Part shown: piece by piece, positions 1 through 64,000 of the stretch
Layout of the letters: every line of letters begins with the position of its first letter
Numbering within the stretch: position 1 is the first letter of the stretch
Virus genome (UHGV): UHGV-1558314
Reading direction: 5' to 3' (one strand)
Length of the DNA: 64,000 nucleotides
Source: a virus
Made by a program: the position numbers and the translations under genes
The notes under the pieces: model-generated
The model's input: only the letters and a program-made list of their open reading frames with translations
The model's database searches: none
Told to the model about the DNA's origin: nothing

Positions 1-47
1 TTGCAGAAATTCCGATTTTGCAATATCATCTGAAATGACTACTTTTA

Positions 48-1031
48 ATGTCAATTTATACAAACCTTAAAAACGCAGTTATGATTAAAAAGATGATTTG
101 CATTGCGGTATGTACTTGGATGTGTGCATGCTGTGAGAAAAATGACGGGGGAGGGGTATTCGATGAGCCGGTAGAACCTCCTGTTGAAAAGCCGACTACT
201 CCGCCGTCAACCGAAGATTTAAGAACAATCAATATTAACGATGAGATTATGGCAGTAGTTGGTACAAAAACTTGGAGAAGCATTGCATATGGTAATGGCA
301 TATATGTAGTAGTTGGTTTAGACGGTTATACTGCATATTCTACGGATGGAGAAAATTGGACAAGAAAAACTGTTGGAACAGAGTCTTGGTATGCTATTGC
401 GTTCGGTAATGGCAAATTCGTTGCCGTAGGTAAATCGAGAAAGATTACAACCACTACCGATGGTAAAACATGGACTACAGTTAAACAAGTAGGAACAAGC
501 GCAGTTGGGAACTGGCTGGCTATTACGTATGCTGATGGCAAATTTATCACATCCAGTTCTAAAGGGTATGGCGCAATATCCATCGATGGTGTGAATTGGA
601 CAAATATGCGAATAGCTTCAGATTATACTTGGTCTTTATCTACTATTGCATATGGAAATGGTAGATTCATTGCGTCTGGTATGTCTAATACTTATAAATC
701 TACAGATGGTGAAACATGGGTAAAGTGTGCTAATCATGTGGCGTGTAATGCCATGACATATGGGGCTGGCAAATTTGTTTCAGTCCATATTGAGAGCGGA
801 GCTTATTCAACCGATAACGGTGAAACATGGACTGACGTGCCAATTACCGGTGGCTCTTATAATTGGCTCGGAATAACATATGCCAACGGTTTATTTGTGG
901 CTGGTGGCCAAGATGGTTACATAACTACTTCCATAGATGGAGTTACATGGAGTCAGCCAGTACAAGTAATACCGAAAGGAACGGGGACTACTAATGACAA
1001 TGCGATATATGACATTGTAAAGATGAATTAG
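48..1031 (+). CDS. BNR/Asp-box repeat lipoprotein (predicted beta-propeller)
   Basis: N-terminal hydrophobic stretch with Cys cluster (CTWMCACC) suggests a lipoprotein signal; six Asp-box-like repeats S/T-x-D-G-x-x-W-T (STDGENWT, TTDGKTWT, SIDGVNWT, STDGETWV, TDNGETWT, SIDGVTWS). One of very few plus-strand genes. Confidence 0.6.
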   Translation: MSIYTNLKNAVMIKKMICIAVCTWMCACCEKNDGGGVFDEPVEPPVEKPTTPPSTEDLRTININDEIMAVVGTKTWRSIAYGNGIYVVVGLDGYTAYSTDGENWTRKTVGTESWYAIAFGNGKFVAVGKSRKITTTTDGKTWTTVKQVGTSAVGNWLAITYADGKFITSSSKGYGAISIDGVNWTNMRIASDYTWSLSTIAYGNGRFIASGMSNTYKSTDGETWVKCANHVACNAMTYGAGKFVSVHIESGAYSTDNGETWTDVPITGGSYNWLGITYANGLFVAGGQDGYITTSIDGVTWSQPVQVIPKGTGTTNDNAIYDIVKMN

Positions 1032-1110
1032 GGGAATGTTGTAACAAGTACATTATATGCTATTATAGCAGCCCAATAATTTCCAAAAATATAAAAACGA
1101 AATAATATGA

Positions 1111-1140
1111 AAAGCAGCATGAATTTCATGCTGCTTTTAT
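1111..1140. terminator. bidirectional rho-independent terminator hairpin
   Basis: Perfect inverted repeat aaagcagcatga / tcatgctgcttt flanked by A-run and T-run, between convergent genes. Confidence 0.55.
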
Positions 1141-1187
1141 TGTATAAATACTTAAAATTCTTATATTTGCATATGAGACATCCTATT

Positions 1188-1802
1188 CTAAGTTTGGTAC
1201 ATTAAAGTATATAGATGTCTGCCAAATTTGTTGCCATATCGTTTCTGTTTAGTTTCAAGTGCTTTGTCAATATTTATGATGCCTCTTGTACCATGTTCTT
1301 TTTCACGTTTAGCTAAAATTGTTTGCATGTCGCCAAGTTTGTTGCCATATCGTTGCAATTTAGTTTCATGCATTTTTGCAATATTTGTCCAACTATCACC
1401 ATAATGTTGTCTATGTGTTGCAGCGCAACGTGCTTTGTCACCAAACATGTGTCCAAACTTTGCTAAACGACGCTCAACAAATTTTTGCATGTCACCCATG
1501 CCATTACCATATCGTTTCTGCTTAGTTGCAACAGCCTTTTGCATATTGACACCTCGATAGCCATAACGCATTTCTATTGTTGTAGTAATTTTATCACTGA
1601 TGACTTTTGATTGCTGAGCATACTCAAAACCATATTTACGCAAGCAGCCAATTCGCTTATTATATTTCAAACGAATTTTACCATGAGATGTTTGCTTTGG
1701 GGCATACCATTCATATGGCGTTTCTGCAATCAATTTATCGCGTTCAGCTTCAAGTTCTTTTATTCGAGCTTCAAGAGCATCGCCAGTTAGTCGTTCAGCC
1801 AT
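1188..1802 (-). CDS. paralog family member A (tandem basic repeat protein, lacks the C-terminal domain)
   Basis: N-terminus MAERLTGDALEARIKELEAERDKL is near-identical to the ORF at 14031..15398; repeats K-x-x-RYGN-x-x-GDMQ; start taken at internal Met to avoid overlap with terminase. Confidence 0.5.
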   Translation of the reverse strand: MAERLTGDALEARIKELEAERDKLIAETPYEWYAPKQTSHGKIRLKYNKRIGCLRKYGFEYAQQSKVISDKITTTIEMRYGYRGVNMQKAVATKQKRYGNGMGDMQKFVERRLAKFGHMFGDKARCAATHRQHYGDSWTNIAKMHETKLQRYGNKLGDMQTILAKREKEHGTRGIINIDKALETKQKRYGNKFGRHLYTLMYQT

Positions 1803-1869
1803 TGTGTATGAATGTTCAGAATGTAAATTCACTATATGTACATATAACACGAATATTCAAGTTAGATGC

Positions 1870-3861
1870 ATGGCTGAAGTCAAGAATCAAGTGTTTAATC
1901 CAGTAGCACAATTCAAATCTGCTGAAGAAAAAGAAGCTGCGAAAGTTATATGGTGCAGTGAATCAGTCGCAATGGCATATGCTGCAGTTGACCAAGGCTT
2001 GCCACTTAGAGCAAATCCGTGGTTCTTTGGCAATATTGCACTGCGTAAGCCCGGATTGCTATACAGATACACTGACATAGAATTGCGTGAATGGCTTAGA
2101 TGCAAGTATGACATATTATATTTTGCTGACACATGGTGTCAGATTTTAACTCCAGATGGCACAAGAAAGCATTTTAATTTGAGACCATATCAACGCAAAA
2201 TGCTGCGTGCATATCAACGACAAAAGTATACGATAGTTCTTACTGGGCGACAAGTAGGCAAAACGGTCGTTACATCAGTATTTCTTGCTTGGGCTGTCAT
2301 TTTCAATCGTGAGCTCAACATAGCAGTACTTGGCGACCGCTTGGCTACATCAAGCGAAAACCTGAACAAAACAAAAGACATCATAAACAATCTACCATTC
2401 TTTATGAAGCCTGGTGTATTTGTTTGGAATGGGGGAATGGTTGCATTTGACAATGGTTGCAAAATTATCACAGGCACTGCTCAAAAGTCATCACTTGTCG
2501 GTAAAACAATTCACATCTTGTATCTTGATGAGCTCGCAATTCCGCCTGCTCAGCAATCAAAGACTCTTGTAGACTATGCATTACCAACAATTGCATCATT
2601 GCCAACTGGCAAAGTTATTGTAACATCTACGCCATCTGGTGATAATGTGTTCAAGACTTTGTGGCTTGGCGCAATTAACAAAACAAATGGCTTCTTTCCA
2701 ATTCAAGTAAACTGGTGGGACATACCAGGTCGTGATGAAAAATGGAAAGCTGAACAAATTGCAATTCTTGGTGAAGACGCTTTCAATGAGCAATACAACT
2801 GTGTGTTCTTGTCAGGTGCAACATCAATCTTCAATTCAAGAGCAATTGATGATATTGCAAGACGGCAGCAAAAGTACGAATTTGTTGCTGATGAGCATCT
2901 TGAATCGCTGCTCAGATTTTTCATTGCTGATTCAGATGTTGGCACTGAACCTGAGCCGCATTCATTTATGACTTGGCGTGCAGATATTGACCCAGCAACA
3001 CTTAAAAATGAAACATGCATCATCAACATCGACATTGCTGAAGGTTTATCTGGCGACTTTTCTGTCATACATGTGCATCGTATAGTTGACATTGCAAAAG
3101 ACACTGAACTTGAGCTTGATGCAAGCAATCTGTACGATATGTTTGATGACGACAAAAAATCACTATTTGCAAAAGCTGTTGAAATGCAACGTCAAATGTC
3201 AGCAACGCAAACTCAAGATGATGACGATGATGACGATGACGATTGGTTTGGTGCAGACGATGATGTTGCTCAAGGCGTCGATGCATATCAAGATTATGCA
3301 AATGCTGCAGTAGAAGAGATTGGCTTGTGGCGTTCAAATGTGACATCAATCAAAGTCATGGCTCTATATTTGCAGTTCTTAATGACATATGTGTTTGACG
3401 CAAACAAAACAAAGATTATCTATGAACGCAACAAATATGGCGGAGAGTTTCGTTCATATTGTTTGTCTGAACGTGCACGCAATATTGCAATTGATGAAGA
3501 GAGCTTCGTAAGCTTCCAACGAACGCTTGGTTCAGAACAACTTGCACCAGGCTGTTCAATTACACCGGGCACAAAGCCAGTGTATGTAAGACAGCTCAAA
3601 GACCTTGTTGAAACTGGTAAGATTCTTGAAAACAATGCAGACACACAAAGAGAGCTTACATATTTTGGCGGTGTCAAAGGCAAGAATGGGCACGTGTCAT
3701 ATCAGGCGTCGCCTGGCTTCCATGATGACATTGCAATGACTCTTGTATCTCTTGCAGCGTTTATGGACACTCGATGCAATGACTGGCTTGAACTGCTTGA
3801 TGTGTTCTACAATGGAAGCAGCCAAACAAGTTCTGATGATGACGATGACGATTGGATTTGA
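1870..3861 (+). CDS. terminase large subunit
   Basis: Walker A-like VLTGRQVGKT and Walker B-like HILYLDE as in T4 gp17-type terminases; two poly-Asp tracts (DDDDDDDDD internal, DDDDDD near C-terminus). Confidence 0.85.
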   Translation: MAEVKNQVFNPVAQFKSAEEKEAAKVIWCSESVAMAYAAVDQGLPLRANPWFFGNIALRKPGLLYRYTDIELREWLRCKYDILYFADTWCQILTPDGTRKHFNLRPYQRKMLRAYQRQKYTIVLTGRQVGKTVVTSVFLAWAVIFNRELNIAVLGDRLATSSENLNKTKDIINNLPFFMKPGVFVWNGGMVAFDNGCKIITGTAQKSSLVGKTIHILYLDELAIPPAQQSKTLVDYALPTIASLPTGKVIVTSTPSGDNVFKTLWLGAINKTNGFFPIQVNWWDIPGRDEKWKAEQIAILGEDAFNEQYNCVFLSGATSIFNSRAIDDIARRQQKYEFVADEHLESLLRFFIADSDVGTEPEPHSFMTWRADIDPATLKNETCIINIDIAEGLSGDFSVIHVHRIVDIAKDTELELDASNLYDMFDDDKKSLFAKAVEMQRQMSATQTQDDDDDDDDDWFGADDDVAQGVDAYQDYANAAVEEIGLWRSNVTSIKVMALYLQFLMTYVFDANKTKIIYERNKYGGEFRSYCLSERARNIAIDEESFVSFQRTLGSEQLAPGCSITPGTKPVYVRQLKDLVETGKILENNADTQRELTYFGGVKGKNGHVSYQASPGFHDDIAMTLVSLAAFMDTRCNDWLELLDVFYNGSSQTSSDDDDDDWI

Positions 3862-3927
3862 TTTGACACGTCATCACAAAACAAGCCAGCAGACAATTCT
3901 GCTGGCTTGTTTTGTGATGCCTTGCTG

Positions 3928-4431
3928 TCATCGTTTTCGATGGAAGACTTTGAATTTGTATCGCAATGTTCTGTCATTATCTGTGTATGTGTACAGAGCA
4001 GACTCAGATTTTTTAGTCCACATTCGCCAATTGACTGCAGGAAATCGAACGTCGCCTTCAACATAATTGTCAATCATCGTCAAGTACATTCTGTCTGCAT
4101 AAATCATTGCTTCTTCAAACAACTTAGAACCACCGATGATAAACATATTAGATGCAAATGCAGACTTGCAATATGCTATTGCATTGGCTAGCGTGCTAAA
4201 TACGAAATAGTCGCTTGTTGGCTGCAATGTAGAACTTATAATAATGTTAATTCTATCTGGCAAGGGCTTGCAATTCATCGACTCAAAAGTCTTACGACCC
4301 ATGATGACAATGTGATTCTTTGTGAGTTTCTTGAAGTGCTGCAAGTCATGTGGAATATGCCAGGGCAAATCACCATTGCGACCTATGACATTGTTATTTG
4401 ATACTGCTGCTATGATATTGATGTATTGCAT
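3928..4431 (-). CDS. dihydrofolate reductase
   Basis: IAAVSNNNVIGRNGDLPWHIPHDLQHFKKLT...IMGRKTFES matches the DHFR N-terminal signature. Confidence 0.85.
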   Translation of the reverse strand: MQYINIIAAVSNNNVIGRNGDLPWHIPHDLQHFKKLTKNHIVIMGRKTFESMNCKPLPDRINIIISSTLQPTSDYFVFSTLANAIAYCKSAFASNMFIIGGSKLFEEAMIYADRMYLTMIDNYVEGDVRFPAVNWRMWTKKSESALYTYTDNDRTLRYKFKVFHRKR

Positions 4432-4446
4432 TGTTGATGAAGTTGT

Positions 4447-4755
4447 TTATAATGAGTCAGACACTACAGATGCATATTGCAAGACCTGTTTGCGAATATC
4501 ACTGCCAATCAGTCGTTCATATTGCAGACGCAGTTCTGTAACTGTCATATTATCTGGCAGCTCTTTGACTTTGATAAAGATGCCTGCAGTGTCGCCTTTA
4601 GCAATGTAGCCGCTTTTCTCGCACATGTTACGCAAACAGTCAATATATGAATGTCGCTCAGATTTGACTGCGCATAGCATTTGCTGTCTGCTAAATGACT
4701 CGCCTACTGCAATGCCTGCAATGAACTGCTTAAACGCATACCAACGTGTCATCAC
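4447..4755 (-). CDS. hypothetical protein
   Basis: ORF in minus-strand gene array; no recognisable motif. Confidence 0.4.
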   Translation of the reverse strand: MMTRWYAFKQFIAGIAVGESFSRQQMLCAVKSERHSYIDCLRNMCEKSGYIAKGDTAGIFIKVKELPDNMTVTELRLQYERLIGSDIRKQVLQYASVVSDSL

Positions 4756-5207
4756 AGATTTGATTTGTATGTTTCACAACGTTTCCAATCTGTTGCAGCT
4801 TTAAGACCCTTCAAGTATTCTACATACATTGGATGTTCCCATGCAGGGTCATCAGTTACAGCAACATAACCTTTGCTGTGCTTATCTTTGTCAATAAGCA
4901 TCTCTGCATATTTTGGCGCAAGCAGTCGTTTGTTTGCAGCCCAAGCAAAATGACATTTGATAAAGTGTCGCGTAATTCTTGTGTATGCCGCTTTGACAGA
5001 CTTTAGCATATCAAGGTCTGCAATAACATCTGCCAAATTCTGTGGCGCTGCTGCAATGAAAACTGCTTCACAATCTTTGTGCTTTGCAGCAATTTGCTGC
5101 AGCAAATCTTCATGCGAATTAAGATGCAGAATTGTTGAACAGATGACTACAATGTCTGTTGCAGGTTCTATTCGCTTTGCTTGTTCTTTAAGAGATGGTT
5201 GTTCCAT
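4752..5207 (-). CDS. hypothetical protein
   Basis: ORF tightly packed with neighbours; no recognisable motif. Confidence 0.4.
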   Translation of the reverse strand: MEQPSLKEQAKRIEPATDIVVICSTILHLNSHEDLLQQIAAKHKDCEAVFIAAAPQNLADVIADLDMLKSVKAAYTRITRHFIKCHFAWAANKRLLAPKYAEMLIDKDKHSKGYVAVTDDPAWEHPMYVEYLKGLKAATDWKRCETYKSNL

Positions 5208-5213
5208 GTTGTG

Positions 5214-5483
5214 TCAGATTTTGATATGTCGTAGCAAAATTTTATGCAAATTCAACAATGATTGCGCTGCATATGCTGTATTTGGTTGAAGCTCTTTGCA
5301 GTTGTCGCATTTCAATGACTGCTCAGTTATTTGAGCATCTGTGTCAATGTTAATTGCAGTTTGGCAAACTACACATTGCCATTTAAGCGTATGTGTATGC
5401 AAGTTGTCTACGAACAATGTAGAGCCAAACTTATCTTGCCAGTCTTCTGCGCATTTTGGATGAAACATTGTCAATGAGCCCAA
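5214..5483 (-). CDS. hypothetical zinc-ribbon protein
   Basis: Cys pairs CxxC ... CxxC. Confidence 0.35.
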   Translation of the reverse strand: MGSLTMFHPKCAEDWQDKFGSTLFVDNLHTHTLKWQCVVCQTAINIDTDAQITEQSLKCDNCKELQPNTAYAAQSLLNLHKILLRHIKI

Positions 5484-6472
5484 TTAAGCCATACGTCATC
5501 AATTGATTGCGTAGTATATTCACAATCATACAAGAAATCTACAAGAGCATCATAATTGCGTCTGCCCCACAATTTGTGCTTCAGACTGCCGATTTCTTCG
5601 TCTTTCTTGTAATTGTTGTAGATTCGTTCAAGCATTGCTGAAGAGCCTGCTTTTGTGTCGTACTCTGCCTCAAACAAACAGCCACAACTTGCTTTCTTAA
5701 CAATTATGCGGTCATACATTGACACTACTGCTCGTAAAATGCTCTTTGACTGTAATCGTAGTGTGTCAAGTTTATTGCATTGAGACTCCCATTTTTTGTA
5801 CAATGTGTTGAATGATGGATTGTCAAGTAGCTTGTCTGCAATTGCATACGCAAATGACATTGCATGCCAATCATCTGTTCTGAAGTCCTCTGTATTATGC
5901 TTGTTGTAATATGCGCCAGTCGGTGCACAGCCAATAAATGCTTCAAGCTGTCCAGAATCATTTCGTAATATGCGCAATGAATGCTTATTAAAAAATGACA
6001 CCCATATGCGATTATGCGCAACTATCACAGAATACTTGTTTTCACATTTTGCTGCAGCATCGCTTATTGAACGACAATCAATCTGCTTGCAAATTGATGT
6101 TATGAATGCTGCAAACTCTTCATGCTTCTTGAGCTTGTTTTGTGTGACGTCATACAGATGCAACAGACCATTGACAACAGAGTCAAGCTTAGCTTCATCA
6201 GACTCAAAACTGCCAAATGTTTCAAAGACTCGCATCTCTTTGTCAACAAGCGTTTCTACAATTGCATCAATATCTTTGCTAAGTAGTGTTTTGGGTTCTA
6301 ACGTTGCATGCATAAATGTCAATTGAAGCAATGCATTTGCAGTTTGCTCAGACAACACGTCATTTGCGCGTGCAATGTCGATTGCAGCTTTAAGTTCTGT
6401 TCGTTTGACTTCAAAATATCGTTGCAGCTGTAGTTTAAGTTGCTGAGAGTAGACGTTATTTGGTCTGAGCAT
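5471..6472 (-). CDS. hypothetical protein
   Basis: 333-aa ORF; no recognisable motif. Confidence 0.5.
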   Translation of the reverse strand: MLRPNNVYSQQLKLQLQRYFEVKRTELKAAIDIARANDVLSEQTANALLQLTFMHATLEPKTLLSKDIDAIVETLVDKEMRVFETFGSFESDEAKLDSVVNGLLHLYDVTQNKLKKHEEFAAFITSICKQIDCRSISDAAAKCENKYSVIVAHNRIWVSFFNKHSLRILRNDSGQLEAFIGCAPTGAYYNKHNTEDFRTDDWHAMSFAYAIADKLLDNPSFNTLYKKWESQCNKLDTLRLQSKSILRAVVSMYDRIIVKKASCGCLFEAEYDTKAGSSAMLERIYNNYKKDEEIGSLKHKLWGRRNYDALVDFLYDCEYTTQSIDDVWLNWAH

Positions 6473-6575
6473 ATTTGGGATGGACTCTTACGTTTATTTA
6501 AGAATAAAGTACCACAAGTTGTCAAGTTTTGCTAACTTTGACGATTTGTGGTACGTCTGTTTTGTGCATGCGCAG

Positions 6576-6944
6576 TTATTTGATTGCACGTTCAAACATT
6601 CTGCAGCACCAGTCTTTATATGCAGGATTGCCCTTAACATCTGCTCGGAATGCACAGTTGATAAGAGTCTTCTCTTCATCAACAAAGCATGCATAACGAC
6701 AGTTTGCACAGCAACGAGCATCTTCATGTTTCATACAGAATGCTGCGCATGTCATGTCATCTTCTGTGTTGCGAATTGTTTTTGTTGGCGTGTATTCATA
6801 AGTGCACTGACAAATGCCATTATGCTCACGATGAAAGAAGCAATTTTTGCAAACATGTGCAACTTCTTCAACTGGCGCTGATGCTGCATATGTTTGTTCT
6901 TGCTCTACTGCAGGCTGTGCAGCAGCTTTAGTCTTTTTTGCCAT
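6576..6944 (-). CDS. cysteine-rich small protein (possible metal-binding regulator)
   Basis: Start taken at MAKKTKAAA; the longer ORF-track N-terminus translates the intergenic tandem repeat. About 16 Cys in 123 aa. Confidence 0.5.
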   Translation of the reverse strand: MAKKTKAAAQPAVEQEQTYAASAPVEEVAHVCKNCFFHREHNGICQCTYEYTPTKTIRNTEDDMTCAAFCMKHEDARCCANCRYACFVDEEKTLINCAFRADVKGNPAYKDWCCRMFERAIK

Positions 6945-6975
6945 TGTATCAAATGTTTGTATTTGTATTTGTAAG

Positions 6976-7080
6976 TTGTTTTGATGCAAAATGCAAAACA
7001 ATATAAAATTGTTTTGATGCAAAATGCAAAACAATATAAAATTGTTTTGATGCAAAATGCAAAACAATATGTTGTTTTGA
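6976..7080. repeat. 33-bp direct repeat array (about 3.3 copies)
   Basis: ttgttttgatgcaaaatgcaaaacaatataaaa repeated head to tail; unit is partly palindromic (ttgttttg...caaaacaa); immediately upstream of the Cys-rich gene. Confidence 0.8.
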
Positions 7081-7083
7081 TAT

Positions 7084-8988
7084 CTACAAAGATTTGAACA
7101 ATTCCTCGTACGTTACAATTTTCTTGTCTTTTGCAAGTGCAGCTTTCATTTTATTCGACAGTTTGTTGGGGTCATTTGTAACAACATAGTCGCATGCATC
7201 AATGTTTGCACCGACATCTTCAAGCTTACCATTTGCAGCGTCAATAAATGCACCCTTTGTTGCCCAAGTAGGCTTAGGCGAGCCTGTCATGACAACCTTG
7301 ATTGTATCAGCGTTCGTAGATGCTTCTTTGTGCATTTCATTGAACATTACGAAGCATTGCGGGTATTGTTTGAGCAATCTTTGAATGACATTCAACTTTA
7401 TGAGCTTATCAATGGGTTCCATGCTCAAGCCCTTAAAGTCATATTGACAATTGCTGAAGTACGCAGATAACTGATACGCTGCTTTGCTGCCAAGACCAGG
7501 AATCTGCATGCATTCAATGAAATGCGATAAGTGAATGCTATTGAAGCGTTCACGTAAGCCTGTAATGACTGTACGGTCATTTTTGCTGTTCATGTCAAAC
7601 TGTAGCAGCTCAAACAATCGTTCATTGTCAACTTCTTGCACAATGCAGAACAAGTCTTCAATTGTTGGCGCATCAGAGAATGTCAACATGACATCAAGAT
7701 TGTCTTGTGCAATAAGCAAAGCCTCGCAAATTTTCGTAGCATAAACCCAACCAAGCCCATCGATGTTAAGCTTGCAAACGCCTTTGATAAACCTCGTGCA
7801 TCTTGCAAATTCCTCAGGCATCATCAAGTGAATGCCATCGACATATGCATGCACAGGAATGTCAGCTTTGCTGATATCACCAGGTTCAATACATTCTTGA
7901 ATGTCTGGAATAATGTCACCACCCTTTTCAATACGAACAAGAGCACCTGGCCAGATACCATTTGCATGCAAAAAGCCGTAGTGAAATGCAGATGCAGCCT
8001 TGACTGTAGTGCCATCAAGCTCAACAGGCTCAAGTTCAACTCTGGGAAAGAGTTCACCATTGATTCGTTGACGCCAATCAATTCGAATCACTCGAGTTAC
8101 AGCAGACATTGCGTCAAGCTTCAATGCAACCATGTTTGCATATTCTGCTGCATTTGCAAACTGCTGCTCAATCCACAAGTCATCTGCAAAAGGCTTGACT
8201 ACAATGCCATCAATGCGATATTTGAATTCTGAGCGCTCATTGGCAATTTTTGTGCAAGTTTCTGCAAACTCATTGTAATCAGTGACTTCAAAGACTTCTG
8301 CAATAAATTCTGCGGGCCAGCCAACTTTTGCAAGAGCATCTGCAGGATTGGTTTGCTCATATATTTTGTCATCAAGTGTGTCAGTTAGCATGTATGCCAT
8401 AGGGTCAATGTCTTCCATACCACACATATCTAATGACTTCACAAATGCCGCAGCAGTATTGCGCTCATTTTTGTATTTGACTGAGCCATCAGAGTTGAAG
8501 TGATATTTTTGCGCAAAAACGTCTTTTGCAATGACAGCTTCAAAGCGAATCTGATATGGCTGTTCTGCTGCAGCAAGCTGCATCGGCACTTTGCCTGCTA
8601 CGACAAATTTGCGTGTGACATCATAGCCCGTGTAGCCATCACCACGAGTAACAACTTTCAGCAATCTGCCATCAGTGTCGTAATGTGCTTCACAGCCCAT
8701 GCCGTCATACTTGTGCATAAGCAGCATTTCATGACCAACAATGTTGCACACAGTATCATGCAACGCAGTCGTAAACTGTGATTTTGTATGAATTGCAGCA
8801 AGACTCAATGCAGGTGTAAGATGCTTAACTTCTTGCTTATTTGACTCTTCAAAGCGAATCTTATGTTTGATGTCGCTATTTGCAAGAAGCTGCTGTTCAA
8901 GAGCATCAAATGCCTCATCAGACATTATCGGATTGCCTGCATAATACGCAGCTATTGCGTCATGGTACATATTGAGTGTATCAGTCAT
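7084..8988 (-). CDS. ligA: NAD-dependent DNA ligase
   Basis: Adenylation motif HKYDGMG followed by TRGDGYTGYDVT (LigA K-x-D-G ... TRGDG..GEDVT pattern); helix-hairpin-helix-like IPGLGSKAAYQL. Confidence 0.8.
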   Translation of the reverse strand: MTDTLNMYHDAIAAYYAGNPIMSDEAFDALEQQLLANSDIKHKIRFEESNKQEVKHLTPALSLAAIHTKSQFTTALHDTVCNIVGHEMLLMHKYDGMGCEAHYDTDGRLLKVVTRGDGYTGYDVTRKFVVAGKVPMQLAAAEQPYQIRFEAVIAKDVFAQKYHFNSDGSVKYKNERNTAAAFVKSLDMCGMEDIDPMAYMLTDTLDDKIYEQTNPADALAKVGWPAEFIAEVFEVTDYNEFAETCTKIANERSEFKYRIDGIVVKPFADDLWIEQQFANAAEYANMVALKLDAMSAVTRVIRIDWRQRINGELFPRVELEPVELDGTTVKAASAFHYGFLHANGIWPGALVRIEKGGDIIPDIQECIEPGDISKADIPVHAYVDGIHLMMPEEFARCTRFIKGVCKLNIDGLGWVYATKICEALLIAQDNLDVMLTFSDAPTIEDLFCIVQEVDNERLFELLQFDMNSKNDRTVITGLRERFNSIHLSHFIECMQIPGLGSKAAYQLSAYFSNCQYDFKGLSMEPIDKLIKLNVIQRLLKQYPQCFVMFNEMHKEASTNADTIKVVMTGSPKPTWATKGAFIDAANGKLEDVGANIDACDYVVTNDPNKLSNKMKAALAKDKKIVTYEELFKSL

Positions 8989-9220
8989 CGTCTTCTTCTG
9001 TTAAATCATTTTCTTCTACCAATGTGTCAGTTGTGTCAATATCTGGAAATTCGTAGTTATTAGGTCGTTTTACGCTAATGTTATGCAAATGCTTCATAAG
9101 TTCATCACGAGTCATAAAGAACGTGTTATTATTGTCATTTGCATACATTAAGGGTTTTGCTGTAGATTCATATGTAGTTGCCGTGCACACATACAACGGC
9201 GAGCCATTTAGTGTTGGCAT
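8981..9220 (-). CDS. hypothetical protein, acidic C-terminus
   Basis: Short ORF in operon context. Confidence 0.3.
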   Translation of the reverse strand: MPTLNGSPLYVCTATTYESTAKPLMYANDNNNTFFMTRDELMKHLHNISVKRPNNYEFPDIDTTDTLVEENDLTEEDDD

Positions 9221-9221
9221 T

Positions 9222-9665
9222 TCATTGCAATTGTTTTTGATACGCTATTAATTCATTAAGCAATTCATCTGCATGACATTGAACAAGCAGTTGCCACGTT
9301 TTTGAATCAATGTCTTCAGTTTGCATGTACAAGTCTACTACTCGTTTGTCAAACTTATTTATTGCATCTACAGTAGCATTACTTGCAGGTTTGTCAACTT
9401 TCTTACCGCTGATAAAAGACCATTTTGGTTGTCTTGCGTTGCCAAGTTCTCTATGATAAGCATTCATAACTTGTGTCATGTCCATACCGAGTTTGTTGAA
9501 TGCTTGAGCAATCTGCGGAAAGGCTATGGCAACATTGCGATTTGTCATGAATGCATTGTCTGCTTTTTGTTTTGCAGTCAACTTATCATAATCGCTATCA
9601 CGAACATACAGCAACTCCTTGAATTTGAAGAAGTCTACTTTTTGTGTGATGAATTGTTCTGCCAT
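9222..9665 (-). CDS. hypothetical protein
   Basis: ORF preceded by the promoter-like motif. Confidence 0.45.
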   Translation of the reverse strand: MAEQFITQKVDFFKFKELLYVRDSDYDKLTAKQKADNAFMTNRNVAIAFPQIAQAFNKLGMDMTQVMNAYHRELGNARQPKWSFISGKKVDKPASNATVDAINKFDKRVVDLYMQTEDIDSKTWQLLVQCHADELLNELIAYQKQLQ

Positions 9666-9688
9666 TGAAGTTTATTGTTATATAATGA

Positions 9689-9717
9689 TATAGTACAACA
9701 AAGTTCCCAAATTTGCA
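9689..9717 (-). promoter_or_regulatory. recurrent bipartite promoter-like motif
   Basis: atagtacaacaaagttcccaaatttgcac; gene-sense reading GTGCAAA then ~13 nt then TTGTTGTACTAT, about 20 nt upstream of the start codon. Confidence 0.5.
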
Positions 9718-9719
9718 CC

Positions 9720-10217
9720 CTATGATGGCTTTTTGTCATCAAATTTGAAAATGACTGGCATTGCAGAATCAGGTTTTATGTCGCCTTTGTTAACTGCGTC
9801 ATTTAAGCATTCTACAATCTTTTTGCCAAAATCTTTTACTTCTGCAGGAATTTTCTCGTATGGCACATTTGACGATAATTGAGGTTCATTTTGCTGAGGC
9901 TCGTTTTGTTGAAGCTCTGCTGTTTCAGATAGCTGCTTATCAATTCGAGTAAACATCAATTCATCATGTGCATCAATGAATTCTTGAATTGCTTGCAGCT
10001 GCTCAATGCTGCATATTACAATGCATTGCAACAAATTTGACGCGTCATAGAATGACATGCCAACAATTCGTGTAGTATCATAATCGATGTCTTTCAATGT
10101 GTCCATAAACGACATTGATAAGTCTTCAATGCTTGATACATCTGCAATGCTGAATACAAATTGTGTGCTGCCGACACATTCATGCTTGTCTGAAAATATG
10201 AGCTTATCTACTGTCAT
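9720..10217 (-). CDS. hypothetical protein
   Basis: ORF; no recognisable motif. Confidence 0.45.
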   Translation of the reverse strand: MTVDKLIFSDKHECVGSTQFVFSIADVSSIEDLSMSFMDTLKDIDYDTTRIVGMSFYDASNLLQCIVICSIEQLQAIQEFIDAHDELMFTRIDKQLSETAELQQNEPQQNEPQLSSNVPYEKIPAEVKDFGKKIVECLNDAVNKGDIKPDSAMPVIFKFDDKKPS

Positions 10218-10429
10218 TTCGTAGTTGCTTTTGTAATGATGCCCTTTGCAAGCATCTTTTTGTATGTGTCATAGCCGATAATGTCAATTGTTATGTCGTT
10301 TACTCGCCGAACAATCAACTCTGCTTTATCTGCAGCAGACATGATGTTATCTGCAGCTTCTTTGTTTGCAGTGATAGCAGACCACTTACCATTACCGAGC
10401 TTAGTTATGTTTGCTTTGATTGATGCCAT
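10214..10429 (-). CDS. hypothetical protein
   Basis: Short ORF overlapping neighbours by 4 nt. Confidence 0.35.
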   Translation of the reverse strand: MASIKANITKLGNGKWSAITANKEAADNIMSAADKAELIVRRVNDITIDIIGYDTYKKMLAKGIITKATTK

Positions 10430-10434
10430 TGTTG

Positions 10435-11778
10435 TCAGAATTGAAACATGTTGTTGATAAACGTATCGCCAAACTGCGCATCTGCAGCTTTTGACGTTAT
10501 GTCATACGTTGCTGCATTGATGCCAAGCGCAGTTATTGTTGATTGCGCATCTACAAGTTCATACACTTTGCAGCTTGGCTTTGTAATGTCTGTAAATGAC
10601 ATTGTGTACATGAAGTTTTCAAAGATATGTCTTGGTACTTCACGTGCATTTAAGCATGCAAGCTGTCTATTTTCTGCAAATCGTGCTTTGAGCCATTCAA
10701 AGTCATCTGCAGGTACTGAGTCAACATTCATGAATGTCTTATATGCTGCAGTCAAAAACATTGTAATGACTTCGTCATCATACAAATCTTCACCAAGCAT
10801 ATATCGCATGCCAGGTTCCAACTGTTTTGCATTGTTAGTTTCAATGCCAAGAGACTTCAATGCATCGTAGATTTGGCCTACAGATAAATGCGACCAATTG
10901 TTGCCACGTTTCTTGAGCATGCCAAACAATTCTGGGATGTTGTCGCCAGCGTCGCCAAGTACAATCTTATAAAACAAGAAACTTGGTACATGCTCACGAA
11001 TCTCAGCGTCAACATACTCAAGCAGTGCTGCATATGGGTTGTCAAGTATACGAGTTTTGACTTGGGCGCCAGCAAAGCTGTCGAAGATACTGCTGCCAAC
11101 ATTCTGTGACTTTTCACCAGCAAGTTCTTTGATGTGTTCAAGCACAAACTTGTCGCCCATCAATACTCGAGACTTCTGCCAGCCATTTGCTTTGCAGCCA
11201 TTTTTGATGATTGCATATGCTGAACATGCGCCAGTATAAGTATCGACACAAACACATTGAGTCAAGTCTTTATCAGTGCCTTGATACAGCACATTGCGGC
11301 CTTTTGACGTTGCATATCTGCTAAGCATGAAGATGACATCATCAGCTTCTGCTTCAGAAAGCTTAATGTGACGAATGCCATGCGCTTCTTGCATCAACTT
11401 CAACCATTCAAAGTATACACCATAAACTTTGAGCCAGTTGATTGTCTGGTCATACGTTCGAGTGCCTTTGTAACCAGCATCTTCACCTTGTTCAAAGCCC
11501 TCTCTTGTCAAGTATTGATGCTTTGAGCGCCACAAATTCGACTTTTTGTCATCGACAGCAATGATGACATCATCAACGACATCTTCAAGTCTACGAAGCT
11601 CATTACAAAGGTCGAGTGTTAGCTTGGATATCAAAGACAGTCTTGATGCATTCTCATTCTTTTCAAATGACAAGTCTGTACCTGATTTTGCTAATACTGG
11701 CACTCTGCTCTTCAACCACCAGCTTCCATCAATTACGTAGATGAACTTGTGATTATGAGTATTGTCAAGCTTTGTCAT
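10435..11778 (-). CDS. 5'-3' exonuclease / flap endonuclease (RNase H-like)
   Basis: FIYVIDGSWWL near N-terminus and GDAGDNIPELFG (GDxxDNIPGV-type motif of the FEN / 5' nuclease family). Confidence 0.7.
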   Translation of the reverse strand: MTKLDNTHNHKFIYVIDGSWWLKSRVPVLAKSGTDLSFEKNENASRLSLISKLTLDLCNELRRLEDVVDDVIIAVDDKKSNLWRSKHQYLTREGFEQGEDAGYKGTRTYDQTINWLKVYGVYFEWLKLMQEAHGIRHIKLSEAEADDVIFMLSRYATSKGRNVLYQGTDKDLTQCVCVDTYTGACSAYAIIKNGCKANGWQKSRVLMGDKFVLEHIKELAGEKSQNVGSSIFDSFAGAQVKTRILDNPYAALLEYVDAEIREHVPSFLFYKIVLGDAGDNIPELFGMLKKRGNNWSHLSVGQIYDALKSLGIETNNAKQLEPGMRYMLGEDLYDDEVITMFLTAAYKTFMNVDSVPADDFEWLKARFAENRQLACLNAREVPRHIFENFMYTMSFTDITKPSCKVYELVDAQSTITALGINAATYDITSKAADAQFGDTFINNMFQF

Positions 11779-12027
11779 TGTCTGAATGCTTTTGCAATTA
11801 CTGATGTTGAGAGCATTGGCACACTACCATTTTTGAAGCGAGGCTTTTTGTTTGACAACGACCACTTTTGTTTATGCCACTTCGAGCAACTTGTGCCACG
11901 ATTTGTTACATCTGCGCCGGACCTTGAGCATTTGAGTCGAAAGTCTTGTGCAGATGTACCATGCTTCTTTATTGAATGCTGACAATTATAGCAGCATTTA
12001 TCGTGCGGTTCTACTGGATATCTCATG

Positions 12028-12495
12028 TCATTCAATGATAAGTGTATGACCGACTTCTTTCGCAAATGACACAATGCAACCAAACAATTGCGGGTCACAC
12101 CAAGGCTTGATGAACTGCTGCCACCAGTGAACATCAGATGATACCATCATTTCTTTGACAAGGTCTTCCTTTTCCCTGTCAAGATATGCAATGTCGCCCA
12201 ACGCAAACATTGACTTCAAGATGTTATCATCACTCATGTCAAACTTGCCAAGCCCTTGTTCGTCAACTTTTCGTGCAACCTTGATTGCATCAGGCAGCTT
12301 ACATGCACCATTTGCGCATAAACATGCTGCAAGAATTACAAATGCAGGCTTTTTGTCCTGTGCAAGTCTGTATGCCCAATTGCGTGTTGCAGGAAAGTTT
12401 GGTACCCTGATGTCTACACCTTGAGGCAGATTTGATTCTTTAACTGCTTTGAGCTTGGCATCACTGCCAACCATGCCCATCTTTATTTGTGTCAT
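12028..12495 (-). CDS. hypothetical protein
   Basis: ORF; no recognisable motif. Confidence 0.4.
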   Translation of the reverse strand: MTQIKMGMVGSDAKLKAVKESNLPQGVDIRVPNFPATRNWAYRLAQDKKPAFVILAACLCANGACKLPDAIKVARKVDEQGLGKFDMSDDNILKSMFALGDIAYLDREKEDLVKEMMVSSDVHWWQQFIKPWCDPQLFGCIVSFAKEVGHTLIIE

Positions 12496-12622
12496 ATGTC
12501 AATCTTGGTCAAGAAATTGTTCTTCGTCATTTGGCTGTTTCTTTGTCGACTCATCGACATTGTCTGCATCAAGCCACTGGTCATCTTGCTTGACTGTTCC
12601 AGTATCTGGTACGTTCATATCG

Positions 12623-13018
12623 TTATCGATTCTTTGAAAATGAAACTTGTGTTGATTGCTGTGGTCGTATGTCAACAAACACTGAATCTACTGCATCAAA
12701 CTTAAGCGTAGCAAGTGAATCAATTGTTTGTCTTGCTTTTTGCAAATTGCGTGCTTTGATGCCTGATACTGTTGCAGACTTTTCAAGCAGATATGCATCA
12801 CGAGGCGTCCAGTAACGAGCTTGCCAACGCATATGCATAGAGTCGACAATCAGATTTTCTGCTGCAGCATCAATAATTGCTGCAGTTGATTGCTGAGTTG
12901 CATCAAGTCGTTGCTGTAACACCGCCAATTGTTTTGTGTGCTGTTGCTGTTGTTTGAACACTACGCTGATTGCGCCAAATAAAAGAAACCACGCAATAAA
13001 ATGCAAAAATGACTTCAT
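12623..13018 (-). CDS. hypothetical membrane-anchored protein
   Basis: N-terminal hydrophobic segment FIAWFLLFGAISVVF followed by Q-rich region. Confidence 0.4.
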   Translation of the reverse strand: MKSFLHFIAWFLLFGAISVVFKQQQQHTKQLAVLQQRLDATQQSTAAIIDAAAENLIVDSMHMRWQARYWTPRDAYLLEKSATVSGIKARNLQKARQTIDSLATLKFDAVDSVFVDIRPQQSTQVSFSKNR

Positions 13019-13989
13019 GATTGCTGCACGAATTTTGAGAGCTCGAATGATAATGCGAGCATTGTTATGAATTGGTCAATTGATTGTTTCGACTCTACGC
13101 CATATTTGTGAGCTGCAATGACAATGTCTCCAAGTCGTGCAACAAAACCAGGCGTGTTCTTTGATAGCTTTGCATAGCACCAATTTGCAAAGTCAGTTGA
13201 GAGAGCATTGATGACTTCGGTTTCACGACCTTTGTATTGTGACAGTGTTTTGTAAAATTCACGTGGGTCTTTGCATGCAACAATGAAATCATACAGCTCT
13301 TCAAACTTTGCTGACATGCCCTTTGTGACATGCTCAAGCGTTATATGACGCTCACCTTGATTGAAGACAAAGTAGCAAATGTTCAGAATTTTACGGAAGT
13401 CTGGGTAGTTATCTTGAATAAGCTTGATGAGCGCTTCTTTTTCAATGGTACATTCATTTTCCTTCAAGATATTGTAGACGCGAACCATGCATTTCTTCAT
13501 CAACTGTTCTGCGACATCATCAGAAAAGTCGAATGATAACATTTTGAGACGAGATTGAGCAATTGATGCATCAATGCGGTCTGGATAGTTGCAAGTTGCA
13601 ATGAAAAACGCAATGCCTGCAAACTCTTCAATGGTGCCTCTTAAAGCCATCTGACTTTGCGTCGATAAAAAATCCATCTCATCAAGCAGTACCACCTTTA
13701 CGCCACTTGACGACAATGACATATGCTGACAGAATTCTGAAATTGTGTTGCGAACTGTGTCAATGCCAGAATTCTTTGAGCAGTTGATTTGCAGAATTGA
13801 ACGTCTATCAGTCCACTTCAATGCCAATGCTCTTGCTGCGGTTGTTTTTCCACTTCCTGGTGCTCCTGCGAACAAATAATTTTGCGGTTGACCATTAAAT
13901 GCTGCAGCATAATCATCAGGCACAATTAACTCTTCGACTTTTGTTGGCCTGTAGCGTTCTAACCAAGTTCTATCTTTAAGGGATGTCAT
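13015..13989 (-). CDS. sliding clamp loader subunit (gp44 / RFC-like AAA+)
   Basis: WLERYRPTKVEEL, Walker A GAPGSGKTT, Walker B VVLLDEMD, and NYPDFRKILN resembling T4 gp44. Confidence 0.85.
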   Translation of the reverse strand: MTSLKDRTWLERYRPTKVEELIVPDDYAAAFNGQPQNYLFAGAPGSGKTTAARALALKWTDRRSILQINCSKNSGIDTVRNTISEFCQHMSLSSSGVKVVLLDEMDFLSTQSQMALRGTIEEFAGIAFFIATCNYPDRIDASIAQSRLKMLSFDFSDDVAEQLMKKCMVRVYNILKENECTIEKEALIKLIQDNYPDFRKILNICYFVFNQGERHITLEHVTKGMSAKFEELYDFIVACKDPREFYKTLSQYKGRETEVINALSTDFANWCYAKLSKNTPGFVARLGDIVIAAHKYGVESKQSIDQFITMLALSFELSKFVQQS

Positions 13990-14014
13990 TTGTTGTTTGT
14001 TAAATATGAGTATA

Positions 14015-14043
14015 TAATACTACTGACTTGTCAATTTTGCACA
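14015..14043 (-). promoter_or_regulatory. recurrent bipartite promoter-like motif
   Basis: ataatactactgacttgtcaattttgcac upstream of the clamp loader start. Confidence 0.45.
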
Positions 14044-15398
14044 GCATGACCACAGTCATAAACTGCAACATAGCCAGCATCAATCATCTCTTGCTCATCT
14101 TGTCCGCAGTCTTCAATATGTTTGCCTGTCTTGTAATTATGCCAATGCTTATGTATTACATAGTCTTTTGCAAAGTGGGGATTTTTTGACATATCTGTAC
14201 TATCAATTGGTAAATGTTCGATATGTCTACGAATAATATCAATAACGTAGTCTACATTATCCCAATCCCATATTGATACGCAAACAAAACCGTGCTGCAA
14301 TGCAACTAATGTTTTTGTTAAATGATATGTTGGCTGCTTTAGATGCAATGGATTATTGTAATTTGTGCGACCCACACTATATTGAAATGTATATGTGCTA
14401 TTATGTGTAAATGACGGATTGACTTCTATTAACAATTTGCATGTCTGTGTAATATATGACAAATCATATGTGTATGCGTTTATATGAAAGCTGTCAAGTT
14501 CAAATGTAATGCCAAGCGCTTGCTGTAATTTTGATTGCCACCATTTGTTAATTGCAGAAGTCATGCGCCCATTATGTTTAATGCATTGAGGCAATTGGCA
14601 TGCCCAATCAACGCCATACAATGTTTTACATGTCTGTGTAGCTGTACGCATATTAAATGCTCTATAGCCATACAATTTGTGTCGTGTTTGACAACCCTGT
14701 TCATGGTTTACATATAATGGGTTGCCATAACGTTCAAGTTTTGTTTGCTCAATTTTGTGTTTATCGCCAAACGCATTGCCATATTTGCGCAATTTTGTAT
14801 GAATTTGTTTATCTACAGGGCCTTGCGGATAGCCATGTCGCTCAATGTTTGTTTTACGACACTTGTCGACATTGTATTTAGACTTACCATATCGTTCAAG
14901 CTTTGTTTGCTGAATTTTATCAATGTCGCCAAACGCATTGCCGTATTTTTGCTGCTTTGTTTGCAACATTTGTTTAACATTGCCTTGCGGATAGCCATAC
15001 TTTAGCATATTCTTTTGTCTAATCTTAGATTTATCACCAAAGATTGAGCCATCATACAATACGCGTTTAGTTGCCATCATTTGTTGCACATTGCCGCTTT
15101 TATTGCCATACTTTTCAATCTTCGTATTAAGCATTTTTTGAACATTGCCATGTCCGCTGCCATAACGCGCTTTTCGTGTATCAATCATTTGCACTTTAAC
15201 TGTGTCAATTTGCAATGGATTTTCAACACCGTGTTTGCGCAAGCAGCCAATACGTTTGTTGAAAGCTAAACGAATTTTGCCATGCGACGTTTTACATGGC
15301 GCATATCTCACAAAGGGTGTTTCTGCAAGCAATCTGTCTCTTTCCTCTTCAAGTTCTTTTATGCGAGCTTCAAGAGCTTCTCCAGTTAATGGTTCCAT
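14031..15398 (-). CDS. paralog family member B (repeat array plus conserved C-terminal domain)
   Basis: About ten ~19-aa repeats K-x-x-(R/K)YGN-x-x-G-(D/N); C-terminal motifs LLIEVNPSFTHNST, VSIWDWD, VYDCGH shared with the ORFs at 55475..56494, 56599..57621 and 59771..61060. Confidence 0.6.
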   Translation of the reverse strand: MEPLTGEALEARIKELEEERDRLLAETPFVRYAPCKTSHGKIRLAFNKRIGCLRKHGVENPLQIDTVKVQMIDTRKARYGSGHGNVQKMLNTKIEKYGNKSGNVQQMMATKRVLYDGSIFGDKSKIRQKNMLKYGYPQGNVKQMLQTKQQKYGNAFGDIDKIQQTKLERYGKSKYNVDKCRKTNIERHGYPQGPVDKQIHTKLRKYGNAFGDKHKIEQTKLERYGNPLYVNHEQGCQTRHKLYGYRAFNMRTATQTCKTLYGVDWACQLPQCIKHNGRMTSAINKWWQSKLQQALGITFELDSFHINAYTYDLSYITQTCKLLIEVNPSFTHNSTYTFQYSVGRTNYNNPLHLKQPTYHLTKTLVALQHGFVCVSIWDWDNVDYVIDIIRRHIEHLPIDSTDMSKNPHFAKDYVIHKHWHNYKTGKHIEDCGQDEQEMIDAGYVAVYDCGHAVQN

Positions 15399-15632
15399 AT
15401 GTCATTTGTGTAAATATCAACAAAAATAGCGCAGCAGTATAATCTCACGACTAACTGCTGCGCTTGAACATTGTGCTATGAAAGAATGACCATCCCAAAC
15501 ACCCAAACAAGCACAAATGTTCCGACACAAGAAAACGGAAGAACCCGAAAGAAGCGAGGAGCACGCTTTGTTTGTGACTGGATTGTTATCAATGTATGTA
15601 CTTATAGGGTGTTTGTTCGTGGGTTCTTGTCA

Positions 15633-18600
15633 TCAAAAGCCTCGATTCATCAGTTCATCAGCAAGTCGTTCAAGTTCAGTAGCAGCCTTTTGTCGCTTGG
15701 CTTCTCTTTCAGCTTCAACATCTGCTTTGCTAACTGGCGATTCCAAGTCTTTTGCAGGCGCATCTTCAATAACAGTCAAATTGCTGTCATCAAACTTGTT
15801 GTCAATGTCAACTCGTTTGAATGATATGATGCCTGATGACACCTGAGCTTCTGCTTGCTGTTTGTCAAATACAAGACTGCTAATCGTTGATTGCAGTTTT
15901 GCAGATGCCAGCAATCGTTCTGTGTTATCTGCAAAAATGTCATCAGTAAACAATACATGCAGCATTTGAGCAATTGAATCACGACTTCTACTGTAACCAC
16001 TGTCAAATGCTGGCAGCTGCTTAATTGCGTAGATATCGCCATCATGTACTGTAATTGCATTGAACATACGTCTTGCAATTGATGCCACAGAATCAAGTAC
16101 GTCTGGTGATTGTGGCGTGTAGCCTCGTGAATCGAAGTATATGAGTGCAGAGTTCTTAACAATTTGGTCGACAACTTCTGATGCAATTGAAACTGCATCT
16201 TTGCTATTGTTGAAGACATCATTCAGCATATATGACACAATCTTGATGTTTGATTCATGCATTGTGCCACTTGAGCCTGCATCAAATATTGACACTGCGT
16301 CTTTGATTGATTTGAGTCTTGCAAGTCGATACATGTCTTTGTTGTCAATGACATACATATCGATAGTCTTCATGATTGTGTCAAACAAGTAATGATGCGA
16401 TAATGTTCGCAATGCATGTCGCCAATCATCAAATACTCGTCTGTCTTCTACAAGATATGTAAGCTTGCCATTTTTCTTGACAAGTTCAAATCTGTCTGAT
16501 TCTTGAACTTGCTCTGCTGGCAAATTCATGATAACTTCGAATGTAGCCTGATTGACAAATGATGCAAACATTTTGCCAATCTTGCTGTTCTTTTCTTGAC
16601 GGTACTCTGCTCGAGCTTCTTTTGCAGCATTGAGAACTTGAGCAATCATCATGTCATCTGCAACAACATCTTGCACGACTTTGCATTCATAGCCATACGA
16701 TGACAATGTGTTCTGAATGATGACAAGCTGAGTAGCCCATTGTCGCCATTTCTGCTCAAACATATTGAGCTTATACGCAGTCAAGTGAATCTTGATTTCA
16801 CCTGTGTACGGGTCACGATAAAAGTACGGTGCATTGAATGCCCATTCAAAGAAATCAAAGAGACTTCTTGAGTCATTGCGCTTTGTCTGCATTTGCAAAA
16901 TGTCCCAGAATGTCAACTTTTCAACATTTGTTAATGTCAAGTCAAGCTCGTCATATGCAGTAATGTTTCGCGGGTCACCATTCGCTTTTGTCATGCTGAA
17001 ATACACATATGACTGAATGGATATTTTGCGAAGCCGTGAATTGAACTGTTCGATTTCTTGACCTGTGAATGCCTCGTCATAAATGACATCAAATTCATAG
17101 CTGTCATTGATATCAATGCCAACTGACAAGTAATTTGTGCAGAATAGCAGTTCAATATCACCGATTGTGCCAGATTCATTGATTGACTGAACAAAGTCAT
17201 GCATTGCATTGTCACGCTTGTAGTACTTGACTTTTGGATTTCTGCCAAGCATCATTCGAACTGCACCAACAATTGCATGAGTAAATGCGTCGCCTTTGTT
17301 TGTTGGGAACAGAATTCGTTTGCCTGCTTTAATTGCTGTTGAGATATGTGATGCAAGTTTTGTAATCTTGTCGCCGTCATGTTTGCAGCAGACAAATCTG
17401 ACACCTTTGTTGTAATTAAGCGGCTTGTCGCAGAATATGACAGTGTCAAAATGACAGAACATGTGTTCAGCTACAGGTGTGCCTGTCATCAAAATGACTT
17501 TTGTCTGCAACTTTGTTAAGTTGTCAATTACATTTGCAGGCACAACATCACGATATGCAGACATTGTCAACAAGTGTGACTCGTCGACGACAACGTAGTC
17601 ATATAAAATTGATACTTCCTCTGGGTCAGCTAATGTAAACTTATCGAATGTCAAAGCTACATTGACATGCTTAGACAATTCAAGACCGCGCTGACCAAAT
17701 GAGCAATACATGCCAAGGTCTGACATCTCAATCTTTGATTGCAAGATTGATGTGTATGGTTCAATCAGCATGACTCGTTTTCCATCACGAGTAAGCTGCT
17801 TGATAAATTCTGTCTTGCCTGAGCCTGGCCGTGCAATCAAGTAATTGATGCCAGTTACAAATGCTTCTTCAAGTTCATGCTTGTATGTTGACAAGTATTC
17901 ATTTTCTGCAAGTTTGAAGACATGCGTATGTCGAAGTTCAAAGTCTTTTTGCTGTGCAACTTTCGACATAATGTACTGACTGATTGCATCTTCTGTATTG
18001 TGTTCAGCAATCAGTTCATTGACAGTTACAGATGACTTGTTAGCAAACTTAAATTTGAAGCCATGCTTTTCACGAAGTTCTTTGACAGATGACCATACGC
18101 ACGGACAAGTACCTGCTGCATTACGTTCAACTGCAGACCTGAATGAGTTTGCCCAGCTGTTATGCTCTGCATTGAACTTTGGATTGCCCGAACACATTTG
18201 CAAGAACATTTGCAACACATGTTCATATTGACCACCTGTAGTTGACTTCAAATCATATAGCCATGCAAGTGTATAGGCCAAGCGATATCTACCAGTGTTA
18301 TCGTAGTTTTGTGGAGTGATTGTGAGCATTGTGCCCTCTTCAATCATTGTGATGTCGTCACGTTGAGTAAAGACTTGCTCGCCGTCAGTCATTGCAGTCA
18401 TATGAGACTTCGGTGCATAATCAAAACGACCTCGAAGTCTATCAAACATTGTCTTTAGTTTGTCGATGCAGAATTTTGCATCAACTGAAGCATAGATGCT
18501 AACATCAAACTCTGGTTGCTCAATGAATTGCGCGTTTTGATTGATGATGACATCTTTATCTCGTGCAACAAACAGTGGCTGACTAATTTTGCAAACGGAT

Positions 18601-19232
18601 GCATCGACTACTCGAGATTCAGACATTTGTCCAGACTTTTCAAGTCGTCTTGACAACGTGTTATTTACAGGATGCACTTCTCGAGCCATGTCATGATTGC
18701 CCTCTGATTCAAGCTGGTCACTCAGCAACACAAGGCATTTCCAAATGACATACAGTTTTGCTTCATATGCATCAAGATATGTTTTCTTTGCTGCAGAAGC
18801 ATTTTCAGATGACACAAATACAGCGTCTTCAGTTTGAATTGACAGAGGCTTTGAGATTGTGTAGACGTGCAAGCCTGAACCAGAAGTTGACTTAAGCACA
18901 GCAACACACCACGGATATTTGCAAAGCATTGCAGCCAAACGTGGTTTGATGACTTCTACAAGTTCTTTTGAGTGAAAGTCCAAATCGACTGGTTGTAGAC
19001 CTGACCAAGTCAAGTAGTCATGAACTTGCTGTTTTGGTCGAGCAAACATTGTCGATTGCGACACAAAGGGACGATGCGCTTTATCTACTGTGTCAAGTGA
19101 CTCATCATTTGCAACTTTCATGATGAGGTCATACAATGAAATTTGTTGCTTATTGACAGTGTCTTCTGTTTTACGAACACTGTCGCCCATCATGAACTTT
19201 ATGCCACTGAGCAAATCTTTGACGTTTGACAT
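15633..19232 (-). CDS. large SF2 helicase-domain protein (possible replicative helicase/primase)
   Basis: Walker A LIARPGSGKTEF, DExH box VVVDESHLL, motif III-like LMTGTP; about 480-aa N-terminal domain of unknown function. Confidence 0.6.
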   Translation of the reverse strand: MSNVKDLLSGIKFMMGDSVRKTEDTVNKQQISLYDLIMKVANDESLDTVDKAHRPFVSQSTMFARPKQQVHDYLTWSGLQPVDLDFHSKELVEVIKPRLAAMLCKYPWCVAVLKSTSGSGLHVYTISKPLSIQTEDAVFVSSENASAAKKTYLDAYEAKLYVIWKCLVLLSDQLESEGNHDMAREVHPVNNTLSRRLEKSGQMSESRVVDASVCKISQPLFVARDKDVIINQNAQFIEQPEFDVSIYASVDAKFCIDKLKTMFDRLRGRFDYAPKSHMTAMTDGEQVFTQRDDITMIEEGTMLTITPQNYDNTGRYRLAYTLAWLYDLKSTTGGQYEHVLQMFLQMCSGNPKFNAEHNSWANSFRSAVERNAAGTCPCVWSSVKELREKHGFKFKFANKSSVTVNELIAEHNTEDAISQYIMSKVAQQKDFELRHTHVFKLAENEYLSTYKHELEEAFVTGINYLIARPGSGKTEFIKQLTRDGKRVMLIEPYTSILQSKIEMSDLGMYCSFGQRGLELSKHVNVALTFDKFTLADPEEVSILYDYVVVDESHLLTMSAYRDVVPANVIDNLTKLQTKVILMTGTPVAEHMFCHFDTVIFCDKPLNYNKGVRFVCCKHDGDKITKLASHISTAIKAGKRILFPTNKGDAFTHAIVGAVRMMLGRNPKVKYYKRDNAMHDFVQSINESGTIGDIELLFCTNYLSVGIDINDSYEFDVIYDEAFTGQEIEQFNSRLRKISIQSYVYFSMTKANGDPRNITAYDELDLTLTNVEKLTFWDILQMQTKRNDSRSLFDFFEWAFNAPYFYRDPYTGEIKIHLTAYKLNMFEQKWRQWATQLVIIQNTLSSYGYECKVVQDVVADDMMIAQVLNAAKEARAEYRQEKNSKIGKMFASFVNQATFEVIMNLPAEQVQESDRFELVKKNGKLTYLVEDRRVFDDWRHALRTLSHHYLFDTIMKTIDMYVIDNKDMYRLARLKSIKDAVSIFDAGSSGTMHESNIKIVSYMLNDVFNNSKDAVSIASEVVDQIVKNSALIYFDSRGYTPQSPDVLDSVASIARRMFNAITVHDGDIYAIKQLPAFDSGYSRSRDSIAQMLHVLFTDDIFADNTERLLASAKLQSTISSLVFDKQQAEAQVSSGIISFKRVDIDNKFDDSNLTVIEDAPAKDLESPVSKADVEAEREAKRQKAATELERLADELMNRGF

Positions 19233-19259
19233 ATTTTGTTGTTGCTTTTTGTTTGGTCA

Positions 19260-19314
19260 AAATTATATTGAATATGATGCAAAATGCATATTCAAATTAT
19301 ATTGAATATGATAC
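19260..19314. repeat. direct repeats aattatattgaatatgat (2 copies) flanking tgcaaaatgca
   Basis: Seen in the intergenic region upstream of the helicase gene. Confidence 0.6.
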
Positions 19315-19334
19315 AACACTTGTGACATTTTTGC

Positions 19335-19976
19335 TTAGAATGCGACACCGACATGTGCGCCAATCATAGCAGCTTTTGAGTCAACTTGCTTCATGCAGCC
19401 TGCATCAAGACCGATACGCCATTGTAAACTACCCTGGCCAAATTGACGAGTGTATGATAGCCAATACATGTCAATTGATTGCTTGTTAAATGTTCCAAAT
19501 GCATAGTGAAAGTCTACATTATTTCGTGGCGCATCATGGTCAATGACTTTGATTGTCGTAGTTTGCACTTCACGAATAACTGTGTCTGCTTTGAACATTA
19601 AAACGTCCCAATCACGTTGCTTGATTGTGTTTTGCGTAATGTAGTCTTTTATTGCTATTTGCAGTTTGTCTGACTTCAATGTGTCTGCGTACTCATATTG
19701 CGCAAAGTAGTCATTGACATATTGCATGAGCATTGTTGTATCGATGTCAACTACAAGTGTAGTGTCACGATACACTGGCACTGGCACAGTTTTGCCTGGC
19801 AATCTTATTGTGTCATGCTTAATGAACGTATCTACTTTGAATGTTGGTTCTGCATTTATAGCGTCTTGATATGTTTGCCAGTCTTTTGGACTAACAAAAT
19901 GCCAATCTTTGAAAATCATGACAGCAGTCAATACAATGACTGTTGTCATGACTATGATTTTGAGTGTCTTCAACAT
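19335..19976 (-). CDS. hypothetical membrane-anchored protein
   Basis: N-terminal TM helix IIVMTTVIVLTAVMIF. Confidence 0.45.
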   Translation of the reverse strand: MLKTLKIIVMTTVIVLTAVMIFKDWHFVSPKDWQTYQDAINAEPTFKVDTFIKHDTIRLPGKTVPVPVYRDTTLVVDIDTTMLMQYVNDYFAQYEYADTLKSDKLQIAIKDYITQNTIKQRDWDVLMFKADTVIREVQTTTIKVIDHDAPRNNVDFHYAFGTFNKQSIDMYWLSYTRQFGQGSLQWRIGLDAGCMKQVDSKAAMIGAHVGVAF

Positions 19977-19982
19977 GGTTGC

Positions 19983-21578
19983 TTATGCTTTTGCAGTTAC
20001 AGATGATAAGACAATTCGCTGTAGGAAATTGCCCGTGGTGTCCATGATGTCCCAAGTAGTACTTGAGCCCTCATTGTTTGACAATGTAAATCTGATGTAA
20101 TTCGATGTTCTTGTCAATTCATCGCAAATGATATTGTTGCCTGAACGTGCAATGTAACTACCAAATTTCTGCAATGCAATTTGAGCATTGTCTGTGTCAA
20201 GCAATGCAATTGATATGTCTACAGAAGAGCCTTTTGGACAGTTAATTGTCTTGACAACGAACAATGATTGAGCATCATCATTTATCACAAGCTTGCTAAT
20301 AAGCGTAGGCACTGGTCTGTCAATCTGCAAGACTCTATCTACGCCCGCTTTTGCATTGCCAATGACTGTCTTTTGATTGATGACTTTATGCACAATGTCA
20401 TATGATTCAAATTTGACTTGAGGCTTACGATGCCAGCAAAGCATTGCAATGTCGTCTTCAGACAGAATCAATTGCATTGAACGACTTATGCGTACTTGTC
20501 CAAGAGTCGACACGTAATCAAGCACAGCAGTAACATATACAAGAGCCATTTTTGGCTTGTTATCTGGATTGTCATCATCTACAATGATGGGCGACCATTC
20601 AACTGCTTGTGTCGCATTGTCAACATTTGCAAACTGCATGTGTCGTATGCTTGAGTCTATGAGAGCGCCCTCTGCATTGTACGCTTGCAAGATGACGTCA
20701 TACGTGACATTCGCATCATCAATCAACTCAAGTCTTGAAATCCAATCTGACAGTTGCATTGTGCGATGCTTCATCTGCATTTCAATGCATGCAGGCGCAA
20801 ATTCGGATTCTTGTCGCAGTACTACATCTGCATACAAAGTCTCATCTTCATTGCCAGTCAATAGCAATGCTTGTTTGATTTCTCGAAGAGCAAACTGAGT
20901 AAATGTTCTGACTGCGCCAGATACAAGTGACTGCTCAAATGAGTAAACTTTGTCATCATACACAAGGCCAATCTCCACATTGATATTTGATTGCAGTGCT
21001 CGTCTTGTAGACGTGCCAAACACAAACTCACGAACTTTAGACATTTCATCACTGTTCATTGAACATAAGAAGTCAATATCGACAATCTTGAATTCAATTT
21101 CAGTAGTGAATTGCTCATTGTCAATGACGACAATCTTGTTTTTGACAGGTGTAAACAATGAACGTGCTTTGATGTCAAACAATGACATCAAACTGTACTT
21201 GACATCATCAATGTCAATTGACAGTCGAAGCCAAACGCCGACAACATTTGATGCATAACGAAATCCACTGACTGCATATAATCTGCATGTCAGATATTGC
21301 AGTTTGTCAAGTGATGTCGTCTTATATGCTGAATCTGCAAAATTTGCAACAATTGTGTCTGTGTATGAGTCTGGTGTCAGATATGTCGGCACCTGATATA
21401 TAGTGTTTTGTGCAACTGAACTATATTCACGAACATTGTGTGTTTCTGCACCATCGGCATTCAATAAATGCACAACACCACCACTTGCAATCTTATGCAA
21501 GGGCACGTCTGTCATGTCGTAGACACTTGAATCACCAATCTCAAGTGCAAAGTCTTCAGTCAGTCTCAGTCGTTGCAT
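19983..21578 (-). CDS. hypothetical protein
   Basis: 531-aa ORF; no recognisable motif. Confidence 0.5.
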   Translation of the reverse strand: MQRLRLTEDFALEIGDSSVYDMTDVPLHKIASGGVVHLLNADGAETHNVREYSSVAQNTIYQVPTYLTPDSYTDTIVANFADSAYKTTSLDKLQYLTCRLYAVSGFRYASNVVGVWLRLSIDIDDVKYSLMSLFDIKARSLFTPVKNKIVVIDNEQFTTEIEFKIVDIDFLCSMNSDEMSKVREFVFGTSTRRALQSNINVEIGLVYDDKVYSFEQSLVSGAVRTFTQFALREIKQALLLTGNEDETLYADVVLRQESEFAPACIEMQMKHRTMQLSDWISRLELIDDANVTYDVILQAYNAEGALIDSSIRHMQFANVDNATQAVEWSPIIVDDDNPDNKPKMALVYVTAVLDYVSTLGQVRISRSMQLILSEDDIAMLCWHRKPQVKFESYDIVHKVINQKTVIGNAKAGVDRVLQIDRPVPTLISKLVINDDAQSLFVVKTINCPKGSSVDISIALLDTDNAQIALQKFGSYIARSGNNIICDELTRTSNYIRFTLSNNEGSSTTWDIMDTTGNFLQRIVLSSVTAKA

Positions 21579-21645
21579 ATTGTCGAAATCTTGTTTGTGT
21601 TATATGTACACAAAACTGCACCAGCAAAATTGCTGGTGCAGCTGG

Positions 21646-21903
21646 TTAATTGTTGAGATACTGTTGAAGTTCTACTTCTGTTGCAAGTCTGCATTGCTTA
21701 ACATTGAACACTGTCACAGCATTGCAACACTTACATTTATGCCAAATTTCAGCTACAGCAGTTTGTTCGTTCTTTGGCAATGAATGTCTGTACTTGACAA
21801 TGTCTGTAGTGCCGCAGCATTTACATGTGCCAAGCACTACATACAATTTTGAGTTAGTCGCGCTCAATTGTGACATGTCTAACTTTTGCTTCTTCATAGC
21901 CAT
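21646..21903 (-). CDS. hypothetical zinc-ribbon protein
   Basis: CKCCG ... CKCCN Cys clusters. Confidence 0.35.
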   Translation of the reverse strand: MAMKKQKLDMSQLSATNSKLYVVLGTCKCCGTTDIVKYRHSLPKNEQTAVAEIWHKCKCCNAVTVFNVKQCRLATEVELQQYLNN

Positions 21904-23275
21904 GCTCTCTTAGCTTTTCAATGAGTGCTTCAACATCTGCTCGATAAGTGTCACGATTGTCAGAACGTTCAACTACTTTGTACTCTTTCTTAAGTTCTAC
22001 AATCTTTGCTTTAAGCTTTTTCTGCTCATCTTGAGTCAATCTGCTGACTGCAATTTCAAGAACTTTGTGATTGATTGAATGCTCATCAAGAATAGACTTG
22101 ACTTGTTTAGTAGTCATCTTATGCAGTACAATGACTTCGTCAAGCACAAGTTGAATGAACTTCATGATGTCTTCATACCACTGAATTGTAGTACGAATGT
22201 CTTCAAGTCGTTTTTGCTTGCGAATTTCATAGAATTGCAAACGCCACTCGACAAATCGCATAATGAGTGAACCGACTGTTTTGTATCGACGAATCTTGTC
22301 ATCGAAGTCAATAACAGTCAAGTTGTCACGTTCAATTCTGCAGAACATTGCAAGAGTCCAGTATAATGAATCTTTTGCAAGCAGTTCAGCAAGTTTTGCT
22401 TTCGTGAACTTTATTTCATACAGAATCTTATCTTTATGCGAGTAGTTTGTCCATGCTTCAATAATGTCGCGGTCAAGCAACATATTGAGATGATTTTCAT
22501 AGCCATCGAATGTGTTGTTGTATGGGATTGCAGTTACATTGACTGTAGTGTCATCAACAACTTCCATTCGACCATGATGCTCATATACACCGTTGACAAG
22601 TTGCCATTCTCCTTGCAAGCCTTTGACATATGGCGTAATTTTACGTTCAGAAATATCTTCGCCATCAAGAGCATCAATAACAGCATTGCAAACTTCAATT
22701 GGATTACGATTGATAATTGTGCTTGAATAGCCAACCGCGATGCCCATAATTGAGTTTAGCAAAATTGTGGGCACAATTGGCAGATAAAATTGCGGCTCAA
22801 CTTCAATGCCCTCTTGCCAACGATTTGTAAGCAGCTCATTGTCTTTCATGAGCAGCTCAAATGCATCTGATAATCGAACAAAGATGTATCGAGGCGCACC
22901 TGCATATGGGCTGTAGAACGTACCAAATTGGCCTTCACCAATGAAATATGGAATGTTCTGCTTAAAGTCCTGAGACATGATTGTTATATTGCCCTCAAGA
23001 CTTGTCTGGCCATGTTCATAGCCGCCCTCTGCTTTCACATAACCCGCAAATGCACCTACAGTTTGCTTAACGCCACCTTTAAGACGCTTAAGTGCAACAT
23101 ACATGATTTTTCGTGCAGTAGGCTTAAAGCCATCACGAACATCAGGTATTGCACGTTCAAATGCTGTGTGTAATGCGTACTCTTTATATCGAGTGTTCAA
23201 AAATTCCGCAATGGAAATTTGAATATCTTGTTCTGTCAATGGTTCTGTATAGACTTCTTGTTTTCGTCGTGCCAT
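21854..23275 (-). CDS. DNA topoisomerase II, DNA-cleavage subunit (GyrA / gp52-like)
   Basis: AIPDVRDGFKPTARKIMYVA matches the GyrA-type signature around the active site; start taken at MARRKQ (ATG at 23275). Confidence 0.85.
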   Translation of the reverse strand: MARRKQEVYTEPLTEQDIQISIAEFLNTRYKEYALHTAFERAIPDVRDGFKPTARKIMYVALKRLKGGVKQTVGAFAGYVKAEGGYEHGQTSLEGNITIMSQDFKQNIPYFIGEGQFGTFYSPYAGAPRYIFVRLSDAFELLMKDNELLTNRWQEGIEVEPQFYLPIVPTILLNSIMGIAVGYSSTIINRNPIEVCNAVIDALDGEDISERKITPYVKGLQGEWQLVNGVYEHHGRMEVVDDTTVNVTAIPYNNTFDGYENHLNMLLDRDIIEAWTNYSHKDKILYEIKFTKAKLAELLAKDSLYWTLAMFCRIERDNLTVIDFDDKIRRYKTVGSLIMRFVEWRLQFYEIRKQKRLEDIRTTIQWYEDIMKFIQLVLDEVIVLHKMTTKQVKSILDEHSINHKVLEIAVSRLTQDEQKKLKAKIVELKKEYKVVERSDNRDTYRADVEALIEKLREHGYEEAKVRHVTIERD

Positions 23276-23305
23276 TGTAGCTAATTTGATTTTATTTCCT
23301 ATATT

Positions 23306-23334
23306 ATTGTACAACATGCAAAACGAGTTTGCAC
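23306..23334 (-). promoter_or_regulatory. recurrent bipartite promoter-like motif
   Basis: attgtacaacatgcaaaacgagtttgcac upstream of the topo II gene. Confidence 0.5.
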
Positions 23335-23544
23335 TGTTTTGATACAACGATGTTATCAGATTTGCACCATTTGAATATCTTCAAATCTGCAAAGCTGTGC
23401 AGTAGACTGAATACGGAATACTAAGAACACACCGCAATCAGTGACACGTTTAACAAGTGCATCTTCATTTGTAGGCGTATACAGTACAACATCCCAAGGT
23501 TCGAGTTGTTTTGCTTCTTCTGCTGTCATATTTGTAGTAATGTT

Positions 23545-24513
23545 TTAGTCGAGCCAATGCAGCATATTCTCGTCATCAAAACGAGATTCAAGCTCAGCAG
23601 TTGTAATGAATGCAAGTTTGTTCAGCATATACTGCTGCAATTCACGTTTGCGAATTGATTCAAATCTGACAAATGTTTCAGGCACTTCAAGTTCACCATC
23701 AGCATCATATGTTGCAACAGAAGTGTCAACATTGATATTGTGAATCTTTTCACATGAAACTCTGTACTTTGTCAAGTCAAAGCCTGGCATGCCATCATTA
23801 CGAGGCAGCAAACTCCACATAGCAAAGTTTTCTACAGCTTCAGCAACAAATGCAAGAGCTTCATGCATGTCAACACTGTAGTCTTCTATAAGATTTGCGT
23901 ATAGTGTAGCTACAATGTTTTGATGTGTTGCAAGGTCAAGCTTATTGCTAATTGCATGCTCAAAAATGTCTTTGAAGTTCTCATACATAGTAAAGTTCTT
24001 CAAGACAAGTCGCTGTAATGCTGTGCGGTCTTCAAGAGCTGCATATGCAGCATCATCATGCATTGCAGAAGCTGCTGCTTGCTGAGCATTCAGTACAACT
24101 GATACATCATGAATGACAAATTTTGAGTCAATCAGCACTGACACTGCAATAAACGGCGCAACAGACTTTGAGTCTTTTTGAGCAAAATCAATTTCAATGT
24201 GAAACGAATTGCCTTGCCGTGACTGCACTGAATGATAAATTTCGTAGTCATTGACGTACAGCTTAAAGTGCTGTTTGATTGCATCATTGACTGCGGTAAT
24301 GCCTGCGTCATAAATGTTGCCGATCACTTCAAGTGCACGAGTGTTAAGTGTATGCGCAAGAAATGCTACATTTTGATAATTGACAAGTTTGTAAGACAAA
24401 TCAGTCGTGTTGTTAAGTTGTCTCATCAAATCATGCAGTGCATCATATGACAATTTGATGTCATCTAATGTGTTGCACTCATGTATTGCGTTAATTTGCT
24501 GTGTCAGAGTCAT
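23545..24513 (-). CDS. hypothetical protein
   Basis: 322-aa ORF. Confidence 0.5.
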   Translation of the reverse strand: MTLTQQINAIHECNTLDDIKLSYDALHDLMRQLNNTTDLSYKLVNYQNVAFLAHTLNTRALEVIGNIYDAGITAVNDAIKQHFKLYVNDYEIYHSVQSRQGNSFHIEIDFAQKDSKSVAPFIAVSVLIDSKFVIHDVSVVLNAQQAAASAMHDDAAYAALEDRTALQRLVLKNFTMYENFKDIFEHAISNKLDLATHQNIVATLYANLIEDYSVDMHEALAFVAEAVENFAMWSLLPRNDGMPGFDLTKYRVSCEKIHNINVDTSVATYDADGELEVPETFVRFESIRKRELQQYMLNKLAFITTAELESRFDDENMLHWLD

Positions 24514-24757
24514 TTTGTGTATGTTGTTGATTTGCTTGTTCTGCTAAGTTGTTTATGAATGCTTTGAGCAATGTAATGATTGTTGTTAGCAACTGAATTT
24601 GAAACAATACAATGCTAAACACGACAATTGCTACAACGCAAAATGAAATGAAGAGCATATTGATGTCAAATTTGTTTGCTATCAATGTTTGCAGCCAAGT
24701 TATGACTGCAAACATTGAAATCAGTATGAATACTTTGTGCTGTGATAACGATTTCAT
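24491..24757 (-). CDS. small hydrophobic membrane protein
   Basis: Two predicted TM segments (FILISMFAVITWL; FISFCVVAIVVFSIVLF). Confidence 0.35.
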   Translation of the reverse strand: MKSLSQHKVFILISMFAVITWLQTLIANKFDINMLFISFCVVAIVVFSIVLFQIQLLTTIITLLKAFINNLAEQANQQHTQNDSDTAN

Positions 24758-25473
24758 TTGAAATGTGCGGATGTCGGATTAGTGTCGGTCATTCTAATGT
24801 GCCAGTCATAAATGAACCATCTTGCGAGGTCATCATTTTTGATGTTATGAGTTTTGACATACTGTTCAGGACCTAATGCCTCGCCGGTTTCAGGATTGAC
24901 TGCGAAGTGGGATTCATCTACATTAGTAGACTTGTTTTTGATGTTTGAGATTCGGAGCTTTGTATGCAGTTCAGTGCCATCAGATTGCAGTGTTTTGACA
25001 TAGAATGCAGTTTTTGTCGTTGCTTCATTGTCAAGCCATACTCCAAACTTAACTCCGTGTGATTTCCAATATGCATTGTCAGCATCCCTGATTGCTTTGA
25101 AGTTCGGGTCATCAAGCCAAAGCTTGAAGACATATACAGCATGTTGTTCCTTTCGAGTGATTTCGCCTTTGCCTTCACAAACTGTATGATACAGCCGCAT
25201 TGCAGTTTCTTCATCGAAATAGTAAGTCAGATTGCCTGGCTTATCGAATGTGCCAAACTGCTGACCATCGATTACGAGAATGAATGTGTAATGTGAATCC
25301 TTGAAGAACTCTACTCGTACAGGTTGTTTGTGCTGTCTGCTGTTAAGCAGTCTGTCAATTGTAATTACTGCCCAGTTGGTGCCTGTCTTTGTTTTGTTGC
25401 CGTGAAACAGTTCAGGATATGAAACTGTGTAAGGCAATGCTTTGTACTTCCAATGTTCATTAAAGCTTTTCAT
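24754..25473 (-). CDS. hypothetical protein
   Basis: 239-aa ORF directly downstream of the 16-bp repeat array. Confidence 0.5.
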   Translation of the reverse strand: MKSFNEHWKYKALPYTVSYPELFHGNKTKTGTNWAVITIDRLLNSRQHKQPVRVEFFKDSHYTFILVIDGQQFGTFDKPGNLTYYFDEETAMRLYHTVCEGKGEITRKEQHAVYVFKLWLDDPNFKAIRDADNAYWKSHGVKFGVWLDNEATTKTAFYVKTLQSDGTELHTKLRISNIKNKSTNVDESHFAVNPETGEALGPEQYVKTHNIKNDDLARWFIYDWHIRMTDTNPTSAHFK

Positions 25474-25496
25474 ATGTAGAGATTTTTGTAGTTTGT

Positions 25497-25592
25497 ATCA
25501 ATTGCATTCTATATCAATTGCATTCTATATCAATTGCATTCTATATCAATTGCATTCTATATCAATTGCATTCTATATCAATTGTATCTTGT
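25497..25592. repeat. 16-bp tandem repeat array (5 perfect plus degenerate copies)
   Basis: atcaattgcattctat repeated head to tail; unit contains the palindrome caattg. Confidence 0.85.
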
Positions 25593-25820
25593 ATCAAATA
25601 CATTATATTGATATATGATAATTGTACTACAAAAATCCCAAATTTGCACACTTTGATAATCAAAAGTGCAAACAAAATTCAAAGTTATATTGTACATCAT
25701 AAAGTGCAAATTTGCACTTTATGATGCTAAAATGCCACAATTTATAACTCTGCAAAATGTCTGCATAAAATAAGCAGCTTAGATTGCTAAGCTGCTGTCA
25801 TTGTATGCATGCAGTCACTG

Positions 25821-26306
25821 TCATTTGTAGTGTTCAGTTATGTATGCAGAGCATAGCAAAACAACTGATACGCAAATGACAATGTATGTTGGCGTAATCA
25901 GTGTCACATTGAATAGCAATGCAGTCAATGCGCATACTGTTACTGATATGAGTGTTGAAATGAATGCAGCATATGCACTAAATTCGCCTTTTAACAAACG
26001 TTCGATGATATATGTTGTCGCAACAGACAGTAAGACTACGCATGCAAATAACAACAGCCAAGTTGAGTTTGACGTTGTCGGCTCTTCAATAAATTGCAAT
26101 GTTGCTGATGGCACTTCAATGTTGTTTGGCGCTTGTAATGTGCCACTCACTGCATCTGCATACATCACAGTTAAGTAGTGTCGTTGAATTTCTGCTGCGT
26201 CTACTTTATAGATTCTATGCCATGCAACATCTGATATGATGTATGTTGCAACCATAAATGCGGCAATGCATAGCATATAAGAGCCAAACTTTGCAATCGG
26301 TTTCAT
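25821..26306 (-). CDS. hypothetical polytopic membrane protein
   Basis: Several hydrophobic segments; start uncertain. Confidence 0.4.
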   Translation of the reverse strand: MKPIAKFGSYMLCIAAFMVATYIISDVAWHRIYKVDAAEIQRHYLTVMYADAVSGTLQAPNNIEVPSATLQFIEEPTTSNSTWLLLFACVVLLSVATTYIIERLLKGEFSAYAAFISTLISVTVCALTALLFNVTLITPTYIVICVSVVLLCSAYITEHYK

Positions 26307-26340
26307 GCAAATATATTTTTGTTTGTATATGTACATAAAA

Positions 26341-26370
26341 GAGCAAGTTCTCAATGTGGAGAACTTGCTC
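26341..26370 (-). terminator. hairpin terminator at the end of the tRNA cluster
   Basis: Perfect 12-bp stem gagcaagttctc / gagaacttgctc with 6-nt loop; T-run follows on the minus strand. Confidence 0.5.
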
Positions 26371-26759
26371 AGCTGACCTGTTGCCAGGTGAAAGCGTGGT
26401 GCAGCACCTTGTGCTGCAATGGCTATGCTGCCATCGCCATAACGGGCTGAGCATTGCCCAGCATCATTACACGACCAGCTGCGTTAAGCGTACGCTTTGC
26501 TTTGTTGAAAAATTTGCCAGTTATTGGCTATACACATCTGTTCGTACACGTTCATAAGCCGTCAAATACCTGTCACCCCCAATGCTTGGACAGTTGTCAG
26601 TCAGTTGTCCAGCTGACTGCAGTCTTTCTGAGTGTATCAAGTTCAGCGATTCTGCATCTAAAATGACAATGGTTCAAAATGTGGAGGTGCCGCCATCGAA
26701 GGCGGGTCCGTGCAAACTACGTTACGACTTCTTGCTTTCGCAACTTGTCGACATGCATT

Positions 26760-26830
26760 GCAATACGACAGGACTCGAACCTGCGACCTCGGATTGGACG
26801 TCCGCGCTCTTACCGCTGAGCTACGTATTC
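26760..26830 (-). tRNA. tRNA-like, possibly Gly(TCC); non-canonical anticodon arm
   Basis: Canonical D-arm TAGCTCAGCGGTAAGAGC and T-arm GCAGG-TTCGAGT-CCTGT, but the anticodon stem pairs poorly (loop CGTCCAA) and there is a G-G at 1:72. May be a degenerate tRNA. Confidence 0.4.
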
Positions 26831-26920
26831 TTATCAATTGACTGCACTGCAATGCAATCAATCGCGCCAATGACACCTGACGCATAATTGCAGTTATGCG
26901 TAACAATTCAAATGTCATTG

Positions 26921-26993
26921 AGCCAACTGCAGGAATCGAACCTGTAACCTGCTGATTACAAATCAGCTGCTCTGCCAATTGAGCTAAGTTGGC
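26921..26993 (-). tRNA. tRNA-Thr (anticodon TGT)
   Basis: Folded by hand: acceptor GCCAACT/AGTTGGC, D-arm GCTC-AATTGGCA-GAGC, anticodon stem GCTGA/TCAGC with loop TTTGTAA, T-loop TTCGATT. Confidence 0.8.
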
Positions 26994-27075
26994 ATAAAGT
27001 CGTTGGGCCATTGCAACCCAAACCTATCATCTTTGCATAGCCAAAGATGCAAGCGCTCTCTTACACCACGACTTG

Positions 27076-27147
27076 TAGCCGAACTTGGAGTCGAACCAAG
27101 CTTTCGAGAATGAAAATCTCGCGTCCTAACCGATAGACGAAACGGCC
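27076..27147 (-). tRNA. tRNA-Glu (anticodon TTC)
   Basis: D-arm TTCGTCTATCGGTTAGGAC resembles bacterial tRNA-Glu; anticodon stem CGAGA/TCTCG with loop TTTTCAT; T-arm CTTGG-TTCGACT-CCAAG; two T-T mismatches at the base of the acceptor stem. Confidence 0.6.
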
Positions 27148-27330
27148 AAGAGCAGTTCAAGTCTGCAGCATTGAACTGCGGAAGCAATGCCTGTACGGGC
27201 AACCAATTGTGCAGATACAGCGACATTGCAAAATCACACCGAACCAAGTTTGTGGCTCTTCTGTCTCATAAAAACAGTAATCATTACACTTGGCACCAAT
27301 GATTCTGATGTAAAAATCGGTGTGTTATGC

Positions 27331-27413
27331 GGAAAGCGGAGGTGTCGATCCCCATACGCGAACGTACTCACGGTTTTCAAGACCGGATTTGCAGCCGTGC
27401 AAATTCACTTTCC
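27331..27413 (-). tRNA. tRNA-Ser-like (anticodon TGA), long variable arm, atypical D-arm and T-loop
   Basis: Acceptor GGAAAGT/GCTTTCC; anticodon arm CCGGTCTTGAAAACCG identical to E. coli tRNA-Ser(UGA); variable-arm hairpin GTACG-TTCG-CGTAT; T-loop ATCGACA. Confidence 0.45.
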
Positions 27414-27608
27414 ATAAAACATTGCATAAGCATTCTTATCTCTTGATGAGACCAAGTAGCTAATTTGGCAAGTTTGTTATATCTATCGTGACTGTTGCAG
27501 TTTATTTGTCACTCAATACACAAAATTTTCGAACATTCATTGACAGCACTGCAATATCGCTTTTTTAAGCTCAGCCATCAATGTATTTATGCAATGTATA
27601 ACAATTCG

Positions 27609-27690
27609 TAGCCAAACCGGGACTTGAACCCAGACTCCTAATGGAACAACATTTTGAGTGTTGCGTGTCTACCAATTCCACCATTTGGCC
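27609..27690 (-). tRNA. tRNA-Leu (anticodon CAA)
   Basis: Acceptor GGCCAAA/TTTGGCT, D-arm GTG-GAATTGGTAGA-CAC typical of tRNA-Leu, anticodon stem CAACA/TGTTG with loop CTCAAAA, long variable arm, T-loop TTCAAGT. Confidence 0.8.
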
Positions 27691-27794
27691 ATTTGCAAAT
27701 GCAAGCTGTTTCATAACTGTTTGCATTTGCTGTCGTAAATTTGTATTGTTTAGCCTCTAAAACATGATTCAACTAATCAAAAACCAGAGAATTG

Positions 27795-27867
27795 TCGAGA
27801 ATGTGCGATTTGAACGCCAATTATACGTCCCAAACGTATCGTGTTACCGGATTACACTACATTCTCG
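27795..27867 (-). tRNA. tRNA-Pro (anticodon TGG)
   Basis: Perfect anticodon stem ATACG/CGTAT with loop TTTGGGA; D-loop AATCCGGTAA; T-loop TTCAAAT; ends uncertain by 1 nt. Confidence 0.65.
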
Positions 27868-27874
27868 TTAATTG

Positions 27875-27946
27875 TTGAACCGTCTGGACTCGAACCAGAA
27901 ATGGCTGAACCAAAATCAGCTGTGTTACCGATTACACCACGATTCA
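27875..27946 (-). tRNA. tRNA-Gln (anticodon TTG)
   Basis: Acceptor TGAATCG/CGGTTCA (one G-T), D-arm GTGT-AATCGGTA-ACAC, anticodon stem GCTGA/TCAGC with loop TTTTGGT, T-arm TCTGG-TTCGAGT-CCAGA. Confidence 0.75.
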
Positions 27947-28077
27947 ATCGATGCAAATCTTTGTAAGGCGTTTGCAATCCTGTAATTTGTTTATGTATTT
28001 TTGTTTGTTTAGTAATTATATGAATATATTACTACAAACATTTATGATTTGCACCATATACTGCAACTTTGTATCAC

Positions 28078-28440
28078 TTAGTTGTACAATGTGACTTTGT
28101 CTTTGATTTTGTGCATATGCAACGTACTTGCAATGTCTACAGGCAGTTTATATGACCCATCAGATATTGCAAATGCAGCAAGTTGCATAACTAAATCAGC
28201 ATTGTCTGTAAGAACTTCTGCAAATTTACTGGCATCACAGCATGCACAATATTTGCGTATTGTTGCAGTGTGTTTCTGTATGATGATTCGTACATACACA
28301 GTTTGAGCAATGATTGCACGTCGTAAATCGACTTTGACAATACACATAGTGTCATCGTGGTCATTTATGACATGTCGCCATACGCCGTCATTGCAAATGC
28401 CATGCTGCGCTATAAGTGATTTTGTGATATCAGACATCAT
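28078..28440 (-). CDS. hypothetical protein
   Basis: 120-aa ORF. Confidence 0.4.
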   Translation of the reverse strand: MMSDITKSLIAQHGICNDGVWRHVINDHDDTMCIVKVDLRRAIIAQTVYVRIIIQKHTATIRKYCACCDASKFAEVLTDNADLVMQLAAFAISDGSYKLPVDIASTLHMHKIKDKVTLYN

Positions 28441-28485
28441 CTCTGCTCAAATATAATTTTTTGATAATAAAATTCCATACAAACA

Positions 28486-28986
28486 TCATTCGATGTTACC
28501 AGATAGTATCTGAATGGCATCCAATGCATTTTCGCGTATTAAGCCAAACTTACCTATAACTTGAACAAAATGTTTGTCATTTTCAAATGCTGAGTCATCA
28601 AGAATGACATATTGTTTGATGTCATATTTCTCAACAAGTGCAGGCACTGCATCAAATCTGTCATAAAAGCCCTCAGCGTAAATTGATGGCAACAAATAGC
28701 CTGGCATATTACGCTTAAGCCACATTGTCTTGCAGTCATCAAGAATAGCCCAACTACTTATCAAGCATATTGCACCAACATCTGACATCTGACAAATGTA
28801 TCTCAACCAGCCAACACATCGTTCATCAAACAATTGGCCAAACTCATCTCTTGACTGCACATCCATGTTTGCACGATGCTTTGACATGTGCAACATATTG
28901 AGATTATCTTGGCTATTCAGAACACCATCAATGTCCAAGAATATCACTTTGTCAGGCCAAATCACTTTGCTTGTTGTGTTGTTCAT
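28486..28986 (-). CDS. HAD-superfamily phosphatase (possible 5'(3')-deoxyribonucleotidase-like)
   Basis: HAD motif I FLDIDGVL, Ser/Thr motif ISSW, acidic motif ILDD. Confidence 0.5.
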   Translation of the reverse strand: MNNTTSKVIWPDKVIFLDIDGVLNSQDNLNMLHMSKHRANMDVQSRDEFGQLFDERCVGWLRYICQMSDVGAICLISSWAILDDCKTMWLKRNMPGYLLPSIYAEGFYDRFDAVPALVEKYDIKQYVILDDSAFENDKHFVQVIGKFGLIRENALDAIQILSGNIE

Positions 28987-29851
28987 TACGATGTTTTGTT
29001 ATGTCTTCTACTGTTAGCTTGAGTTCAGGCCAAGTGTCAAAAATCTTTTGCAGCTGCTCATCTGACTTGTTAAGAAGCTTCTTATATGTAGTGCTCAATG
29101 ACTGATAATTAGCATCAATAGCTTTGCTGATGTGCACAAGTGGTATTTGCAAATGCACAACGCAATGCAGTATGAATGCTTGTTTACGAAGTCTTTGAAT
29201 GCCGCCATCTAAGCGCCATTGTTGCAATATGCCAGCATTCAATGCATCTTCATACAATGACTGTACAACTTGTATGTTATGCTCTGCTGTAGCACGTCTG
29301 TTATCGCGCTTTGCTATTGCAAGCGACTTACGTGAATCTGGCGCGTTGTCTTGTGTGCTTAGTAGTCTGTACTGTGACATTATTGATATGACTATGAGTT
29401 TCTCAACATCAATGAATTCAGTACGATGTTCTTTTGCTGCAGTTTTTCGTCTGCCAAGTATATGTTTGTCATACACTTGTTCTTGCAGTCGTTCAGACAA
29501 CTCTGCTTGCAAATCTGCAACTTGTTTGCGTAATGTAACATTCTGCGCAGATTGCTGTGCTGCAATATCTGCAACAGACATAATATCAAAGACGGTGTTG
29601 AGCTGCAGCCATACGTTATATGCGCATTCTACAATATGACGTTTGGCTGCATCAATTGTTGCAAATTGCTCACGGGTCTTAAATGCATCAAGCATTGTGC
29701 TTATGACATACACATGCTCACGTTGAATTATTGTGATATTGATGCCGCCAATTGTTGCAGTCCATTGCATTGGCGCAGATAACTGCACATTGACAGATGC
29801 ATCAATAGACTTGCGTAATGAATCAAACATGGTTGCTTGGGGGGTCATCAT
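28952..29851 (-). CDS. hypothetical protein
   Basis: 299-aa ORF. Confidence 0.45.
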   Translation of the reverse strand: MMTPQATMFDSLRKSIDASVNVQLSAPMQWTATIGGINITIIQREHVYVISTMLDAFKTREQFATIDAAKRHIVECAYNVWLQLNTVFDIMSVADIAAQQSAQNVTLRKQVADLQAELSERLQEQVYDKHILGRRKTAAKEHRTEFIDVEKLIVISIMSQYRLLSTQDNAPDSRKSLAIAKRDNRRATAEHNIQVVQSLYEDALNAGILQQWRLDGGIQRLRKQAFILHCVVHLQIPLVHISKAIDANYQSLSTTYKKLLNKSDEQLQKIFDTWPELKLTVEDITKHRNEQHNKQSDLA

Positions 29852-30357
29852 AACATTATGTGTTGTTGACGTGCTTGCATCTGCTCAATGCAATCATCAC
29901 CTGTTATGCACAAATACTGAGGCAACTTGTCAAGTGAAATGAGCGTGCAAATGTATGGGTCAAAGAACTTATTTGTTGATGCAAGCAAATCGTAAAATAG
30001 ACATGCTTGTTCTGCGTCAAGTCGAGTAACAACAAGTCTATTGTATCCAGGCGCGTCAAACCCGCATTTGAGCAAATGTCTACCGACATGTATGTCATTA
30101 CCCATTGTCAATGTGGCTGCAAGCATGCTGTTACATTCTACTGCAGGTTCTGAGTAATGCCAGTTAATCGATGCATATGCTGTTAACACATACATGCCAG
30201 CAACAACATCATATTCAGACTCTGCAATAATTGCCCATGTGCGCTTGCCATTATGTTCAATTTCGACAAAGTCACCTCTTGTGAATGAATCTACAAGCTT
30301 TGCAGTTATCAGATATTGCAGTTGTTCTGTGCTATTGTATTTGATGCAAGTTTTCAT
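29848..30357 (-). CDS. hypothetical protein
   Basis: 169-aa ORF. Confidence 0.4.
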   Translation of the reverse strand: MKTCIKYNSTEQLQYLITAKLVDSFTRGDFVEIEHNGKRTWAIIAESEYDVVAGMYVLTAYASINWHYSEPAVECNSMLAATLTMGNDIHVGRHLLKCGFDAPGYNRLVVTRLDAEQACLFYDLLASTNKFFDPYICTLISLDKLPQYLCITGDDCIEQMQARQQHIML

Positions 30358-30652
30358 AATCTGTCAATATAAAGCATCGTACAAGTCTTGAAATGAGTCG
30401 TTTATGACCCGTCTCAACTCGTATCATATGCTTGGTGAATAGTGGACCTGCTGCTGTTGCACAATGTCTGTCAAGGGCATTTAATACTTTGTTCATTGCA
30501 ATCAATGGGTGCAAATGACTATTCGGCCAGCATTCTTCTGCAATGTATGTCAAAATGCCATCGCCATATGACACGACTGCGCATTTATCTGCAATAAGAC
30601 GCTTCTTAGCAATCTCTGCAACTTTCTGTGTAGAACAACGCATAGCAATCAA
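30332..30652 (-). CDS. hypothetical protein
   Basis: 106-aa ORF. Confidence 0.35.
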   Translation of the reverse strand: MIAMRCSTQKVAEIAKKRLIADKCAVVSYGDGILTYIAEECWPNSHLHPLIAMNKVLNALDRHCATAAGPLFTKHMIRVETGHKRLISRLVRCFILTDYENLHQIQ

Positions 30653-32643
30653 TCATCTGCAGCATCGCCATCGAAGCCCATAAGTACTTTGCGTACATGT
30701 GCATTGCCGCCAAGCCATGCATTGATTGCATCCCATGAGTCTTCTTTAGCGACTACTTGTTCGAGTACAGGTGCAGACATAATGTCTTCAAACTCTGTAG
30801 AAGTCAATGATGCAAGACCCTTCTTATGATTGACTTCCCAGTCTTTGCTGCCGTTGAATTTGTCTGCGACTTTATTGTAATCATCATAGAAGTAGAACTT
30901 TCGTTCTTCACCAGTTTTGCGATTGTTGCAGATGATGATTGGCGTGACTACATTGTACACAAGACCCATGTCAAACAACTCAGGCCAGAACTTGTAGAAG
31001 AACAGCTGCAACAATGATGAAATGCTGTAGCCATCAACATCAGCATCGGTCAAAATGCAAATCTTGCCATAGCGCAATTTACGTGGGTCTGCTTTTTCAT
31101 TGAATCGCAAGCCAAGTGACTGCATCAAACCAGCAATTTCAGGCTTTTCTATGAGTTTCTTTGGATTGTCATAGTAGCAATTGCCGATTGACTTACCACG
31201 AATACAGTAGAAGCCTTGTGTAAGCGCGTTTCGATTGACTCGAATACCTTGTGATGCAGAATCACCTTCTACAATGAACAGCATGCATTCATTACGATTT
31301 GTCTTTTGTGCAGCATCTACAAGTTTATTGACGTGAAACTGCTTTGTCTTGACTTCAAGTTTCTTATTGAGCTCCTTGGCTTCTTTGGCTTTCTCTTTCT
31401 CTTCTTCAATCTGTTTCTTGATTTTGCAGTCCATCAAGATGCGGTCAAGAATTTCAGTTTTTGTCAAGTATTTCTTGAGCTTATCTGAAATGAGAATTGG
31501 AAAGCCGAACTTTTGCGTCTTTGTAGCTAATTTGTCTTTGACCTGCGCATCGAATTCAGGATTAGGAATTTTCCACATTGACAAGATTGACATGTGCTTG
31601 AACACGTCTTTCTTTGCTGGTTCAAATCCATATTTGTTTTTGATGTGGCCAATCAAAAAGTCTGCACATACATTCGCAATGAAGTCCATATGCGTGCCAT
31701 AGTCACATCTAATTGAGTTGACTATTGCAAAGCTTTCAAAGAAGCCTGCTCTGCTTGGGCCAATCTCGAAACTGTAGTTCTCGTTTTCATCACCACGAAA
31801 TTCTTTGGTGTGTTCCCACAAGTCTTTGTACTCCCAGAAGTGTTTGAACTTGAACTCATAGTTTTCACCAGTGACTTCATTGTGCCATTCAACTACAAGT
31901 GGATTGTTCACATCACAACCCATGACTGCGACTTCAATTGCTCGTGACAACCACTTGTCTACAGTGTCATCTGGAATATGGTCAAGCGGCGCTGCGTTAA
32001 TCCACTCCCATCTACCAAGGTCAAGATGCGCCTCGATGTATGTAAAGTGTTCAGACTTACGACATTTGCTGACTTTTGCATCATCATGTCGACCCATATT
32101 GTCATACCAGCAAATTTCAAGTTTTTTGCCATCTTTTGCTGTGATGACTTTGAATGACTTAGACATCACATTGACAAGTGATGCACCAAGCCCATTAGTG
32201 CCAGACAATGCGCCGCGGTCAGCAACAAAATTTGAACCAGACCTCAATGAGCCAAACACCATCTGCGGTATGTACTCATTGTACTCTGGATGCATCACTA
32301 CAGGAATACCACCGTTGTCCCATACTGCAAGCTTGCCTGTTTTAGGATTGACTGTGACTGATATGCGATTGACTACTTCTTGTGCATGACTTTGAATGTT
32401 ACGTTGACGCTCATCAAAACTGTTATTTATGCACTCATTAAACATTGTGTTCAAGCCAATTGACTGATATGTGTCATAGACACGTCGAATCGGTCTTTCA
32501 GCATCTTCATATGGACGATACAACTCACATTCTTGTTCCGCAAGAAATTCAAGCGAACCTATGTACATGCCAGGCTTCAGTAGACAATGCTCGCGCGATG
32601 AAAGTTTTTTGAATTTTTCTGTCAGATTGTTTATGTCAGACAT
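30649..32643 (-). CDS. DNA topoisomerase II, ATPase/TOPRIM subunit (GyrB / gp39-like)
   Basis: GHKL ATPase-like N-terminus, GLGASLVNVMS, TOPRIM motif MLFIVEGDSASQG; start taken at MSDINNL (ATG at 32643), downstream of the promoter-like motif at about 32680. Confidence 0.85.
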   Translation of the reverse strand: MSDINNLTEKFKKLSSREHCLLKPGMYIGSLEFLAEQECELYRPYEDAERPIRRVYDTYQSIGLNTMFNECINNSFDERQRNIQSHAQEVVNRISVTVNPKTGKLAVWDNGGIPVVMHPEYNEYIPQMVFGSLRSGSNFVADRGALSGTNGLGASLVNVMSKSFKVITAKDGKKLEICWYDNMGRHDDAKVSKCRKSEHFTYIEAHLDLGRWEWINAAPLDHIPDDTVDKWLSRAIEVAVMGCDVNNPLVVEWHNEVTGENYEFKFKHFWEYKDLWEHTKEFRGDENENYSFEIGPSRAGFFESFAIVNSIRCDYGTHMDFIANVCADFLIGHIKNKYGFEPAKKDVFKHMSILSMWKIPNPEFDAQVKDKLATKTQKFGFPILISDKLKKYLTKTEILDRILMDCKIKKQIEEEKEKAKEAKELNKKLEVKTKQFHVNKLVDAAQKTNRNECMLFIVEGDSASQGIRVNRNALTQGFYCIRGKSIGNCYYDNPKKLIEKPEIAGLMQSLGLRFNEKADPRKLRYGKICILTDADVDGYSISSLLQLFFYKFWPELFDMGLVYNVVTPIIICNNRKTGEERKFYFYDDYNKVADKFNGSKDWEVNHKKGLASLTSTEFEDIMSAPVLEQVVAKEDSWDAINAWLGGNAHVRKVLMGFDGDAADD

Positions 32644-32830
32644 ATCTGTAAATTGAGATGTTTGTATATGTATATTGTACAACAAGAATGCAAAACTTGC
32701 ACTGAAAATATACACATTTTCACATAACAGCAAGCATAATGCCAAGCACTACTGCAAGACATATCAAACCTATGCCAAGAACAATAAAGTCCAGTATAGA
32801 ATACGTGTCATTAGACTGTTTCATAAGTAG

Positions 32831-33757
32831 TTATCGCAATTGATTCTTTGCAATGAATGCATTGATGTGCTCTGGCTTGCATACAGCACGATAGTAGAGT
32901 TCAAATACTCGTTTAGCAGATGGCAATTTGCATGCAGTCAAATCTTTATCTTGCATTACAACACCAGTAATGTACTTAATGTCATGCAGCTCAATGTCTG
33001 AACAATGATGCTTTGCTGCAAACTCAAATGCTTGCTTAACAATTTTTGAGCATTCTGCTGTAGTACATTGCTGAAATGCTGCACAAAACTCTGCATAAGT
33101 GCTGCAGTCATTTTGCAGATGTAATGTAACAGATGATTTCAACATTGCTTCTGTTAAGTACTTTGGCAGCTTGCACAAAAATTTGACATATCTGCACTTG
33201 TCATCTGTCACATGCACATAGCCAGACACTGCAAGCATTCTAACATATCGAACAAGTTCTCTATGCTGTAGCACTGTGCGCAATATGACATTGTTTTGCA
33301 GCAAAATCTCATTGTCAACTGTGCAGTTAAGTGGCAATGTATTGTATGCTACTTTAAGATATGATAGCTTCGTTAATTGTTGTAAGCCATCATAGCCAAC
33401 AAAATCTGCTGGCACAATCAGTGGCAGACTGGCAACAACTTGTCGATTATTTCTGTCAACAATTGTGATTGCTGGGTTTTGCAAGTCAAGCACAGATTTT
33501 GAGCAAAACACTTGCATTGTGTCTTGAACTATGACAAATCCGAAGTTCTTGCACAATTGCATATTGCATGTACGAGCTTCTGCTGCGCTAATTGTTGCAA
33601 TGGGCAATCGTTTGTCGCTACACACATGCATTGGAGTTGGCCATATTGGGTCTGCTCTCAATACAAACACGTGTTTATTGCGGTCATATATTGCAGCAAA
33701 ATCTGCAAGATTGCTGATGTATCTTAAAGTAGTGTTACAAATCCCATTCATATGCAT
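32831..33757 (-). CDS. hypothetical protein
   Basis: ORF track gives 32831..33973 but that overlaps the upstream gene by about 240 nt; internal start more likely. Confidence 0.4.
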   Translation of the reverse strand: MHMNGICNTTLRYISNLADFAAIYDRNKHVFVLRADPIWPTPMHVCSDKRLPIATISAAEARTCNMQLCKNFGFVIVQDTMQVFCSKSVLDLQNPAITIVDRNNRQVVASLPLIVPADFVGYDGLQQLTKLSYLKVAYNTLPLNCTVDNEILLQNNVILRTVLQHRELVRYVRMLAVSGYVHVTDDKCRYVKFLCKLPKYLTEAMLKSSVTLHLQNDCSTYAEFCAAFQQCTTAECSKIVKQAFEFAAKHHCSDIELHDIKYITGVVMQDKDLTACKLPSAKRVFELYYRAVCKPEHINAFIAKNQLR

Positions 33758-34568
33758 TGTCTTGTACAGGTCCGCTAATTTGAACATCGAGGCCAAAGCG
33801 CTCAAGATAGCCATCGCAGAAATCAAGCCCATATTTGTTGCACTGTCTGAATGCATACTGGAACTTATCCAAGATTGCCCATAGATAAGGCTTTGAGCCT
33901 TCTGTGGGATATCCACCCTTTCTGTAATGCCACCAGCGCATGATATCATGAAACTCCCAATCTTCTGCTTCACATTCTACTGTAAAGCAGTCATGATATT
34001 TTGCCATCTGAGGCCAGAGTTCAGTATTGATGCGTTGACGAGTTGCTGCGCAGTCATCAAGCAACTCAAGAAACTCTTCAGGCGCATCAATCATGGGCAG
34101 ATTTGCTTCATTGACATCGATTTCTGCATCATTCGACAGCAGCTTTGTGATACGACCATTGTGCTCCGCGATGTCCTCGTAGACTTTTTTGCGTGTTGCA
34201 TCCATAGTCGCAGTCCACTTCGTGCCCTCTTCAATTTTCGGAAGTTGCTTGTCTTTGTTTTCGTTCCATTCAGGTGACTGGTCGAATATCGCCTTGCGAC
34301 GAATGTCTACAAGCTCCAAAAAGAAGGGCTTCGTCAACATAACAGCGTCACCCAGAATTTCTTTTGCTTGTTCAAAGCCCTCAATTTTGATTGAGTCTGC
34401 TGCAGCACAAATCTGCTCCTGAATTTTGTCTGCAGCTTCAAGAATGATGCGAGCTTTTGTTTTGATGTCATAAGATGCAGAATGTAAGCCAAGCTGCTCT
34501 GCGATTTCTACGGAATTTTGAAGACGAGCCTGCATGGCTTCTTCATTGTTCTTCTTTCCTCGTGCCAT
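33735..34568 (-). CDS. hypothetical protein
   Basis: 277-aa ORF. Confidence 0.5.
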   Translation of the reverse strand: MARGKKNNEEAMQARLQNSVEIAEQLGLHSASYDIKTKARIILEAADKIQEQICAAADSIKIEGFEQAKEILGDAVMLTKPFFLELVDIRRKAIFDQSPEWNENKDKQLPKIEEGTKWTATMDATRKKVYEDIAEHNGRITKLLSNDAEIDVNEANLPMIDAPEEFLELLDDCAATRQRINTELWPQMAKYHDCFTVECEAEDWEFHDIMRWWHYRKGGYPTEGSKPYLWAILDKFQYAFRQCNKYGLDFCDGYLERFGLDVQISGPVQDNAYEWDL

Positions 34569-35111
34569 AATATTGTTGTTTTGCTATATGAGACTTGTTA
34601 TGACTTCAAGCACATGTTCTTTTGAATAGCACTTATCAAACTTATGCTTGAAGTCAATTAGTGACTCAAGCTTTGTTAAGTACCATTGATTGTCATACTT
34701 GAACCAGACTCGAGCATTTGCCGAACATATTGCATGCATTGCAGCATTCTGGTCTTCTTCAGGATTACGTCACTTAGACCCAAAGTAATATTGCAATGTA
34801 ATGCCACATTTATGAATTTCGTGCAATTTCATTTTTATGCTTACTAAAATGTTAACTGTAATGACTTGATATTGACGCATTCAATTTTTAACATGACAAG
34901 CTTATCATGTGCAGCCATTGCGTCATATTTGATGTTTGCAATTTCAAGCTTCTGTGCAATTTTGTATGCAGAGACGCCATCAGTAGATATGCAGATACAG
35001 TTGCCAATGACTACATTTGCTGCATCTGTTATGTTAACTTTGCATGCATTATCATTGTTATCAATGACTTCTATGCATTTGATTGAGCTAAAGTCCATAT
35101 TGCGAATGCTT

Positions 35112-35342
35112 TTATTGTGCTGATTTTGCTACATTTGCATATACCATGCCATGACAGCATGGGCATGTCCAATATGCTTCGGGTTCTTCATATGCAGGAC
35201 CTGGTATAGGATTGCCAAGCGTCATGTGTAAATCAGAAGCTTCGATTTCTATAATAGAATTGCACATATAGCAGACCTTTCTGCCAAGTCGTTTATCTAT
35301 TTGTTGCGTAGGTGCTTTGTAGTTGTTTTCAATGATTTTCAT
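35112..35342 (-). CDS. hypothetical zinc-finger protein
   Basis: CYMC ... CPCC Cys pairs. Confidence 0.35.
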   Translation of the reverse strand: MKIIENNYKAPTQQIDKRLGRKVCYMCNSIIEIEASDLHMTLGNPIPGPAYEEPEAYWTCPCCHGMVYANVAKSAQ

Positions 35343-35574
35343 AGATGTAGAGGTTTAGTATATTTGATAGTATATTATTTATAGATATATAATACTACAC
35401 ACTTGCAGATTTTGCACTTAGTTGATAAATAATTTGTAAACATTTTCACAAACTTTTAACAGCTCTTTCGCTTATGAAAACTACTCAACTCTGGTTTGAA
35501 CGCCAGCAGTCAATCGCGGGTGGGCTCTTCGTGCTCCTATCACTACTATTGATGTCAGACTGTATGACTATGAT

Positions 35575-36225
35575 ATGCCGACAAAGGCATACACGACTGG
35601 GACTCATAGCATCGTAGTATACTATGATGGCGGAATTGTTGCAAATGGCAACACACAAAATGGGCGTTGGTACTCATCTCGACTTCAGCTTCAGCAATCA
35701 AAGGGCGCAGTTATCACTATAGCATTGCAAGATGCAAGCATTAGCGGCGTTGGTTGTGCTACTGTGTCATTTTACGCAGATGATGCAAAGATACAAAATG
35801 GCACTATGCATGTCAAACTATATTGTCGTACACAATATGAGTTTGTATGGCCACAAGCATACATGACTCAGTATGTGAATGATTTAATGTATGCTGTTTA
35901 TGTAGAGCCAAGTGACGTAAGATTTAATACAAGAGCTTTTGTCAATTGTTGCGGTTGTGGTCAAGCATTGACTGACAACTTTAATGGAGAACTCTGGGAT
36001 AATGGCTATTCAATTGAAGACACTGACATTATGCAAGCTGACGCAGACGAATGGTGGCCAATGATTAGTAATGCCTATGCAGAATTTCCATACACTGTCA
36101 TAGCATCAAACATTCCGGAAGAGTCTATGGCATCTGGACTTGCAGCTTTTCTGCAAAGTGCTGGTGTTGGCAGTGTTTTCTATGTACAAGCATTGCAGCT
36201 TGGTGAACTTGTAAGTTCATTTTAG
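35575..36225 (+). CDS. hypothetical protein (isolated plus-strand gene)
   Basis: 216-aa ORF on the opposite strand to all neighbours, followed directly by a strong bidirectional terminator. Confidence 0.5.
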   Translation: MPTKAYTTGTHSIVVYYDGGIVANGNTQNGRWYSSRLQLQQSKGAVITIALQDASISGVGCATVSFYADDAKIQNGTMHVKLYCRTQYEFVWPQAYMTQYVNDLMYAVYVEPSDVRFNTRAFVNCCGCGQALTDNFNGELWDNGYSIEDTDIMQADADEWWPMISNAYAEFPYTVIASNIPEESMASGLAAFLQSAGVGSVFYVQALQLGELVSSF

Positions 36226-36242
36226 ACTGTAGCATGATACAA

Positions 36243-36287
36243 AAAGAAAGCCGAACTGAATTTCAGTTCGGCTTTCTTTTTTGCATA
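36243..36287. terminator. bidirectional rho-independent terminator
   Basis: About 15-bp perfect stem agaaagccgaactgaa / ttcagttcggctttct flanked by A-run and T-run between convergent genes. Confidence 0.65.
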
Positions 36288-36300
36288 CGCTTATGCTATG

Positions 36301-39300
36301 TTAGAACAGAGCAATGATGTTGTCAACAAACATAAAGCACTTTTGCAGCAATTCAGCTGTCGGCGTCATCTCATATGCTTTGCCATCATACATAAATCGC
36401 ACAGTGACAATGGGTGACACTTCGTCTTTGAATGCAAGCACAGGAACATCTACACCTGCAGTCAATTGCACTTCAACATCCTTGTCAGCTGCTACATCTT
36501 TAGCAATCACTGCAATATCTTGACAACGACCAGCAGCTACTGCATATCTAACGTTTGTCAATGTAGCAGACATGTCAGCAAGAGCTTGCATGATTTGCTG
36601 TTGAGTAAATTGCTCAACCGACTTCTTTGCAGCCTTGACAGCTTCGATATCTTGCGTATTTGCAAGAATCAATGCTACCACTGCAGGGTCAGAAGTAGTC
36701 CACCAACGACCATCAATTGCAAGCCACAGTCGATTGCCATTGACGTCAATTGCATATGCATATTGAGTGTTTGGCGCCAATGTGACTTTTCGAGTGTTCT
36801 TTAAGAACTCTGCTGCATCAGGTGCTGCAACAATGTTCTTGACAAATGACGGCAGCATTTCAGCTTCAAATGTTTGTGTAGCTTCAAAGACACCGCCACG
36901 TGCATCGTCATCAATTCTGCCTGCAAAGCGTTTGCAGATTTGAATGATTGTAGCCATGCCTACTGTTGGAACGACTTGACGTTTCATTGCAGGCATTTGC
37001 AGAGGCATTGTATCTTGCGCAATGTACAATGATGTCGCATCAACAGTGTCAAGTACTCGTGCAATGTCTGCAGTATCAACAATTACAAACCAGTCGCCAT
37101 CATGGCAGACAATGAGTTGCTTGCTGTCATTTGCATATGTCAGCAATACTGCAATGTCATTTTTGATTGAGATTGCAGGAATCCATGCTTGTTGCAGAGG
37201 TAAGTCAAGATTTGGTGTGCCGCATGGATAAAGCGCAGATGGCTGCATAATTGAGCGGCAATCAAAACCTATTGAACTTACAAGCTGCAGAACTTCGCCA
37301 CGAATGCAAGCATTACTTTGATTCTGTGTCATGTCATATGCAAGCCAACTGCAAATTGCTTTGATTGATGACACTGGAAATGCTACGCCAATTGTGCTGT
37401 ATGCAATCTTGCCGTCTGCTGACAATGACTCATCAACTGCAATGCCAGCATCATTGAACAATGACATATCAATTGAACAATGGAATTCGCCACCAGGCAT
37501 TGGACCTGCAGCAATGCCATAGCCATGACCAAGTGACAGCCATTCTTTCATTGCATCTGAATTGTATGACGAGAACTTGTACAGCACATATGACTTATGC
37601 GGGTCACTAACTGACTTGCGAATCTCCATCTTGGCGCCTGCTTTCTTTGCAATTGCTTTAATGTTATCGGCATGCTTTTTTGCCTCAGACTTGTCAAATT
37701 TGCCTTCATCAAGTTGAGCAATCTTGCCAAGCGCATAAGCAGTCCATGCAATTAACAATTGATTCAGTGCACCAACTTCTGACCACGACTTTTCTGCAAA
37801 CCATGAGCCAAGACCAGATTTGTCAAGGGTTTCTTTGCGTTCAGCTTTTGTTGTGCTGTCCCACCACTTGCCAGTCGCAGGCAATACAATGTCTTTGATT
37901 TGCTCCTTACGAAGCTCATTGACACCAATTTTGCCCTCATGAACATGCGCATTTGCATGATATGCTCTAAGAGCAGCCAACGCAGCATCATATGAGTCAT
38001 AGTCTTGCGGCCAGAATTCCCCATTCTTGCCAATGATGCCCCATACACCCTTTGACTTTTCTTGGATGACAGAGTCTTTGTCACCGGCAGCTTCATTGAC
38101 AAATGCCGTGTTAAGATATGCAATGACATGCTGAAGCTCTTTGTCGTCTGCAGACTCATTGACGTTCTTAGCGTAATCACCAAGAATTGATTCAACTTTG
38201 CCACGCAAATTGCTTGGCATATCATCAAGGTCAAGATTGCCGTACTTCGTAACTTCTGGTTGAGACAATCCAAGCAATTTCAACACCTTATCGCGGTACT
38301 TATTTGCAAGCTTCTTCCAAATCCAGCGGAATGTTACAGCGCCAATCAAGAATTTGATGAGGCCCTCATCAAGTACATGTTGTTCACGCAAATATGCTGT
38401 AATGCATGAACGTTGACCATCAGTCAAGTCAACCCACATTTTATCAAGCAATATTGAATCTGGGTTGCTTGCAATGCCAGCGCCGCTGCGGTTGTACACA
38501 TTCATTCTGTCAATTGCTGGTGTTGCGTCATTGTCCCACCAAGCTTGTGCATATGAACATCCAGCAGGATTTGAGATTGCTTCATTAATGTACATGACAT
38601 TGAAGATTTCGCAAAGACGCTTGCGACATTCAGGTGACATAACTTGCCATTGTGTTGCAATTTTGTCTTCTGACCACTGCAACAGCATGTCTGCAAATTC
38701 TTTACCTGCGCATTGCTCAACTGCACCATGTTTCGAACGCCAATAATTGTCAGGCTCAATTTGTGCAATTGCATGAACAAATGAAGTCAGATTGTATGAC
38801 GCAGATTCGCAAATGCAATGCTGTTCAATGTAGCTACGAACAGCAAGTGCAGTGTCTTCCGGCAAGTTGCTATATGGTGACTCATAGATGTTTGCTTGCT
38901 GATTGAGCATATGTGGAGCAACTTCTGCAATGATTTGTTTGCGAACATTCAATGGCCATGCATTCCATGAAGATTCTACAGATTCATCAAGATGCATGCC
39001 AATTGCATCCATAACTGCATCAGCATCTTTGCCCGACAGTTCGTCAAACAATTTGTCTACTACTGCATAATCATATCGCAAATTTGGCTGAGCCTTTGCA
39101 AGAGCGTCCATCATTGCTTTGCGTTCTTGTTTTGACGCATTATTCCATGTGCCAGCATACAATTCTGCTGTCGCGCTTTCACAGACAATATCTGCAGCAG
39201 CATATGCTTGCTTCATAATGTCCATGAAGATTGACTTCATTTTTGGATGCATCACATGATACTTTTCATTGTAGATGTCAAGTACGCCATAAACATCTTT

Positions 39301-39507
39301 CAATGGTCGAATGCTTTCTGATGAGCCGAATGATGGCTTCAAAATTGAATTGCATACACGTTCAACGGTGCCACGCATAAACTTGACATCACTTCGCTTG
39401 TCACTGATAGACATAAATGCATCAATGACAGACTTGATGTTGTCATCTGCAGCTTCATTGACAAAGCCTACTGGTCGACCGCCAAACTTGTTTGTTTGTG
39501 TTGTCAT
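36301..39507 (-). CDS. large hypothetical protein (1068 aa)
   Basis: Long uninterrupted ORF; no recognisable catalytic motif by eye. Confidence 0.55.
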   Translation of the reverse strand: MTTQTNKFGGRPVGFVNEAADDNIKSVIDAFMSISDKRSDVKFMRGTVERVCNSILKPSFGSSESIRPLKDVYGVLDIYNEKYHVMHPKMKSIFMDIMKQAYAAADIVCESATAELYAGTWNNASKQERKAMMDALAKAQPNLRYDYAVVDKLFDELSGKDADAVMDAIGMHLDESVESSWNAWPLNVRKQIIAEVAPHMLNQQANIYESPYSNLPEDTALAVRSYIEQHCICESASYNLTSFVHAIAQIEPDNYWRSKHGAVEQCAGKEFADMLLQWSEDKIATQWQVMSPECRKRLCEIFNVMYINEAISNPAGCSYAQAWWDNDATPAIDRMNVYNRSGAGIASNPDSILLDKMWVDLTDGQRSCITAYLREQHVLDEGLIKFLIGAVTFRWIWKKLANKYRDKVLKLLGLSQPEVTKYGNLDLDDMPSNLRGKVESILGDYAKNVNESADDKELQHVIAYLNTAFVNEAAGDKDSVIQEKSKGVWGIIGKNGEFWPQDYDSYDAALAALRAYHANAHVHEGKIGVNELRKEQIKDIVLPATGKWWDSTTKAERKETLDKSGLGSWFAEKSWSEVGALNQLLIAWTAYALGKIAQLDEGKFDKSEAKKHADNIKAIAKKAGAKMEIRKSVSDPHKSYVLYKFSSYNSDAMKEWLSLGHGYGIAAGPMPGGEFHCSIDMSLFNDAGIAVDESLSADGKIAYSTIGVAFPVSSIKAICSWLAYDMTQNQSNACIRGEVLQLVSSIGFDCRSIMQPSALYPCGTPNLDLPLQQAWIPAISIKNDIAVLLTYANDSKQLIVCHDGDWFVIVDTADIARVLDTVDATSLYIAQDTMPLQMPAMKRQVVPTVGMATIIQICKRFAGRIDDDARGGVFEATQTFEAEMLPSFVKNIVAAPDAAEFLKNTRKVTLAPNTQYAYAIDVNGNRLWLAIDGRWWTTSDPAVVALILANTQDIEAVKAAKKSVEQFTQQQIMQALADMSATLTNVRYAVAAGRCQDIAVIAKDVAADKDVEVQLTAGVDVPVLAFKDEVSPIVTVRFMYDGKAYEMTPTAELLQKCFMFVDNIIALF

Positions 39508-39570
39508 ATATCAACTATTTTGATTGTCAATCAATTGATTTGTTTGTTATATGTATGCAACAATGCAAAA

Positions 39571-39605
39571 TGAACCTGCAAATTTCTTCGCAGGTTCATT
39601 TTGAG
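39571..39605 (-). terminator. hairpin terminator downstream of the ribonucleotide reductase gene
   Basis: Stem aatgaacctgc / gcaggttcatt with about 10-nt loop, T-rich tail on the minus strand. Confidence 0.5.
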
Positions 39606-39619
39606 TGTGTCATGCAACA

Positions 39620-42600
39620 TCAATTGCATGCTGAATGTCCGCAGTTGGTGCATCGAACACAGCCGTCAAACTTGACCATGTCACCACCGCATTCAGGGCA
39701 CTTTGCATACATTTTTGAGCCATCTTGAATATGCAGTTTCAATGCACGACCAATTGCTTTGCAGAATGTTCCGACAGATGCAAAGCTTTTTGCAGTTTGG
39801 TCGACAATTTCGCCAAGGTCAATACCATTGCGAAGCATCGTTGAGTATAGTCGAGTAATTGTTTGTTGCTCATCTGAACCAAGACGTTCTGATATATTGT
39901 CATAGTGCTGCAAGAATGACAAATTGTCACCAAGCTTGTAGTGCTTCTTATCAGTCTTTGTGATTGTCGTTTGTTCAATGCCTTGCAACTTGTCGAATTC
40001 ATCTTTGTCAAGTTCAAATGCAAAGATTTCATAAGGTCGACCGTCATCACAGCCTACAAGAATACACCACTTGCGCTTATACACTGACACGCAATACACT
40101 GCAGCAGGCAATACTGGTTTTCGTTTTGAGCGATGACCAGATTGCAAGATGTGCGACTTGTCTTTTGACTGCTTGTCATCTTTTACGAGAACACCTGCAC
40201 GTGAGCCGTCTCGATAAATTGTGCAGCCCTTGCAGCCAGATTTCCATGCAGTCATATAAATTTCACGAACGAGTTCTTTTGTTGCAGAGTTTGGAATGTT
40301 GACCGTTACAGAAATTGACGAGTCAATGTATTTTTGCAATGCACCTTGCAGTTTCACCTTGCCAATCCAGTCAACATCTTCAGTAGTTGCCTTGTAGTAT
40401 GGTGATTGAACAAGCAACTCATCAATGACTGCTTGTGGAGCATTTGATAGCCAAGCTTTGATACGAGACATTTCTGCTTCTGACCATTCAATGCCAGTAT
40501 CTTTGACAAGAGTAAATTTGCCATCGCCAAGCTGCAATCGTTTACAAATCCACTGCATCAATGGGTAGTGAACTACAGCATATTCAATGAACTTGTCACC
40601 AGTAGTCTCATCAATGAAGTTGATGTCAGCTTCATTATCAACTGCAGTAGGCTTGCGACGACGTTTATGCAGCGGCATAAAGACAGGTTCAATGCCAGAC
40701 GTTGTCTGAGTCATCAAAGCTGTAGTGCCTGTTGGCGCAATTGTGGTCGTGTTAATGTTTCGACGGCCAAATTGCTGATAAGTTTTGATATGCTCATCAT
40801 CAATCGGTTCAGATAGCATACGCTGTACGAACTTTGACTGCACATCTGTGTCATAGTCGAATATTGCAAATGCGCCACGAATCTTTGCTAAGTCAATCGA
40901 TGCTTCATAAGTAGCCTTTACAAGCCATTGTTGCATAGTGACTGCGAAGTCAATTGACTCTTGTGAACCATAGCGCAAGCCAAGCATTGCCATTGCATCG
41001 CCAAGTGCAAGGAAGCCCATGCCATATCTACGAGTATTTGTCAATTTGTCATAGACTTTGTGCCACAAGTCAAGTTCAGTCTTTTTGATGTCAAAGTCTT
41101 CTTTGTCTGACTGTACCTTTGCAATGATTCGTTGCACTGCTTCAATTTCAAGCTGTACAAGGTCATCCATGATGACTGCACAATCATACGTGTCTTTATA
41201 GAATGTCTCAAAGTCAAATGACGCATCAGCAGTCCAAGGATTAAGCACGTATGCAGTCAAATTGCGATGTGACAAAATGCAGCTTGCATATGCTGCAAGA
41301 GGTTGTTCACCACAATTTAATGTATTGACTACTTGCTTGTCATTGACTGCAATAAAGAAATTGTGGAAGTCTTCTACTGTACCATTGTACACATCTGCTT
41401 TGTTCATGTGACGTGTTGCAACGACTTTGACAATTGTATCACCAGTAGTGTCAATGTCTGCATATTTGCTGCAGCCACCTAATGCTGCACAAGCTTCACA
41501 GCAATATGACTGTTCACGATTGTCATAAGAGATTTCGAATTCTTTACCACAGCACTCGCATTGTTTGATAACTGTATTTCGTTCTGTTTTTACAAGCTCA
41601 TCAGTCTTCAATGCAATTGATAGCTTATCTGCGCTTGGCATATCAATTGCCCACAACGTGTCATTTGTCGCAAGGTCAATTGCATACTTGAAATCACCAT
41701 TAGCAAGTCTGAACTCATGATTTGCTGTGCAATTGATGACATGACCATCATCAAGCACAATCTGAATGATTTGTGCATTGTGTGCAGTCAATCTTGGTCG
41801 ACGCATTGTACGCACAACAAGCTTGCCATTAGCGTCAAGACAATACACTGGAATGTCTTCGCCGTTATCAGCAAGCTCTTTGAATGTCTTCAAGCCTGAG
41901 CCATCAGCAACAAGCACTTTTGTGTCACCAGTGAAGCATGGATTTGTTGAGCGCTCTTCATACATTTTGCCGTATGCTTTCGAGTTCGACTCTTCCATAA
42001 TGCGGTCCCAAAAGAATACACCAGGTTCTGCAGATGCCCATACATTATCAACAATTTTGTCAAACAATGCTTTTGCATCTGATGTCTTATGCAGCTCTTG
42101 ACCATTAGAGCCACGCCAAACATGCTCAAACTGTTGTTCTGCAAGCACTGCACGCATAAATGCATCAGTAAGCTTGATGGAAATGTTTGCGCATGTGATT
42201 TTCGTCAAGTCCTTTTTTGCATCAATGAACTTATCTGCATCAGGATGCTCAATTGACAATGACAACATCAATGCGCCACGCCTGCCATTTTGTGCAACTT
42301 CTTTTGTCGATGTTGAAAAACGTTCCATAAATGACACTACACCAGACGTCGTAACAGCACTGTTATGCACTTCTACGCCTTCTGGACGAATATGTGACAA
42401 ATCATGGCCGACACCACCACGACGTTTCATCAACTGAACTTGTTCTTCATCTATTTTGAAGATGCCGCCATATGAGTCTGCATCATTGCCTATTACATAG
42501 CAATTTGACATTGATGTGTAACCGCCAAGACCAATACCAGCCATTGGAGAACCACCAAGTACAAATCGCTTAAATGGCTCAAGCAAATATGCAAGTCGCT

Positions 42601-42841
42601 CTTTTGACAATACACGTTTGCCTGTCTGTTCTTCAAATTGTGATTCTATACGGTCAAATTCATTGACCCAGCGTTCATGCATATCAGACAATGAGTGTTC
42701 ATACAGATTGTCTTTGTCATGATGCAAGTATTTTGACATGCATATGTCAGCAGCCATTGAGTCGCCTGTAAATTCATGTGTCAGTGTAGTGTGCACTTCA
42801 GCATATTCAGGCGACCCAATTTGAATAGGACGTTTTGTCAT
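39620..42841 (-). CDS. ribonucleotide reductase catalytic subunit (probably class II NrdJ-like), intein-containing
   Basis: Active-site NPCGE is split (…ERSTNP | intein | CGEQPL…); C-terminal zinc ribbon CPECGG...CVRCTNCGH; start taken at MTKRP (ATG at 42841). Confidence 0.8.
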   Translation of the reverse strand: MTKRPIQIGSPEYAEVHTTLTHEFTGDSMAADICMSKYLHHDKDNLYEHSLSDMHERWVNEFDRIESQFEEQTGKRVLSKERLAYLLEPFKRFVLGGSPMAGIGLGGYTSMSNCYVIGNDADSYGGIFKIDEEQVQLMKRRGGVGHDLSHIRPEGVEVHNSAVTTSGVVSFMERFSTSTKEVAQNGRRGALMLSLSIEHPDADKFIDAKKDLTKITCANISIKLTDAFMRAVLAEQQFEHVWRGSNGQELHKTSDAKALFDKIVDNVWASAEPGVFFWDRIMEESNSKAYGKMYEERSTNPCFTGDTKVLVADGSGLKTFKELADNGEDIPVYCLDANGKLVVRTMRRPRLTAHNAQIIQIVLDDGHVINCTANHEFRLANGDFKYAIDLATNDTLWAIDMPSADKLSIALKTDELVKTERNTVIKQCECCGKEFEISYDNREQSYCCEACAALGGCSKYADIDTTGDTIVKVVATRHMNKADVYNGTVEDFHNFFIAVNDKQVVNTLNCGEQPLAAYASCILSHRNLTAYVLNPWTADASFDFETFYKDTYDCAVIMDDLVQLEIEAVQRIIAKVQSDKEDFDIKKTELDLWHKVYDKLTNTRRYGMGFLALGDAMAMLGLRYGSQESIDFAVTMQQWLVKATYEASIDLAKIRGAFAIFDYDTDVQSKFVQRMLSEPIDDEHIKTYQQFGRRNINTTTIAPTGTTALMTQTTSGIEPVFMPLHKRRRKPTAVDNEADINFIDETTGDKFIEYAVVHYPLMQWICKRLQLGDGKFTLVKDTGIEWSEAEMSRIKAWLSNAPQAVIDELLVQSPYYKATTEDVDWIGKVKLQGALQKYIDSSISVTVNIPNSATKELVREIYMTAWKSGCKGCTIYRDGSRAGVLVKDDKQSKDKSHILQSGHRSKRKPVLPAAVYCVSVYKRKWCILVGCDDGRPYEIFAFELDKDEFDKLQGIEQTTITKTDKKHYKLGDNLSFLQHYDNISERLGSDEQQTITRLYSTMLRNGIDLGEIVDQTAKSFASVGTFCKAIGRALKLHIQDGSKMYAKCPECGGDMVKFDGCVRCTNCGHSACN
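41315..41938 (-). mobile_element. mini-intein (208 aa) inside the ribonucleotide reductase gene
   Basis: Begins CFTGDTKVLV (block A), contains NCTANHEF (block B) and VYNGTVEDFHNFF (block G-like), ends ...VVNTLN followed by extein Cys; precise excision restores NPCGE. No LAGLIDADG or HNH domain; carries a Cys-rich insert CECCGKEF...CCEACAALGGC. Confidence 0.75.
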
Positions 42842-42908
42842 TGTAACAGTGCATTTAAGTGTTTTAACAGTTTTATGTATAAATTGTACAACAATGGGCA
42901 AAATTTTG

Positions 42909-42958
42909 CATCAACTCAAAACAGCCAAGCAATGAATTGCTTGGCTGTTTTGAGTTGA
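42909..42958 (-). terminator. long perfect hairpin (about 22-bp stem)
   Basis: tcaactcaaaacagccaagcaa / ttgcttggctgttttgagttga with loop tgaa, upstream of the ribonucleotide reductase promoter-like motif. Confidence 0.5.
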
Positions 42959-43149
42959 TGCGCACCTGCTATTTTACTTGAACAGCTTCTGCAAGAATGA
43001 AACTGCAATCTACTACATCATCTTCTTCGCATTTAGAATTGAAGTACTGCTGAGCATCCTTGGCATTGTCAAATGCTTCATACCATCGATGGTCAATGTA
43101 GTCTACTAATACAAGATAGTGTTTCATAGTTAGTTGCAGTTAGTTGTAG

Positions 43150-43605
43150 TTATTGTGCTTTGCCAGTATAATAAGTGATTGCGTCAATGTAAGGCTGTTC
43201 TTTAGACATTAGCCAATCAATGCCAAATACTGTATCTTGGCGAAATCTTCGTTGTGCAATCATTTGAACTTCTATAGGCATATCTACGTCCTTGCCAAAT
43301 CTTATTGTATTTGCAAGTTCTGTGATTGCATATCTGAGAATTTTATCAGTGCTCATTGTTAATGTACTTTCCGGCAATTGCCAGTAGCGTTCTTGGAATG
43401 CTCGATTTGCTGAGTAAGTCCAAAGTTCAAGTCTTGCATTTCTGCAATCATATGAAACAATCAGACTTAATCCTTTTGTCCAGCAATGTGCTATCTTAAT
43501 GATAGGGTTGTTGTCATTGATTGATGACATTGCTTGCAGTTTTTCGAAATCTTTAACATATCTGTTATCATTCGAAAGCTGTTCCATTATTTCACCGTAA
43601 GTCAT
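43150..43605 (-). CDS. hypothetical protein
   Basis: 151-aa ORF. Confidence 0.45.
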   Translation of the reverse strand: MTYGEIMEQLSNDNRYVKDFEKLQAMSSINDNNPIIKIAHCWTKGLSLIVSYDCRNARLELWTYSANRAFQERYWQLPESTLTMSTDKILRYAITELANTIRFGKDVDMPIEVQMIAQRRFRQDTVFGIDWLMSKEQPYIDAITYYTGKAQ

Positions 43606-43639
43606 TGTAGTAGAGGTTAAAATATATTAATATATAATA

Positions 43640-43667
43640 ATTATACTACAAAGTTGCCAGATTTGCA
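43640..43667 (-). promoter_or_regulatory. recurrent bipartite promoter-like motif
   Basis: ttatactacaaagttgccagatttgcac upstream of the 43150..43605 gene. Confidence 0.45.
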
Positions 43668-43780
43668 CCAGAATGTATAACAAGTTCACACAAAATTACA
43701 AACAAAAACAAGCAGACTGCAATTACAGCCTGCTTGCACCAAAACAGAAAAAGATGATAACTTAACCCAAAAACCTAACT

Positions 43781-45322
43781 TTATCTACTTACAGAATCTC
43801 GCATTGAAATCATAACTTGCTCTTGAATTGACATAGGTATGATGTTGAAGTCTGACACTTCAGCAACGTCATCAACATCAAGTGCTCTTAATGTGTCTGT
43901 GTTACAGCAAGTCACTATGATTGACTTGCGAACATACTCATCAGCAACATTCCACAACAGCTGACAAATTGCTCGATTGTCAAGACAAATTTCATTGACT
44001 GTGCGGACAAGGCTGTACCATGCAGTCACATTATTGCGCTTCAGAGTTTCAAGCATATATCGTGCAAGCCCAAAACCTGCTACATATGACCCAGTCTGCT
44101 TATTGAATGACTCAATTGCGTATGCATCAAACAATGCTTCTGTCATCAAGGGCATTGCAGCGGTCATTCGGTAGTATCGATAGTCAACACATACAATCAA
44201 CCAGTTAACATATGAATTGACTGCGTATGCATGCGCTTTGAACCCAAGGTCATTCAAGATTTTGCAGATGGCATTGTAAGTCGATTCATCAGCATTGCCA
44301 AAGTTTGCAAGCAGCTTAACTTTAAGAATGTCTTCACCAATTGCATTTCTTGTAGCAGTGAATGATGGTATGCATGCAAAGCTTCTTTTGCAGATGTCTG
44401 TGATAAGTTGCTGTGCATCATTCACAAGCTGTCTTGCAGCCTCAGCACGCTTTTCAGACTGTGCTTGATATTTTGGCCGCAACTGTGATGAGCCAGTTGC
44501 AGCACCATATCGCATAGCAGCTTGCCAGTCCTTGAGATTATTTTGCAATTCACGAACATAGTCTGCAGCGACCATTGCAGATGGAGTTCTTTGCTGTTCG
44601 ATGAGTTTGTTGATGTTTGCAAGCACATCTGATGCAAACATATCTTTTGGTTTGACTTTCGCAATTTCAGCAAGCACTGCAGGTACACGAGCAATGCCAC
44701 GAGGCTCATTTGAAACTACTACTGCATAATCTACAAGTGCCTCACATACAAGCTGTTCATCGACAAAGTACTCAGGATTCTGCACAGCGTCTTCAACAAC
44801 TGCAATCAATGTTGCTATACGATTGCCGTCAGGCTTATTGCCAAACAGCTCAATGTACAACATATCTGCTTGTTGGTCTGTCATTGAACCTGCAATGTCA
44901 ATTGACTTTGCCAGCTTATTAAGCAGTTCAGCTTGCTTACTCGACAATCTGACTTTGTATGATGACTCTACAGCTTCTTTGACTGCTTTGAGTTTTCTAT
45001 CAATGTCAAGACTACTTTCATTGACATTCATACCAACAATGCCAGCAGCGTCAGTGTTAAATTGCTCAACAGTTTCTGCTGCAGTTATTGGCGATGACAC
45101 AATAGATTGTTTTGCATTTGCTGCAAGCTGATTGAGTCGAGTGACTGCTTCAGAATCTTGCGCAACTGCAAGATATCTTACGCACAGCTCATCAATCTGT
45201 GAAAGATAACTTTGGGTCATGTTTATCGAAAAATTGTTGTTTCTTGACGAATAGCTGTTGGATGCAATTTGCAGAAACACTTCGACATTTCTAAGTTCCG
45301 ATGATGACAACAATGTTTCCAT
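43781..45322 (-). CDS. hypothetical protein
   Basis: 513-aa ORF. Confidence 0.5.
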   Translation of the reverse strand: METLLSSSELRNVEVFLQIASNSYSSRNNNFSINMTQSYLSQIDELCVRYLAVAQDSEAVTRLNQLAANAKQSIVSSPITAAETVEQFNTDAAGIVGMNVNESSLDIDRKLKAVKEAVESSYKVRLSSKQAELLNKLAKSIDIAGSMTDQQADMLYIELFGNKPDGNRIATLIAVVEDAVQNPEYFVDEQLVCEALVDYAVVVSNEPRGIARVPAVLAEIAKVKPKDMFASDVLANINKLIEQQRTPSAMVAADYVRELQNNLKDWQAAMRYGAATGSSQLRPKYQAQSEKRAEAARQLVNDAQQLITDICKRSFACIPSFTATRNAIGEDILKVKLLANFGNADESTYNAICKILNDLGFKAHAYAVNSYVNWLIVCVDYRYYRMTAAMPLMTEALFDAYAIESFNKQTGSYVAGFGLARYMLETLKRNNVTAWYSLVRTVNEICLDNRAICQLLWNVADEYVRKSIIVTCCNTDTLRALDVDDVAEVSDFNIIPMSIQEQVMISMRDSVSR

Positions 45323-45334
45323 GTGATATGTATT

Positions 45335-45943
45335 TTAGCCTGCAAACTCATTGATTTTTAGGTCATTTGTCGTAACTGCAAAGCAATCAATGTGCAGCCA
45401 TGTGACGTCTTTTTCTATACGACAACGATGCGGCAATTCATCTGCATGTTCTTTAATGAGCTTTCGCATTTCTGCAGCAGTCATATCTGCAGACTGACAA
45501 TCAATTGCTGCACCATTACAATGTGCACTCAAATAAAGCTTGTTTGCAAGTGTCTTGTCTTTTGGGATTTGACAGATATTGCATCGTAAGCCACGTTGAC
45601 TCATTGTGCCGCCTTTAGCCCAATTATTGACACATAACGGCACTTTCAGCACAAATTTGCGTAATGCAAGCAGCAAGTCAAGCAGTTCTCTGTCAAGAAA
45701 CTGCCAAGAATTATCGCCAAACTTGTCATAGCAATGTTTGCATACAAGTTCTTTTATGCTGAAATATTGCTTAAGCTCTGCAATGACAGAGTCTCTTGAA
45801 GCACTTGCAATATCTGCAATGTTAGCTATGCTGTTGTTGCTGTTGTTCATGTTGTCTATCAAGTTCTTTGCATTTGCACTCATTTCGTTCACCCATGACT
45901 TTTGTAATGCCCGCAGTTGCAAACATGCCTGCGACTGCGCCAA
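45335..45943 (-). CDS. endolysin, peptidase M15 family (L-alanyl-D-glutamate peptidase-like)
   Basis: Zn-binding signature SAHCNGAAID (S-x-H-x-x-G-x-A-x-D) and downstream WLHID; start uncertain, probably an internal Met. Confidence 0.65.
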   Translation of the reverse strand: MAQSQACLQLRALQKSWVNEMSANAKNLIDNMNNSNNSIANIADIASASRDSVIAELKQYFSIKELVCKHCYDKFGDNSWQFLDRELLDLLLALRKFVLKVPLCVNNWAKGGTMSQRGLRCNICQIPKDKTLANKLYLSAHCNGAAIDCQSADMTAAEMRKLIKEHADELPHRCRIEKDVTWLHIDCFAVTTNDLKINEFAG

Positions 45944-46133
45944 TTATGCCTGCAACTGCGCCAAGTTGCTCAGTTGTTTTGCCAGTTGCTACGACTTCCC
46001 ATATGATAGCAAAACAAACAACGAGCAATATAAAGATGCCTATAAAAGTCACAGCTACAACAAAAAATGATTTGACTGACACACCAGTGTCATTCGTCAC
46101 TAAGTTGCGCATTGTAAATTTGTTGTTATTCAT
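45822..46133 (-). CDS. holin-like small membrane protein
   Basis: Two hydrophobic helices (FFVVAVTFIGIFILLVVCFAII; LGAVAGIIGAVAGMFATAGI), charged Q-rich C-terminus, immediately upstream of and overlapping the endolysin. Confidence 0.45.
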   Translation of the reverse strand: MNNNKFTMRNLVTNDTGVSVKSFFVVAVTFIGIFILLVVCFAIIWEVVATGKTTEQLGAVAGIIGAVAGMFATAGITKVMGERNECKCKELDRQHEQQQQQHS

Positions 46134-46145
46134 ATGGATGGCGAA

Positions 46146-46175
46146 CTGTACACATTGTACACATTGTACACACTT
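46146..46175. repeat. 9-bp tandem repeat tgtacacat x3
   Basis: ctgtacacattgtacacattgtacacac upstream of the holin-like gene. Confidence 0.7.
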
Positions 46176-46293
46176 ATATTGTATGTGTTTGTATATGTAT
46201 TTTAACAGGCATTAGCAAACAATACAAAAATGCAAAATGAAAGTGGCTCAGATGTATATCTGAGCCACTTTCATTTGTCATATGAGTTGTCTA

Positions 46294-47949
46294 TTATGCA
46301 AGCAATGTTTGCAGCATGTAGCAGCCTTTTGCATATGCGACAATTGCTTTTGCAGGATTGTTCTTGATGTATGCAGGCAACTTGAGCCAAATCAGTGCTA
46401 CAAGAACTTTCTGTCGCAGCGTTAAATCAAGTTCATCAATGTTGTAGCCAATGACTTTTGCTCTGACATCGCCATCAACATAATCGAATTGCTGATATGC
46501 TGACTGATTGAATGCATCATAGCCAGACAAGCCATATGCAAACTTTGCAATGTCATAATCGATGTCACCAGTCATCTTGACGTCACCAAAGTAGCCTCTT
46601 GGGTCAATGAACATGCATTTTGATGAATCTGCACTGAACATTGTATTTGACGTATTCGGGTCACCATGAATGAATGACCAATTTTCGCATGCATAGTCAA
46701 TTGAATCTTCTTGTGACAAGAAGAATCTTAACTTGCTCATCAGTTCATCGAATGGCATCAATGCAATACCATTGAATGATTTGATGCCTGCTACAAGTGA
46801 CTTGACTTCAGCATATCTTGCAATAGTAGTCTCAATGTACTCTTTGCGCATTGCGTCAATCATTTGCTGTCTGCTAACTGGCCAAATCTCGTCATTGTCA
46901 AGATTACTTGCATGCAATTCATTGATTGACTGTTTGAATGTTGTCATGCAGCCACGAGCAATTGCAGCATATCTACGCTCAATATCAACTTTGTTGAGGA
47001 ACTGATGTACAGTCACTCCGTTAATTTTCGACATTTTGATGAAGTCTTCACCAGTTTCAAATATCGATGGAATGACTGTCGATTCTGCATTCATAGCATG
47101 ACGATACCATTCTTGTTCTTTCTGAATGAGTGCCAAACCACGAGCATTTGTAGCAGATTTCGTAACAATATCGCCATCAATGCTAATGCTATTGAAATAC
47201 CGCACTTCATTATCACGTGCAGCCTTGACTGCTTCACTGACAAATGCTCCGCGTTCGCCATATGAATGACAGCCAGCAATTTCATATCTGTCTACAAATG
47301 TAACGTTGGTCATTAAATCAGCAAAATCAGCATTGTTATCATTATGCTGCATATCAATGACATTGTTATGAAACGCTGCAGGTACATAATATGCGCCAAC
47401 AATGCCACTATGATATGTAGACTCATACAAATGGTCGAGCACATATGCTTCTGCATCTGCATAAGACCCTACTTTGTAGAATGCATCAGTAGGAATGAGA
47501 TGCAGTCTGCAATCAATGTCATTTGACGTGCAACAAGTTATGCAGCCATTTTTGAATTCTGCAAACGGCAATTCAATATCGCCAAGCCACACATCAGACC
47601 AATGATAGAATACATTGCAATCACCAATGTTGTTAGCAACAAACATTGCTACATCTGCGCATGCTTTTGCTGAGCCATCAGCTTTGTCATGCACAATAGT
47701 TGATAACTTGATATCTGGTGCAAATGCTGCAGCATGTTCATGAATCATTGCTACATGAGTGTCATTTGCACATGCAACAATGACTTCATCAAACTGTCGA
47801 GCATAGGATGTCAAAATCTTTGCAAGCACTGTTTGTTTGCCTGCATTTACAAGAGTTTTAGGGATGTAATTGTTGCCGGTCATTGTTGACATGCGAGTGC
47901 CCAACCCACATGCAATGATTGCTAACACATTTGGATATTGATGAGACAT
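46294..47949 (-). CDS. bifunctional sugar-phosphate nucleotidyltransferase / APH-choline-kinase-fold kinase
   Basis: N-terminal AIIACGLGTRM...IPKTL (G-x-G-T-R nucleotidyltransferase signature); C-terminal FIHGDPNTSN and FIDPRGY (kinase H-x-D...N and D-x-x-G-type motifs). Confidence 0.6.
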   Translation of the reverse strand: MSHQYPNVLAIIACGLGTRMSTMTGNNYIPKTLVNAGKQTVLAKILTSYARQFDEVIVACANDTHVAMIHEHAAAFAPDIKLSTIVHDKADGSAKACADVAMFVANNIGDCNVFYHWSDVWLGDIELPFAEFKNGCITCCTSNDIDCRLHLIPTDAFYKVGSYADAEAYVLDHLYESTYHSGIVGAYYVPAAFHNNVIDMQHNDNNADFADLMTNVTFVDRYEIAGCHSYGERGAFVSEAVKAARDNEVRYFNSISIDGDIVTKSATNARGLALIQKEQEWYRHAMNAESTVIPSIFETGEDFIKMSKINGVTVHQFLNKVDIERRYAAIARGCMTTFKQSINELHASNLDNDEIWPVSRQQMIDAMRKEYIETTIARYAEVKSLVAGIKSFNGIALMPFDELMSKLRFFLSQEDSIDYACENWSFIHGDPNTSNTMFSADSSKCMFIDPRGYFGDVKMTGDIDYDIAKFAYGLSGYDAFNQSAYQQFDYVDGDVRAKVIGYNIDELDLTLRQKVLVALIWLKLPAYIKNNPAKAIVAYAKGCYMLQTLLA

Positions 47950-47990
47950 TGTGTAGTATTGTTTATATGAATATTGTACAATATGCATTG

Positions 47991-48248
47991 CTATTTTGCA
48001 AGATGACAATGCTTACGCCATACTGCAATTTCAACATCTGTAGCAAAATCAAAGTGCAAGCCATGCAATTGTTTCATGTCATATTGACGTCTTGCAATAT
48101 ACTTATTGCCAACTCGCTCAACAACAGAACCAATTTCTACTACATTTTTAGAATGTCGTGGCTCATGTAATGGCACTCTGAATATGTATCTGCCATCTAA
48201 TGTTGACATTATGTCACCATTGTCAATTATGCCTGTTTGCCTGCTCAT
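47991..48248 (-). CDS. hypothetical protein
   Basis: 85-aa ORF. Confidence 0.3.
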   Translation of the reverse strand: MSRQTGIIDNGDIMSTLDGRYIFRVPLHEPRHSKNVVEIGSVVERVGNKYIARRQYDMKQLHGLHFDFATDVEIAVWRKHCHLAK

Positions 48249-48263
48249 TGTTAAAGCATCAAG

Positions 48264-48938
48264 TTATTTTTGAATGTCTACAAGTTCTGCTGCAATTCTA
48301 TCATATGCTAGCATGTGCTTAATTGCGTCATCAAGCAGCTTGTTAAATTCAAGATACTGCTGCAGCACTTTGTCATTCTGCAATGACTGCTCAAGCGCAG
48401 CATAATCACCTGCAAACGGGCGATTCATTGACAGGCCAAAGTTCTTCGCACATTTAGCATAAAATGCATTGTACTCTGCAGCATCAATTGGTGTCGCGTC
48501 ATGAGCTTTAAGCGCACTTTCACTGAGCAACGGGATGGTTTGCTTTCTGCAACGAGTAAACTCGTCTTTGTCAACATACAACACAGAACAACGAACGACA
48601 TTGTCTTCTGCATTCATACCACCTGTCAACAAATCCATTTCCCAATCGAAGCAAATGTTGTAGATGTACAGCATCACAGTTCGATGCTTGTTATCAACAA
48701 ACTTCCAATATCGAGACTTTTTGCAGATAGCTTTGATATGCTGCAAGTCATGCATAAACTTATCATGCGATATCGCATCAAAGCGAGGCAATGATTTGTT
48801 GTCAATGAATGTGTTTGCTGCATCTGCACAACGTTTGAATTCTGCTTGATGCATATTCAGCTCTTCTATGCGCTTTGCTACAAGCGCTTCATATTCTGCT
48901 TTTGCAAGAGCAAGTCTTGCTTCATACAAACTTTGCAT
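48264..48938 (-). CDS. hypothetical protein
   Basis: 224-aa ORF. Confidence 0.45.
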   Translation of the reverse strand: MQSLYEARLALAKAEYEALVAKRIEELNMHQAEFKRCADAANTFIDNKSLPRFDAISHDKFMHDLQHIKAICKKSRYWKFVDNKHRTVMLYIYNICFDWEMDLLTGGMNAEDNVVRCSVLYVDKDEFTRCRKQTIPLLSESALKAHDATPIDAAEYNAFYAKCAKNFGLSMNRPFAGDYAALEQSLQNDKVLQQYLEFNKLLDDAIKHMLAYDRIAAELVDIQK

Positions 48939-48963
48939 ATTTGTGTATGTTTATGAGTTTCTG

Positions 48964-49420
48964 TTAAAATTTGCCATCTGCTACTTGAAAACATTGATAG
49001 CCAAGCTCTCGCCATTTAGCGACCATGGAATCGCGGTCTTCAAGCACAAATGCAATTTGTTGCAGTTCGTCTTCAGACAATGTTTCTACAAGCAATTCAG
49101 GTTTGACAAGCGTATCATGACGTTTATCACCATCTTTTCGCATAAGAATTTGCGGATTGACGATTCTGCCATCTGTATGCTGTGCAAGCCAAACTTCTGT
49201 CATCTGTCTGCAGCTTTCACGACGACCTGTGCAGAATATGATTCTGTAGCCAACTTGCTGCAAATCGCAAAGCAAGTCAAGCACAGTCATAATAGGCTTG
49301 TCTTCATAACAGTGTGCATAAAATGCATCCCCAATCTTTGTTTGATTGTTGAAGATATTTTAGACGGTCGCCAACTTTTGAAATTGTTCCGTCAATGTCG
49401 CATATGATGATATTTGCCAT
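48964..49420 (-). pseudogene. HAD-superfamily phosphatase interrupted by a +1 frameshift
   Basis: ATG at 49420 opens MANIIICDIDGTISKVGDRLKYLQQSNKDW (HAD motif I) and stops after 38 codons; the rest (DAFYAHCYEDKPI...IIFCTGRRE...) continues in the +1 frame; removing one base from the cccc run at 49329..49332 fuses both parts. Confidence 0.5.
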
Positions 49421-49444
49421 GATATGTATGCTTATGAAAGGAAG

Positions 49445-49470
49445 AGCTCAATTGAGCTCTTCCTGATAGT
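49445..49470 (-). terminator. perfect palindromic hairpin
   Basis: aggaagagctcaa / ttgagctcttcct downstream of the 49495..50367 gene. Confidence 0.5.
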
Positions 49471-49494
49471 CAACTTGATAAACCTCTACGAAAA

Positions 49495-50367
49495 TCAAGC
49501 CTGACTACTTTTGTTGATTACGAGATACTTGTATCGTTCTTTGATTGTGATGTTCTTTGATTTTGCTGCCTCGAGTTCTTTACGTTCCTTGGAGGAATAG
49601 TTGAACTTGATGTAGTCGGAGAACAATTCGGGCTTATCTGCTACTTCATTGTTCTTGACTTCTTTTACAAGAGTTTGCTGAAACTCATTGATTGTAGTGA
49701 AACCAAGGAATGACTGGAACTTGTTAAGCGGAAACAACTTATCTGTGTTGTCCTCGAATGTCGGGAATTCGTCGGAATACGTAATTTCGATTTGGTCTAC
49801 GAAATATCTAAGTTTTTCCCAAGGTTCCTTGCCAATGAGGAGAATGTTCTGATGGTCAAGTTTTTCCTCGAACATTTCCAGGAGGCATTCGTATGATTTT
49901 ACGAGACGAACTCCAGGATATGTAATTGATGCAATTGAACGAGGTTTGTGAGTTGTCTTGACTTCTTTATTGTACGTTTCCTCATCAATGCAATAGATGT
50001 ATCGCTTGACCTTGTCGTATTCTTTCGGAAGATAGTTGTTGTCAAGGAATTGCTTGTCAACTACAATGAAACTGAAAGGATAGAGTTCATTGAATCGTTG
50101 ACGAAGCTGTTCTGTTGCAAGGAAGAAATGCGAGCCATCTTTTGCTGCAAATTCCATATTTGAATTGCATCCTGCATATGCAATGTATCTGTTTCGCTTC
50201 CATTTAAGGAATCGACTTACCAGATTCTTTTCGAAGATATCCTTGTATTTGAAGTTAGTGTCCCAGTACTCCTTAACAATTCCATCTTGCATTTTTCTTG
50301 ACAATTTTGAATTGTCTACCGGCCTATCAGTAAAAACTGAAGGTTTGTTTGCATTGTATAATCCCAT
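49495..50367 (-). CDS. hypothetical protein with atypical nucleotide composition
   Basis: Start taken at MGLYNANK (ATG at 50367) just downstream of a promoter-like motif; sequence visibly richer in gg/tcgg/ggaa than neighbouring genes. Confidence 0.5.
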   Translation of the reverse strand: MGLYNANKPSVFTDRPVDNSKLSRKMQDGIVKEYWDTNFKYKDIFEKNLVSRFLKWKRNRYIAYAGCNSNMEFAAKDGSHFFLATEQLRQRFNELYPFSFIVVDKQFLDNNYLPKEYDKVKRYIYCIDEETYNKEVKTTHKPRSIASITYPGVRLVKSYECLLEMFEEKLDHQNILLIGKEPWEKLRYFVDQIEITYSDEFPTFEDNTDKLFPLNKFQSFLGFTTINEFQQTLVKEVKNNEVADKPELFSDYIKFNYSSKERKELEAAKSKNITIKERYKYLVINKSSQA

Positions 50368-50407
50368 TGTAGTAGAGGTTTTTGTTAAATTTATTATATA
50401 TGTATAT

Positions 50408-50434
50408 ATTACAACGACAGTGCAAAATTTGCAC
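50408..50434 (-). promoter_or_regulatory. recurrent bipartite promoter-like motif
   Basis: attacaacgacagtgcaaaatttgcac (contains the palindrome cagtgcaaaatttgcactg). Confidence 0.5.
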
Positions 50435-50461
50435 TGTCGTAGCATAAAAGTTTACACATTT

Positions 50462-50812
50462 TTACAAATATGAGTACAGTTTGTTCATAACTCGTTCAAT
50501 TGCAAATTCAACACCATATTGCAACAACTGTTCAGTGCTAAATGTCTTTGCTGCATGTGCATGCGCAACAATATGCTTTGTCTGTGCATATAATATCCAA
50601 GTATCAGTTGGCCTGTCATAAGTTACTGTCAGTCTACATGTTTGCAACACAAACTCTTGACTAAAGTATTCTCTTCGCCAAAACTCTGGTTCTGCAATAT
50701 GCAAATCAAGCCAAGCAAACTCAAACAGAATTTGTTTAAGTTGACGTTGATGCTTACGTTCAGCACGATATGAGTTGCTGAATAGCCATTTAATGATGTT
50801 CATCATTTGCAA
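50462..50812 (-). CDS. hypothetical protein
   Basis: 116-aa ORF. Confidence 0.4.
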   Translation of the reverse strand: MQMMNIIKWLFSNSYRAERKHQRQLKQILFEFAWLDLHIAEPEFWRREYFSQEFVLQTCRLTVTYDRPTDTWILYAQTKHIVAHAHAAKTFSTEQLLQYGVEFAIERVMNKLYSYL

Positions 50813-51519
50813 TCATTATGCTGAGTATGAATTGCGTTGCCCTGTGAATCCAAGCGAATCGCAGTTTGCATTGCGACTTCAGATTGTGTTTGTTCTGCTT
50901 GACGAGCTCTTTGAAGTCCACCTCCAGGGTGACATGTGTAAAATCTATCAAAGTCAGTGCCAAGCTGTTCAGCAACAGACAACATGATGTTATCACCAAT
51001 GAGCTGAGATGCTAGCAGAGAATTCGTCGGAATTCGTGGATTGCGTGAGTCCTCGTCAATTGCTGGCAATGATACAAGCAAGTCTGCCCAAGCATTCATA
51101 TCAGTGACCTTGCCACCAGCAAAGTTAATGCCGATGATTTGGCAATTCGGTGCAAGCAATTCACGATGTTCACGAAGATATGTCATTGCAGTTGCAAGTT
51201 CAGATGTGTTGCCTGTTTTGCTGAATGCTACAATAACATCATTGTTTCGAATCATACCAAAGTCACCATGCATTGCATGTACTGCATCAAAGAACGCAGC
51301 ATCAAGTGAAATTGAATAGCATGTTGCAGCAAGTTTTTCACAGCAATGCACATTTTTGCCAATGCCAGTGAACAATACTTTGCCATCAGACTTCAATGCA
51401 TTTGCAATAATGTCTGCTGCAATGCCAAGAACATCATATTGCGCATCTGAAATGTTGTTGTGCCATGCTACAAGCGACTCGACTGATGCAGCAATGCCTT
51501 TGTGTACAAGTGTTTTCAT
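50803..51519 (-). CDS. SIS-domain sugar-phosphate isomerase (arabinose-5-phosphate isomerase-like)
   Basis: DGKVLFTGIGKNVHCCEKLAAT and VIVAFSKTGNTSEL match the KdsD/KpsF-type SIS signature; no CBS domains. Confidence 0.7.
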   Translation of the reverse strand: MKTLVHKGIAASVESLVAWHNNISDAQYDVLGIAADIIANALKSDGKVLFTGIGKNVHCCEKLAATCYSISLDAAFFDAVHAMHGDFGMIRNNDVIVAFSKTGNTSELATAMTYLREHRELLAPNCQIIGINFAGGKVTDMNAWADLLVSLPAIDEDSRNPRIPTNSLLASQLIGDNIMLSVAEQLGTDFDRFYTCHPGGGLQRARQAEQTQSEVAMQTAIRLDSQGNAIHTQHNDCK

Positions 51520-51537
51520 TTTGTGATGTTTGAAGGT

Positions 51538-52221
51538 TCAAAGAAACTTGAGTTTTGACAGCATTTCAGTGTCTTGTTCTGTGTTGATGCCAAGCTCTTG
51601 CATGACATCAAGCAACGCAGACCATAATTGCTCATATGATTGCCCACCCCCATTCATGACAACTGCATCAACGAACAACTCGTCGATGTGCTGCTCACTT
51701 GAATGATTGATGTTTTGCATGACATCATCATTAACAATCTTTATGAGTTTGAAGCCTCTTGAGCGCAATGCGGTCGCTTCATTTGGATATCGACAGTCAC
51801 CAACACAAATGAGAGCTTCATTATGACAGTTGTCAAGTCGATACAACAAACTATTGACAAAGAAGTCTTCACCATACAGTTTCTTGAGCACATCTGAAAC
51901 ATCAAGATGCACATTGCGAATCGATGAACCTGCAAACTCTACAAAGTGTTTTTGTTTGAATGCATTGTTATGCAAGTCTTGCAAATTGTAGCCCAGTGTA
52001 CTTGCAATAAATGCTTTCAGTGGCTTTGCAAAGCACTCATATGCAAGATTGCAGCCACATGACCAGTATGGATTTGCTTCAATTTGCTGCAAAGTTGATG
52101 TGTAAATGCTATCAATTACAGTGAACTTGCATTTAGTCATGACTCGAATCATCGCCCAAGCCAAATCTTTGCCTACGCCTGCATGACCAACAAGCGCAAT
52201 TTTTGTTATGTCATCATTCAT
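51538..52221 (-). CDS. deoxynucleoside monophosphate kinase (T4 gene 1-like)
   Basis: P-loop ALVGHAGVGKD (G-x-x-G-K-D variant typical of phage dNMP kinases). Confidence 0.55.
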   Translation of the reverse strand: MNDDITKIALVGHAGVGKDLAWAMIRVMTKCKFTVIDSIYTSTLQQIEANPYWSCGCNLAYECFAKPLKAFIASTLGYNLQDLHNNAFKQKHFVEFAGSSIRNVHLDVSDVLKKLYGEDFFVNSLLYRLDNCHNEALICVGDCRYPNEATALRSRGFKLIKIVNDDVMQNINHSSEQHIDELFVDAVVMNGGGQSYEQLWSALLDVMQELGINTEQDTEMLSKLKFL

Positions 52222-52696
52222 TGCACCACTGTTTAAGAGTCACAAAATTGTTGAAGTCTGCATAAAAGTCATCGCCACCGTTAAGCATTGCGACATTCTC
52301 AAGTTCATTGAGAATGATTTGCTTATCAATGACTATTGCAAGAGCGTCAAAGTCTTCTTTTGATTGCAAATCAAGTAGCACAGGATGACCTTTGAGTCTT
52401 GTAGTTAATGTTGTTGGCAGTCTATGCACAGACTTCTTTTTCTTTGACTGCGTAGGATGTTTTGAGCGCTTTCTTGTAGCAGTCAGCTGAATATCATAGT
52501 CAATTTCAAGCAAACCTGCATCTTGCATTACAAAGTTGAGATTGACATACACAGGATGCTTTTGCTGAATGTCTATGAATTCTTGTAATTTGTCGTTTAT
52601 CATTTGAAATGCATTTGTATATGATAATTGTACCACGTATGCATCAACTTTGCACACAAAACAAGACCAACTCAATTGAGCTGGTCTTGCGGTCAT
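52214..52696 (-). CDS. hypothetical protein
   Basis: 160-aa ORF. Confidence 0.4.
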   Translation of the reverse strand: MTARPAQLSWSCFVCKVDAYVVQLSYTNAFQMINDKLQEFIDIQQKHPVYVNLNFVMQDAGLLEIDYDIQLTATRKRSKHPTQSKKKKSVHRLPTTLTTRLKGHPVLLDLQSKEDFDALAIVIDKQIILNELENVAMLNGGDDFYADFNNFVTLKQWCNE

Positions 52697-52707
52697 ATGT
52701 AGACTTC

Positions 52708-53265
52708 TTAAAATTTGGATAGACTCGTAGTTGAATCAATGCGCAAAGAATCTGCTATAGGTGCGCAATCATCAATTGGGCGACTTGCAGGCTTAACTTT
52801 GAGCATGTACATTCTGCAGTTGCCAATATCTATAAGGGAACCAGAACGTGTCATATAATCACAACCCAAAATGCCAACAACTTCATGACCAAGTGCTTTG
52901 CTAAGCTGAACTAAAATAGGCGAAATGTCGTCAATAAACATGTCCAGCTGTACAGAACCATTTGCGATAGTAATGTCTGCATCTATTGCATGAGATACTT
53001 GAAGAGCTCCTGTGACATATGATAGTCGCTTAACTGAACGCTCTTTGCCAACCATGTCATGAGTTGCAACAAATGTGCTGTCAATCAATGACAATGATGC
53101 GCCAGTGTCAAGCAAAAGCCATGTGTCGACACCATTGACATTTGCATGCACAAATGGCAGGCTCTTCAAAACAATCGGTGACTGTGATTGCTGCAATGCT
53201 TCATTACACATTGTCAGCGTCATAATCGCAAGTAGCGATATAAGAAACAATTTGAATGTTTTCAT
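52708..53265 (-). CDS. secreted/lipoprotein retropepsin-like aspartic protease
   Basis: Signal peptide with LTMC lipobox-like cleavage site; active-site signature LLLDTGAS (hydrophobic-D-T-G-A-S). Confidence 0.6.
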   Translation of the reverse strand: MKTFKLFLISLLAIMTLTMCNEALQQSQSPIVLKSLPFVHANVNGVDTWLLLDTGASLSLIDSTFVATHDMVGKERSVKRLSYVTGALQVSHAIDADITIANGSVQLDMFIDDISPILVQLSKALGHEVVGILGCDYMTRSGSLIDIGNCRMYMLKVKPASRPIDDCAPIADSLRIDSTTSLSKF

Positions 53266-53269
53266 AAGG

Positions 53270-55222
53270 CTACTCTGCTTTTGTTGCTTGCATCAGTTCA
53301 GCAAAGCTTACAGTGTAAGCATCTTCACCAACAGTCACATATGCTGCATCAACATTGGAGTCATTGCCTGTGTATGTAACCAAGGTGCCTGCAGGAATTT
53401 CTACACCGTCAATTGTTCGCATCGAATTGACAAGCTTATATGTCTTGTTGTCTTCGAAGTTCTCATTGACATATGCGGCAGCAATCATTGTTGAACGCTT
53501 ACGAGATGCAGACTCATTGACAAAGCTTGCGCCAACAAGTTCTGACAGCTTCTTCTTTGTTGCTGCAGAACACTTGTCATATGCAATGTCAATTGCAAGG
53601 TCTACATCGCCAAGTTCCTTTGCAATGAGTTCATCAATCTGAGACAGCTTCTTGTCATCTTTGACAGCGACAAAATTCATTGCAAACTTGCGAGCGTTGT
53701 CTGACAATGATTCATCAATGTTCCACTGTTTCATCAATGTCTGCTTCAGTACCTTGTCAAGTTCCGACCAGTCCTTATCTGCAAGAGTAGTTGCATCAAA
53801 GTCTTCATTGCTGAACTGCTTCAGCACTTTGACTTTGTCATCATGTGACAATGCTGACCACTTGTTTGCAGCGTCTTCAGCAGATTCAAGCAGAGGCTTG
53901 ATTGCATCTTTGAGTTCTTGCGGCCAAGTTTCAGGCGCTTTGAGCAGCATCTCAGATGAGTTGTACTTAAGCATGTCGGTCATGATTGCAAGCTTAACAT
54001 TGTTAGCTTTCTCCTCAGGTGACAGAGCTTTGAACTTTTCAGCCCAGTCTTCAGATTCAGTCACGATTGATACTGGCTTTGCAAAACCAGCGACAAAGAC
54101 AAGCTTATACATGATGTTCGTCATGAATGAACAAACTGCATCAATATCAGACTGAGTTGCTGCAGATTGAGCATCACGAATGTTAAGCAATGCTTGACGA
54201 AGAGACATAATGCCTACAACAGGGTCAGACCATGTCAATACAACTGAACTATCGATTGTGATGCCCTTGTCAAATCGCATATTTTCTGCAATGCGGTCAG
54301 CAAGTTCAGGCAGTTCAGTGTAGTACTGCTCAAGTGCTGCATGTGTAGCAGGAATAGAAACTTTTGCAGCATCAAATGGGTTATTGATGTGCATAACATG
54401 TGCAGTTTGAATTGACTGCATCAGCATCGACACTACTGCAGATTCTATTGCAACATCATCTGCAGCAGCTTCATCAAGATTTGCAATTTTTAGCAATGCC
54501 TTTTTGTCTGCATCTGACAATCGCAGCCAAATGTATTCCCATTGACTGTTTGCATCATAGCCACGGTCAGTAGCAAACTTGGTGAGTTCTGCAGATTTCT
54601 TTGCTGCGTCATCGTCATCAAGCCAATCCAAGAATGCTTTCAGTTTGTCGTCAAATGCTTCATTGACAAATGACGCCATCGCATTTTGCAACAAATATTG
54701 ATGGTCTCGTACTGGTGACTCAACAATTTCAAAGCCTTCAAGAGACTTTGGCGAGTCAGTTGCTGAACCAGCTTCAAGACACTTCTTTGATGCATTGTCA
54801 ATGACAAACCACATCTTTTGTGCTTTGAGTGCAATGTAAGTCTTGTCTTTTGATTGCTGAACAGTCATGTTGTCAAGAGCCAATGCACTGATTGGCAAAT
54901 TCTTGACTGCTGACTTGTCAAGTGCTTCATTGACTGCTACATTGTCATCACTCATTAACTGAGTATTTGCAGCAAATGTTGCAGAATCAATGCTAAGCTC
55001 TTTGCCATCGGGCATAGCGAACTTAACTGCATCTGCAACATCAAGCACTTGCACCATGGTGCCTGCTTCGACTTTGTCGTCACCAACAGCGAACTCAGTT
55101 ACAACCTGATATGCTTTGTTAGCTTCAACAGTCTCAACAGACTCCATAATGAACTTTGCTGTGCTGCAAGAGATTTTGTGCTTTTTCATGTTCATGTATG
55201 AATTTGAGTGTTTGTTGTTCAT
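53270..55222 (-). CDS. hypothetical acidic protein (possible prohead scaffold or other virion protein)
   Basis: 650-aa D/E/K/A-rich ORF located in the capsid gene neighbourhood. Confidence 0.45.
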   Translation of the reverse strand: MNNKHSNSYMNMKKHKISCSTAKFIMESVETVEANKAYQVVTEFAVGDDKVEAGTMVQVLDVADAVKFAMPDGKELSIDSATFAANTQLMSDDNVAVNEALDKSAVKNLPISALALDNMTVQQSKDKTYIALKAQKMWFVIDNASKKCLEAGSATDSPKSLEGFEIVESPVRDHQYLLQNAMASFVNEAFDDKLKAFLDWLDDDDAAKKSAELTKFATDRGYDANSQWEYIWLRLSDADKKALLKIANLDEAAADDVAIESAVVSMLMQSIQTAHVMHINNPFDAAKVSIPATHAALEQYYTELPELADRIAENMRFDKGITIDSSVVLTWSDPVVGIMSLRQALLNIRDAQSAATQSDIDAVCSFMTNIMYKLVFVAGFAKPVSIVTESEDWAEKFKALSPEEKANNVKLAIMTDMLKYNSSEMLLKAPETWPQELKDAIKPLLESAEDAANKWSALSHDDKVKVLKQFSNEDFDATTLADKDWSELDKVLKQTLMKQWNIDESLSDNARKFAMNFVAVKDDKKLSQIDELIAKELGDVDLAIDIAYDKCSAATKKKLSELVGASFVNESASRKRSTMIAAAYVNENFEDNKTYKLVNSMRTIDGVEIPAGTLVTYTGNDSNVDAAYVTVGEDAYTVSFAELMQATKAE

Positions 55223-55277
55223 ATGATATGATATATATCAAGTGCAGCAATTGAACAGATTGCAAAAACAATGCTCA

Positions 55278-55307
55278 GACTGTAAAGTCTGAGCATTGAA
55301 CGACTAA
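55278..55307 (-). terminator. hairpin terminator
   Basis: caatgctcagact / gtctgagcattg with T-run on the minus strand. Confidence 0.5.
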
Positions 55308-55474
55308 ATTGTGCATCTTCCACAATGATATAGAATCATTGTTAATATTGTATTGATATTGTACAACATGCATTGCATATTTGCAATGATACAACATGCA
55401 AAATGCGCTTGCACTTTGATGCAAAGTGCTGCGTATACAACATGCATCGCGTATTCGCATTTGATGCAATGTCA

Positions 55475-56494
55475 CTATTGCTTATGCCAGCCATATGATG
55501 CCTGACCAGCATCATACACTTCTACAAAACCATGGTCGTACATAAAATCTTCATTACGAGTGCCCTTGCCCCCATTAGTACCAAGAATACGGTCTGCACC
55601 ATGCATAAGCAGCATATTATTTGTGATATGTTGCTTTGTCAGCATATTGAACCAATGTTTGCTATATGACAAGCCAAGACCATCAAAGCCCAGCTTTGTG
55701 TACACGCCACCATCAAACTTGCTCAAATCACAATACGACAACACAGATTCAGGGTCATATGTCTTGATAAAGTGCTTGAATATGCGTTCGGCGCCACCTA
55801 CGACTTTTGTTGCTGCACAAAGACGCAGTAGTTCATACTGATATCGCTTATTGTATCGTGGACGACCAAATGTCATAAGCTGATGTATGACATAGCCGCC
55901 AAGCAATTCAAGTGGATGGCCTTCAATCAACGCAAGATTGATAAAATTGCCTGAGCACTTGCCTTGCAAATGATGTTCAATCAAAAATTGATTTGCAGTA
56001 TACTTGTCAATTTCAACAACTTTAAGCTTGCGAGCATATACAATCTTTGATTTGTCTACGATTTGATGCTTGATGTGATTGATAACTTTCTTGGCGTCAT
56101 CCCAATCCCACACATGAATGCAATGAAAGCCTGCAGCTTTTGCAATGTCTGTTTTCTTTGCATGAATATCACAAGGCAAATGCGAATCTTTTGCAGCATG
56201 CATAAATAGATGCTCAAATGAATGCGTGCTATTATGTGAAAATGTGGGATTGATGTTGATGACGATGTTGTCATGTCTAAAATCGAAGACTTCATCACCA
56301 ATAACAAAGTTGCGCTCAAAATCTATACCGACATGTTTGAGTAATACTTGATGCCACACATCTTTATAGGCTGATTCAAGATTGCTTAGCTCATCACAGT
56401 TTGCAATATTTTTGTAACGTTGAATAGCAGCATCAAAGTCAAGATTGACTTCAGCGTAGTCTGCATTTTTATCGTAGTGAAATTTTGAGCTCAT
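55475..56494 (-). CDS. paralog family member C (conserved domain without the repeat array, extra inserted region)
   Basis: NINPTFSHNST, CIHVWDWDD, FVEVYDAGQ; FLIEHHLQG region between them; start taken at MSSKFHYD (ATG at 56494). Confidence 0.55.
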   Translation of the reverse strand: MSSKFHYDKNADYAEVNLDFDAAIQRYKNIANCDELSNLESAYKDVWHQVLLKHVGIDFERNFVIGDEVFDFRHDNIVININPTFSHNSTHSFEHLFMHAAKDSHLPCDIHAKKTDIAKAAGFHCIHVWDWDDAKKVINHIKHQIVDKSKIVYARKLKVVEIDKYTANQFLIEHHLQGKCSGNFINLALIEGHPLELLGGYVIHQLMTFGRPRYNKRYQYELLRLCAATKVVGGAERIFKHFIKTYDPESVLSYCDLSKFDGGVYTKLGFDGLGLSYSKHWFNMLTKQHITNNMLLMHGADRILGTNGGKGTRNEDFMYDHGFVEVYDAGQASYGWHKQ

Positions 56495-56598
56495 GTGTAT
56501 AATTTGTATGAGATTATTGTACAACATGCAAATGCATGTTGCATTTGATGCAAAGTACTGCGTACACAACATAAAGTACAAGTTTGCTTTTGACAGAC

Positions 56599-57621
56599 TT
56601 ACTTTGTATTGCTACGCGTCATTGTTAAATGACCGCAATCATACACATCAACTTCTGTTTTGCCAAGCATGCATGTATGACAATTTATTTTGAAATCTAC
56701 TGCAGTGTAGTCAGGATAGTTTAGCGGAGATTCTTTTGACAAATCAATTTCAATTGTGTCAGTAGTTTTAAGTTGTTCAGTGCCTGCAATGATATCTGCA
56801 ATGAGATTGATAACATCTTCTTGTGAATCCCAGTCAAACACAGTTATGCAACGATAGCCTGCATCAAGCGCAAGTTTTGTTTTGTTGTAATGGTATTGCG
56901 CATCAAGTGGCTCATTTTTGTCAGACAATTTTGTTGCATATCGAAACCCAAGCGTGCTGTTATGCGATACGGTAGGATTGATTTCTACAAGCAATTTATG
57001 TGTGCCATCAATATCATATGACAAATCATATGAATAACGTTGAATTCTAACTGCGTCAAGCTGCATGTCAATGTGTAAATGACGCAATATTATTGCATGC
57101 CAATGCTTGTTGATGCCCGATATTATATTTGCAGCTTCCATGCATTTTGGATGCATTACAAAATACGGCACGCCAAAGCGTTCTTGTATTGTTTTGTATG
57201 CTTTTGCATTAGAATCTTTACCATAAATGCTGCCATAACGCTTAAGCTTTGTAGCAATCAACTTGTCTATGTCACCCATAGCATTGCCAAAGCGCTCAAT
57301 CTTATGCTGTTTAATGGCATCTTTGTCGCCAAACATATGACCATATCGAGACATCTTTGTTGCTTTGACTGCATTGATGTTGCAACCTGCACCATATCGA
57401 GCATGCATAGTTTGCATGCGTTTAGCAATGTGCTCTTGTGATTGCTTAATTTGTTCGGTGCCAAATTTGCGCAAATTATTGATACGCTTAGTAACATCTT
57501 GTTTAATGACTGAATGCGTGGTTGTTCGCTTGCCAAGTCTTACACATTCTGTAGTTTTGAGCAATGTATCTCGTTCAAACTCAATTTGTGCAATTCGTGC
57601 AACAATTTCTTTAGATGTCAT
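56599..57621 (-). CDS. paralog family member D
   Basis: Repeats KxxRYG...GD plus LLVEINPTVSHNST, CITVFDWD, VDVYDCGH; start taken at MTSKEIVARI (ATG at 57621). Confidence 0.6.
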   Translation of the reverse strand: MTSKEIVARIAQIEFERDTLLKTTECVRLGKRTTTHSVIKQDVTKRINNLRKFGTEQIKQSQEHIAKRMQTMHARYGAGCNINAVKATKMSRYGHMFGDKDAIKQHKIERFGNAMGDIDKLIATKLKRYGSIYGKDSNAKAYKTIQERFGVPYFVMHPKCMEAANIISGINKHWHAIILRHLHIDMQLDAVRIQRYSYDLSYDIDGTHKLLVEINPTVSHNSTLGFRYATKLSDKNEPLDAQYHYNKTKLALDAGYRCITVFDWDSQEDVINLIADIIAGTEQLKTTDTIEIDLSKESPLNYPDYTAVDFKINCHTCMLGKTEVDVYDCGHLTMTRSNTK

Positions 57622-57706
57622 TTTTAATAGCATATTGATAATTATACAACATACAAATGAGTTTTGCATTTTTGATGTAGCAATTGCTTGCACAGTTTGC
57701 AAAAAA

Positions 57707-57738
57707 GAACCGCTTGCAATCTAATTGCAAGCGGTTCA
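57707..57738 (-). terminator. rho-independent terminator
   Basis: gaaccgcttgcaat / attgcaagcggttc followed by T6 on the minus strand. Confidence 0.6.
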
Positions 57739-57966
57739 ATGAATACGTTTGTCAGAAACTGTCAATGGTGCAATCGCTTGAAGAGTTAACTGAACAACTT
57801 GTTGATGCGATTGCTGCATTGGTGACTACCAAGCAGCCCATTGAACATTGGATTCGACATCAACGTCTTTGTGGTTGTTGTTGAACTCCCCAAGCCAGCA
57901 AGTATCATTTAGCAAGTTTCCAAACTTAACGTACTTGTCGTTCCCCGGCTTGGGTGGTGCAGGTTG

Positions 57967-59682
57967 TCAAATCCAGCCGTAGTCGCTGTGGATAGCGAAG
58001 GTGAGGTAAGCCAACTCGGGATACATACCCGTCTCCGCGAGAGCGTAATCCGACTCAATCAGCAACTTTGGCGCTGCTGTTCCTTCGGCTGTTAATTCCA
58101 CACTTGATGCAAGGTCATATGGCATGAATACACATCCCTGGTTGACATTCTCTACGTCAACACCGTCAGCAGTCTTGTTCGTACGAAGAACGAGAACAGT
58201 GTTGTCGTTCAGCGGCTGCTTAGGATTGCAATAGATTTTAATGCCAGCAAGGTCACCTGCGTAATACAGGTTTTTGTTGTCCTGTACCAGCGTATTGTCA
58301 AGAGCTGCAACAAAGTTTTTCTGAGCCTTAATTGCAACCAAGGCAATCGTATTGACCACAGCAGCATCACCAGCACCGAAACGCGACAGGTTGCCAATGA
58401 TTGCCGAAGCAGCCAGGATACGCGTTGCGATACGAGCCTGACGGGTAATCTGGTTCTCAGCCGAGCTGTTCGATTCAGCGTTCGGAACCATGCCGAATTC
58501 AGCCGTACGGTCTACACCCATCTTGTCGACAAATGCAGGAGCTTGGAATTCCGAGAATGCCTTGGCAGTCGAACCAGCGTAGCCAATGTACAAGTTCAGG
58601 TTGTAGCCCTGAGCAGCCAACAGCTGAGCATGTGTCGTAACACCAAGTGCACGCATGCGCTTCAGACCATTGTCATTGATTGACTGCGTGATTTCATTCT
58701 GCATTGCATTCTTGATGATTGCAACTGCATCCAAACCGCGAGCACGGAGGTCCTTAACCTGGCGACGAGTCAGAGCGCCCCAAGTCTGGTACGTCTTAAC
58801 TTCGATAGCCTTTGAGAAGGTGCGGAGCTCCAGCATGTTCGGGTTGCCAGCCTCAGCCTCAGAACGAGACATTGGGTTGCCGTCAAGGTCATCCATTGCA
58901 GCGAAGCCGTGGATGTGTTCGTCACCAGCCGAAACCAGGTCGAACATAACCTCAGTCATACCAGTCAGCAAGTCAGTTACAGCACCTGCAGCGTCAACCG
59001 AGTAGATTTTCGATGCAGCCATTGCAACATCAGCCAACGACTTGTCAGGAGCAACAGTCATTGCGCCACCTGCGCCTACAGTGTACACGCCCTCATTGCG
59101 AACTACGAGGTAGCCTGCAACACGCGATACCTGTACAAACGTTACTTTGGCAGCAAGCTCACCAGCAGCTGAACCGCCGATGTACAGAACTTGACCCTTC
59201 TTGAGGCCACGAACCATTGTCTGCGAAGCAACATTGTACAGTTCCTTCCACTTGATGAGGAAGTAGCGAGGACCCTTGGCAACATTCAGCTTGCCGCCAC
59301 CATACACGTAGTCTACATAGTCCAGCTGAACCAGCGGGCTGTAAACAGGAATGGTCGGGAGCAGGTCGAACAGAATCGTGTTGGCTGCGATGTTCATGTT
59401 CAGAGCCAGAACATTGGCAGCTACATCGATTGAACCACGCTTACGCGACGGGTCATGGAACTGTGCTTGCGTGCCTGGGTCAGCAGGGAAAGCGACCGGA
59501 CCTACGCCATTGAGATTCTGCGAATACGTCGACTCAAACGACTCGTTCATATACTGAACGTTCTGAGCGATTGATGCGAGCAGATACTTCTTAGCGGGCG
59601 AGAGCTTGGAGTCAAACGACTCATCAAGAACAGGGCCCCACTTTTTCAGCAATGCATCAATCTGTGTACGTTTTGCGTTCAT
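57967..59682 (-). CDS. major capsid protein (T4 gp23-like)
   Basis: Several segments resemble T4 gp23 as recalled from memory (DALLKKWGPVLDES vs ELLNKWKPLLEGEG; ...IPVYSPLVQLDYVDYVYG; FSKAIEVKTYQ...AVAIIKNAMQNEI); nucleotide composition visibly more GC-rich than neighbours, consistent with a highly expressed gene. Confidence 0.8.
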   Translation of the reverse strand: MNAKRTQIDALLKKWGPVLDESFDSKLSPAKKYLLASIAQNVQYMNESFESTYSQNLNGVGPVAFPADPGTQAQFHDPSRKRGSIDVAANVLALNMNIAANTILFDLLPTIPVYSPLVQLDYVDYVYGGGKLNVAKGPRYFLIKWKELYNVASQTMVRGLKKGQVLYIGGSAAGELAAKVTFVQVSRVAGYLVVRNEGVYTVGAGGAMTVAPDKSLADVAMAASKIYSVDAAGAVTDLLTGMTEVMFDLVSAGDEHIHGFAAMDDLDGNPMSRSEAEAGNPNMLELRTFSKAIEVKTYQTWGALTRRQVKDLRARGLDAVAIIKNAMQNEITQSINDNGLKRMRALGVTTHAQLLAAQGYNLNLYIGYAGSTAKAFSEFQAPAFVDKMGVDRTAEFGMVPNAESNSSAENQITRQARIATRILAASAIIGNLSRFGAGDAAVVNTIALVAIKAQKNFVAALDNTLVQDNKNLYYAGDLAGIKIYCNPKQPLNDNTVLVLRTNKTADGVDVENVNQGCVFMPYDLASSVELTAEGTAAPKLLIESDYALAETGMYPELAYLTFAIHSDYGWI

Positions 59683-59770
59683 GATTGAATTTGTTTGTTA
59701 TTGAAAGTGAAACATATATTTCTGTATAATATGTATAGAACTACTGATATTGATTGAATTGTGAAAATGG

Positions 59771-61060
59771 TCATTTTTCAATCTTTTTGAGCAATGCATG
59801 ACCGCAATCATAGACTTCGACGAAGCCTGAAGCAATCAATGAGTCAACATCTATAGAAGACGTTCGTATAATATGTTCGTGTGTCTTGATATTGTATAGA
59901 TGACACTGAACCCATGTTTTGACGACTTCATAATTTGGATACAATCGAGGGTCTTCTTTTGACAAATCAAGTTCTATGACATCATCAGTTTTGAGCTGCT
60001 CAGTTTTGTTTATGACATCTCTAATGTGCAGCAACATATCATATCTACAATCCCAGTCAAATATTGTTATACATCGATAGCCATTGCGTGCTGCAACATC
60101 TGTTTTGAATTTGTGAGCATACGCAGGTTTGGCGTCATTATCAACAGAATGCCCAGTTATGTAACCAAAGCCCTTTGTTGCATTGTGTGTAACAGTTGGA
60201 TTGATTTCAATTACAACAGCATCTTTTCGCAAATCATATAACAAGTTCTCAATAGGATGCTCAGTAACAAAATCAAGATTGCAAGAATGTTTCAAATCCC
60301 ATTGCCACGACATATTGATGTTTGATGTCAACCTTGCAGATGCTTGCGGCAATTGCAATGCATGTTCTACACCATAGCGTTCACGTAATGTTGCATGAGC
60401 CCTTTGCATATTTTGCATTGCGGGACCCCAATGCTCAAATTTTGTAGCATTTATCTTTGCAATTTTGTCTGGTAGCTTATTTGTACTATCTACACCATAT
60501 TTAATAAGACAACTGATGCGAATATTGTATTGTCGTTTTATTCGAGAATGTGACGTAGCACATCTACTAAATCGTTCAAATGGTGTTGATGCAATCAATG
60601 CATCTCGTTCTGACTCAAGAGCTTTGACATGTTCAAGCACTTCTGCTGGTACATTATCATAGTCAATCACATATTGCTGACGTGGTTGCGTTACATGAGT
60701 TTTGCCGTGTGTCTTAAGCTTATTGATTTGTATGCTATACTTTCTGCGTATATGTGGATGTCTTGATGCATCAGATTGCGCAATTTCATGCTCTCGTTGC
60801 TCTTCAAGTTTAGCTATTTGCTCAACAATAGCTGGTTCAATGTCTGGTTTGTCTGATATGACTATGTTTTTAAGCTCATCAAGACGCTTGTTGAGATATT
60901 TGACACGTCTTGTATATGTTATCTTTGCAACTTGATGGTTTGTATGATGCTTGCCTACTTGCTGTTCTGGTTGATTCAGCGTGTCATCAAGGCGTTGCTT
61001 AGCGAGCTCAAATTCATTATCAAGCCATGCTTTATGCGCATCAAATTCATCTTGTGTCAT
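59771..61060 (-). CDS. paralog family member E
   Basis: N-terminal coiled segment plus VIEINPTVTHNAT, CITIFDWD, FVEVYDCGH. Confidence 0.6.
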   Translation of the reverse strand: MTQDEFDAHKAWLDNEFELAKQRLDDTLNQPEQQVGKHHTNHQVAKITYTRRVKYLNKRLDELKNIVISDKPDIEPAIVEQIAKLEEQREHEIAQSDASRHPHIRRKYSIQINKLKTHGKTHVTQPRQQYVIDYDNVPAEVLEHVKALESERDALIASTPFERFSRCATSHSRIKRQYNIRISCLIKYGVDSTNKLPDKIAKINATKFEHWGPAMQNMQRAHATLRERYGVEHALQLPQASARLTSNINMSWQWDLKHSCNLDFVTEHPIENLLYDLRKDAVVIEINPTVTHNATKGFGYITGHSVDNDAKPAYAHKFKTDVAARNGYRCITIFDWDCRYDMLLHIRDVINKTEQLKTDDVIELDLSKEDPRLYPNYEVVKTWVQCHLYNIKTHEHIIRTSSIDVDSLIASGFVEVYDCGHALLKKIEK

Positions 61061-61127
61061 ATGTGTGTGTAGTGCTTGTTAATCATGTTATATATCATAT
61101 GACAAATTACTACTTTGCATATAACAA

Positions 61128-61154
61128 AAAAGAAGCCAAGTCGTTTTGACTTGG
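61128..61154 (-). terminator. rho-independent terminator
   Basis: gaagccaagtc / gacttggcttc preceded by a6 on the plus strand (T-run on minus). Confidence 0.55.
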
Positions 61155-61189
61155 CTTCAAATTATTCTAACTTATTGATAGTTAATAAG

Positions 61190-61765
61190 TTAAAATTGAG
61201 AACCTACGACACGTGGCACTGCAAGTTCGCTGGTAAGAACGGCTTGACAAGTGTAAATGTCGTCACTATTCTTGTCATGTGAATCGACTGCGCTGATAGG
61301 ACCCTTAGGGAATCCATTCTTGTACGACGTTACTCTCCAGGCTGTTCCAACCTGATTATTTTCAACGAGAATCCAAGAACCCACATAGTTTTTCTTGAGA
61401 CCCATGGCTCCCGTGAGAGGATTCCTGCGTTTCGCATTCCAACTTTGGAATGCATTGTAAATCACAGGGTCATTGGTGTCTGGTCCATGCAAGTTCAGAT
61501 TCATTGTGATAGTCAGGTTGTGAATGTTGCTGACTGTCAATGCTGAGAACTGACGAGACTGATTTTGCGCAACTTTTTGTGAAACCACATCAGGCGCATT
61601 GTCAAGTGTGCCCAAACCTGAAATTGACTGAATTTGCTCATCAATTGTATCTGGAATCACAACGCCTGCAGGTGGCATAAGTGTGAGCTCGAACAATGAA
61701 CTGAACACGGGTTCAGCATATTCGGCAGTCACTTCGCTGTTTTTGATATGCGGTAACTTCGGCAT
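61190..61765 (-). CDS. hypothetical virion-associated protein
   Basis: 191-aa ORF in the structural neighbourhood; no confident match. Confidence 0.45.
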   Translation of the reverse strand: MPKLPHIKNSEVTAEYAEPVFSSLFELTLMPPAGVVIPDTIDEQIQSISGLGTLDNAPDVVSQKVAQNQSRQFSALTVSNIHNLTITMNLNLHGPDTNDPVIYNAFQSWNAKRRNPLTGAMGLKKNYVGSWILVENNQVGTAWRVTSYKNGFPKGPISAVDSHDKNSDDIYTCQAVLTSELAVPRVVGSQF

Positions 61766-61806
61766 GATTGTAATGTGTTATTAAATTGTTCTTGTTTTGT
61801 TATGCG

Positions 61807-62556
61807 TCATCGTACAGTGAATGACTTATCATCATCTTCTGTAGTAGTCGGGTCATCAATTACATCGTGGCCAATGCCTGACTCTGGTTCTGGTTCTGGT
61901 TCCGGTTCCGGTTCCGGTTCTGGTTCTGGTTCCGGTTCTGGTTCCGGTTCTGGTTCCGGTTCTGGTTCCGGTTCTGGTTCCGGTTCTGGTTCAGGTTCTG
62001 GTTCCGGTTCCGGTTCTGGTTCTGGTTCCGGTTCTGGTTCCGGCTTGGGCTCTGGCTTGGGCTCTGGCTTGGGCTTCGATGAATAATCAAACATCTTATG
62101 AATCCATTTGCACCACCATTTGCGACATACATGTGTGCCATCATGATAATACGCTTGCAGCTCCATTGGAATTGCATGATATGCTTTGTCATGTGACATA
62201 CCTTTGAATACTCGCAAGTACACATAGCACAAGCAATATGCAATGTAGTACATAAGCGGTGATGCAAGCAGCCACCACCAGCTAAGCACATTGCATGCTG
62301 CAAGCACAATAAGTACAAGCAACGTCGCAAGTGTTACGAAGATGAATTGCTTTGCATGCACAGCTTCATGCTTCAATGTCTCAGAATATCTACTAAGTGT
62401 GTCATCATATGACTTATCACTTCTTATGAAGCACATTGCACACAACGACATTGCATAATAATGTGAAAATGGAATGTATGGCTGGTCGATGACAAGCATT
62501 GGTCCAGCAAACCACAGTCGCCACTGAGATTTCTTTGGCAGTGTTGCAGTTTTCAT
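61807..62556 (-). CDS. membrane protein with HExxH metallopeptidase-like motif and C-terminal (EP)n repeat
   Basis: HEAVHAKQ motif, hydrophobic segments, and about 60 residues of KPEPEPEP... encoded by a hexanucleotide repeat. Confidence 0.5.
61883..62085. repeat. hexanucleotide simple-sequence repeat (ggttc[ct])n inside a CDS
   Basis: About 200 bp of ggttctggttccggttcc... encoding (EP)n on the minus strand; the plus-strand GS-repeat ORF is its frame artefact. Confidence 0.85.
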
Positions 62557-62619
62557 AAAATGATGTTTATTGTTGATGATGAAGACTGAAGAGCTTTGGC
62601 TCTTCAGTCTATCAATTTG

Positions 62620-64000
62620 CTACTCTGCAGATGCGCCTTGCAGTGACAATGTTGTACGATGTACACCAATTCGAATGCCTTGAGCATTGATAATTTCAGT
62701 GTCAAGTACAATGAATCCGCGAGCAATCGTTTCATCATCATTGTTGCTGCTATCACAGACATTCGTGTACGAAACTGCGCCACCGGCTGCAACGATGCCA
62801 TCCATGAAATTGTCTGCTTTAGTCTTAACCTGCAAACGAACATTTGCAGTGTTTCGCTTGTACTGGGCAGACTTCAAGTATGGCTCGATGTTGTCAGCGA
62901 CGTAGATGAGCAACTCGAGATTTTCGATGTAGCTGAATGCGCTGGTGTAAGCTACTTGTGCAGAACGAGATGTCAGCATTGTGATGACGCCTTGGTCTGA
63001 ACGAGCAAGCATATTCCAACCTGCAGGTTCAAGGTCATCCATATCAGACCCTTCACCTTGTGAGACAATCATGTCAATGTCGGTTACGCCAACACCAGAC
63101 AGTGGCCACTCATCACCAGCAACGACGTCAAAGACATGCTTGCCTGCTTCTATATGCTTTCTCATGAAGACATTCGACAAGATACCTGTTGCAGGAATCG
63201 TCATATCATCAATGCCATCATTGTAGCGAACATTGGCTACATATGTGATGAACGGTGCGCCATCAGTTTGACCTGCGAAGCTGAACAACTTGCTGTATGG
63301 TTTATCGGTGTTACCACCTGCAGCACAGTACTTAGACTCAATTGGGTCACCTGCATTGTCCTTGAAGTACGGGTCAGTTGAGCGGAACAAGTCATACTTG
63401 GTTGGCAGAGCAGAGAATGCGATTGCACGTTTTGAATCATTGCAAATCTTTGCAAACTCGTACTTTTGATTTGCTGCAATGTATGTCTTGAATGGGTCAA
63501 CTACGTAACGCCATTGACATTGATTGTGGTCCATCAAGCTACGATAAACGCCGCCTGAAATGAGAGCTTGCAGTACTTCTGTCTGACGTGCAGATGTGCC
63601 ATCAACAAATTGAGTTGCACGAAGAGCTACGCCATGCAGATATGCGCCCTTGAAGAACTTAACTTGGTCAACAAGCTTCGTCAATGACCAAACAGACGCC
63701 TGCGAGGCGTACTTCATCATTGAGCCATCTGCAAGTTCAAATTCGCCTTCAGCACCCGCAGCTTTGTATGCCAATGCACCAGTGAATTGATATTCAATCA
63801 ACACTTTGTTTTCTGCAAATGCATCGTAGACATTCTTCTTCTCAAGTGGCGACAAATCAGCTTCAGTGATTGTGATTGGCATGCCACCATACTTGAGCGG
63901 CTTATCCAACGGCAGACCATTAGAATCATATTCAACAAGGTCACCACCATATGAAATTGTCTCACCTGCAGCTCTTGCTTTACGAGCTTTCGTTGATGAA
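62620..64000 (-). CDS. hypothetical structural protein, 5'-partial at window edge
   Basis: ORF-track start at 63909 is a TTG codon and the reading frame stays open upstream to the window end. Confidence 0.5.
   Translation of the reverse strand, partial: SSTKARKARAAGETISYGGDLVEYDSNGLPLDKPLKYGGMPITITEADLSPLEKKNVYDAFAENKVLIEYQFTGALAYKAAGAEGEFELADGSMMKYASQASVWSLTKLVDQVKFFKGAYLHGVALRATQFVDGTSARQTEVLQALISGGVYRSLMDHNQCQWRYVVDPFKTYIAANQKYEFAKICNDSKRAIAFSALPTKYDLFRSTDPYFKDNAGDPIESKYCAAGGNTDKPYSKLFSFAGQTDGAPFITYVANVRYNDGIDDMTIPATGILSNVFMRKHIEAGKHVFDVVAGDEWPLSGVGVTDIDMIVSQGEGSDMDDLEPAGWNMLARSDQGVITMLTSRSAQVAYTSAFSYIENLELLIYVADNIEPYLKSAQYKRNTANVRLQVKTKADNFMDGIVAAGGAVSYTNVCDSSNNDDETIARGFIVLDTEIINAQGIRIGVHRTTLSLQGASAE

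Follow-up and report, generated by a model that had tools for sequence, protein, structure and literature searches.

A PNKP-type HAD phosphatase gene of a T4-like gut phage split by a one-base frameshift, probably a recent loss-of-function allele

1. Introduction

The C-terminal domain of T4 Pnkp (PseT), the Pnkp1 protein of Capnocytophaga gingivalis and the Pfam family PF25109 (HAD_PNKP) represent the same phosphatase domain family as the protein considered here, which is encoded in a 64,000-nt stretch of viral DNA (UHGV-1558314), hereafter the window. The window is part of the genome of a T4-like tailed phage (~175 kb) from gut metagenomes, and it encodes a T4-type terminase, clamp loader, topoisomerase II, NAD-dependent ligase, tail sheath and head protein. 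Unlike T4 Pnkp and Pnkp1, the window protein is a stand-alone phosphatase of 151 aa without a P-loop kinase, and its gene is interrupted by a +1 frameshift.

A HAD-like phosphatase also takes part in a described pathway of phage DNA modification. An isomerase, the bifunctional AfhE and the HAD phosphatase AfhF (RB69 gp51) make UDP-arabinose for DNA containing arabinosylated 5-hydroxycytosine (PMC13326640). AfhF, known as gp51 in RB69 and gp81 in DLP3, converts arabinofuranose-1,5-bisphosphate to Araf-1-P (PMC13326640). Like AfhF, the window HAD gene is clustered with an isomerase-like gene, an AfhE-like nucleotidyltransferase/kinase gene and a dNMP kinase gene; unlike AfhF, its product has no detectable sequence similarity to RB69 gp51. 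The RB69 literature offers a further parallel, in that the splits of ORF052c/053c and ORF046c/047c were attributed to sequencing errors (PMC13326640). Like those splits, the window locus shows one gene as two adjacent ORFs in different frames, with the break at a short mononucleotide run. Unlike them, the window's call recurs in an independent sample and strain.

2. Layout of the Split Gene

The minus strand of the window is the coding strand of the HAD gene, which is laid out as follows.

48964..49420, minus strand: the whole disrupted gene, encoding a stand-alone PNKP-type HAD phosphatase of 151 aa once repaired
49304..49420, minus strand: N-terminal fragment ORF, 38 codons plus TGA, with motif I (D8-I-D10-G-T12)
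49329..49332, minus strand: G4 run on the coding strand (CCCC on the plus strand), located by alignments and a regex survey of run lengths
48964..49290, minus strand: C-terminal fragment ORF, 108 aa, from internal Met44, with motifs II–IV and without the Asp nucleophile

The ATG at 49420 starts a 38-codon ORF that reads MANIIICDIDGTISKVGDRLKYLQQSNKDW, then GCILCTLL, and ends at the TGA at 49304–49306. The first-pass annotation of this DNA had described 30 codons from this ATG followed by a stop. The HAD motif and the break are as it described them, but the ORF runs to 38 codons, of which residues 1–30 are native and residues 31–38 (GCILCTLL) are out of frame. Its placing of the remainder of the protein in the ORF 48964..49290 agrees with the translation of the minus strand: this ORF lies in the +1 frame, and its 108-aa product reads MTVLDLL...ADGKF. 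Likewise, the removal of one base from the CCCC at 49329..49332, which the annotation had said would give a continuous 151-aa phosphatase, does yield an unbroken product of that length reading ...KDWDAFYAHCYEDKPIMTV... in the repaired translation. A fused peptide across the frame junction would read ...NKDWDAFYAHCYEDK.... The insertion shifts the frame within the W30-D31 codons, right on the invariant W30-D31-x-F33-Y34 motif, and 13 nt separate the TGA of the first ORF from the ATG of the second.

For annotation, 48964..49420 should be entered as one disrupted gene and not as two small ORFs. Three contigs already have the 108-aa product entered as a called gene, and the called ORF has its own HAD_PNKP match; in the public protein collections, this product should be regarded as a fragment. 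An alternative genetic code was considered and rejected, as several stops of different kinds lie in the downstream 0 frame and the homologous frame is the +1 frame.

3. Family, Catalytic Residues and Fold

The repaired 151-aa protein matches HAD_PNKP with an E-value of 9e-31 and a score of 107.3 bits (cut-off 27.6), over profile positions 2–143 of 143, and it also matches PHROG families annotated as polynucleotide kinase. Among 5.8 billion proteins searched, 711 were homologues. Those listed are single proteins of ~145–163 aa, except for the 108-aa fragment (P0005) and one protein of 213 aa. The closest are 91–94% identical over the full length, and full-length identity to uninterrupted 151-aa proteins of related contigs is 91–95%. 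Because the HAD_PNKP match is full-length and the identity to uninterrupted 151-aa proteins is so high, the split is not a chance juxtaposition of two ORFs. The first-pass annotation had suggested looking for homologues that are naturally two separate genes; single ORFs of 145–155 aa were found throughout, which leaves the split-gene reading standing. The proposal of two natural genes was rejected, since every homologue is a single ORF.

Among solved structures, the sequence matches are to Pnkp1 (4xrp, E 7e-15) and T4 Pnkp (E 1.7e-8). These matches identify a PNKP-type phosphatase domain without a kinase domain. A P-loop 5′-kinase domain is absent, and the protein and its close homologues (145–155 aa) consist of the phosphatase domain only. 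The fold is that of a PNKP phosphatase; a structure model was made for an intact relative with 94% identity to the window protein.

The HAD catalytic motifs, namely motif I (DxDGT), motif II (T/S), motif III (K/R) and motif IV (an acidic pair), are all present in the repaired protein. An alignment of 40 sequences has D8, D10, G11, T12, W30, D31, F33, Y34, D40, T64, K106, E127 and D128 as invariant residues, of which D8, D10, G11, T12, T64, K106, E127 and D128 align to the motifs of T4 Pnkp and Pnkp1. The 108-aa fragment carries C63-T64-G65-R66, K106 and E127-D128-R129-D130. In the window copy, these motifs do not lie in one chain of an uninterrupted frame, the break falling after codon 30. The nucleophile motif and motifs II–IV are on separate fragments, and neither fragment has the full catalytic set. 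Further, the frameshift falls between W30 and D31, and residues D31, F33, Y34 and D40 are encoded by neither fragment.

By sequence, the gene belongs to the HAD_PNKP family, and the window has it as a disrupted allele. The family assignment predicts that the intact enzyme would be a 3′-phosphatase for nucleic-acid ends or nucleotides.

4. Length of the G Run in Relatives

DNA of relatives was reached via protein look-ups, via neighbouring genes (85-aa protein, P0136) and via pattern scans. The G3 context, GATTGGGATGC, is present in L001, L003, L004, L005/L007/L030, L011/L016, L013, L014/L015, L025–L028 and L037. The G4 context, GATTGGGGATGC, was found, among the loci examined, only in the window, L008–L010/L012 and L002. 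Since the close relatives have GGG and a single ORF of 145–155 aa, the window carries a G3-to-G4 insertion. The comparison thus supports the earlier view that a 1-nt change in a homopolymer of 4 nt breaks a single HAD phosphatase gene, the close intact relatives having GGG where the window has GGGG. An additional 14 protein variants of the same 90% clusters (P0122–P0135) are in frame, reading KDWDAF or KDLDAF in one ORF, and one of these, P0135, was found on 56 contigs.

The loci with the G4 context are of two kinds. L008/L010 (ENA ERZ27260853, assembled with MEGAHIT, 175,395 bp) and L009/L012 (from ERR1136818, a Logan assembly) show 100% identity to the window across 4.3 kb. They are of the same strain as the window and may stem from the same sample, although different assemblers produced them. 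L002 (run ERR13912692) is 94.5% identical to the window over 6.4 kb, has a different SNP background and also has GGGG; within the HAD gene, dS between L002 and the window is 0.16. Within the gene, the haplotype nearest to the window is L003, which is G3, and L002 has several SNPs in common with L013, also G3. Private SNPs of L002 lie 39 nt upstream and 17 nt downstream of the run (alignment columns 71 and 130), so that any recombination tract would be shorter than ~60 nt. The pattern of G3 and G4 over the haplotypes therefore calls for at least two indel events at the run, whichever state is ancestral.

As to the reach of the survey, a megablast search of the 3-kb region against GenBank phages gave no match, from which we conclude that no cultured close relative exists. 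A scan of JGI metagenomes with a 35-nt N-terminal pattern gave nothing. A second JGI metagenome scan gave one relevant contig, L037 (G3), together with chance matches, and a scan of GTDB genomes gave chance matches only. Unusual proteins form clusters of their own, so the sampling is partly biased to odd alleles: in the sample drawn via the 85-aa neighbour, two of the four haplotypes are lesioned, and in the protein clusters, most HAD variants are intact.

5. Nature of the Lesion

We propose that the window carries a real and recent loss-of-function allele of a phage accessory gene, a reading to which we assign a probability of about 0.7. The ancestral gene would have encoded a 151-aa stand-alone PNKP-type HAD phosphatase, in which the G3 run inside codons W30-D31 would have grown to G4 by a slipped-strand insertion. 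Translation from the ATG at 49420 would then exit the native frame after residue 30 and end at the TGA at 49304–49306, giving a 38-aa product that would retain motif I alone; the 108-aa ORF would supply motifs II–IV and no nucleophile. Since D31, F33, Y34 and D40 are on neither piece, no active enzyme would be expected. We infer that the G4 is in the DNA itself, not just in the assembly, and that the G4 allele is non-functional. The HAD gene would then be dispensable to one clade of large gut phages, or at least often lost there.

The age of the lesion is indicated by substitution patterns. The HAD gene has a dN/dS of ~0.15 (pairwise NG86) whether the copies are lesioned or intact, a value that falls among those of the neighbouring genes (0.03–0.25), and the window allele has no private amino-acid change. 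Together, these two observations mean that purifying selection acted until very recently, and that the lesion is therefore either young or an artefact. An ancient pseudogene is rejected on the same two grounds. The lesion is probably recent, an ordinary allele and not a recoding device. The biological weight of such an allele is minor. The accessory phosphatase gene is of a known type, and the change is an ordinary 1-nt insertion in a homopolymer.

The lack of decay after the frameshift is equally how a sequencing or assembly artefact would look, in which case the true genome would have GGG and an intact gene, with no private substitutions and no rise in dN/dS, as expected of a functional gene. 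Moreover, the 100%-identical contigs L008 and L009 may come from one sequencing run, and assemblies of one run are non-independent evidence for a loss of function. There is also the precedent of a similar gene cluster, that of RB69, where the splits of ORFs 52/53 and 46/47 were blamed on sequencing errors (PMC13326640). Even so, we consider an artefact unlikely. The GGGG was obtained with two different assemblers, and it is present in a separate run from a ~5% diverged strain; its presence in other assemblies and in that strain's run argues against a random base-calling error. Within the 8 kb around it, no second gene is broken. Runs of 4 nt are not known to be error-prone on short-read platforms. 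Of the three options that the first-pass annotation had left side by side, the inactivating mutation is the best supported, as the same GGGG recurs in other assemblies and in the ~5% diverged sample. The cost of a loss of function on two haplotypes is that the insertion must either have recurred at a short G3, which is no classic hotspot, or have travelled on an undetected recombination tract. That same indel, on two haplotypes whose nearest relatives are G3 and with at least two events at the site, would also suit recoding or switching, by +1 ribosomal frameshifting, transcriptional slippage or reversible phase variation of the G run. Two more homopolymer indels in L003 (A4 to A5 and T4 to T3) within the same 40 nt point in this direction, as does an RNA fold round the site that is mildly better than shuffles (z −2.3). 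We nevertheless regard recoding or switching as very unlikely. The frameshift lacks conservation, since by far most relatives are in frame, and restoring that frame takes a +1 or −2 shift (within 49304..49362), not −1. None of the known +1 shifty codons occurs in GAU-UGG-GGA-UGC, and on GGG the re-pairing of tRNA-Trp would be poor. Nor is GGA a hungry codon, since the phage encodes a tRNA-Gly(UCC) that reads it. Re-pairing in the +1 frame is not possible at the 0-frame stop, whose context is UUA-UGA-A, and the window has six ordinary tRNAs and no quadruplet-decoding one. The tracts known from transcriptional slippage and phase variation are much longer than G4, with a homopolymer threshold of ~7 nt or more. 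The slippery-site expression switch suggested at first finds no support: the site is not conserved, it has no +1 shifty motif, the G4 is too short and GGA is served by tRNA-Gly(UCC).

Only 13 nt separate the stop from the internal ATG, a short gap that leaves room for re-initiation, and the 108-aa ORF was called as a gene with a HAD_PNKP match. A functional split enzyme could then be envisaged, in which termination and re-initiation would yield both the 38-aa and the 108-aa product and these would assemble non-covalently. We hold this to be highly improbable, as D31, F33, Y34 and D40, together with helix 30–35 of the model, are on neither piece, and no naturally split homologue was found.

A suppressor or quadruplet tRNA was also considered as a candidate, and none was found in the 64-kb window. 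A promoter and terminator scan and the RNA fold gave nothing decisive.

6. Gene Neighbourhood

The HAD gene lies between an isomerase-like/dNMP kinase side and an AfhE-like side, all on the same strand, as follows.

46294..48009, minus strand: AfhE-like nucleotidyltransferase/kinase (Pfam NTP_transferase; phrog_4098, 3e-76)
50803..51519, minus strand: SIS-domain protein, arabinose-5-phosphate-isomerase-like (Pfam SIS, 2e-8; phrog_5670, 2e-28; tblastn to RB69 ORF055c, 1.6e-16)
51538..52221, minus strand: dNMP kinase (phrog_139, 4e-25; weak match to Pfam DNMK)

The annotation of phrog_5670 is arabinose 5-phosphate isomerase. The AfhE-like protein (551–571 aa) combines an N-terminal nucleotidyltransferase domain with a C-terminal region that can be aligned to the kinase portion of RB69 ORF052c. 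Over its full length it is homologous to RB69 ORF053c/052c and to the counterparts in JS98, Thanatos-2, PTm5 and MA9V-2; RB69 and these four phages are among the 372 phage records matched by tblastn. The cluster 46294–52221 on the minus strand resembles the UDP-arabinose/cytosine-arabinosylation module of RB69, DLP3 and HY126. By Pfam and tblastn, neither a ThyA-like synthase of 5-hydroxycytosine or hydroxymethylcytosine nor an RB69-type arabinosyltransferase was detected in the 64-kb window of the ~175-kb genome, and no recognisable glycosyltransferase was found in the window. The neighbouring genes g290 and g224 have no assignable family.

At the sequence level, membership of the HAD protein in the AfhF family was rejected: BLASTP against RB69 gp51 gave no alignment at E-values up to 100, and tblastn of RB69 gp51 against the window gave nothing. 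The gene directly downstream of the AfhE-like gene encodes a gp51-type HAD-like phosphatase in RB69 (L020) and JS98 (L032), an annotated histidine phosphatase in PTm5 (L031) and a hypothetical protein in Thanatos-2 (L033), with a ThyA-like gene within one or two genes further on in JS98, PTm5 and Thanatos-2. This arrangement suggests that the phosphatase step is filled by unrelated enzymes in different phages, that is, by non-orthologous replacement.

Does the window HAD protein fill such a step? Its ~60%-identical homologues lie in unrelated early-gene contexts, without isomerase or AfhE-like genes. MA9V-2 has homologues of the isomerase, AfhE and g290, but no such HAD gene nearby. Linkage of HAD_PNKP to the isomerase/AfhE module was looked for outside the clade and not found. 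We give about even odds to the intact HAD protein being an end-healing or nucleotide 3′-phosphatase, and about one chance in three to its being the phosphatase step of a UDP-arabinose-like DNA-modification module. Its neighbourhood is what suggests the latter, in which the protein may carry out a sugar-bisphosphate phosphatase step. The context itself is the more useful by-product of the analysis: a gut T4-like phage with homologues of the coliphage cytosine-arabinosylation isomerase and of AfhE, and with a different kind of phosphatase. If the module is active, natural G3 and G4 strains would provide isogenic-like material on the need for the phosphatase step.

Directly upstream of the HAD gene is g290 (49495–50367, 290 aa), which is extremely conserved in the clade, with a dN/dS of 0.03. 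A g290 homologue, MA9V2_230 (L021 2567–3307; tblastn 2e-22), adjoins the isomerase and AfhE-like genes of Chryseobacterium phage MA9V-2. One source labels g290 as TruA; it matches no Pfam or PHROG family, and the 290-aa form has no entry in the protein records. The g290 protein is a candidate for an additional component of this module.

At 49440–49463, in the gap that separates the HAD start codon from the upstream gene, lies a perfect 24-nt palindrome, GGAAGAGCTCAATTGAGCTCTTCC, with TTTC after it. The window and four relatives, the five sequences of one alignment, all have it in identical form. The palindrome looks like the terminator of the upstream gene, in which case the HAD gene would need read-through or a promoter of its own.

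7. Other Lesions of the HAD Gene

Relatives carry other changes in the HAD gene. L014 (1829–2236) and L015 (916–1323), whose two source runs have neighbouring accession numbers, share a nonsense change from TGG to TGA, W136*. In L004 (ENA scaffold COST17-2), the HAD gene (5001–5438) has an 18-nt in-frame deletion between GCTTGT direct repeats. In L003 (1224–1280), compensating A4-to-A5 and T4-to-T3 indels within 40 nt scramble 11 residues, including W30 and D31. Six neighbours, namely the dNMP kinase, g116, g290, g224, g85 and AfhE-like genes, have no disruptive change at any of the loci examined. The sole other lesion is a 34-nt deletion in L004 (~2917), which takes the start codon of the isomerase-like gene. 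Both L004 deletions fall within the same putative pathway.

It is tempting to ask whether repeated, independent HAD knock-outs are selected as on/off variants of DNA glycosylation, with the HAD protein as a non-orthologous AfhF equivalent in the UDP-arabinose-type module of a T4-like gut Bacteroidota phage. The knock-outs counted here are the +G on two haplotypes, the nonsense codon, the 18-nt deletion with the 34-nt deletion, and the double indel of L003. We consider such selection quite doubtful; if it does occur, HAD on/off variants could, for example, evade restriction systems aimed at modified DNA. Of the points raised here, further work might be worthwhile only on the putative sugar-nucleotide module and on the repeated lesions.

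8. Other Observations in the Window

Six tRNA genes are present at 26760–27946 on the minus strand: Gly-TCC, Thr-TGT, Glu-TTC, Leu-CAA, Pro-TGG and Gln-TTG. In three places, at 32831–34568, 11775–12495 and 45335–46133, two ORFs on the minus strand lie in different frames and overlap by 107–239 nt; these could be further frameshifts or generous choices of start codon. The overlap at 45335–46133 is kept in relatives. One of the six overlapping ORFs, the 202-aa ORF at 45335–45943, has a PHROG match, to endolysin phrog_894; the remaining five have none.

The alignment of the window to the IMG/VR relative L030 breaks at 54474–54657 and at 55475–57590. One break adjoins a 368-aa protein with matches to homing/HNH endonuclease PHROGs, and the second lies just downstream of that protein, which suggests mobile-element-associated variability at these sites.

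Follow-up and report, generated by a model that had tools for sequence, protein, structure and literature searches.

The locus described here raises the question of what a small protease of the retroviral type, equipped with an export signal, does in a phage genome. The gene lies within a stretch of viral DNA of 64 kb, which was analysed as a whole and is called the window below. The analysis indicates that the gene probably encodes a single-domain retropepsin-type aspartic protease (clan AA, Asp_protease_2) that is exported and membrane-tethered, from a ~175-kb myovirus of a probable Bacteroidota host.

The gene, its fold and its export signal

The open reading frame was listed on the minus strand with the coordinates and the length that an earlier sequence-only reading had given it, and with ATG as its start codon. 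The features of the gene are as follows.

52708-53265, minus strand: coding sequence of the retropepsin-like protein, 185 aa, from the ORF listing (stop codon 52708-52710)
53206-53265, minus strand: signal sequence, aa 1-19 (MKTFKLFLISLLAIMTLTM), and Cys20 (codon 53206-53208), the presumed lipidation site
52804-53187, minus strand: retropepsin-like catalytic domain, aa 27-154
53095-53118, minus strand: active-site loop LLLDTGAS, aa 50-57 (codon of the catalytic Asp53, 53107-53109)
52855-52875, minus strand: second retropepsin motif GILGCDY, aa 131-137, aligned with IIGTDVL of SASPase
52711-52791, minus strand: C-terminal tail, aa 159-185, predicted disordered (pLDDT <50)

The N-terminus reads MKTFKLFLISLLAIMTLTMC and contains Cys20, with LTMC encoded at 53206-53217. 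Alignment showed that Lys2, Phe4, Lys5, Leu8 and Cys20 were unchanged among homologues as low as 63% identity, and the inter-strain changes in the signal-peptide codons were all synonymous or conservative; the first ATG was therefore taken as the true start. The dN/dS of the protease gene was 0.03-0.09, showing strong purifying selection.

Two Pfam profiles scored above their cut-offs, namely Asp_protease_2 (PF13650; 29.4 bits against 24.3, profile positions 1-89 of 90) and RVP (PF00077; 21.4 against 20.7), and the Pfam matches of the protein were limited to these two, gag-asp_proteas and RVP_2. The family profile matched 204 solved retropepsin sequences in the PDB with the D-T/S-G and I-x-G-x-D motifs aligned. 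The AlphaFold2 model had a pLDDT of mainly 80-95 over the core (aa 27-154) and showed the retropepsin beta-barrel (half-pepsin) fold, and Foldseek against the PDB gave 214 matches at E<=1e-3 with retropepsin-type proteases on top, so that the predicted structure supports the pepsin-like half-barrel expected by the sequence-only reading. LLLDTGAS, which that reading had identified as the active-site loop of retroviral-type proteases, follows the pattern hydrophobic-hydrophobic-D-T/S-G-A and was unchanged within the clade, while I132-L133-G134-C135-D136 follows the pattern hydrophobic-hydrophobic-G-x-D/N. In all six reading frames of the 64-kb window, DTGA occurred a single time; the objection that it could be an isolated match fails, since nearly the whole Asp_protease_2 profile was covered and the second motif GILGCDY was present. 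The segment GILGCDY presumably corresponds to G86-R87-N88 of HIV-1 protease.

Alignment of 30 family members showed D53, T54 and G55, as well as G131, I132 and G134, to be invariant or nearly so. Given the conserved Asp53 loop and G134, the retention of D-[TS]-G-[AST] in 74 of the 76 single-domain family representatives, and the low dN/dS, the protease is likely active, as judged from sequence. Two copies would pair as in all single-domain retropepsins, with the two Asp53 residues making up the catalytic dyad. Indirect support for dimerisation comes from the family's numerous tandem fusions of two domains and from the two adjacent paralogues of one phage group. The T4-gp13/PolB phage group carries two tandem paralogues, which could form a heterodimer. 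The C-terminal tail was particular to the phage clade of the protease and showed a 5-aa indel between strains in the alignments.

Two other matches were set aside. A single-sequence PDB search gave a non-significant resemblance to the 2Fe-2S region of NuoG/NDUFS1 (E 0.08-0.3; GNCRMYMLKV...C in the protease, GNCRMCLVEV...C in NuoG/NDUFS1), judged to be chance because one ligand Cys is a Tyr and P0003/P0004 have not kept Cys167. The protein P0009 (4931 aa, "21 stretches") was a VCBS/cadherin-like repeat adhesin with 3-5 bits per stretch, its summed score being a repeat artefact.

An N-terminal signal sequence ending at a Cys (LTMC) had also been proposed, and it was confirmed by the positively charged N-region (MKTFK), the 14-residue hydrophobic core that follows (Kyte-Doolittle peak of the N-terminus, 2.65) and the invariant Cys20; AlphaFold predicted a helix at aa 2-23. 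This sequence would direct the protease through Sec. Hydrophobic N-termini were present in 65 of the 76 single-domain family representatives, canonical lipoboxes in 22, and a hydrophobic N-terminus without Cys in 28. The further proposal that the protein is a lipoprotein held for the signal sequence and the invariant Cys20 and not for the lipobox, which is non-canonical. With Met at -1, LTMC departs from the PROSITE PS51257-type pattern [LVI][ASTVI][GAS]-C, and for this reason the protein is graded as a probable lipoprotein acylated on Cys20.

The main alternative for the tether is the same enzyme in non-lipoprotein form, either with its N-terminal helix kept as an uncleaved signal anchor (type II topology in the inner membrane, the domain in the periplasm) or released by SPase I as a soluble periplasmic protease like RloA of Pseudomonas. 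We regard this as rather unlikely. It would account for the Met at -1 that breaks the canonical lipobox, and it agrees with the 28 representatives that have no Cys, with the plain TM helix of the retropepsin-like protein of Dulem virus 41 and with the soluble periplasmic nature of the secreted RloA enzymes (PMC12239564). It also agrees with another phage clade of the family (P0156-P0161/P0028), where the equivalent Cys after the hydrophobic segment varies and is kept in some members only, so that lipidation is not universal among the phage proteins of the family. However, Cys20 was unchanged in 5/5 and 7/7 members of the window protein's own clade, at identities as low as 30% and amid neighbouring residues that varied across the 7 members. 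Three clade members have canonical lipoboxes in the same column (P0004 LYAC, P0007 IIAC, P0008 VVAC), and Met at -1 recurs in P0005 (CMC) and P0006 (VMC) and is thus seemingly tolerated. Lipoboxes were also seen in further viral homologues (LYSC in L008/L009, LISC in L011 and SVSC in L010). Acylation at Cys20 would therefore be the most likely tether and an uncleaved signal anchor the alternative one.

The surface-export signals (LES) of Bacteroidota are K-(D/E)2, Q-A-(D/E)2 and SDDDD after the +1 Cys, and single-acid motifs acted as weak export signals in reporter assays (PMC5080379). The mature N-terminus of the window protein, C-N-E-A-L-Q-Q, has one acidic residue and matches none of the LES motifs, while the viral homologues in L008/L009 carry one (C-K-E-D). 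Given this absence, the protease would face the periplasm and not the cell surface. Homologues on 143-kb and 676-kb viral contigs had canonical Bacteroidota lipoboxes, one of them also with a surface-export signal.

Genome context and the two-gene unit

The window contained genes for tail sheath, a Gp23-type major capsid protein, topoisomerase II, RNR and NAD-ligase and a 6-tRNA cluster, and near-identical copies of the protease were found on 175-kb viral contigs. The genome is that of a ~175-kb T4-capsid-type myovirus, and the gene is phage-encoded, as the sequence-only reading had stated. The capsid was closest to Flavobacteriia phages (33-37% identity), with a Sphingomonas phage also among its relatives, and a Shine-Dalgarno-like motif was found in 0 of 44 genes. 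The host is probably a member of Bacteroidota, the capsid relatives and the lack of Shine-Dalgarno motifs being the sole bases for this assignment.

The surroundings of the protease gene contained the following features.

53270-55222, minus strand: gene of an acidic protein of 650 aa, largely helical, with small beta domains at either end and a DUF5856 core
52661-52690, minus strand: terminator-like hairpin with a 13-bp stem and a T-run, 18 nt past the protease stop codon
55269-55298, minus strand: terminator-like hairpin with a 13-bp stem, upstream of the 650-aa gene, kept in L003
55229-55236, minus strand: ATATATCA element, a candidate phage promoter, 7 nt upstream of the ATG of the 650-aa gene

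As the two genes are bounded by two terminator-like hairpins and are separated by 4 nt between the stop codon of the 650-aa gene and the protease ATG, the sequence places the protease gene second in a two-gene transcription unit, after that of the DUF5856 protein. The hairpin past the protease was also present in L003, and L007 has a non-homologous 13-bp hairpin at the same position. The motif ATATAWCA was observed in 17 copies against 6.4 +/- 2.4 expected; five copies on the minus strand precede gene starts by 7-40 nt, and the motif also precedes the gene before the capsid gene. In L003, L007, L019 and L020, the gene directly ahead of the protease encoded a homologue of the 650-aa protein, and the pairing persisted in relatives just ~32% identical, being kept throughout the whole phage clade. 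Six close homologues of the 650-aa partner were found, with no relatives in GenBank phages or in the PDB, and its AlphaFold model (pLDDT 48) was too poor for a fold search. The partner has no signal peptide, and an encounter with the protease in the periplasm is thus improbable.

Possible roles during infection

During infection, the tethered protease may have one or several substrates among host envelope proteins or exported proteins. If a host envelope protein is the target, this would be a simple and testable case of phage proteolytic remodelling of the periplasm or outer membrane, and it could point to the phage receptor or to poorly understood mechanisms of lysis in Bacteroidota. If the protease merely trims a phage protein or is dispensable, it would be an ordinary accessory gene.

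Among the specific roles, superinfection exclusion by receptor shaving is an unlikely one. The protease would cleave the outer-membrane receptor of the phage, or another surface or periplasmic entry protein, so that the infected cell is shielded from secondary infection and the progeny are spared adsorption to debris. A protein that is predicted to be exported and membrane-tethered would suit this role, and exclusion is a known function of some phage lipoproteins, T5 Llp among them. The protease also diverges faster than the capsid (33% against 74% identity between L007 and the window), as accessory host-interaction genes often do; however, the neighbouring genes diverge equally fast (30-36% identity), and the rate is not specific to the protease. 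PADLOC gave a weak match to the candidate defence component PDC-M08B (E 1.2e-5), which is shared-domain homology only, and the absent surface-export signal speaks against reaching surface-exposed receptor loops. Still less probable is a late lysis accessory that cuts proteins tethering the outer membrane to the peptidoglycan and substitutes for a spanin in a Bacteroidota host. No other lipoprotein-type ORF is present in the 64-kb window, the conserved block with the protease gene also includes a weak holin-like 3-TM ORF (45822-46133), and the presence of ATATAWCA upstream of both the operon and the gene before the capsid gene hints at co-regulation with structural genes. On the other side, there was no adjoining endolysin or i-spanin and no recognisable lysis cassette in the 64 kb examined of ~175 kb. 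An o-spanin proper (small, unstructured, Pro-rich) was ruled out, as the mature protein of 165 aa contains a folded enzyme domain, no i-spanin gene adjoins it and neither gene next to the protease encodes a TM segment.

It is highly improbable that the protein is an inactive retropepsin-fold binding protein (a pseudo-enzyme) or a cytoplasmic protease of head maturation. The gene is found ~4.7 kb downstream of the capsid gene. The window yielded no recognisable canonical prohead protease, an absence that is weak either way when 64 kb of ~175 kb was covered. A terminator and a homing-endonuclease gene stand between the protease and capsid genes, and the export signal does not fit an enzyme acting in cytoplasmic proheads; on this ground, together with the lack of any match to a prohead-protease family in Pfam or PHROGs, the prohead protease was rejected. 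The pseudo-enzyme was rejected on the strict conservation of D-T-G-A-S and I-L-G-x-D under strong purifying selection.

Occurrence in phages and comparison with known systems

Secreted aspartic proteases had been called unusual in phages by the sequence-only reading, which is true of cultured phages; in metagenomic phage lineages they are recurrent and in part already annotated. No PHROGs family matched the protease. Neither DNA comparison nor tblastn with the window protein found a match among GenBank phages, and the query with the L009 homologue was equally null; the GenBank phage records matched were three, all of them uncultured or metagenome-derived genomes. The clade-specific pattern VVGILGCDY gave two weak MAG matches among genome contigs and is too narrow for judging cellular distribution. 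Retropepsin genes recurred in several metagenomic phage lineages, some under the names "retropepsin-like protein" or "aspartyl protease", and at least five lineages carry such genes: the ~175-kb clade, where they are always paired with the DUF5856 protein, the T4-gp13/PolB phage group, the phages of the 143-kb and 676-kb viral contigs, crAss-like viruses and Dulem virus 41. Several unrelated phage lineages have gained similar genes independently. The protein family is thus known and similar phage genes are annotated, these annotations being automatic; no publication on retropepsin-like proteases encoded by phages turned up in the literature search, and a phage function was nowhere described in the literature found.

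A broader reading, which we hold tentatively and consider doubtful, is that exported retropepsin-like proteases are a recurrent and unstudied tool of several phage lineages, mostly large ones, that remodel the host envelope proteome by site-specific cleavage. If so, they would form a new class of phage-host interaction effector, acting for example in receptor removal or in destabilisation of the outer membrane at lysis.

The closest known phage proteins were those of CrAss-like virus sp. ctDAq1 (A0A8S5QUR9), uncultured phage cr111_1 (A0A7M1RY13), Myoviridae sp. ctNQV2 (A0A8S5S0H9) and Dulem virus 41 (XCD04982.1), which are of the same size (170-182 aa). Their BFVD models aligned with nearly the whole window protein, its N-terminal helix included (Foldseek E 8e-12 to 1e-8), at a sequence identity of just 17-24%, and none of the four was recovered by tblastn with the window protein. 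They come from other phage lineages and other gene neighbourhoods, without the 650-aa DUF5856 partner, and no functional study of them was found in the literature. CrAss-like phages infect Bacteroidota. The protein of Dulem virus 41 resembles the window protein in having an N-terminal hydrophobic helix followed by LLDSGAH and GILGSEF, while its gene, unlike the window gene, is located in the replication module.

Bacterial retropepsin-like proteases have only recently been tied to the cell envelope, through RloA and APRc. Pseudomonas RloA/RloA2 (PA0462; PDB 9g59), which are secreted, and Legionella Lpg0085 (2pma) form C2 dimers with DTG-A at the interface and have a cell-envelope function, the RloA enzymes influencing osmotic tolerance, biofilm formation and cell shape (PMC12239564). 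Like the window protein, all of them are small single-domain retropepsin-like proteins with an N-terminal signal peptide. Unlike the window protein, RloA is filed under "zinc protease" in Pfam (PMC12239564). RloA is also soluble, periplasmic and chromosomal, whereas the window protein is phage-borne and presumably tethered by its Cys. The rlo operon further contains RloB (a transglutaminase-like membrane protein) and RloC (ATP-grasp), both absent at the window locus, and the window protein belongs neither to the RimB/RloA family nor to an operon with RloB and RloC.

APRc of Rickettsia conorii (RC1339; PDB 5c9b/5c9f) is likewise a membrane-associated retropepsin-like envelope protease, with 14-15% identity to the window protein, and it comes from an obligate intracellular bacterium and not from a phage. 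It autoprocesses and is fixed in the membrane by several N-terminal TM helices, while the window protein has a single signal sequence and a Cys. APRc is proposed to process surface proteins (cited in PMC10414592).

The RVP domain of eukaryotic Ddi1, SASPase/ASPRV1 and the retroviral proteases of HIV-1, EIAV, FIV and XMRV share the D-T/S-G-A and I-x-G-x-D/N motifs with the window protein and are obligate homodimers. They differ from the window protein in being located in the cytoplasm or the virion and in lacking a signal peptide. In the phage and bacterial family, an additional helix (aa 115-125) precedes the ILG motif, where the SASPase alignment has a gap.

The protease ORF and its family

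The ORF listing confirmed the DTGA-containing protease ORF picked out by the sequence-only reading, and its translation begins MKTFKLFLISLLAIMTLTMC.

52708..53265, minus strand: protease ORF, 185 aa, ATG start
53095-53118, minus strand: LLLDTGAS, aa 50-57 of the protease
53206-53217, minus strand: LTMC of the protease

The entire window, translated in all six frames, contained a single DTGA. As this tetrapeptide alone is weak evidence, the surrounding sequence was examined for family behaviour. Two Pfam profiles matched the protease above their cut-offs: PF13650 (Asp_protease_2) with 29.4 bits (cut-off 24.3) over profile positions 1-89 of 90, and PF00077 (RVP) with 21.4 (cut-off 20.7). Only four close homologues (63-96% identity), all metagenomic, were obtained from a collection of 5.8 billion proteins, and an exhaustive representative search gave 249 relatives at E<=1e-3. 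The relatives were either single-domain proteins of 145-190 aa, with the alignment starting in the N-terminal signal region, or tandem two-domain proteins of 300-350 aa.

Across 30 aligned single-domain members, D53 and G134 were invariant, and P37, T54, G55, G131, I132 and D146 were nearly so. Both classical retropepsin motifs were present in the protease, LLDTGAS and ILG-x-D (GILGCDY). A profile from the 30-member alignment matched 204 distinct solved retropepsin sequences (E<=0.01), including SASPase/ASPRV1 (1.6e-9), Ddi1, the EIAV, FIV and HIV proteases and Rickettsia APRc (1.3e-4), with both motifs in register. The DTGA match is therefore not an isolated one. AlphaFold2 modelling (22-sequence alignment) gave a core at aa 27-154 with pLDDT mostly 80-95, a helix at aa 2-23 and a disordered tail at aa 159-185, and Foldseek against the PDB returned 214 matches at E<=1e-3, of which all listed top matches were retropepsin-type proteases; core and matches support the pepsin-like half-barrel fold. 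The dN/dS of the gene was 0.03-0.09 in strain comparisons, and the coding sequence is both maintained and functional. Conservation of the catalytic residues favours an active enzyme over a pseudo-protease.

The source phage and the two-gene unit

Nearly all genes of the window lie on the minus strand. Besides the structural genes and tRNAs listed below, topoisomerase II subunits, ribonucleotide reductase, NAD-dependent ligase and dNMP kinase were found.

62620-63909: tail sheath
57967-59682: T4 Gp23-type major capsid protein
26760-27946: six tRNAs

Metagenomic contigs 175,395 to 175,564 bp long carried identical or near-identical copies of the locus, as did a 174,628-bp viral contig in IMG/VR; the source is therefore a myovirus-type phage of ~175 kb. 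No close relative of the window was found among 50,697 GenBank phage records; the closest capsid proteins (33-37% identity) came from large phages that infect Chryseobacterium, Tenacibaculum and Flavobacterium, with further relatives in Sphingomonas phage PAU and, more distantly, Prevotella Lak phages. A Shine-Dalgarno-like motif at -20..-4 was present in 0 of 44 window genes. GGAG-type words are uncommon across the coding strand as a whole, occurring in 2.7% of 17-nt windows taken at random. The capsid relatives and the lack of Shine-Dalgarno motifs point to a putative Bacteroidota host.

Strong coding-strand hairpins enclose exactly two genes, that of the protease and that of a 650-aa protein directly upstream, and the protease is predicted to be co-transcribed with this conserved partner.

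53270-55222, minus strand: 650-aa ORF, stop codon 4 nt before the protease ATG
55298-55269, minus strand: terminator-like hairpin upstream of the 650-aa gene
52690-52661, minus strand: terminator-like hairpin beginning 18 nt past the protease stop codon
57707-57737, minus strand: further strong terminator-like hairpin
2734-2759 and 6517-6546 of the related locus L007: further strong terminator-like hairpins
9676-9683, 21598-21605, 39545-39552, 55229-55236 and 61086-61093, minus strand: examples of ATATAWCA

Both hairpins of the unit were also found in the related locus L003, and L007, whose capsid protein is 74% identical to that of the window but whose protease is only 33% identical, has a non-homologous 13-bp hairpin at the corresponding position behind its protease gene. 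In L003, in L007 and on the short contigs carrying the homologues P0007 and P0008 (proteases ~32% identical), the gene directly upstream of that of the protease encodes a homologue of the 650-aa protein, and the P0006 contig has downstream genes in common with the protease locus. Every member of the 'GILGCDY' clade (P0001-P0008) is thus carried by a phage, and this phage group has conserved the two-gene unit.

The 650-aa protein is acidic and mostly helical, with a DUF5856 / PHROG 858 core (aa ~262-374) and, towards each terminus, a small beta domain modelled with confidence (aa ~31-90 and 590-650); the overall AlphaFold pLDDT was 48, too low for the model to be of use. Helical repeat blocks of W-x2-LS-x2-DK type are gained or lost between strains, giving lengths of 575-658 aa. 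No signal peptide was found in it, and searches of GenBank phages and the PDB gave no informative relatives.

The capsid-proximal region is cut into short transcription units by terminator-like hairpins (13-14-bp stems and a T-run). After each come 'TTTTTGCAA...' and then, immediately ahead of the following ATG, an AT-rich 'TA(T/C)AATTATCA(T)AT'-like element, an order suggestive of terminator-promoter junctions whose 5' leaders would be very short. ATATAWCA occurred 17 times in the window against 6.4 +/- 2.4 expected (17 reached in 0 of 100 shuffles). Five of the minus-strand copies are situated 7-40 nt ahead of a gene start, among them one before the 650-aa gene and one before the gene that precedes the capsid gene; the motif is a candidate promoter element of the phage. 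Since the downstream hairpin sits within the first codons of a mechanically called 160-aa ORF (52214-52696, minus strand; no family match), that ORF probably begins in truth at Met32 (ATG near 52603, 129 aa), as called in the related locus L002.

Other features were noted around the unit. An HNH/homing-endonuclease gene (55475-56581, minus strand; PHROG 3339, E 7e-42; PHROG 559) lies between the capsid-proximal genes and the unit, and the corresponding L007 interval holds an unrelated 287-aa ORF. Downstream of the unit, a conserved block (46294-51519, minus strand; 2904-8127 in the related locus L001) encodes a dNMP kinase, a SIS-domain protein (PHROG 'arabinose 5-phosphate isomerase', E 2e-28), a 571-aa NTP_transferase-domain protein and a HAD/PNKP-like phosphatase (seen in L001/L002), which could form a sugar-nucleotide pathway for KDO-type envelope modification or DNA modification. 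Two holin candidates with 3 TM segments each were seen at 45822-46133 (minus strand; 103 aa, weak Phage_holin_3_6 match, E 0.005) and 24491-24757 (minus strand; 88 aa), and no endolysin was identified among the scanned window ORFs. The intergenic stretch 25496-25584, upstream of ORF 24754-25473, is a perfect tandem array (5.6 copies of the 16-nt TATCAATTGCATTCTA, 100% identity) nested in a larger 48-nt periodicity (25486-25608), and could be iteron-like or regulator-binding. At 6976-7070 there are 2.9 perfect copies of a 33-nt unit; their minus-strand translation repeats FILFCILHQNN where the mechanically called ORF 6576-7067 begins, and the repeat is probably non-coding rather than protein sequence. 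ORF 61807-62556 (249 aa) has hydrophobic segments, a weak PHROG 'protease' match (aa 20-74) and a long 6/12-nt tandem repeat (61883-62075, 13-26 copies) encoding an acidic Glu-Pro-type repeat, through which alone it matches Trypan_PARP.

Export and probable tethering of the protease

The protease N-terminus has a positive n-region (MKTFK) and a 14-residue hydrophobic core (Kyte-Doolittle peak 2.65), followed by Cys20. One gene caller picked Met15 as the start; between-strain substitutions in the signal-peptide codons were synonymous or conservative, which argues that the first ATG is used. This was the only lipoprotein-type ORF within the 64-kb window. The sequence-only reading, a phage lipoprotein with a retropepsin-type active site, was right in substance, although the lipobox is non-canonical: LTMC does not satisfy the PROSITE-type pattern because of Met at -1. 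In favour of lipidation, Cys20 is invariant in 7 of 7 clade members, at identities down to 30%, the lipoboxes in the same column of P0004 (LYAC), P0007 (IIAC) and P0008 (VVAC) are canonical, and Met at -1 recurs in the L007 copy, P0005 and P0006. Lipidation at Cys20 is therefore the probable reading, the alternative being a signal anchor or a signal-peptidase-I substrate.

Lipidated or not, the protease domain is predicted to lie outside the cytoplasm by the positive-inside rule and the family context, in which hydrophobic N-termini are found in 65 of 76 single-domain representatives and canonical lipoboxes in 22 of 76. Bacteroidota surface lipoprotein export signals take the forms K-(D/E)2, Q-A-(D/E)2, SDDDD and SDDFE (Lauber et al. 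2016, PMC5080379). The mature N-terminus, C-N-E-A-L, matches none of these published forms, so for a Bacteroidota host a periplasm-facing protease would be more likely than surface display.

Related phage proteins and possible role

Retropepsin-like ORFs of the same size were found in several other viral lineages. A 143-kb contig (L008/L009) has a textbook Bacteroidota lipobox with surface-export signal (LYSC-KED), and the lipoboxes on L010 and the 676-kb contig L011 are SVSC and LISC. A phage group with T4 gp13-like, PolB, ClpB-like AAA+ and SNF2 genes carries two adjacent, slightly overlapping paralogues, which may form a heterodimeric protease; the post-helix Cys is present in some members and absent from others.

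L014 7556-8041 and 8001-8510; L016 2667-3152 and 3136-3621: retropepsin-like paralogue pairs, 161 aa + 161-169 aa

Dulem virus 41 has a TM-anchored version in its replication module, annotated 'retropepsin-like protein', and a 735-kb megaphage has one without signal sequence. The best structural matches in BFVD aligned over the full length and were a crAss-like virus 'Retropepsin-like protein', an 'Aspartyl protease' of uncultured phage cr111_1 and a Myoviridae sp. protein. This kind of gene has thus been annotated before, yet is functionally unexplored: no paper studying a phage retropepsin-like protease was found in the literature, and PHROGs held no family for the protease.

Taken by its sequence, the protein is an exported, phage-encoded, single-domain retropepsin-like protein with intact catalytic motifs under purifying selection. 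In clan AA peptidases a single domain supplies one Asp, so two copies would have to dimerise, a logic that agrees with the abundance of two-domain fusions in the family and with the paralogues paired in tandem. From its topology, the enzyme would have as its targets proteins of the infected cell that are exported or lie in the periplasm or outer membrane. Superinfection exclusion through receptor cleavage, a lysis accessory function destabilising the outer membrane, and processing of another exported phage protein are all plausible roles, though speculative. A weak match to the candidate defence component PDC-M08B of PADLOC (E 1.2e-5) reflects domain-level homology only.

The recently described RloA enzymes of Pseudomonas show how strong an effect secreted retropepsin-like peptidases can have on envelope physiology (PMC12239564). 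RloA and the protease differ in Pfam family and operon partners, which rules out membership of the RloA system. The protease is a new member of a known family, forming a phage-specific clade with a fixed operon partner.

Follow-up and report, generated by a model that had tools for sequence, protein, structure and literature searches.

The window, that is, the whole 64,000-nucleotide stretch of viral DNA analyzed here, carries five paralogous genes on the minus strand, all of them at the coordinates originally predicted. The carrier is probably a large phage with a T4-like capsid from the human gut, and its host is probably a member of Bacteroidota. The five genes (copies A to E) and three terminator-like hairpins are as follows:

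1188..1802, minus strand: copy A, a gene of the predicted Hef type in truncated form, with an N-terminal helical module and seven DUF7487-type repeats but without the nuclease domain
14031..15398, minus strand: copy B, 455 aa, between the clamp loader gene and the gene of a 1199-aa protein; N-terminal module, 11 repeats (about 14589-15191), Vsr-like core (about 14196-14564) and a short C-terminal beta domain
55269..55298, minus strand: terminator-like hairpin past copy C and ahead of a 650-aa gene; 13-bp stem, then a T run
55475..56494, minus strand: copy C, 339 aa, without repeats; Vsr-like core (about 56057-56377), then a complete Mom-like GNAT domain (about 55478-56047)
56599..57621, minus strand: copy D, 340 aa; N-terminal hairpin, five repeats (about 57148-57423), Vsr-like core (about 56785-57117) and a small C-terminal beta domain
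57707..57737, minus strand: terminator-like hairpin past the major capsid gene and ahead of copy D; 14-bp stem, then a T run
59771..61060, minus strand: copy E, 429 aa; N-terminal extension, apparently with repeated N-terminal modules, two repeats (about 60347-60457), Vsr-like core (about 59966-60307) and a C-terminal beta domain
61132..61158, minus strand: terminator-like hairpin between an upstream 191-aa gene and copy E; 11-12-bp stem, then a T run

Profile searches in all six frames found exactly these five family members in the window and no further fragments, and pairwise BLASTP bore out the expected sharing of modules, with E values of 7e-14 to 4e-48 wherever a module was common. First, the basic repeat, predicted to be about 19 aa long, proved to be an 18-19-aa unit present in 25 copies with the consensus K-x3-T-K-x2-(R/K)-Y-G-N-x2-G-(N/D)-x2-K. 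Copy B, expected to be the richest with up to about ten units, contains 11, followed by copies A (seven), D (five) and E (two), and copy C has none; TRF detected no tandem repeat at the DNA level in copy B. Second, the motifs of the conserved domain, which had been described as C-terminal, are present in four ORFs, but in copy C this domain lies at the N-terminus, with an additional domain of about 190 aa behind it. One of these motifs, (I/V)E(I/V)NP, was thought to be invariant, whereas copy C reads IN-I-NP instead of IE-I-NP. Third, we identified a common module that had been missed, an N-terminal helical hairpin (LEARIKELE...TSHxxIK...CLRKxG) shared by copies A, B and D; weak BLASTP matches and direct reading suggested several copies of it in copy E, one of them clear. 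The N-termini of copies A and B were less similar than supposed (73%, or 45/62 residues, rather than about 80%), and the two proteins are 42% identical overall. Homologues with the same architecture number in the hundreds, the family comprises about 12,700 representatives (12,742) when clustered at 50% identity, and AF2 models of its proteins are confident.

The repeats correspond to Pfam DUF7487 (PF24308), whose model is matched by the 18-19-aa K..T..RYGN..G unit, strongly so in remote homologues. Pfam and NCBIfam searches with the five window proteins gave nothing above threshold, and DUF7487 appeared only below its gathering threshold of 27 bits (24.9, 24.1, 15.1 and 22.7 bits). That threshold is exceeded by two homologues (P0002, 28.4 bits; P0090, 210 bits) and by the allele that occupies the slot of copy E in the relative L008 (38.2 bits). 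The Pfam entry itself carries no assigned function, and we found no paper mentioning DUF7487. Judging from their basic composition and from a position like that of NUMOD/HTH modules, the arrays would be expected to bind DNA. This large domain of unknown function, which consistently sits where homing endonucleases keep their DNA-binding modules, is a reasonable target for DNA-binding studies.

The conserved domain had been proposed to be a nuclease, and we found that it has a fold of the Vsr-like restriction-endonuclease type rather than a non-nuclease fold. It carries no classic HNH, GIY-YIG or LAGLIDADG signature, as noted before, since Pfam and NCBIfam gave no such match at E values up to 1; the name 'HNH endonuclease' attached to phrog_559 is a label only, the fold being Vsr-like. 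In a search of PDB sequences with the core-domain profile, the homing endonuclease I-Bth0305I (3r3p) ranked first at an E value of 0.12, which is sub-significant alone, and the alignment placed YD-L on D196, IEINP on IEVNG and T-H-N on H213; the full-length family profile gave only spurious matches to PDB sequences. Single core sequences weakly matched Pfam MTES_1575, Vsr and DUF559, and the structural neighbours in BFVD were viral proteins labelled 'endonuclease-like' and 'putative homing endonuclease'. Among 247 family members, hardly any variation occurs at the positions D, E, N/D, P, H, H, K and D: the active-site Asp and His are each kept in 246, the Glu position holds Glu in 235 and Asp in 8, and the Asn position of the E-x-N motif holds Asn in 191 and Asp in 45. 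Equivalents of the catalytic Asp (Vsr D51, I-Bth0305I D196) and of the general-base His (Vsr H69, I-Bth0305I H213) are present in copies B, C, D and E. The E-x-N motif, which places an acidic residue at the position of Vsr F62 and Asn at that of Vsr H64, is typical of the family, the exceptions being copy C and its orthologues. The last Asp of the EDxHD set (I-Bth0305I D222, Vsr D97) falls on the conserved His of YH-x2-K in a single alignment (E 0.12), so the chemistry may differ.

The suggestion that the family is undescribed could not be upheld, since the Vsr-like EDxHD type is known and already includes the Hef type, the repeats are in Pfam and the family is large. The prototype I-Bth0305I has a crystal structure, and 'bacteriophage Hef type homing endonucleases' were listed among the EDxHD members (Taylor et al. 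2011, PMC3239194). Phage genome annotations routinely include Hef-like endonucleases (PMC3296691), and the GenBank annotations of matching phage records use the same naming: tblastn matched 341 phage records, many of them annotated as 'Hef-like homing endonuclease'. A tblastn search of 50,697 phage records with copy B gave a single weak match. Copy C, the only one of the five proteins recognised in PHROGs, matches phrog_3339 ('homing endonuclease', 1.5e-42) and phrog_559, which are also the families of Hef34 of Campylobacter phage NCTC12673, a gene annotated as similar to the Hef of phage U5. Campylobacter phage Hef genes were matched by copy C in tblastn with E values down to 1e-20 and a coverage of 90-95%, and copies B, D and E are tied to copy C by BLASTP (7e-14 to 4e-19) and by the family profiles. 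As a matter of annotation, the five-gene family of this uncultured, probably gut-derived phage can be placed with the Hef-type, Vsr-like homing endonucleases and need not be regarded as a new nuclease class.

The distribution of the genes was also like that of homing endonucleases, as originally predicted: they lie between conserved core genes, and both occupancy and alleles vary among close relatives. Three of the proposed neighbours, the terminase large subunit, the clamp loader and the gp23-like major capsid protein, were confirmed, whereas the supposed helicase, the 1199-aa protein, gave no Pfam or PHROG match and shows Walker-A-like (GSGKT) and DESH-like motifs by eye only. No group I intron was detected by Rfam near the five genes, which are therefore free-standing. 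Residues 1-194 of copy A are 97% identical to a full-length protein of 424 aa (P0004), whose gene adjoins the terminase gene in contigs L001-L003; the nucleotide homology of the copy A region to these contigs ends at window position 1220. Copy A is thus a truncated remnant, and its missing conserved domain is explained by its being shorter than this orthologue.

Alignment of relatives revealed polymorphic slots rather than conserved syntenic presence throughout. In the slots of copies A, B, D and E, the protein alleles of a relative with 94-97% nucleotide-identical flanks are just 29-56% identical to those in the window. Relatives that are about 95% identical in flanking DNA have non-homologous alleles with sharp boundaries in four of the five slots, and at the cassette edges identity falls abruptly from 97-99% to about 40%; the identity profile showed no co-conversion-type gradient of flank divergence beside them. 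In these exchanges the repeat array is swapped, sometimes together with half of the nuclease, and the gene ends are retained. For example, the middle of copy B (window 14158-15272) is exchanged for non-homologous sequence in L010. In L008, the copy E allele is 29% identical and nucleotide homology is gone over window 59839-61108, with the hairpin at 61132..61158 coinciding with the upstream edge of the replaced cassette; in L029, the allele is 95.6% identical. Among the five copies, copy C alone is conserved between relatives (98%).

Variation extends to copy number and position. Another relative's contig carries family members at other junctions, and in phages whose capsid protein is 75% identical a single member lies downstream of the capsid gene, with none on its upstream side. 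At the downstream junction all relatives examined carry a member, and what this slot shows is allele and copy-number polymorphism rather than any clean empty site. In a more distant relative (L009), the gene downstream of the capsid gene has lost its catalytic motifs through a clean 352-nt internal deletion; an earlier tblastn result, that L009 has no member near the capsid gene, was withdrawn when a profile search found this decayed copy. As far as sequence comparison can tell, such turnover and decay would fit mobile selfish nucleases. The family offers a clear natural example of how Hef-type genes at fixed junctions are replaced like cassettes, truncated or internally deleted in phages with flanks about 95% identical.

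Copy C has Asn in place of the conserved active-site Glu; it is the sole copy in the window so altered, and its orthologues are altered likewise. Its Mom-like domain keeps the conserved Mom-type residues: H58, R111, D149 and Y159 of Mom, which are important or essential for activity (PMC13219725), align with the family-invariant H175, R224, D256 and Y265. Family homologues match Pfam Mom (PF25680) and copy C itself does not; hhalign matches it to Mom only weakly (E 0.059), and Mom S124 and R151 have no clear counterpart. A fusion of a nuclease with a Mom-type GNAT domain has been noted in jumbo phages (Iyer et al. 2021, PMC7824862). Having lost its repeats, with Asn at the acidic site and with a conservation between relatives that no other copy shows, copy C may have been domesticated or be impaired as a nuclease. 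The split between short forms without the Mom-like domain and a repeat-less, site-substituted form with it bears on the role of this domain in the fusions. A pure homing model does not account for the role of the Mom-like domain in the long forms.

On the whole, we consider it probable (about 0.78) that the five ORFs represent free-standing genes for Hef-type homing endonucleases with a Vsr-like 'EDxHD' nuclease. This reading is based on sequence homology, the fold, the conserved residues and the turnover and decay of the copies, and from these we infer DNA binding, cleavage and homing. The N-terminal helical hairpin and the variable-length array of 18-19-aa basic DUF7487 repeats would bind a long DNA site and thereby tether a Vsr-like, Mg2+-dependent nuclease, whose D, E-x-N and H residues are predicted to correspond to D196, E206/N208 and H213 of I-Bth0305I. 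The nuclease would then cleave the genome of a co-infecting relative without that allele, and recombinational repair would copy the gene into the cut genome. The copies may represent different stages in the life cycle of a selfish element. Copies B, D and E look intact as nucleases, to judge from their residues, but without the Mom-like GNAT domain of the canonical long forms.

Other explanations were weighed against this one. First, the genes might form a conflict system similar to restriction-modification, in which the nucleases attack host or superinfecting phage DNA and the Mom-like GNAT domain modifies the phage's own adenines for protection; restriction would fall to copies B, D and E, and modification, in trans, to copy C with its changed nuclease site. 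Such systems were predicted for REase-Mom fusions, with five copies in phage PA5oct (Iyer et al. 2021, PMC7824862), and the invariant counterparts of four Mom activity residues, as well as the fact that copy C alone is conserved and alone lacks the acidic active-site residue, agree with this idea. We nevertheless regard it as unlikely: copies B, D and E have no Mom domain, the length and variability of the repeat arrays point to long specific sites and not to the short ones of restriction enzymes, the resemblance of copy C to Mom is weak in hhalign and absent in Pfam, and the fast exchange of alleles, like the truncated and internally deleted copies, resembles the turnover of selfish elements rather than the upkeep of a defence. 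Second, the proteins might be domesticated DNA-binding proteins, such as regulators or accessory factors of packaging or replication, that retain a nuclease-like fold without cutting and regulate the adjacent core genes. Basic arrays with a helical N-terminal module are compatible with DNA binding, and the ever-occupied junction downstream of the capsid gene and the conserved copy C with its altered site point in the same direction. However, the near invariance of active-site residues in 247 members, copies B, D and E included, the persistence of truncated and deleted copies, and non-homologous alleles in the same slot at about 95% flank identity, which would be intolerable for a conserved regulator, make this very improbable. 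Finally, chance similarity among spurious ORFs or a low-complexity artefact, suggested by nothing except the basic, repetitive composition, has practically no probability left and was ruled out by BLASTP E values reaching 4e-48, hundreds of homologues of the same architecture, 12,742 cluster representatives and confident AF2 models.

A bolder and quite doubtful reading would make the DUF7487 arrays modular DNA-reading units, each helix-loop repeat contacting a fixed step of DNA. The bounded cassette exchanges would then be a natural mechanism for re-targeting a Vsr-like nuclease, and copy C, whose nuclease site is altered, whose Mom-like domain is intact and which relatives conserve, might be a domesticated partner by which the phage modifies or protects target sites in its own DNA.

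With regard to known systems, the closest are the Hef of the T4-related phage U5 and the Hef-like endonucleases Hef34 of Campylobacter phage NCTC12673 and F-LimIII, VII, VIII and X of Dickeya phage LIMEstone1. These genes are also free-standing between conserved genes, often occur in many copies per genome, and share the core motif D...E-x-N-(P/G)-x3-H...YH-x2-K with the window family. However, copies B, D and E are without the Mom-like GNAT domain present in Hef34 and in most homologues, copy C lacks the N-terminal repeat region, and identity between annotated Hef genes and the window proteins is just about 27-30%, the link to U5 running through the annotation of Hef34. I-Bth0305I (PDB 3r3p) is similar in the local motif IE(V/I)N(G/P)xxxH, in the position of the catalytic Asp and in its bipartite layout of an N-terminal DNA-binding region and a C-terminal nuclease. 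On the other hand, it is intron-encoded and has NUMOD2/HTH motifs, whereas the window genes are free-standing with DUF7487 arrays; its D222 aligns to His in the window family, and the window proteins have an additional C-terminal beta domain or a full GNAT domain. Compared with Vsr and the DUF559/MTES_1575 nucleases (PDB 1cw0, 3hrl), the window proteins lack the zinc site motifs and the intercalating Trp pair, their domain context differs, and the expected function is mobility rather than repair. Mom of phage Mu (PDB 8bv8), a GNAT-fold protein for tRNA-dependent N6 modification of adenine, and the REase-Mom fusions of jumbo phages come close as well, and four residues needed for full Mom activity are matched by invariant ones in the family; the Mom-like domain, however, occurs in only one of the five window copies, where it is joined to a nuclease with the conserved Glu replaced.

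All five minus-strand ORFs of the original prediction were found in the window:

1188-1802, minus strand: copy A, 204 aa
14031-15398, minus strand: copy B, 455 aa
55475-56494, minus strand: copy C, 339 aa
56599-57621, minus strand: copy D, 340 aa
59771-61060, minus strand: copy E, 429 aa

All-against-all BLASTP gave E-values of 7e-14 to 4e-48 between copies having a module in common, and homologue-built profiles searched against the six-frame translation of the window recovered exactly these five members and no others. The repeat unit was 18-19 aa long (K-x3-T-K-x2-(R/K)-Y-G-N-x2-G-(N/D)-x2-K), and B has 11 such units, A 7, D 5 and E 2, with C having none; no nucleotide repetition corresponding to it was found at the DNA level. 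It corresponds to the Pfam repeat model DUF7487 (PF24308), which scored just under threshold in the window proteins and strongly in homologues and relatives' alleles. Beyond the repeats and the conserved domain, a third conserved module was observed, an N-terminal helical hairpin (AF2 pLDDT >90). A and B, proposed to be about 80% identical over their N-termini, had 73% identity in residues 1-62 and 42% along their full length. The IE motif described as invariant holds as IE-(I/V)-NP in the other copies having the conserved domain, but reads IN-I-NP in C; A has no conserved domain because it is truncated.

The conserved domain is a Vsr-like nuclease with an I-Bth0305I-type active site, as the following observations indicate. 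First, a core-only profile ranked I-Bth0305I (PDB 3r3p) first among 177,635 PDB sequences (E 0.12, not significant alone); this alignment placed the Asp of YD-L on D196 and IEINP on IEVNG (E206, N208), paired the His of T-H-N with H213 and matched D222 to the conserved YH-x2-K His. Second, single core sequences, that of Hef34 from Campylobacter phage NCTC12673 among them, gave weak Pfam matches to MTES_1575, Vsr and DUF559. Finally, the core positions were near-invariant among 247 family proteins: D (246), E (235, plus 8 D), N (191, plus 45 D), P (241), H (246), H (241) and K (234). Lower-ranked matches of the domain were RAP domains and assorted PD-(D/E)xK nucleases. Canonical long forms (e.g. 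the homologues P0090, P0038 and P0075) run from an optional HTH through DUF7487 repeats and the Vsr-like core to a GNAT domain resembling the phage Mu modification protein Mom and, last, a terminal V-(E/A)-V-Y-D-C-G strand. In a weak hhalign alignment (E 0.059), H58, R111, D149 and Y159 of Mom, whose mutation abolished or strongly reduced activity (PMC13219725), fell on family-invariant H175, R224, D256 and Y265, with no clear match for S124 and R151. The short forms B, D and E lack about 130 GNAT-domain residues and keep only a small beta domain that includes the terminal strand.

Comparison with relatives at the same junctions, as the original prediction had proposed, revealed that alleles were replaced at slots A, B, D and E and conserved at slot C. 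In the closest relative (IMG/VR contig IMGVR_UViG_3300045988_152288, 174.6 kb; loci L008, L010 and L012), flanking DNA was 94-97% identical to the window and the C protein 98% identical. At slot D the proteins were 56% identical: nucleotide homology was lost over 56907-57589, from the N-terminus through the repeats to halfway into the nuclease, and the 308 nt left at the 3' end of the gene showed 96% nucleotide identity. At slot E, homology was lost over 59839-61108, the proteins were 29% identical, and the two genes had in common just a few initial codons and ~22 final ones. Slot B lost homology over 14158-15272, with ~125 nt conserved at each end and proteins 40% identical, and at slot A homology stopped at 1712, the relative having a full-length member of ~430 aa (35% identical). 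Cassette edges were abrupt steps from 97-99% down to ~40% in a 150-nt identity profile.

Other relatives provided intact and decayed copies. In ENA contigs (93% identical), A has an orthologue of full length, P0004 (424 aa), with 97% identity across aa 1-194; homology of these contigs to the window ended at 1220, and A is thus a 3'-truncated remnant. The 181-kb ENA contig having P0004 contained more members at other junctions. An E allele 95.6% identical was present in a human gut metagenome (L029). Straight after the capsid gene, L028 (capsid 86% identical) had one 605-aa full-length member, and L026 and L027 (capsid 75% identical) had one repeat-less member at that junction. Two gut-phage contigs differed across the junction (L009 9717-10886; L026 6714-8197) only by a clean 352-nt deletion in L009, which removed residues 17-133 and with them the catalytic motifs and catalytic half of the Hef-type gene. 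Paralogues at different loci (window 15273-15398 and 14031-14157; L001, L004, L005, L010 and L012) shared tracts of 77-126 nt at 80-98% identity at the 5' and 3' gene ends only, interiors being unalignable, which suggests that paralogues recombine through conserved gene termini.

Most genomic neighbours had been named correctly. A Pfam match to Terminase_6N (8e-22) identified the large terminase subunit, phrog_168 (2e-58) the clamp loader, and the major capsid protein is gp23-like; the 1199-aa "helicase" has no family match. Around the capsid gene, the Hef-type genes are flanked by three strong terminator-like hairpins (stems of 11-14 bp plus T runs) and therefore lie in insulated intergenic pockets:

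55269-55298, minus strand: hairpin after C
57707-57737, minus strand: hairpin just upstream of D
61132-61158, minus strand: hairpin just upstream of E, coinciding with the upstream edge of the replaced E cassette

Several other features of the window were observed. Positions 1-1219 matched neither of the close relatives L012 and L001 at the nucleotide level, the break at 1220 truncating A, and resembled the rest of the window in GC content; they contain a plus-strand 327-aa ORF (48-1031) with a lipoprotein-like N-terminus and W-x-x-x-GNG-x-F repeats, whose sole family match was a weak one to DUF6242. This segment may have arisen by rearrangement, may represent an accessory gene specific to the strain, or may mark an assembly junction. 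Downstream of C, a 650-aa protein (53270-55222, minus strand; weak DUF5856/phrog_858 match) had a ~65-aa insertion around 54390-54690 relative to L008 (585 aa), and was only 30% identical in the clade having the 75%-identical capsid. A 249-aa predicted membrane protein (61807-62556, minus strand) contained a long (PE)n tract of different length in L008 (231 aa), identity falling to 65-85% across 61902-62201 within its gene. The mechanical ORF at 6576-7067 (minus strand) starts with three tandem FCILHQNNFIL copies, which implies that a short tandem repeat in the DNA immediately precedes a small, Cys-rich protein. Six tRNA genes are clustered at 26760-27946 (minus strand); the whole window was free of group I introns and of any other Rfam family.

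Taken together, the five copies fit free-standing homing endonuclease genes in a cycle of invasion, replacement and decay, because they combine a nuclease fold and conserved active-site residues with a variable N-terminal region of DNA-binding type, lie between core genes, are abruptly replaced between near-identical genomes, and are in places truncated or internally deleted. We infer that these genes home, that their products cleave target sites and that the DUF7487 repeats bind DNA. B, D and E appear to be competent nucleases, and A is dead. C has no repeats, retains an intact Mom-like domain and is the sole copy conserved between relatives; its Asn occupies a position acidic in 243 of the 247 members and is found only in C and its two orthologues. 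C may be nuclease-impaired or domesticated. This atypical copy is the main point in favor of the rival reading, a restriction-modification-like role, in which the nuclease domains would attack DNA of the host or of superinfecting phages and the Mom-like domain would protect that of the phage; the nuclease-Mom fusion was already noted by Iyer et al. (2021) and read as a restriction-plus-modification pair (PMC7824862).

With regard to the homing reading, the homing-endonuclease-like character of the genes was borne out, but the proposal of an undescribed family was not, since PHROGs, Hef annotations, the EDxHD paper and DUF7487 all show it to be known. C matched phrog_3339 "homing endonuclease" (1.5e-42) and phrog_559 (4.5e-36), as did Hef34 of NCTC12673, whose annotation notes a similarity to phage U5 Hef. 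By tblastn, C matched 341 phage records. The best were genes of Campylobacter phages, with the annotation "Hef-like/putative homing endonuclease" and 9-11 matching places in each genome, together with Vibrio VP-1 and Klebsiella RaK2. Structural neighbors in BFVD were viral "endonuclease-like" and "putative homing endonuclease" proteins, and a profile run against 1.84 billion cluster representatives yielded 12,742 members (E up to 1e-3). The modest value of these data rests on the clean turnover of allele cassettes, the short forms without the Mom domain and the atypical C. Hef ("homing endonuclease-like function") has been described as a unique endonuclease cleaving nrdB in T4-related phages (PMC2988022), Hef-like enzymes of phage LIMEstone1 were classed as a third group of free-standing endonucleases (PMC3296691), and Taylor et al. 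(2011), who solved the I-Bth0305I structure and named the "EDxHD" family, explicitly placed "bacteriophage Hef type homing endonucleases" in it (PMC3239194). The five copies are new members of this already described Hef-type family.

Follow-up and report, generated by a model that had tools for sequence, protein, structure and literature searches.

The closest described relatives of the protein analyzed here belong to PHROG 15610, a family of phage proteins labeled "protease" for which we found no experimental characterization in the literature searched. A tblastn search with a family member returned 127 deposited phage records, and every genus named among them belongs to the Bacteroidota. Carriers include phages of Bacteroides, Phocaeicola, Parabacteroides, Prevotella (including the Lak megaphages), and Riemerella, as well as crAss-like phages, in four genomes of which the gene is annotated as a protease. 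The crAss-like and Lak phages rank with the most abundant human gut viruses. Other described systems can be compared with parts of the protein. HtpX of Escherichia coli (M48B; NC_000913) carries HEISH at 139, two transmembrane (TM) segments, and EFHAD at 222; further candidates for comparison with the N-terminal domain are BlaR1/MecR1 (M56) and the minigluzincins selecase, projannalysin, and proabylysin. For the C-terminal tail, the known counterparts are procyclin (PARP) of Trypanosoma, which has a long (EP)n run, and the proline-rich region of TonB, a periplasmic polyproline-II rod in which EP repeats are followed by KP repeats (PMC10771500).

We analyzed a 64-kb stretch of viral DNA (UHGV-1558314; referred to as the window), in which an open reading frame (ORF) on the minus strand (61807..62556), beginning with ATG, encodes a protein of 249 aa. 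In this protein, a variant of the known, uncharacterized PHROG 15610 domain is joined to a familiar type of low-complexity linker. Its N-terminal domain is homologous to that of family members such as gp74 of the crAss-like phage cr56_1 (YP_010112332.1) and contains both family motifs, and like them it is phage borne, lies in a late module, and belongs to a phage with a probable Bacteroidota host. However, its identity to members beyond its own cluster does not exceed 35%, and it is longer at the C terminus by 89 residues, an EP/KP tract and an acidic end that nearly all members lack; the only member with a comparable extension (P0007) has a coiled coil and PAPEPEPDPDPENP instead. We favor the reading, with a probability of roughly 0.55, that this is a late, membrane-anchored, cytoplasm-facing PHROG 15610 protein of the zincin type with a slippage-prone polyanionic spacer and a conserved acidic end.

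Genomic context of the gene

The gene lies on the minus strand within a tail gene module. The features of the locus, ordered by coordinate, are as follows.

61132..61158, minus strand: intrinsic terminator after the tube gene (11-bp stem with 6 G-C pairs, then TTTTTTGTTA)
61190..61765, minus strand: probable tail tube gene, directly downstream of the 249-aa coding sequence (phrog_32623, 6.7e-28)
61775..62086, plus strand: spurious (GS)n ORF from the reverse complement of the repeat (without conserved flanking protein sequence; the conserved protein is on the opposite strand)
61807..62556, minus strand: gene for the 249-aa protein (stop codon at 61807..61809)
61810..61881, minus strand: conserved acidic C-terminal 24 residues (allele comparison; predicted disordered)
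61882..62076, minus strand: (KP)4(EP)28E tract, aa 161 to 225, a length-polymorphic hexamer/dodecamer repeat of 195 nt (Tandem Repeats Finder, codon listing, seven alleles)
62146..62184, minus strand: "glutamate helix," aa 125 to 137, with E132 and A135 (ExxA), E132 being the putative third zinc ligand (conservation; AF2 helix 130 to 137)
62206..62277, minus strand: hydrophobic helix 2, aa 94 to 117, after the Trp-rich turn SWWW (hydropathy; AF2 helix 93 to 117)
62287..62346, minus strand: hydrophobic helix 1, aa 71 to 90, running on from the HExxH helix (hydropathy; AF2 helix 54 to 87, pLDDT 92 to 98)
62356..62370, minus strand: HEAVH, aa 63 to 67, within the family motif NHExIHxxQ, with putative zinc ligands H63 and H67 and putative catalytic E64 (family conservation)
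62422..62499, minus strand: N-terminal beta-sheet region, aa 20 to 45, with the family motif IPFxGxxA...F.R (AF2 strands and conserved columns)
62584..62609, minus strand: stable hairpin separating the stop codon of the sheath gene from the EP-tract gene (dG of -21.7 kcal/mol, z = -5.9)
62620..64000, minus strand: tail sheath gene, 3' part, running off the window (phrog_34521, 8.7e-59; 973 aa in the IMG/VR contig L002)

The hairpin behind the sheath gene, the stem of which is conserved between the window and L001 while the loop differs, has no U-run and is therefore probably an attenuating or stabilizing structure and not a full terminator. The succession of sheath gene, hairpin, EP-tract gene, tube gene, and terminator suggests that the gene is transcribed late, together with the sheath and tube genes. 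Stop-codon recoding of the sheath ORF, which is listed with a TTG start, was considered and rejected, as the frame leaves the end of the window without a stop.

Capsid and tube proteins are most similar (31 to 39% identity) to those of the jumbo myoviruses Chryseobacterium MA9V, Tenacibaculum PTm1, the Prevotella Lak phages, and Sphingomonas PAU, and the nearest relatives of the capsid protein are mainly from Bacteroidota jumbo phages, plus Sphingomonas phage PAU. The phage is probably a PAU/PTm1-like myovirus of roughly 175 kb that infects a gut member of the Bacteroidota. A scan of genome contigs for a prophage copy found none, so the host assignment comes from the family and the capsid-protein relatives only.

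The tube homologue directly follows the tail sheath gene in Chryseobacterium phage MA9V-2, and an unrelated gene separates sheath and tube in Sphingomonas phage PAU. The gene has therefore been inserted in this lineage specifically, at a junction where insertions are tolerated. Its location inside the sheath-tube transcription unit could also mean that the protein belongs to the virion or takes part in tail assembly, with the EP tract acting as a structural spacer within the particle, and in crAss-like phages the family gene follows the portal gene and precedes the capsid gene. However, the adjacency of sheath and tube in MA9V-2 indicates that the gene is dispensable for such a tail architecture, a hydrophobic two-helix hairpin is atypical of tail structural proteins, family members also reside in replication modules, and no structural PHROG was matched. 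We consider a structural role highly improbable, and the virion role implied by the virion proteomics proposed in the initial annotation has no support. Elsewhere, the family gene is found after the terminase gene (in Bacteroides and Phocaeicola phages and at L009) and also between the DNA polymerase and RecA genes. The contexts of the family are thus mostly late modules, without pointing to a single function.

The N-terminal domain and its family

We searched residues 1 to 160 exhaustively against 1.84 billion cluster representatives with HMMER and obtained 113 representative clusters at an E value of ≤1e-3, nearly all of them proteins of 125 to 150 aa that aligned to residues 20 to 156. The window protein itself matches PHROG 15610 at an E value of 1.9e-7 (aa 20 to 74 and a second stretch), as do 47 of 48 aligned relatives (phrog_15610; best E value, 4.8e-38); that the domain is part of this widespread family of Bacteroidota phages had escaped the initial annotation. 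Neither megablast of positions 61000 to 64000 nor tblastn of the N-terminal domain identified a close relative among deposited phages. In the family alignment, the alternative start at 62499 (Met20) coincides with the start methionine of the other members; relative to the family, the protein has either an N-terminal extension of 19 residues or a miscalled start.

Our analysis agrees with the earlier description of an HExxH protein with hydrophobic segments: HEAVH occupies aa 63 to 67 (62356..62370), and the hydrophobic segments are two in number, at aa 71 to 90 and aa 94 to 117 (Kyte-Doolittle 19-residue means of up to 2.66). Of 116 retrieved proteins, 114 contain HExxH. In alignments of 48 to 106 members, E64, H67, Q70, Y107, and E132 are invariant (Q70 is also given as at least 90%), and H63, Y126, and A135 are conserved in at least 90%. 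The family consensus runs from IPFxGxxA...NHExIHxxQ through two hydrophobic helices with an SWWW turn to AYxxISFExEAY. The window protein carries H63, E64, H67, Q70, Y126, E132, and A135, and the near-invariant E134 of the family is replaced by Gln in all alleles of its lineage. A minority of short forms, such as the 102-aa gp74 of the crAss-like phage and clusters of 113 aa, have 41 to 45 residues between the motifs, compared with 59 to 79 in the rest; they have a single hydrophobic helix there and keep both motifs. The core scaffold therefore comprises about 100 residues, and in most members a hairpin is inserted into it.

PHROG 15610 has neither a Pfam family nor a solved structure. No Pfam family matched any of the 48 family members, NCBIfam returned nothing for the N-terminal domain of the window protein, and sub-threshold or compositional matches in these two databases to Tmemb_185A, FA_desaturase, and SepX were rejected as meaningless. 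By sequence profile, no PDB chain was found at an E value of ≤10 except for a spurious Frizzled match. The PADLOC defense models matched neither the window protein nor six of seven relatives, and the matches for P0007 are confined to its coiled-coil regions. A search for related loci returned none with P0007 as the query and a single one with P0005. Literature searches on phage EP repeats and on the crAss "protease" found nothing specific.

Distant family members head GH19 lysis cassettes at four of seven loci, representing about two phage lineages. In these cassettes, the family gene is followed, in this order, by genes for a coiled-coil protein with one TM segment, a GH19 endolysin, and a u-spanin-like protein with a lipobox and a C-terminal TM segment, and no other obvious holin is present. 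The size and two-TM topology resemble class II holins, and the LydA holin appears in the weak tail of structural matches in BFVD. The protein could therefore be a nonenzymatic membrane protein that times lysis or acts like a holin or antiholin, the two-helix hairpin with both termini inside being the functional part and the His and Glu residues binding a structural or regulatory metal. We judge this unlikely. The HExxHxxQ and ExxA motifs, near-invariant in over 100 divergent members, characterize catalytic zinc sites and not holins, and the short forms retain both motifs with only one helix. In the window and in crAss-like, Bacteroides, and Phocaeicola phages, the gene is not adjacent to lysis genes, and no holin family in Pfam or PHROGs matched the window protein or the 48 members.

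Predicted structure and resemblance to zincins

Prediction with AF2 from the family alignment gave a model with a pLDDT of 83.7 and a pTM of 0.77. It begins with a beta-sheet (strands at 13 to 17, 20 to 25, 35 to 38, and 41 to 45; pLDDT of about 90), followed by a long helix (54 to 87) that contains HExxH and the first hydrophobic segment, a return helix (93 to 117), and short helices, one of which carries E132. Both HExxH and the downstream Glu are thus on helices in a confident model. In the full-length model, the region of strand 13 to 17 becomes a low-confidence helix at aa 8 to 15.

Foldseek returned only nonsignificant matches, among which BlaR1 took the top three places, followed by M1 aminopeptidase, selecase, projannalysin, proabylysin, ArdC, Spartan, and RseP. 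In BFVD, the fold recurs in uncharacterized phage proteins (TM score of 0.70, E = 2e-7), and the weak tail of that list includes SprT-, IrrE-, and metallopeptidase-like proteins. The order of elements is that of HtpX, with HExxH leading into membrane helices and then to ExxA(D), and the distance from His to Glu is 69 residues here and 83 in HtpX. None of the 48 members matched Pfam Peptidase_M48 or Peptidase_M56 at an E value of ≤0.01, and hhalign, run with the family profile, gave a probability of 0.05 for E. coli HtpX, a weak test given that the target was a single sequence. Membership in M48 or M56 is thus not supported by sequence, although the order and spacing of elements are comparable. 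Neither significant matches nor sequence similarity connect the protein with HtpX, BlaR1/MecR1, or the minigluzincins; compared with HtpX and BlaR1, it is much smaller, has no additional TM helices or sensor domains, and carries ExxAY and not ExxAD. From the model and the conserved motifs, the N-terminal domain is probably a zincin-type, gluzincin-like membrane-anchored domain with the HtpX/BlaR1 layout, in which the conserved His and Glu residues would bind the metal.

Topology and the proline-rich tail

Across 106 family members, the mean number of Lys and Arg residues is 7.0 before the first TM segment and 7.3 after the second, compared with 0.06 in the turn between them. By the positive-inside rule, this distribution predicts that both termini are cytoplasmic, with the putative active site and the EP tail accordingly facing the cytoplasm. 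In the full-length AF2 model, the tract is extended, forming neither helix nor strand (pLDDT of 82 to 84), and the last 24 or so residues are disordered (pLDDT of <50). The latter value gives no support to a zymogen-like arrangement in which the C-terminal peptide docks on the catalytic domain, as in minigluzincins. A polyproline-II helix rises by about 3.1 Å per residue. At this rise, the tracts of the different alleles would span roughly 3 to 20 nm.

The initial annotation had likened the tail to the EP-rich linkers of TonB-like and cell-surface proteins. This analogy stands for the composition and physical nature of the tract, as the (EP)n-(KP)m linker of TonB likewise alternates Glu-Pro and Lys-Pro and both would be expected to form extended polyproline-II-like rods, but not for its location or family. 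The window tract has KP before EP, the reverse of TonB, is strongly skewed toward EP, and is hypervariable in length; the protein also lacks the TonB C-terminal domain and an ExbB-type anchor, and it is predicted to be cytoplasmic, not periplasmic. Pfam identified neither TonB_C nor any other domain in the window protein. The Pfam match to the procyclin family (Trypan_PARP, PF05887) scored 40.6 bits against a cutoff of 100 and was dismissed as compositional; apart from the long (EP)n run, the protein has neither the signal peptide nor the GPI signal of procyclin and is unrelated to it.

A TonB- or TolA-like arrangement would place the EP/KP tail in the periplasm as an envelope-spanning rod that presents the C-terminal peptide to a partner in the outer membrane or peptidoglycan. 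The probable host is Gram negative and so has a periplasm, the tract is predicted to be extended, and EP and KP repeats do form polyproline-II rods in TonB (PMC10771500). We nevertheless find this very doubtful. The charge distribution over the 106 members points to cytoplasmic N and C termini, neither a TonB C-terminal domain nor any other Pfam domain is present, the block order is reversed in a tract that is almost purely acidic (4 KP versus 28 EP), and a 6.5-fold range in length (10 to 65 residues) is ill suited to a fixed periplasmic distance.

Length polymorphism of the EP/KP tract

A hexanucleotide repeat of about 200 bp encoding some 60 residues of Glu-Pro/Lys-Pro had been noted previously, and we found 195 nt and 65 residues, consisting of 14 residues followed by (EP)25E, with 4 KP and 28 EP in all. 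The tract is not the C terminus of the protein as originally described, since 24 nonrepeat residues conserved in all alleles come after it. Its hexamers are of the form GAACCR/AAGCCN. Tandem Repeats Finder reported one array at 61883..62043 (period of 6/12, about 26 hexamer or 13 dodecamer copies, score of 232 to 267) and a second at 62042..62075, consisting of 2.8 copies of GGCTTGGGCTCT. The EP-tract array is the largest tandem array within the window and far exceeds what is expected by chance. The repeat also gives rise to two by-product ORFs, the plus-strand (GS)n frame and one at 61860..62330 on the minus strand (NQNR...). The EP frame alone joins up with the conserved N-terminal domain and C-terminal end, as it does in all seven alleles, which bears out the earlier dismissal of the plus-strand GSGS ORF (61775..62086) as an artifact of the repeat.

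The seven alleles comprise the window copy; a single cluster of four near-identical proteins of 193, 205, 209, and 227 aa in a large protein database; a 231-aa version on a 174.6-kb viral contig from IMG/VR (L002); and a 219-aa version on a metagenome contig (L016). Tract lengths are 10, 21, 24, 34, 42, 46, and 65 residues, every one different and all in frame, as expected if the repeat is prone to slippage and gives a tract of variable length. This comparison of repeat counts across seven related metagenome assemblies is one that the initial annotation had suggested. Outside the tract, the alleles are nearly constant, with 153 to 157 of 160 residues identical in the N-terminal domain and at most one amino acid change (D to N, K to N, or V to A) within the last 23 residues. 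Ahead of GIGH, the junction reads SG, MSG, or G, and all differences in total protein length are multiples of two residues. DNA sequences were available for three alleles and gave dN/dS values of 0.06 to 0.24 in the N-terminal domain, showing that the gene is under purifying selection. Tract length, by comparison, appears to be weakly constrained.

Metagenome assemblies are the source of all alleles (contig names in MEGAHIT k141 style, Logan, and IMG/VR), and the 195-nt tract of the window is longer than one typical read. The length polymorphism, or the length in the window, might therefore be an artifact of short-read assembly at a low-complexity repeat, the outcome that was named at the outset as refuting the slippage interpretation. 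The arrays are imperfect, however, and perfect period-12 repetition extends over at most 71 nt in the window (44 nt in L002 and 28 nt in L001), which is less than the usual length of reads or k-mers. The synonymous units also differ among lineages: the window has GAACCA/GAACCG, L002 has GAACCT/GAACCG, and L001 has a mixture of AAGCCN and GAGCCN. These differences point to independent expansions and contractions and make assembly collapse unlikely. Alternating synonymous Pro codons and KP positions that differ by allele cannot be produced by collapse or expansion of a single array, and the frame and the conserved C-terminal end are kept at all seven lengths. An artifact is thus hardly credible, and it is well supported by the allele sequences that the length differences reflect real slippage in steps of 6 and 12 nt. 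With a 6-nt unit, every such event keeps the frame and generates length variants without on/off switching. A contingency (phase-variable) locus was accordingly rejected, with the seven alleles differing by multiples of 6 nt and remaining in frame.

Proposed role of the protein

In the reading that we favor, the gene would be a late-expressed accessory gene inserted at the sheath-tube junction. The N-terminal 160 residues of its product are a divergent PHROG 15610 member. Proteins of this family may share a minimal zincin-type scaffold in which a beta-sheet is combined with an HExxHxxQ helix and, further downstream, with a "glutamate helix" that carries ExxA. The hydrophobic helical hairpin between the motif helices would hold the putative zinc site at the cytoplasmic face of the inner membrane, as in the layout of HtpX. 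Most likely, the protein would act late in infection as a zinc-dependent protease on a host or phage protein close to the membrane. The domain is fused, in the lineage of the window phage alone, to the polyanionic (KP)n(EP)m tract, which would be extended in a polyproline-II-like form and span about 3 to 20 nm as a spacer. The length of the tract changes by replication slippage of 6- and 12-nt units. The conserved acidic end of 24 residues may be an interaction peptide.

It is also conceivable, although we think it improbable, that the tract is an adaptive, tunable tether. Its length would set how far the acidic peptide or the protease reaches from the membrane, and its hypervariability would be maintained through selection by different host strains or their defenses, making it a "contingency" locus for protein length in a gut jumbo phage. 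In addition, PHROG 15610 as a whole could constitute a group of unrecognized, membrane-embedded minimal gluzincins with a conserved late role across Bacteroidota phages, including crAss-like phages.

Implications

The locus is a well-documented case of repeat slippage in a phage protein family that is uncharacterized; it does not represent a novel type of system. As found, it illustrates cleanly how a microsatellite can slip in frame within a phage gene, here one that also encodes an uncharacterized domain; it can help in annotation and serve as a marker for strain typing but will not surprise specialists. If the family as a whole is a zinc peptidase at the membrane face, it would represent a conserved, unstudied late function of Bacteroidota phages, and the alleles would provide a natural series of linker lengths (10 to 65 residues) on an otherwise constant protein, with which the effect of linker length could be tested.

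Translation start and upstream hairpin of the HExxH gene

The 249-aa HExxH protein (61807-62556, minus strand) may begin at 62499 rather than at 62556, because the start methionine of the other family members aligns exactly with its Met20 (62499) and because K8N, F16L, and G18R, three of the few amino acid differences between the alleles of this open reading frame (ORF) in related assemblies, all fall within codons 1 to 19. A hairpin follows the stop codon of the tail sheath gene:

62584-62609, minus strand: hairpin with an 11- to 12-bp stem, also present in L001, a near-identical relative's locus

The stem is conserved between the window and L001, with a CAAA loop in the former and UUCG in the latter. 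We looked for a U-run at this hairpin and it is absent; the structure may therefore attenuate or stabilize the sheath mRNA.

The window also carries clustered phage tRNA genes:

26760-27946, minus strand: six tRNA genes, Gly(tcc), Thr(tgt), Glu(ttc), Leu(caa), Pro(tgg), and Gln(ttg)

The codons of the repeat tract in the HExxH gene, GAA and CCA/CCG, are those decoded by the phage Glu and Pro tRNAs, a match that is probably a coincidence.

Genes around the capsid and other features of the window

The following genes, all on the minus strand, lie downstream of the probable tail tube gene:

59771-61060: gene between the tube and major capsid genes, weak DUF7487 match
57967-59682: major capsid gene (phrog_28442/phrog_138)
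55475-56581: homing/HNH endonuclease (phrog_3339, 7.4e-42)
50803-51519: arabinose-5-phosphate/phosphoheptose isomerase-like auxiliary gene (phrog_5670, 2e-28)

The gene at 59771-61060 shares just 29% identity with the gene at the corresponding position of L002 (11430-12821), a 174.6-kb IMG/VR viral contig, whereas the window and L002 are approximately 96 to 99% identical elsewhere. The two proteins agree only over a few residues at the start and ~20 at the end, and the gene appears to be a mobile or homing-endonuclease-like one that has been exchanged. The major capsid gene is closely followed by the homing/HNH endonuclease, with an unassigned 367-aa ORF (56599-57702) in between. Sphingomonas phage PAU likewise has a phosphoheptose isomerase, located a few genes away from its tube gene.

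Two perfect tandem repeats in the window appear intergenic, one at 6976-7070 (33 nt, 2.9 copies) and one at 25486-25608 (16 nt, 5.6 copies; TATCAATTGCATTCTA), and may be regulatory or origin-like iterons.

Lysis cassettes and other forms of the family

Distant members of PHROG 15610, the family of the HExxH protein, are found in lysis cassettes of Bacteroidota-type (pro)phages:

L003, 8001-9906: family member, 1-TM coiled-coil protein, GH19 endolysin, and lipobox/C-terminal-TM protein
L010, 6001-7913: the same four components
L004 and L007, equivalent cassettes: family member, 1-TM coiled-coil protein, and GH19 endolysin

The lipobox/C-terminal-TM protein of L003 and L010 looks like a u-spanin, and no further obvious holin was present in the four cassettes.

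Short family forms of 102 to 113 aa (gp74 of crAss-like phage cr56_1, at L013 3998-4306; P0128; P0131 to P0133; and P0147) have a single hydrophobic helix between HExxH and ExxA, which are separated by 41 to 45 residues compared to 59 to 79 in the common form. Another member, P0007 (255 aa), for which we sought but did not find a genomic locus, has a C-terminal extension composed of a coiled coil, then PAPEPEPDPDPENP, and then an acidic, Cys-containing end. The P0007 extension was acquired independently of the tail of the HExxH protein in the window.
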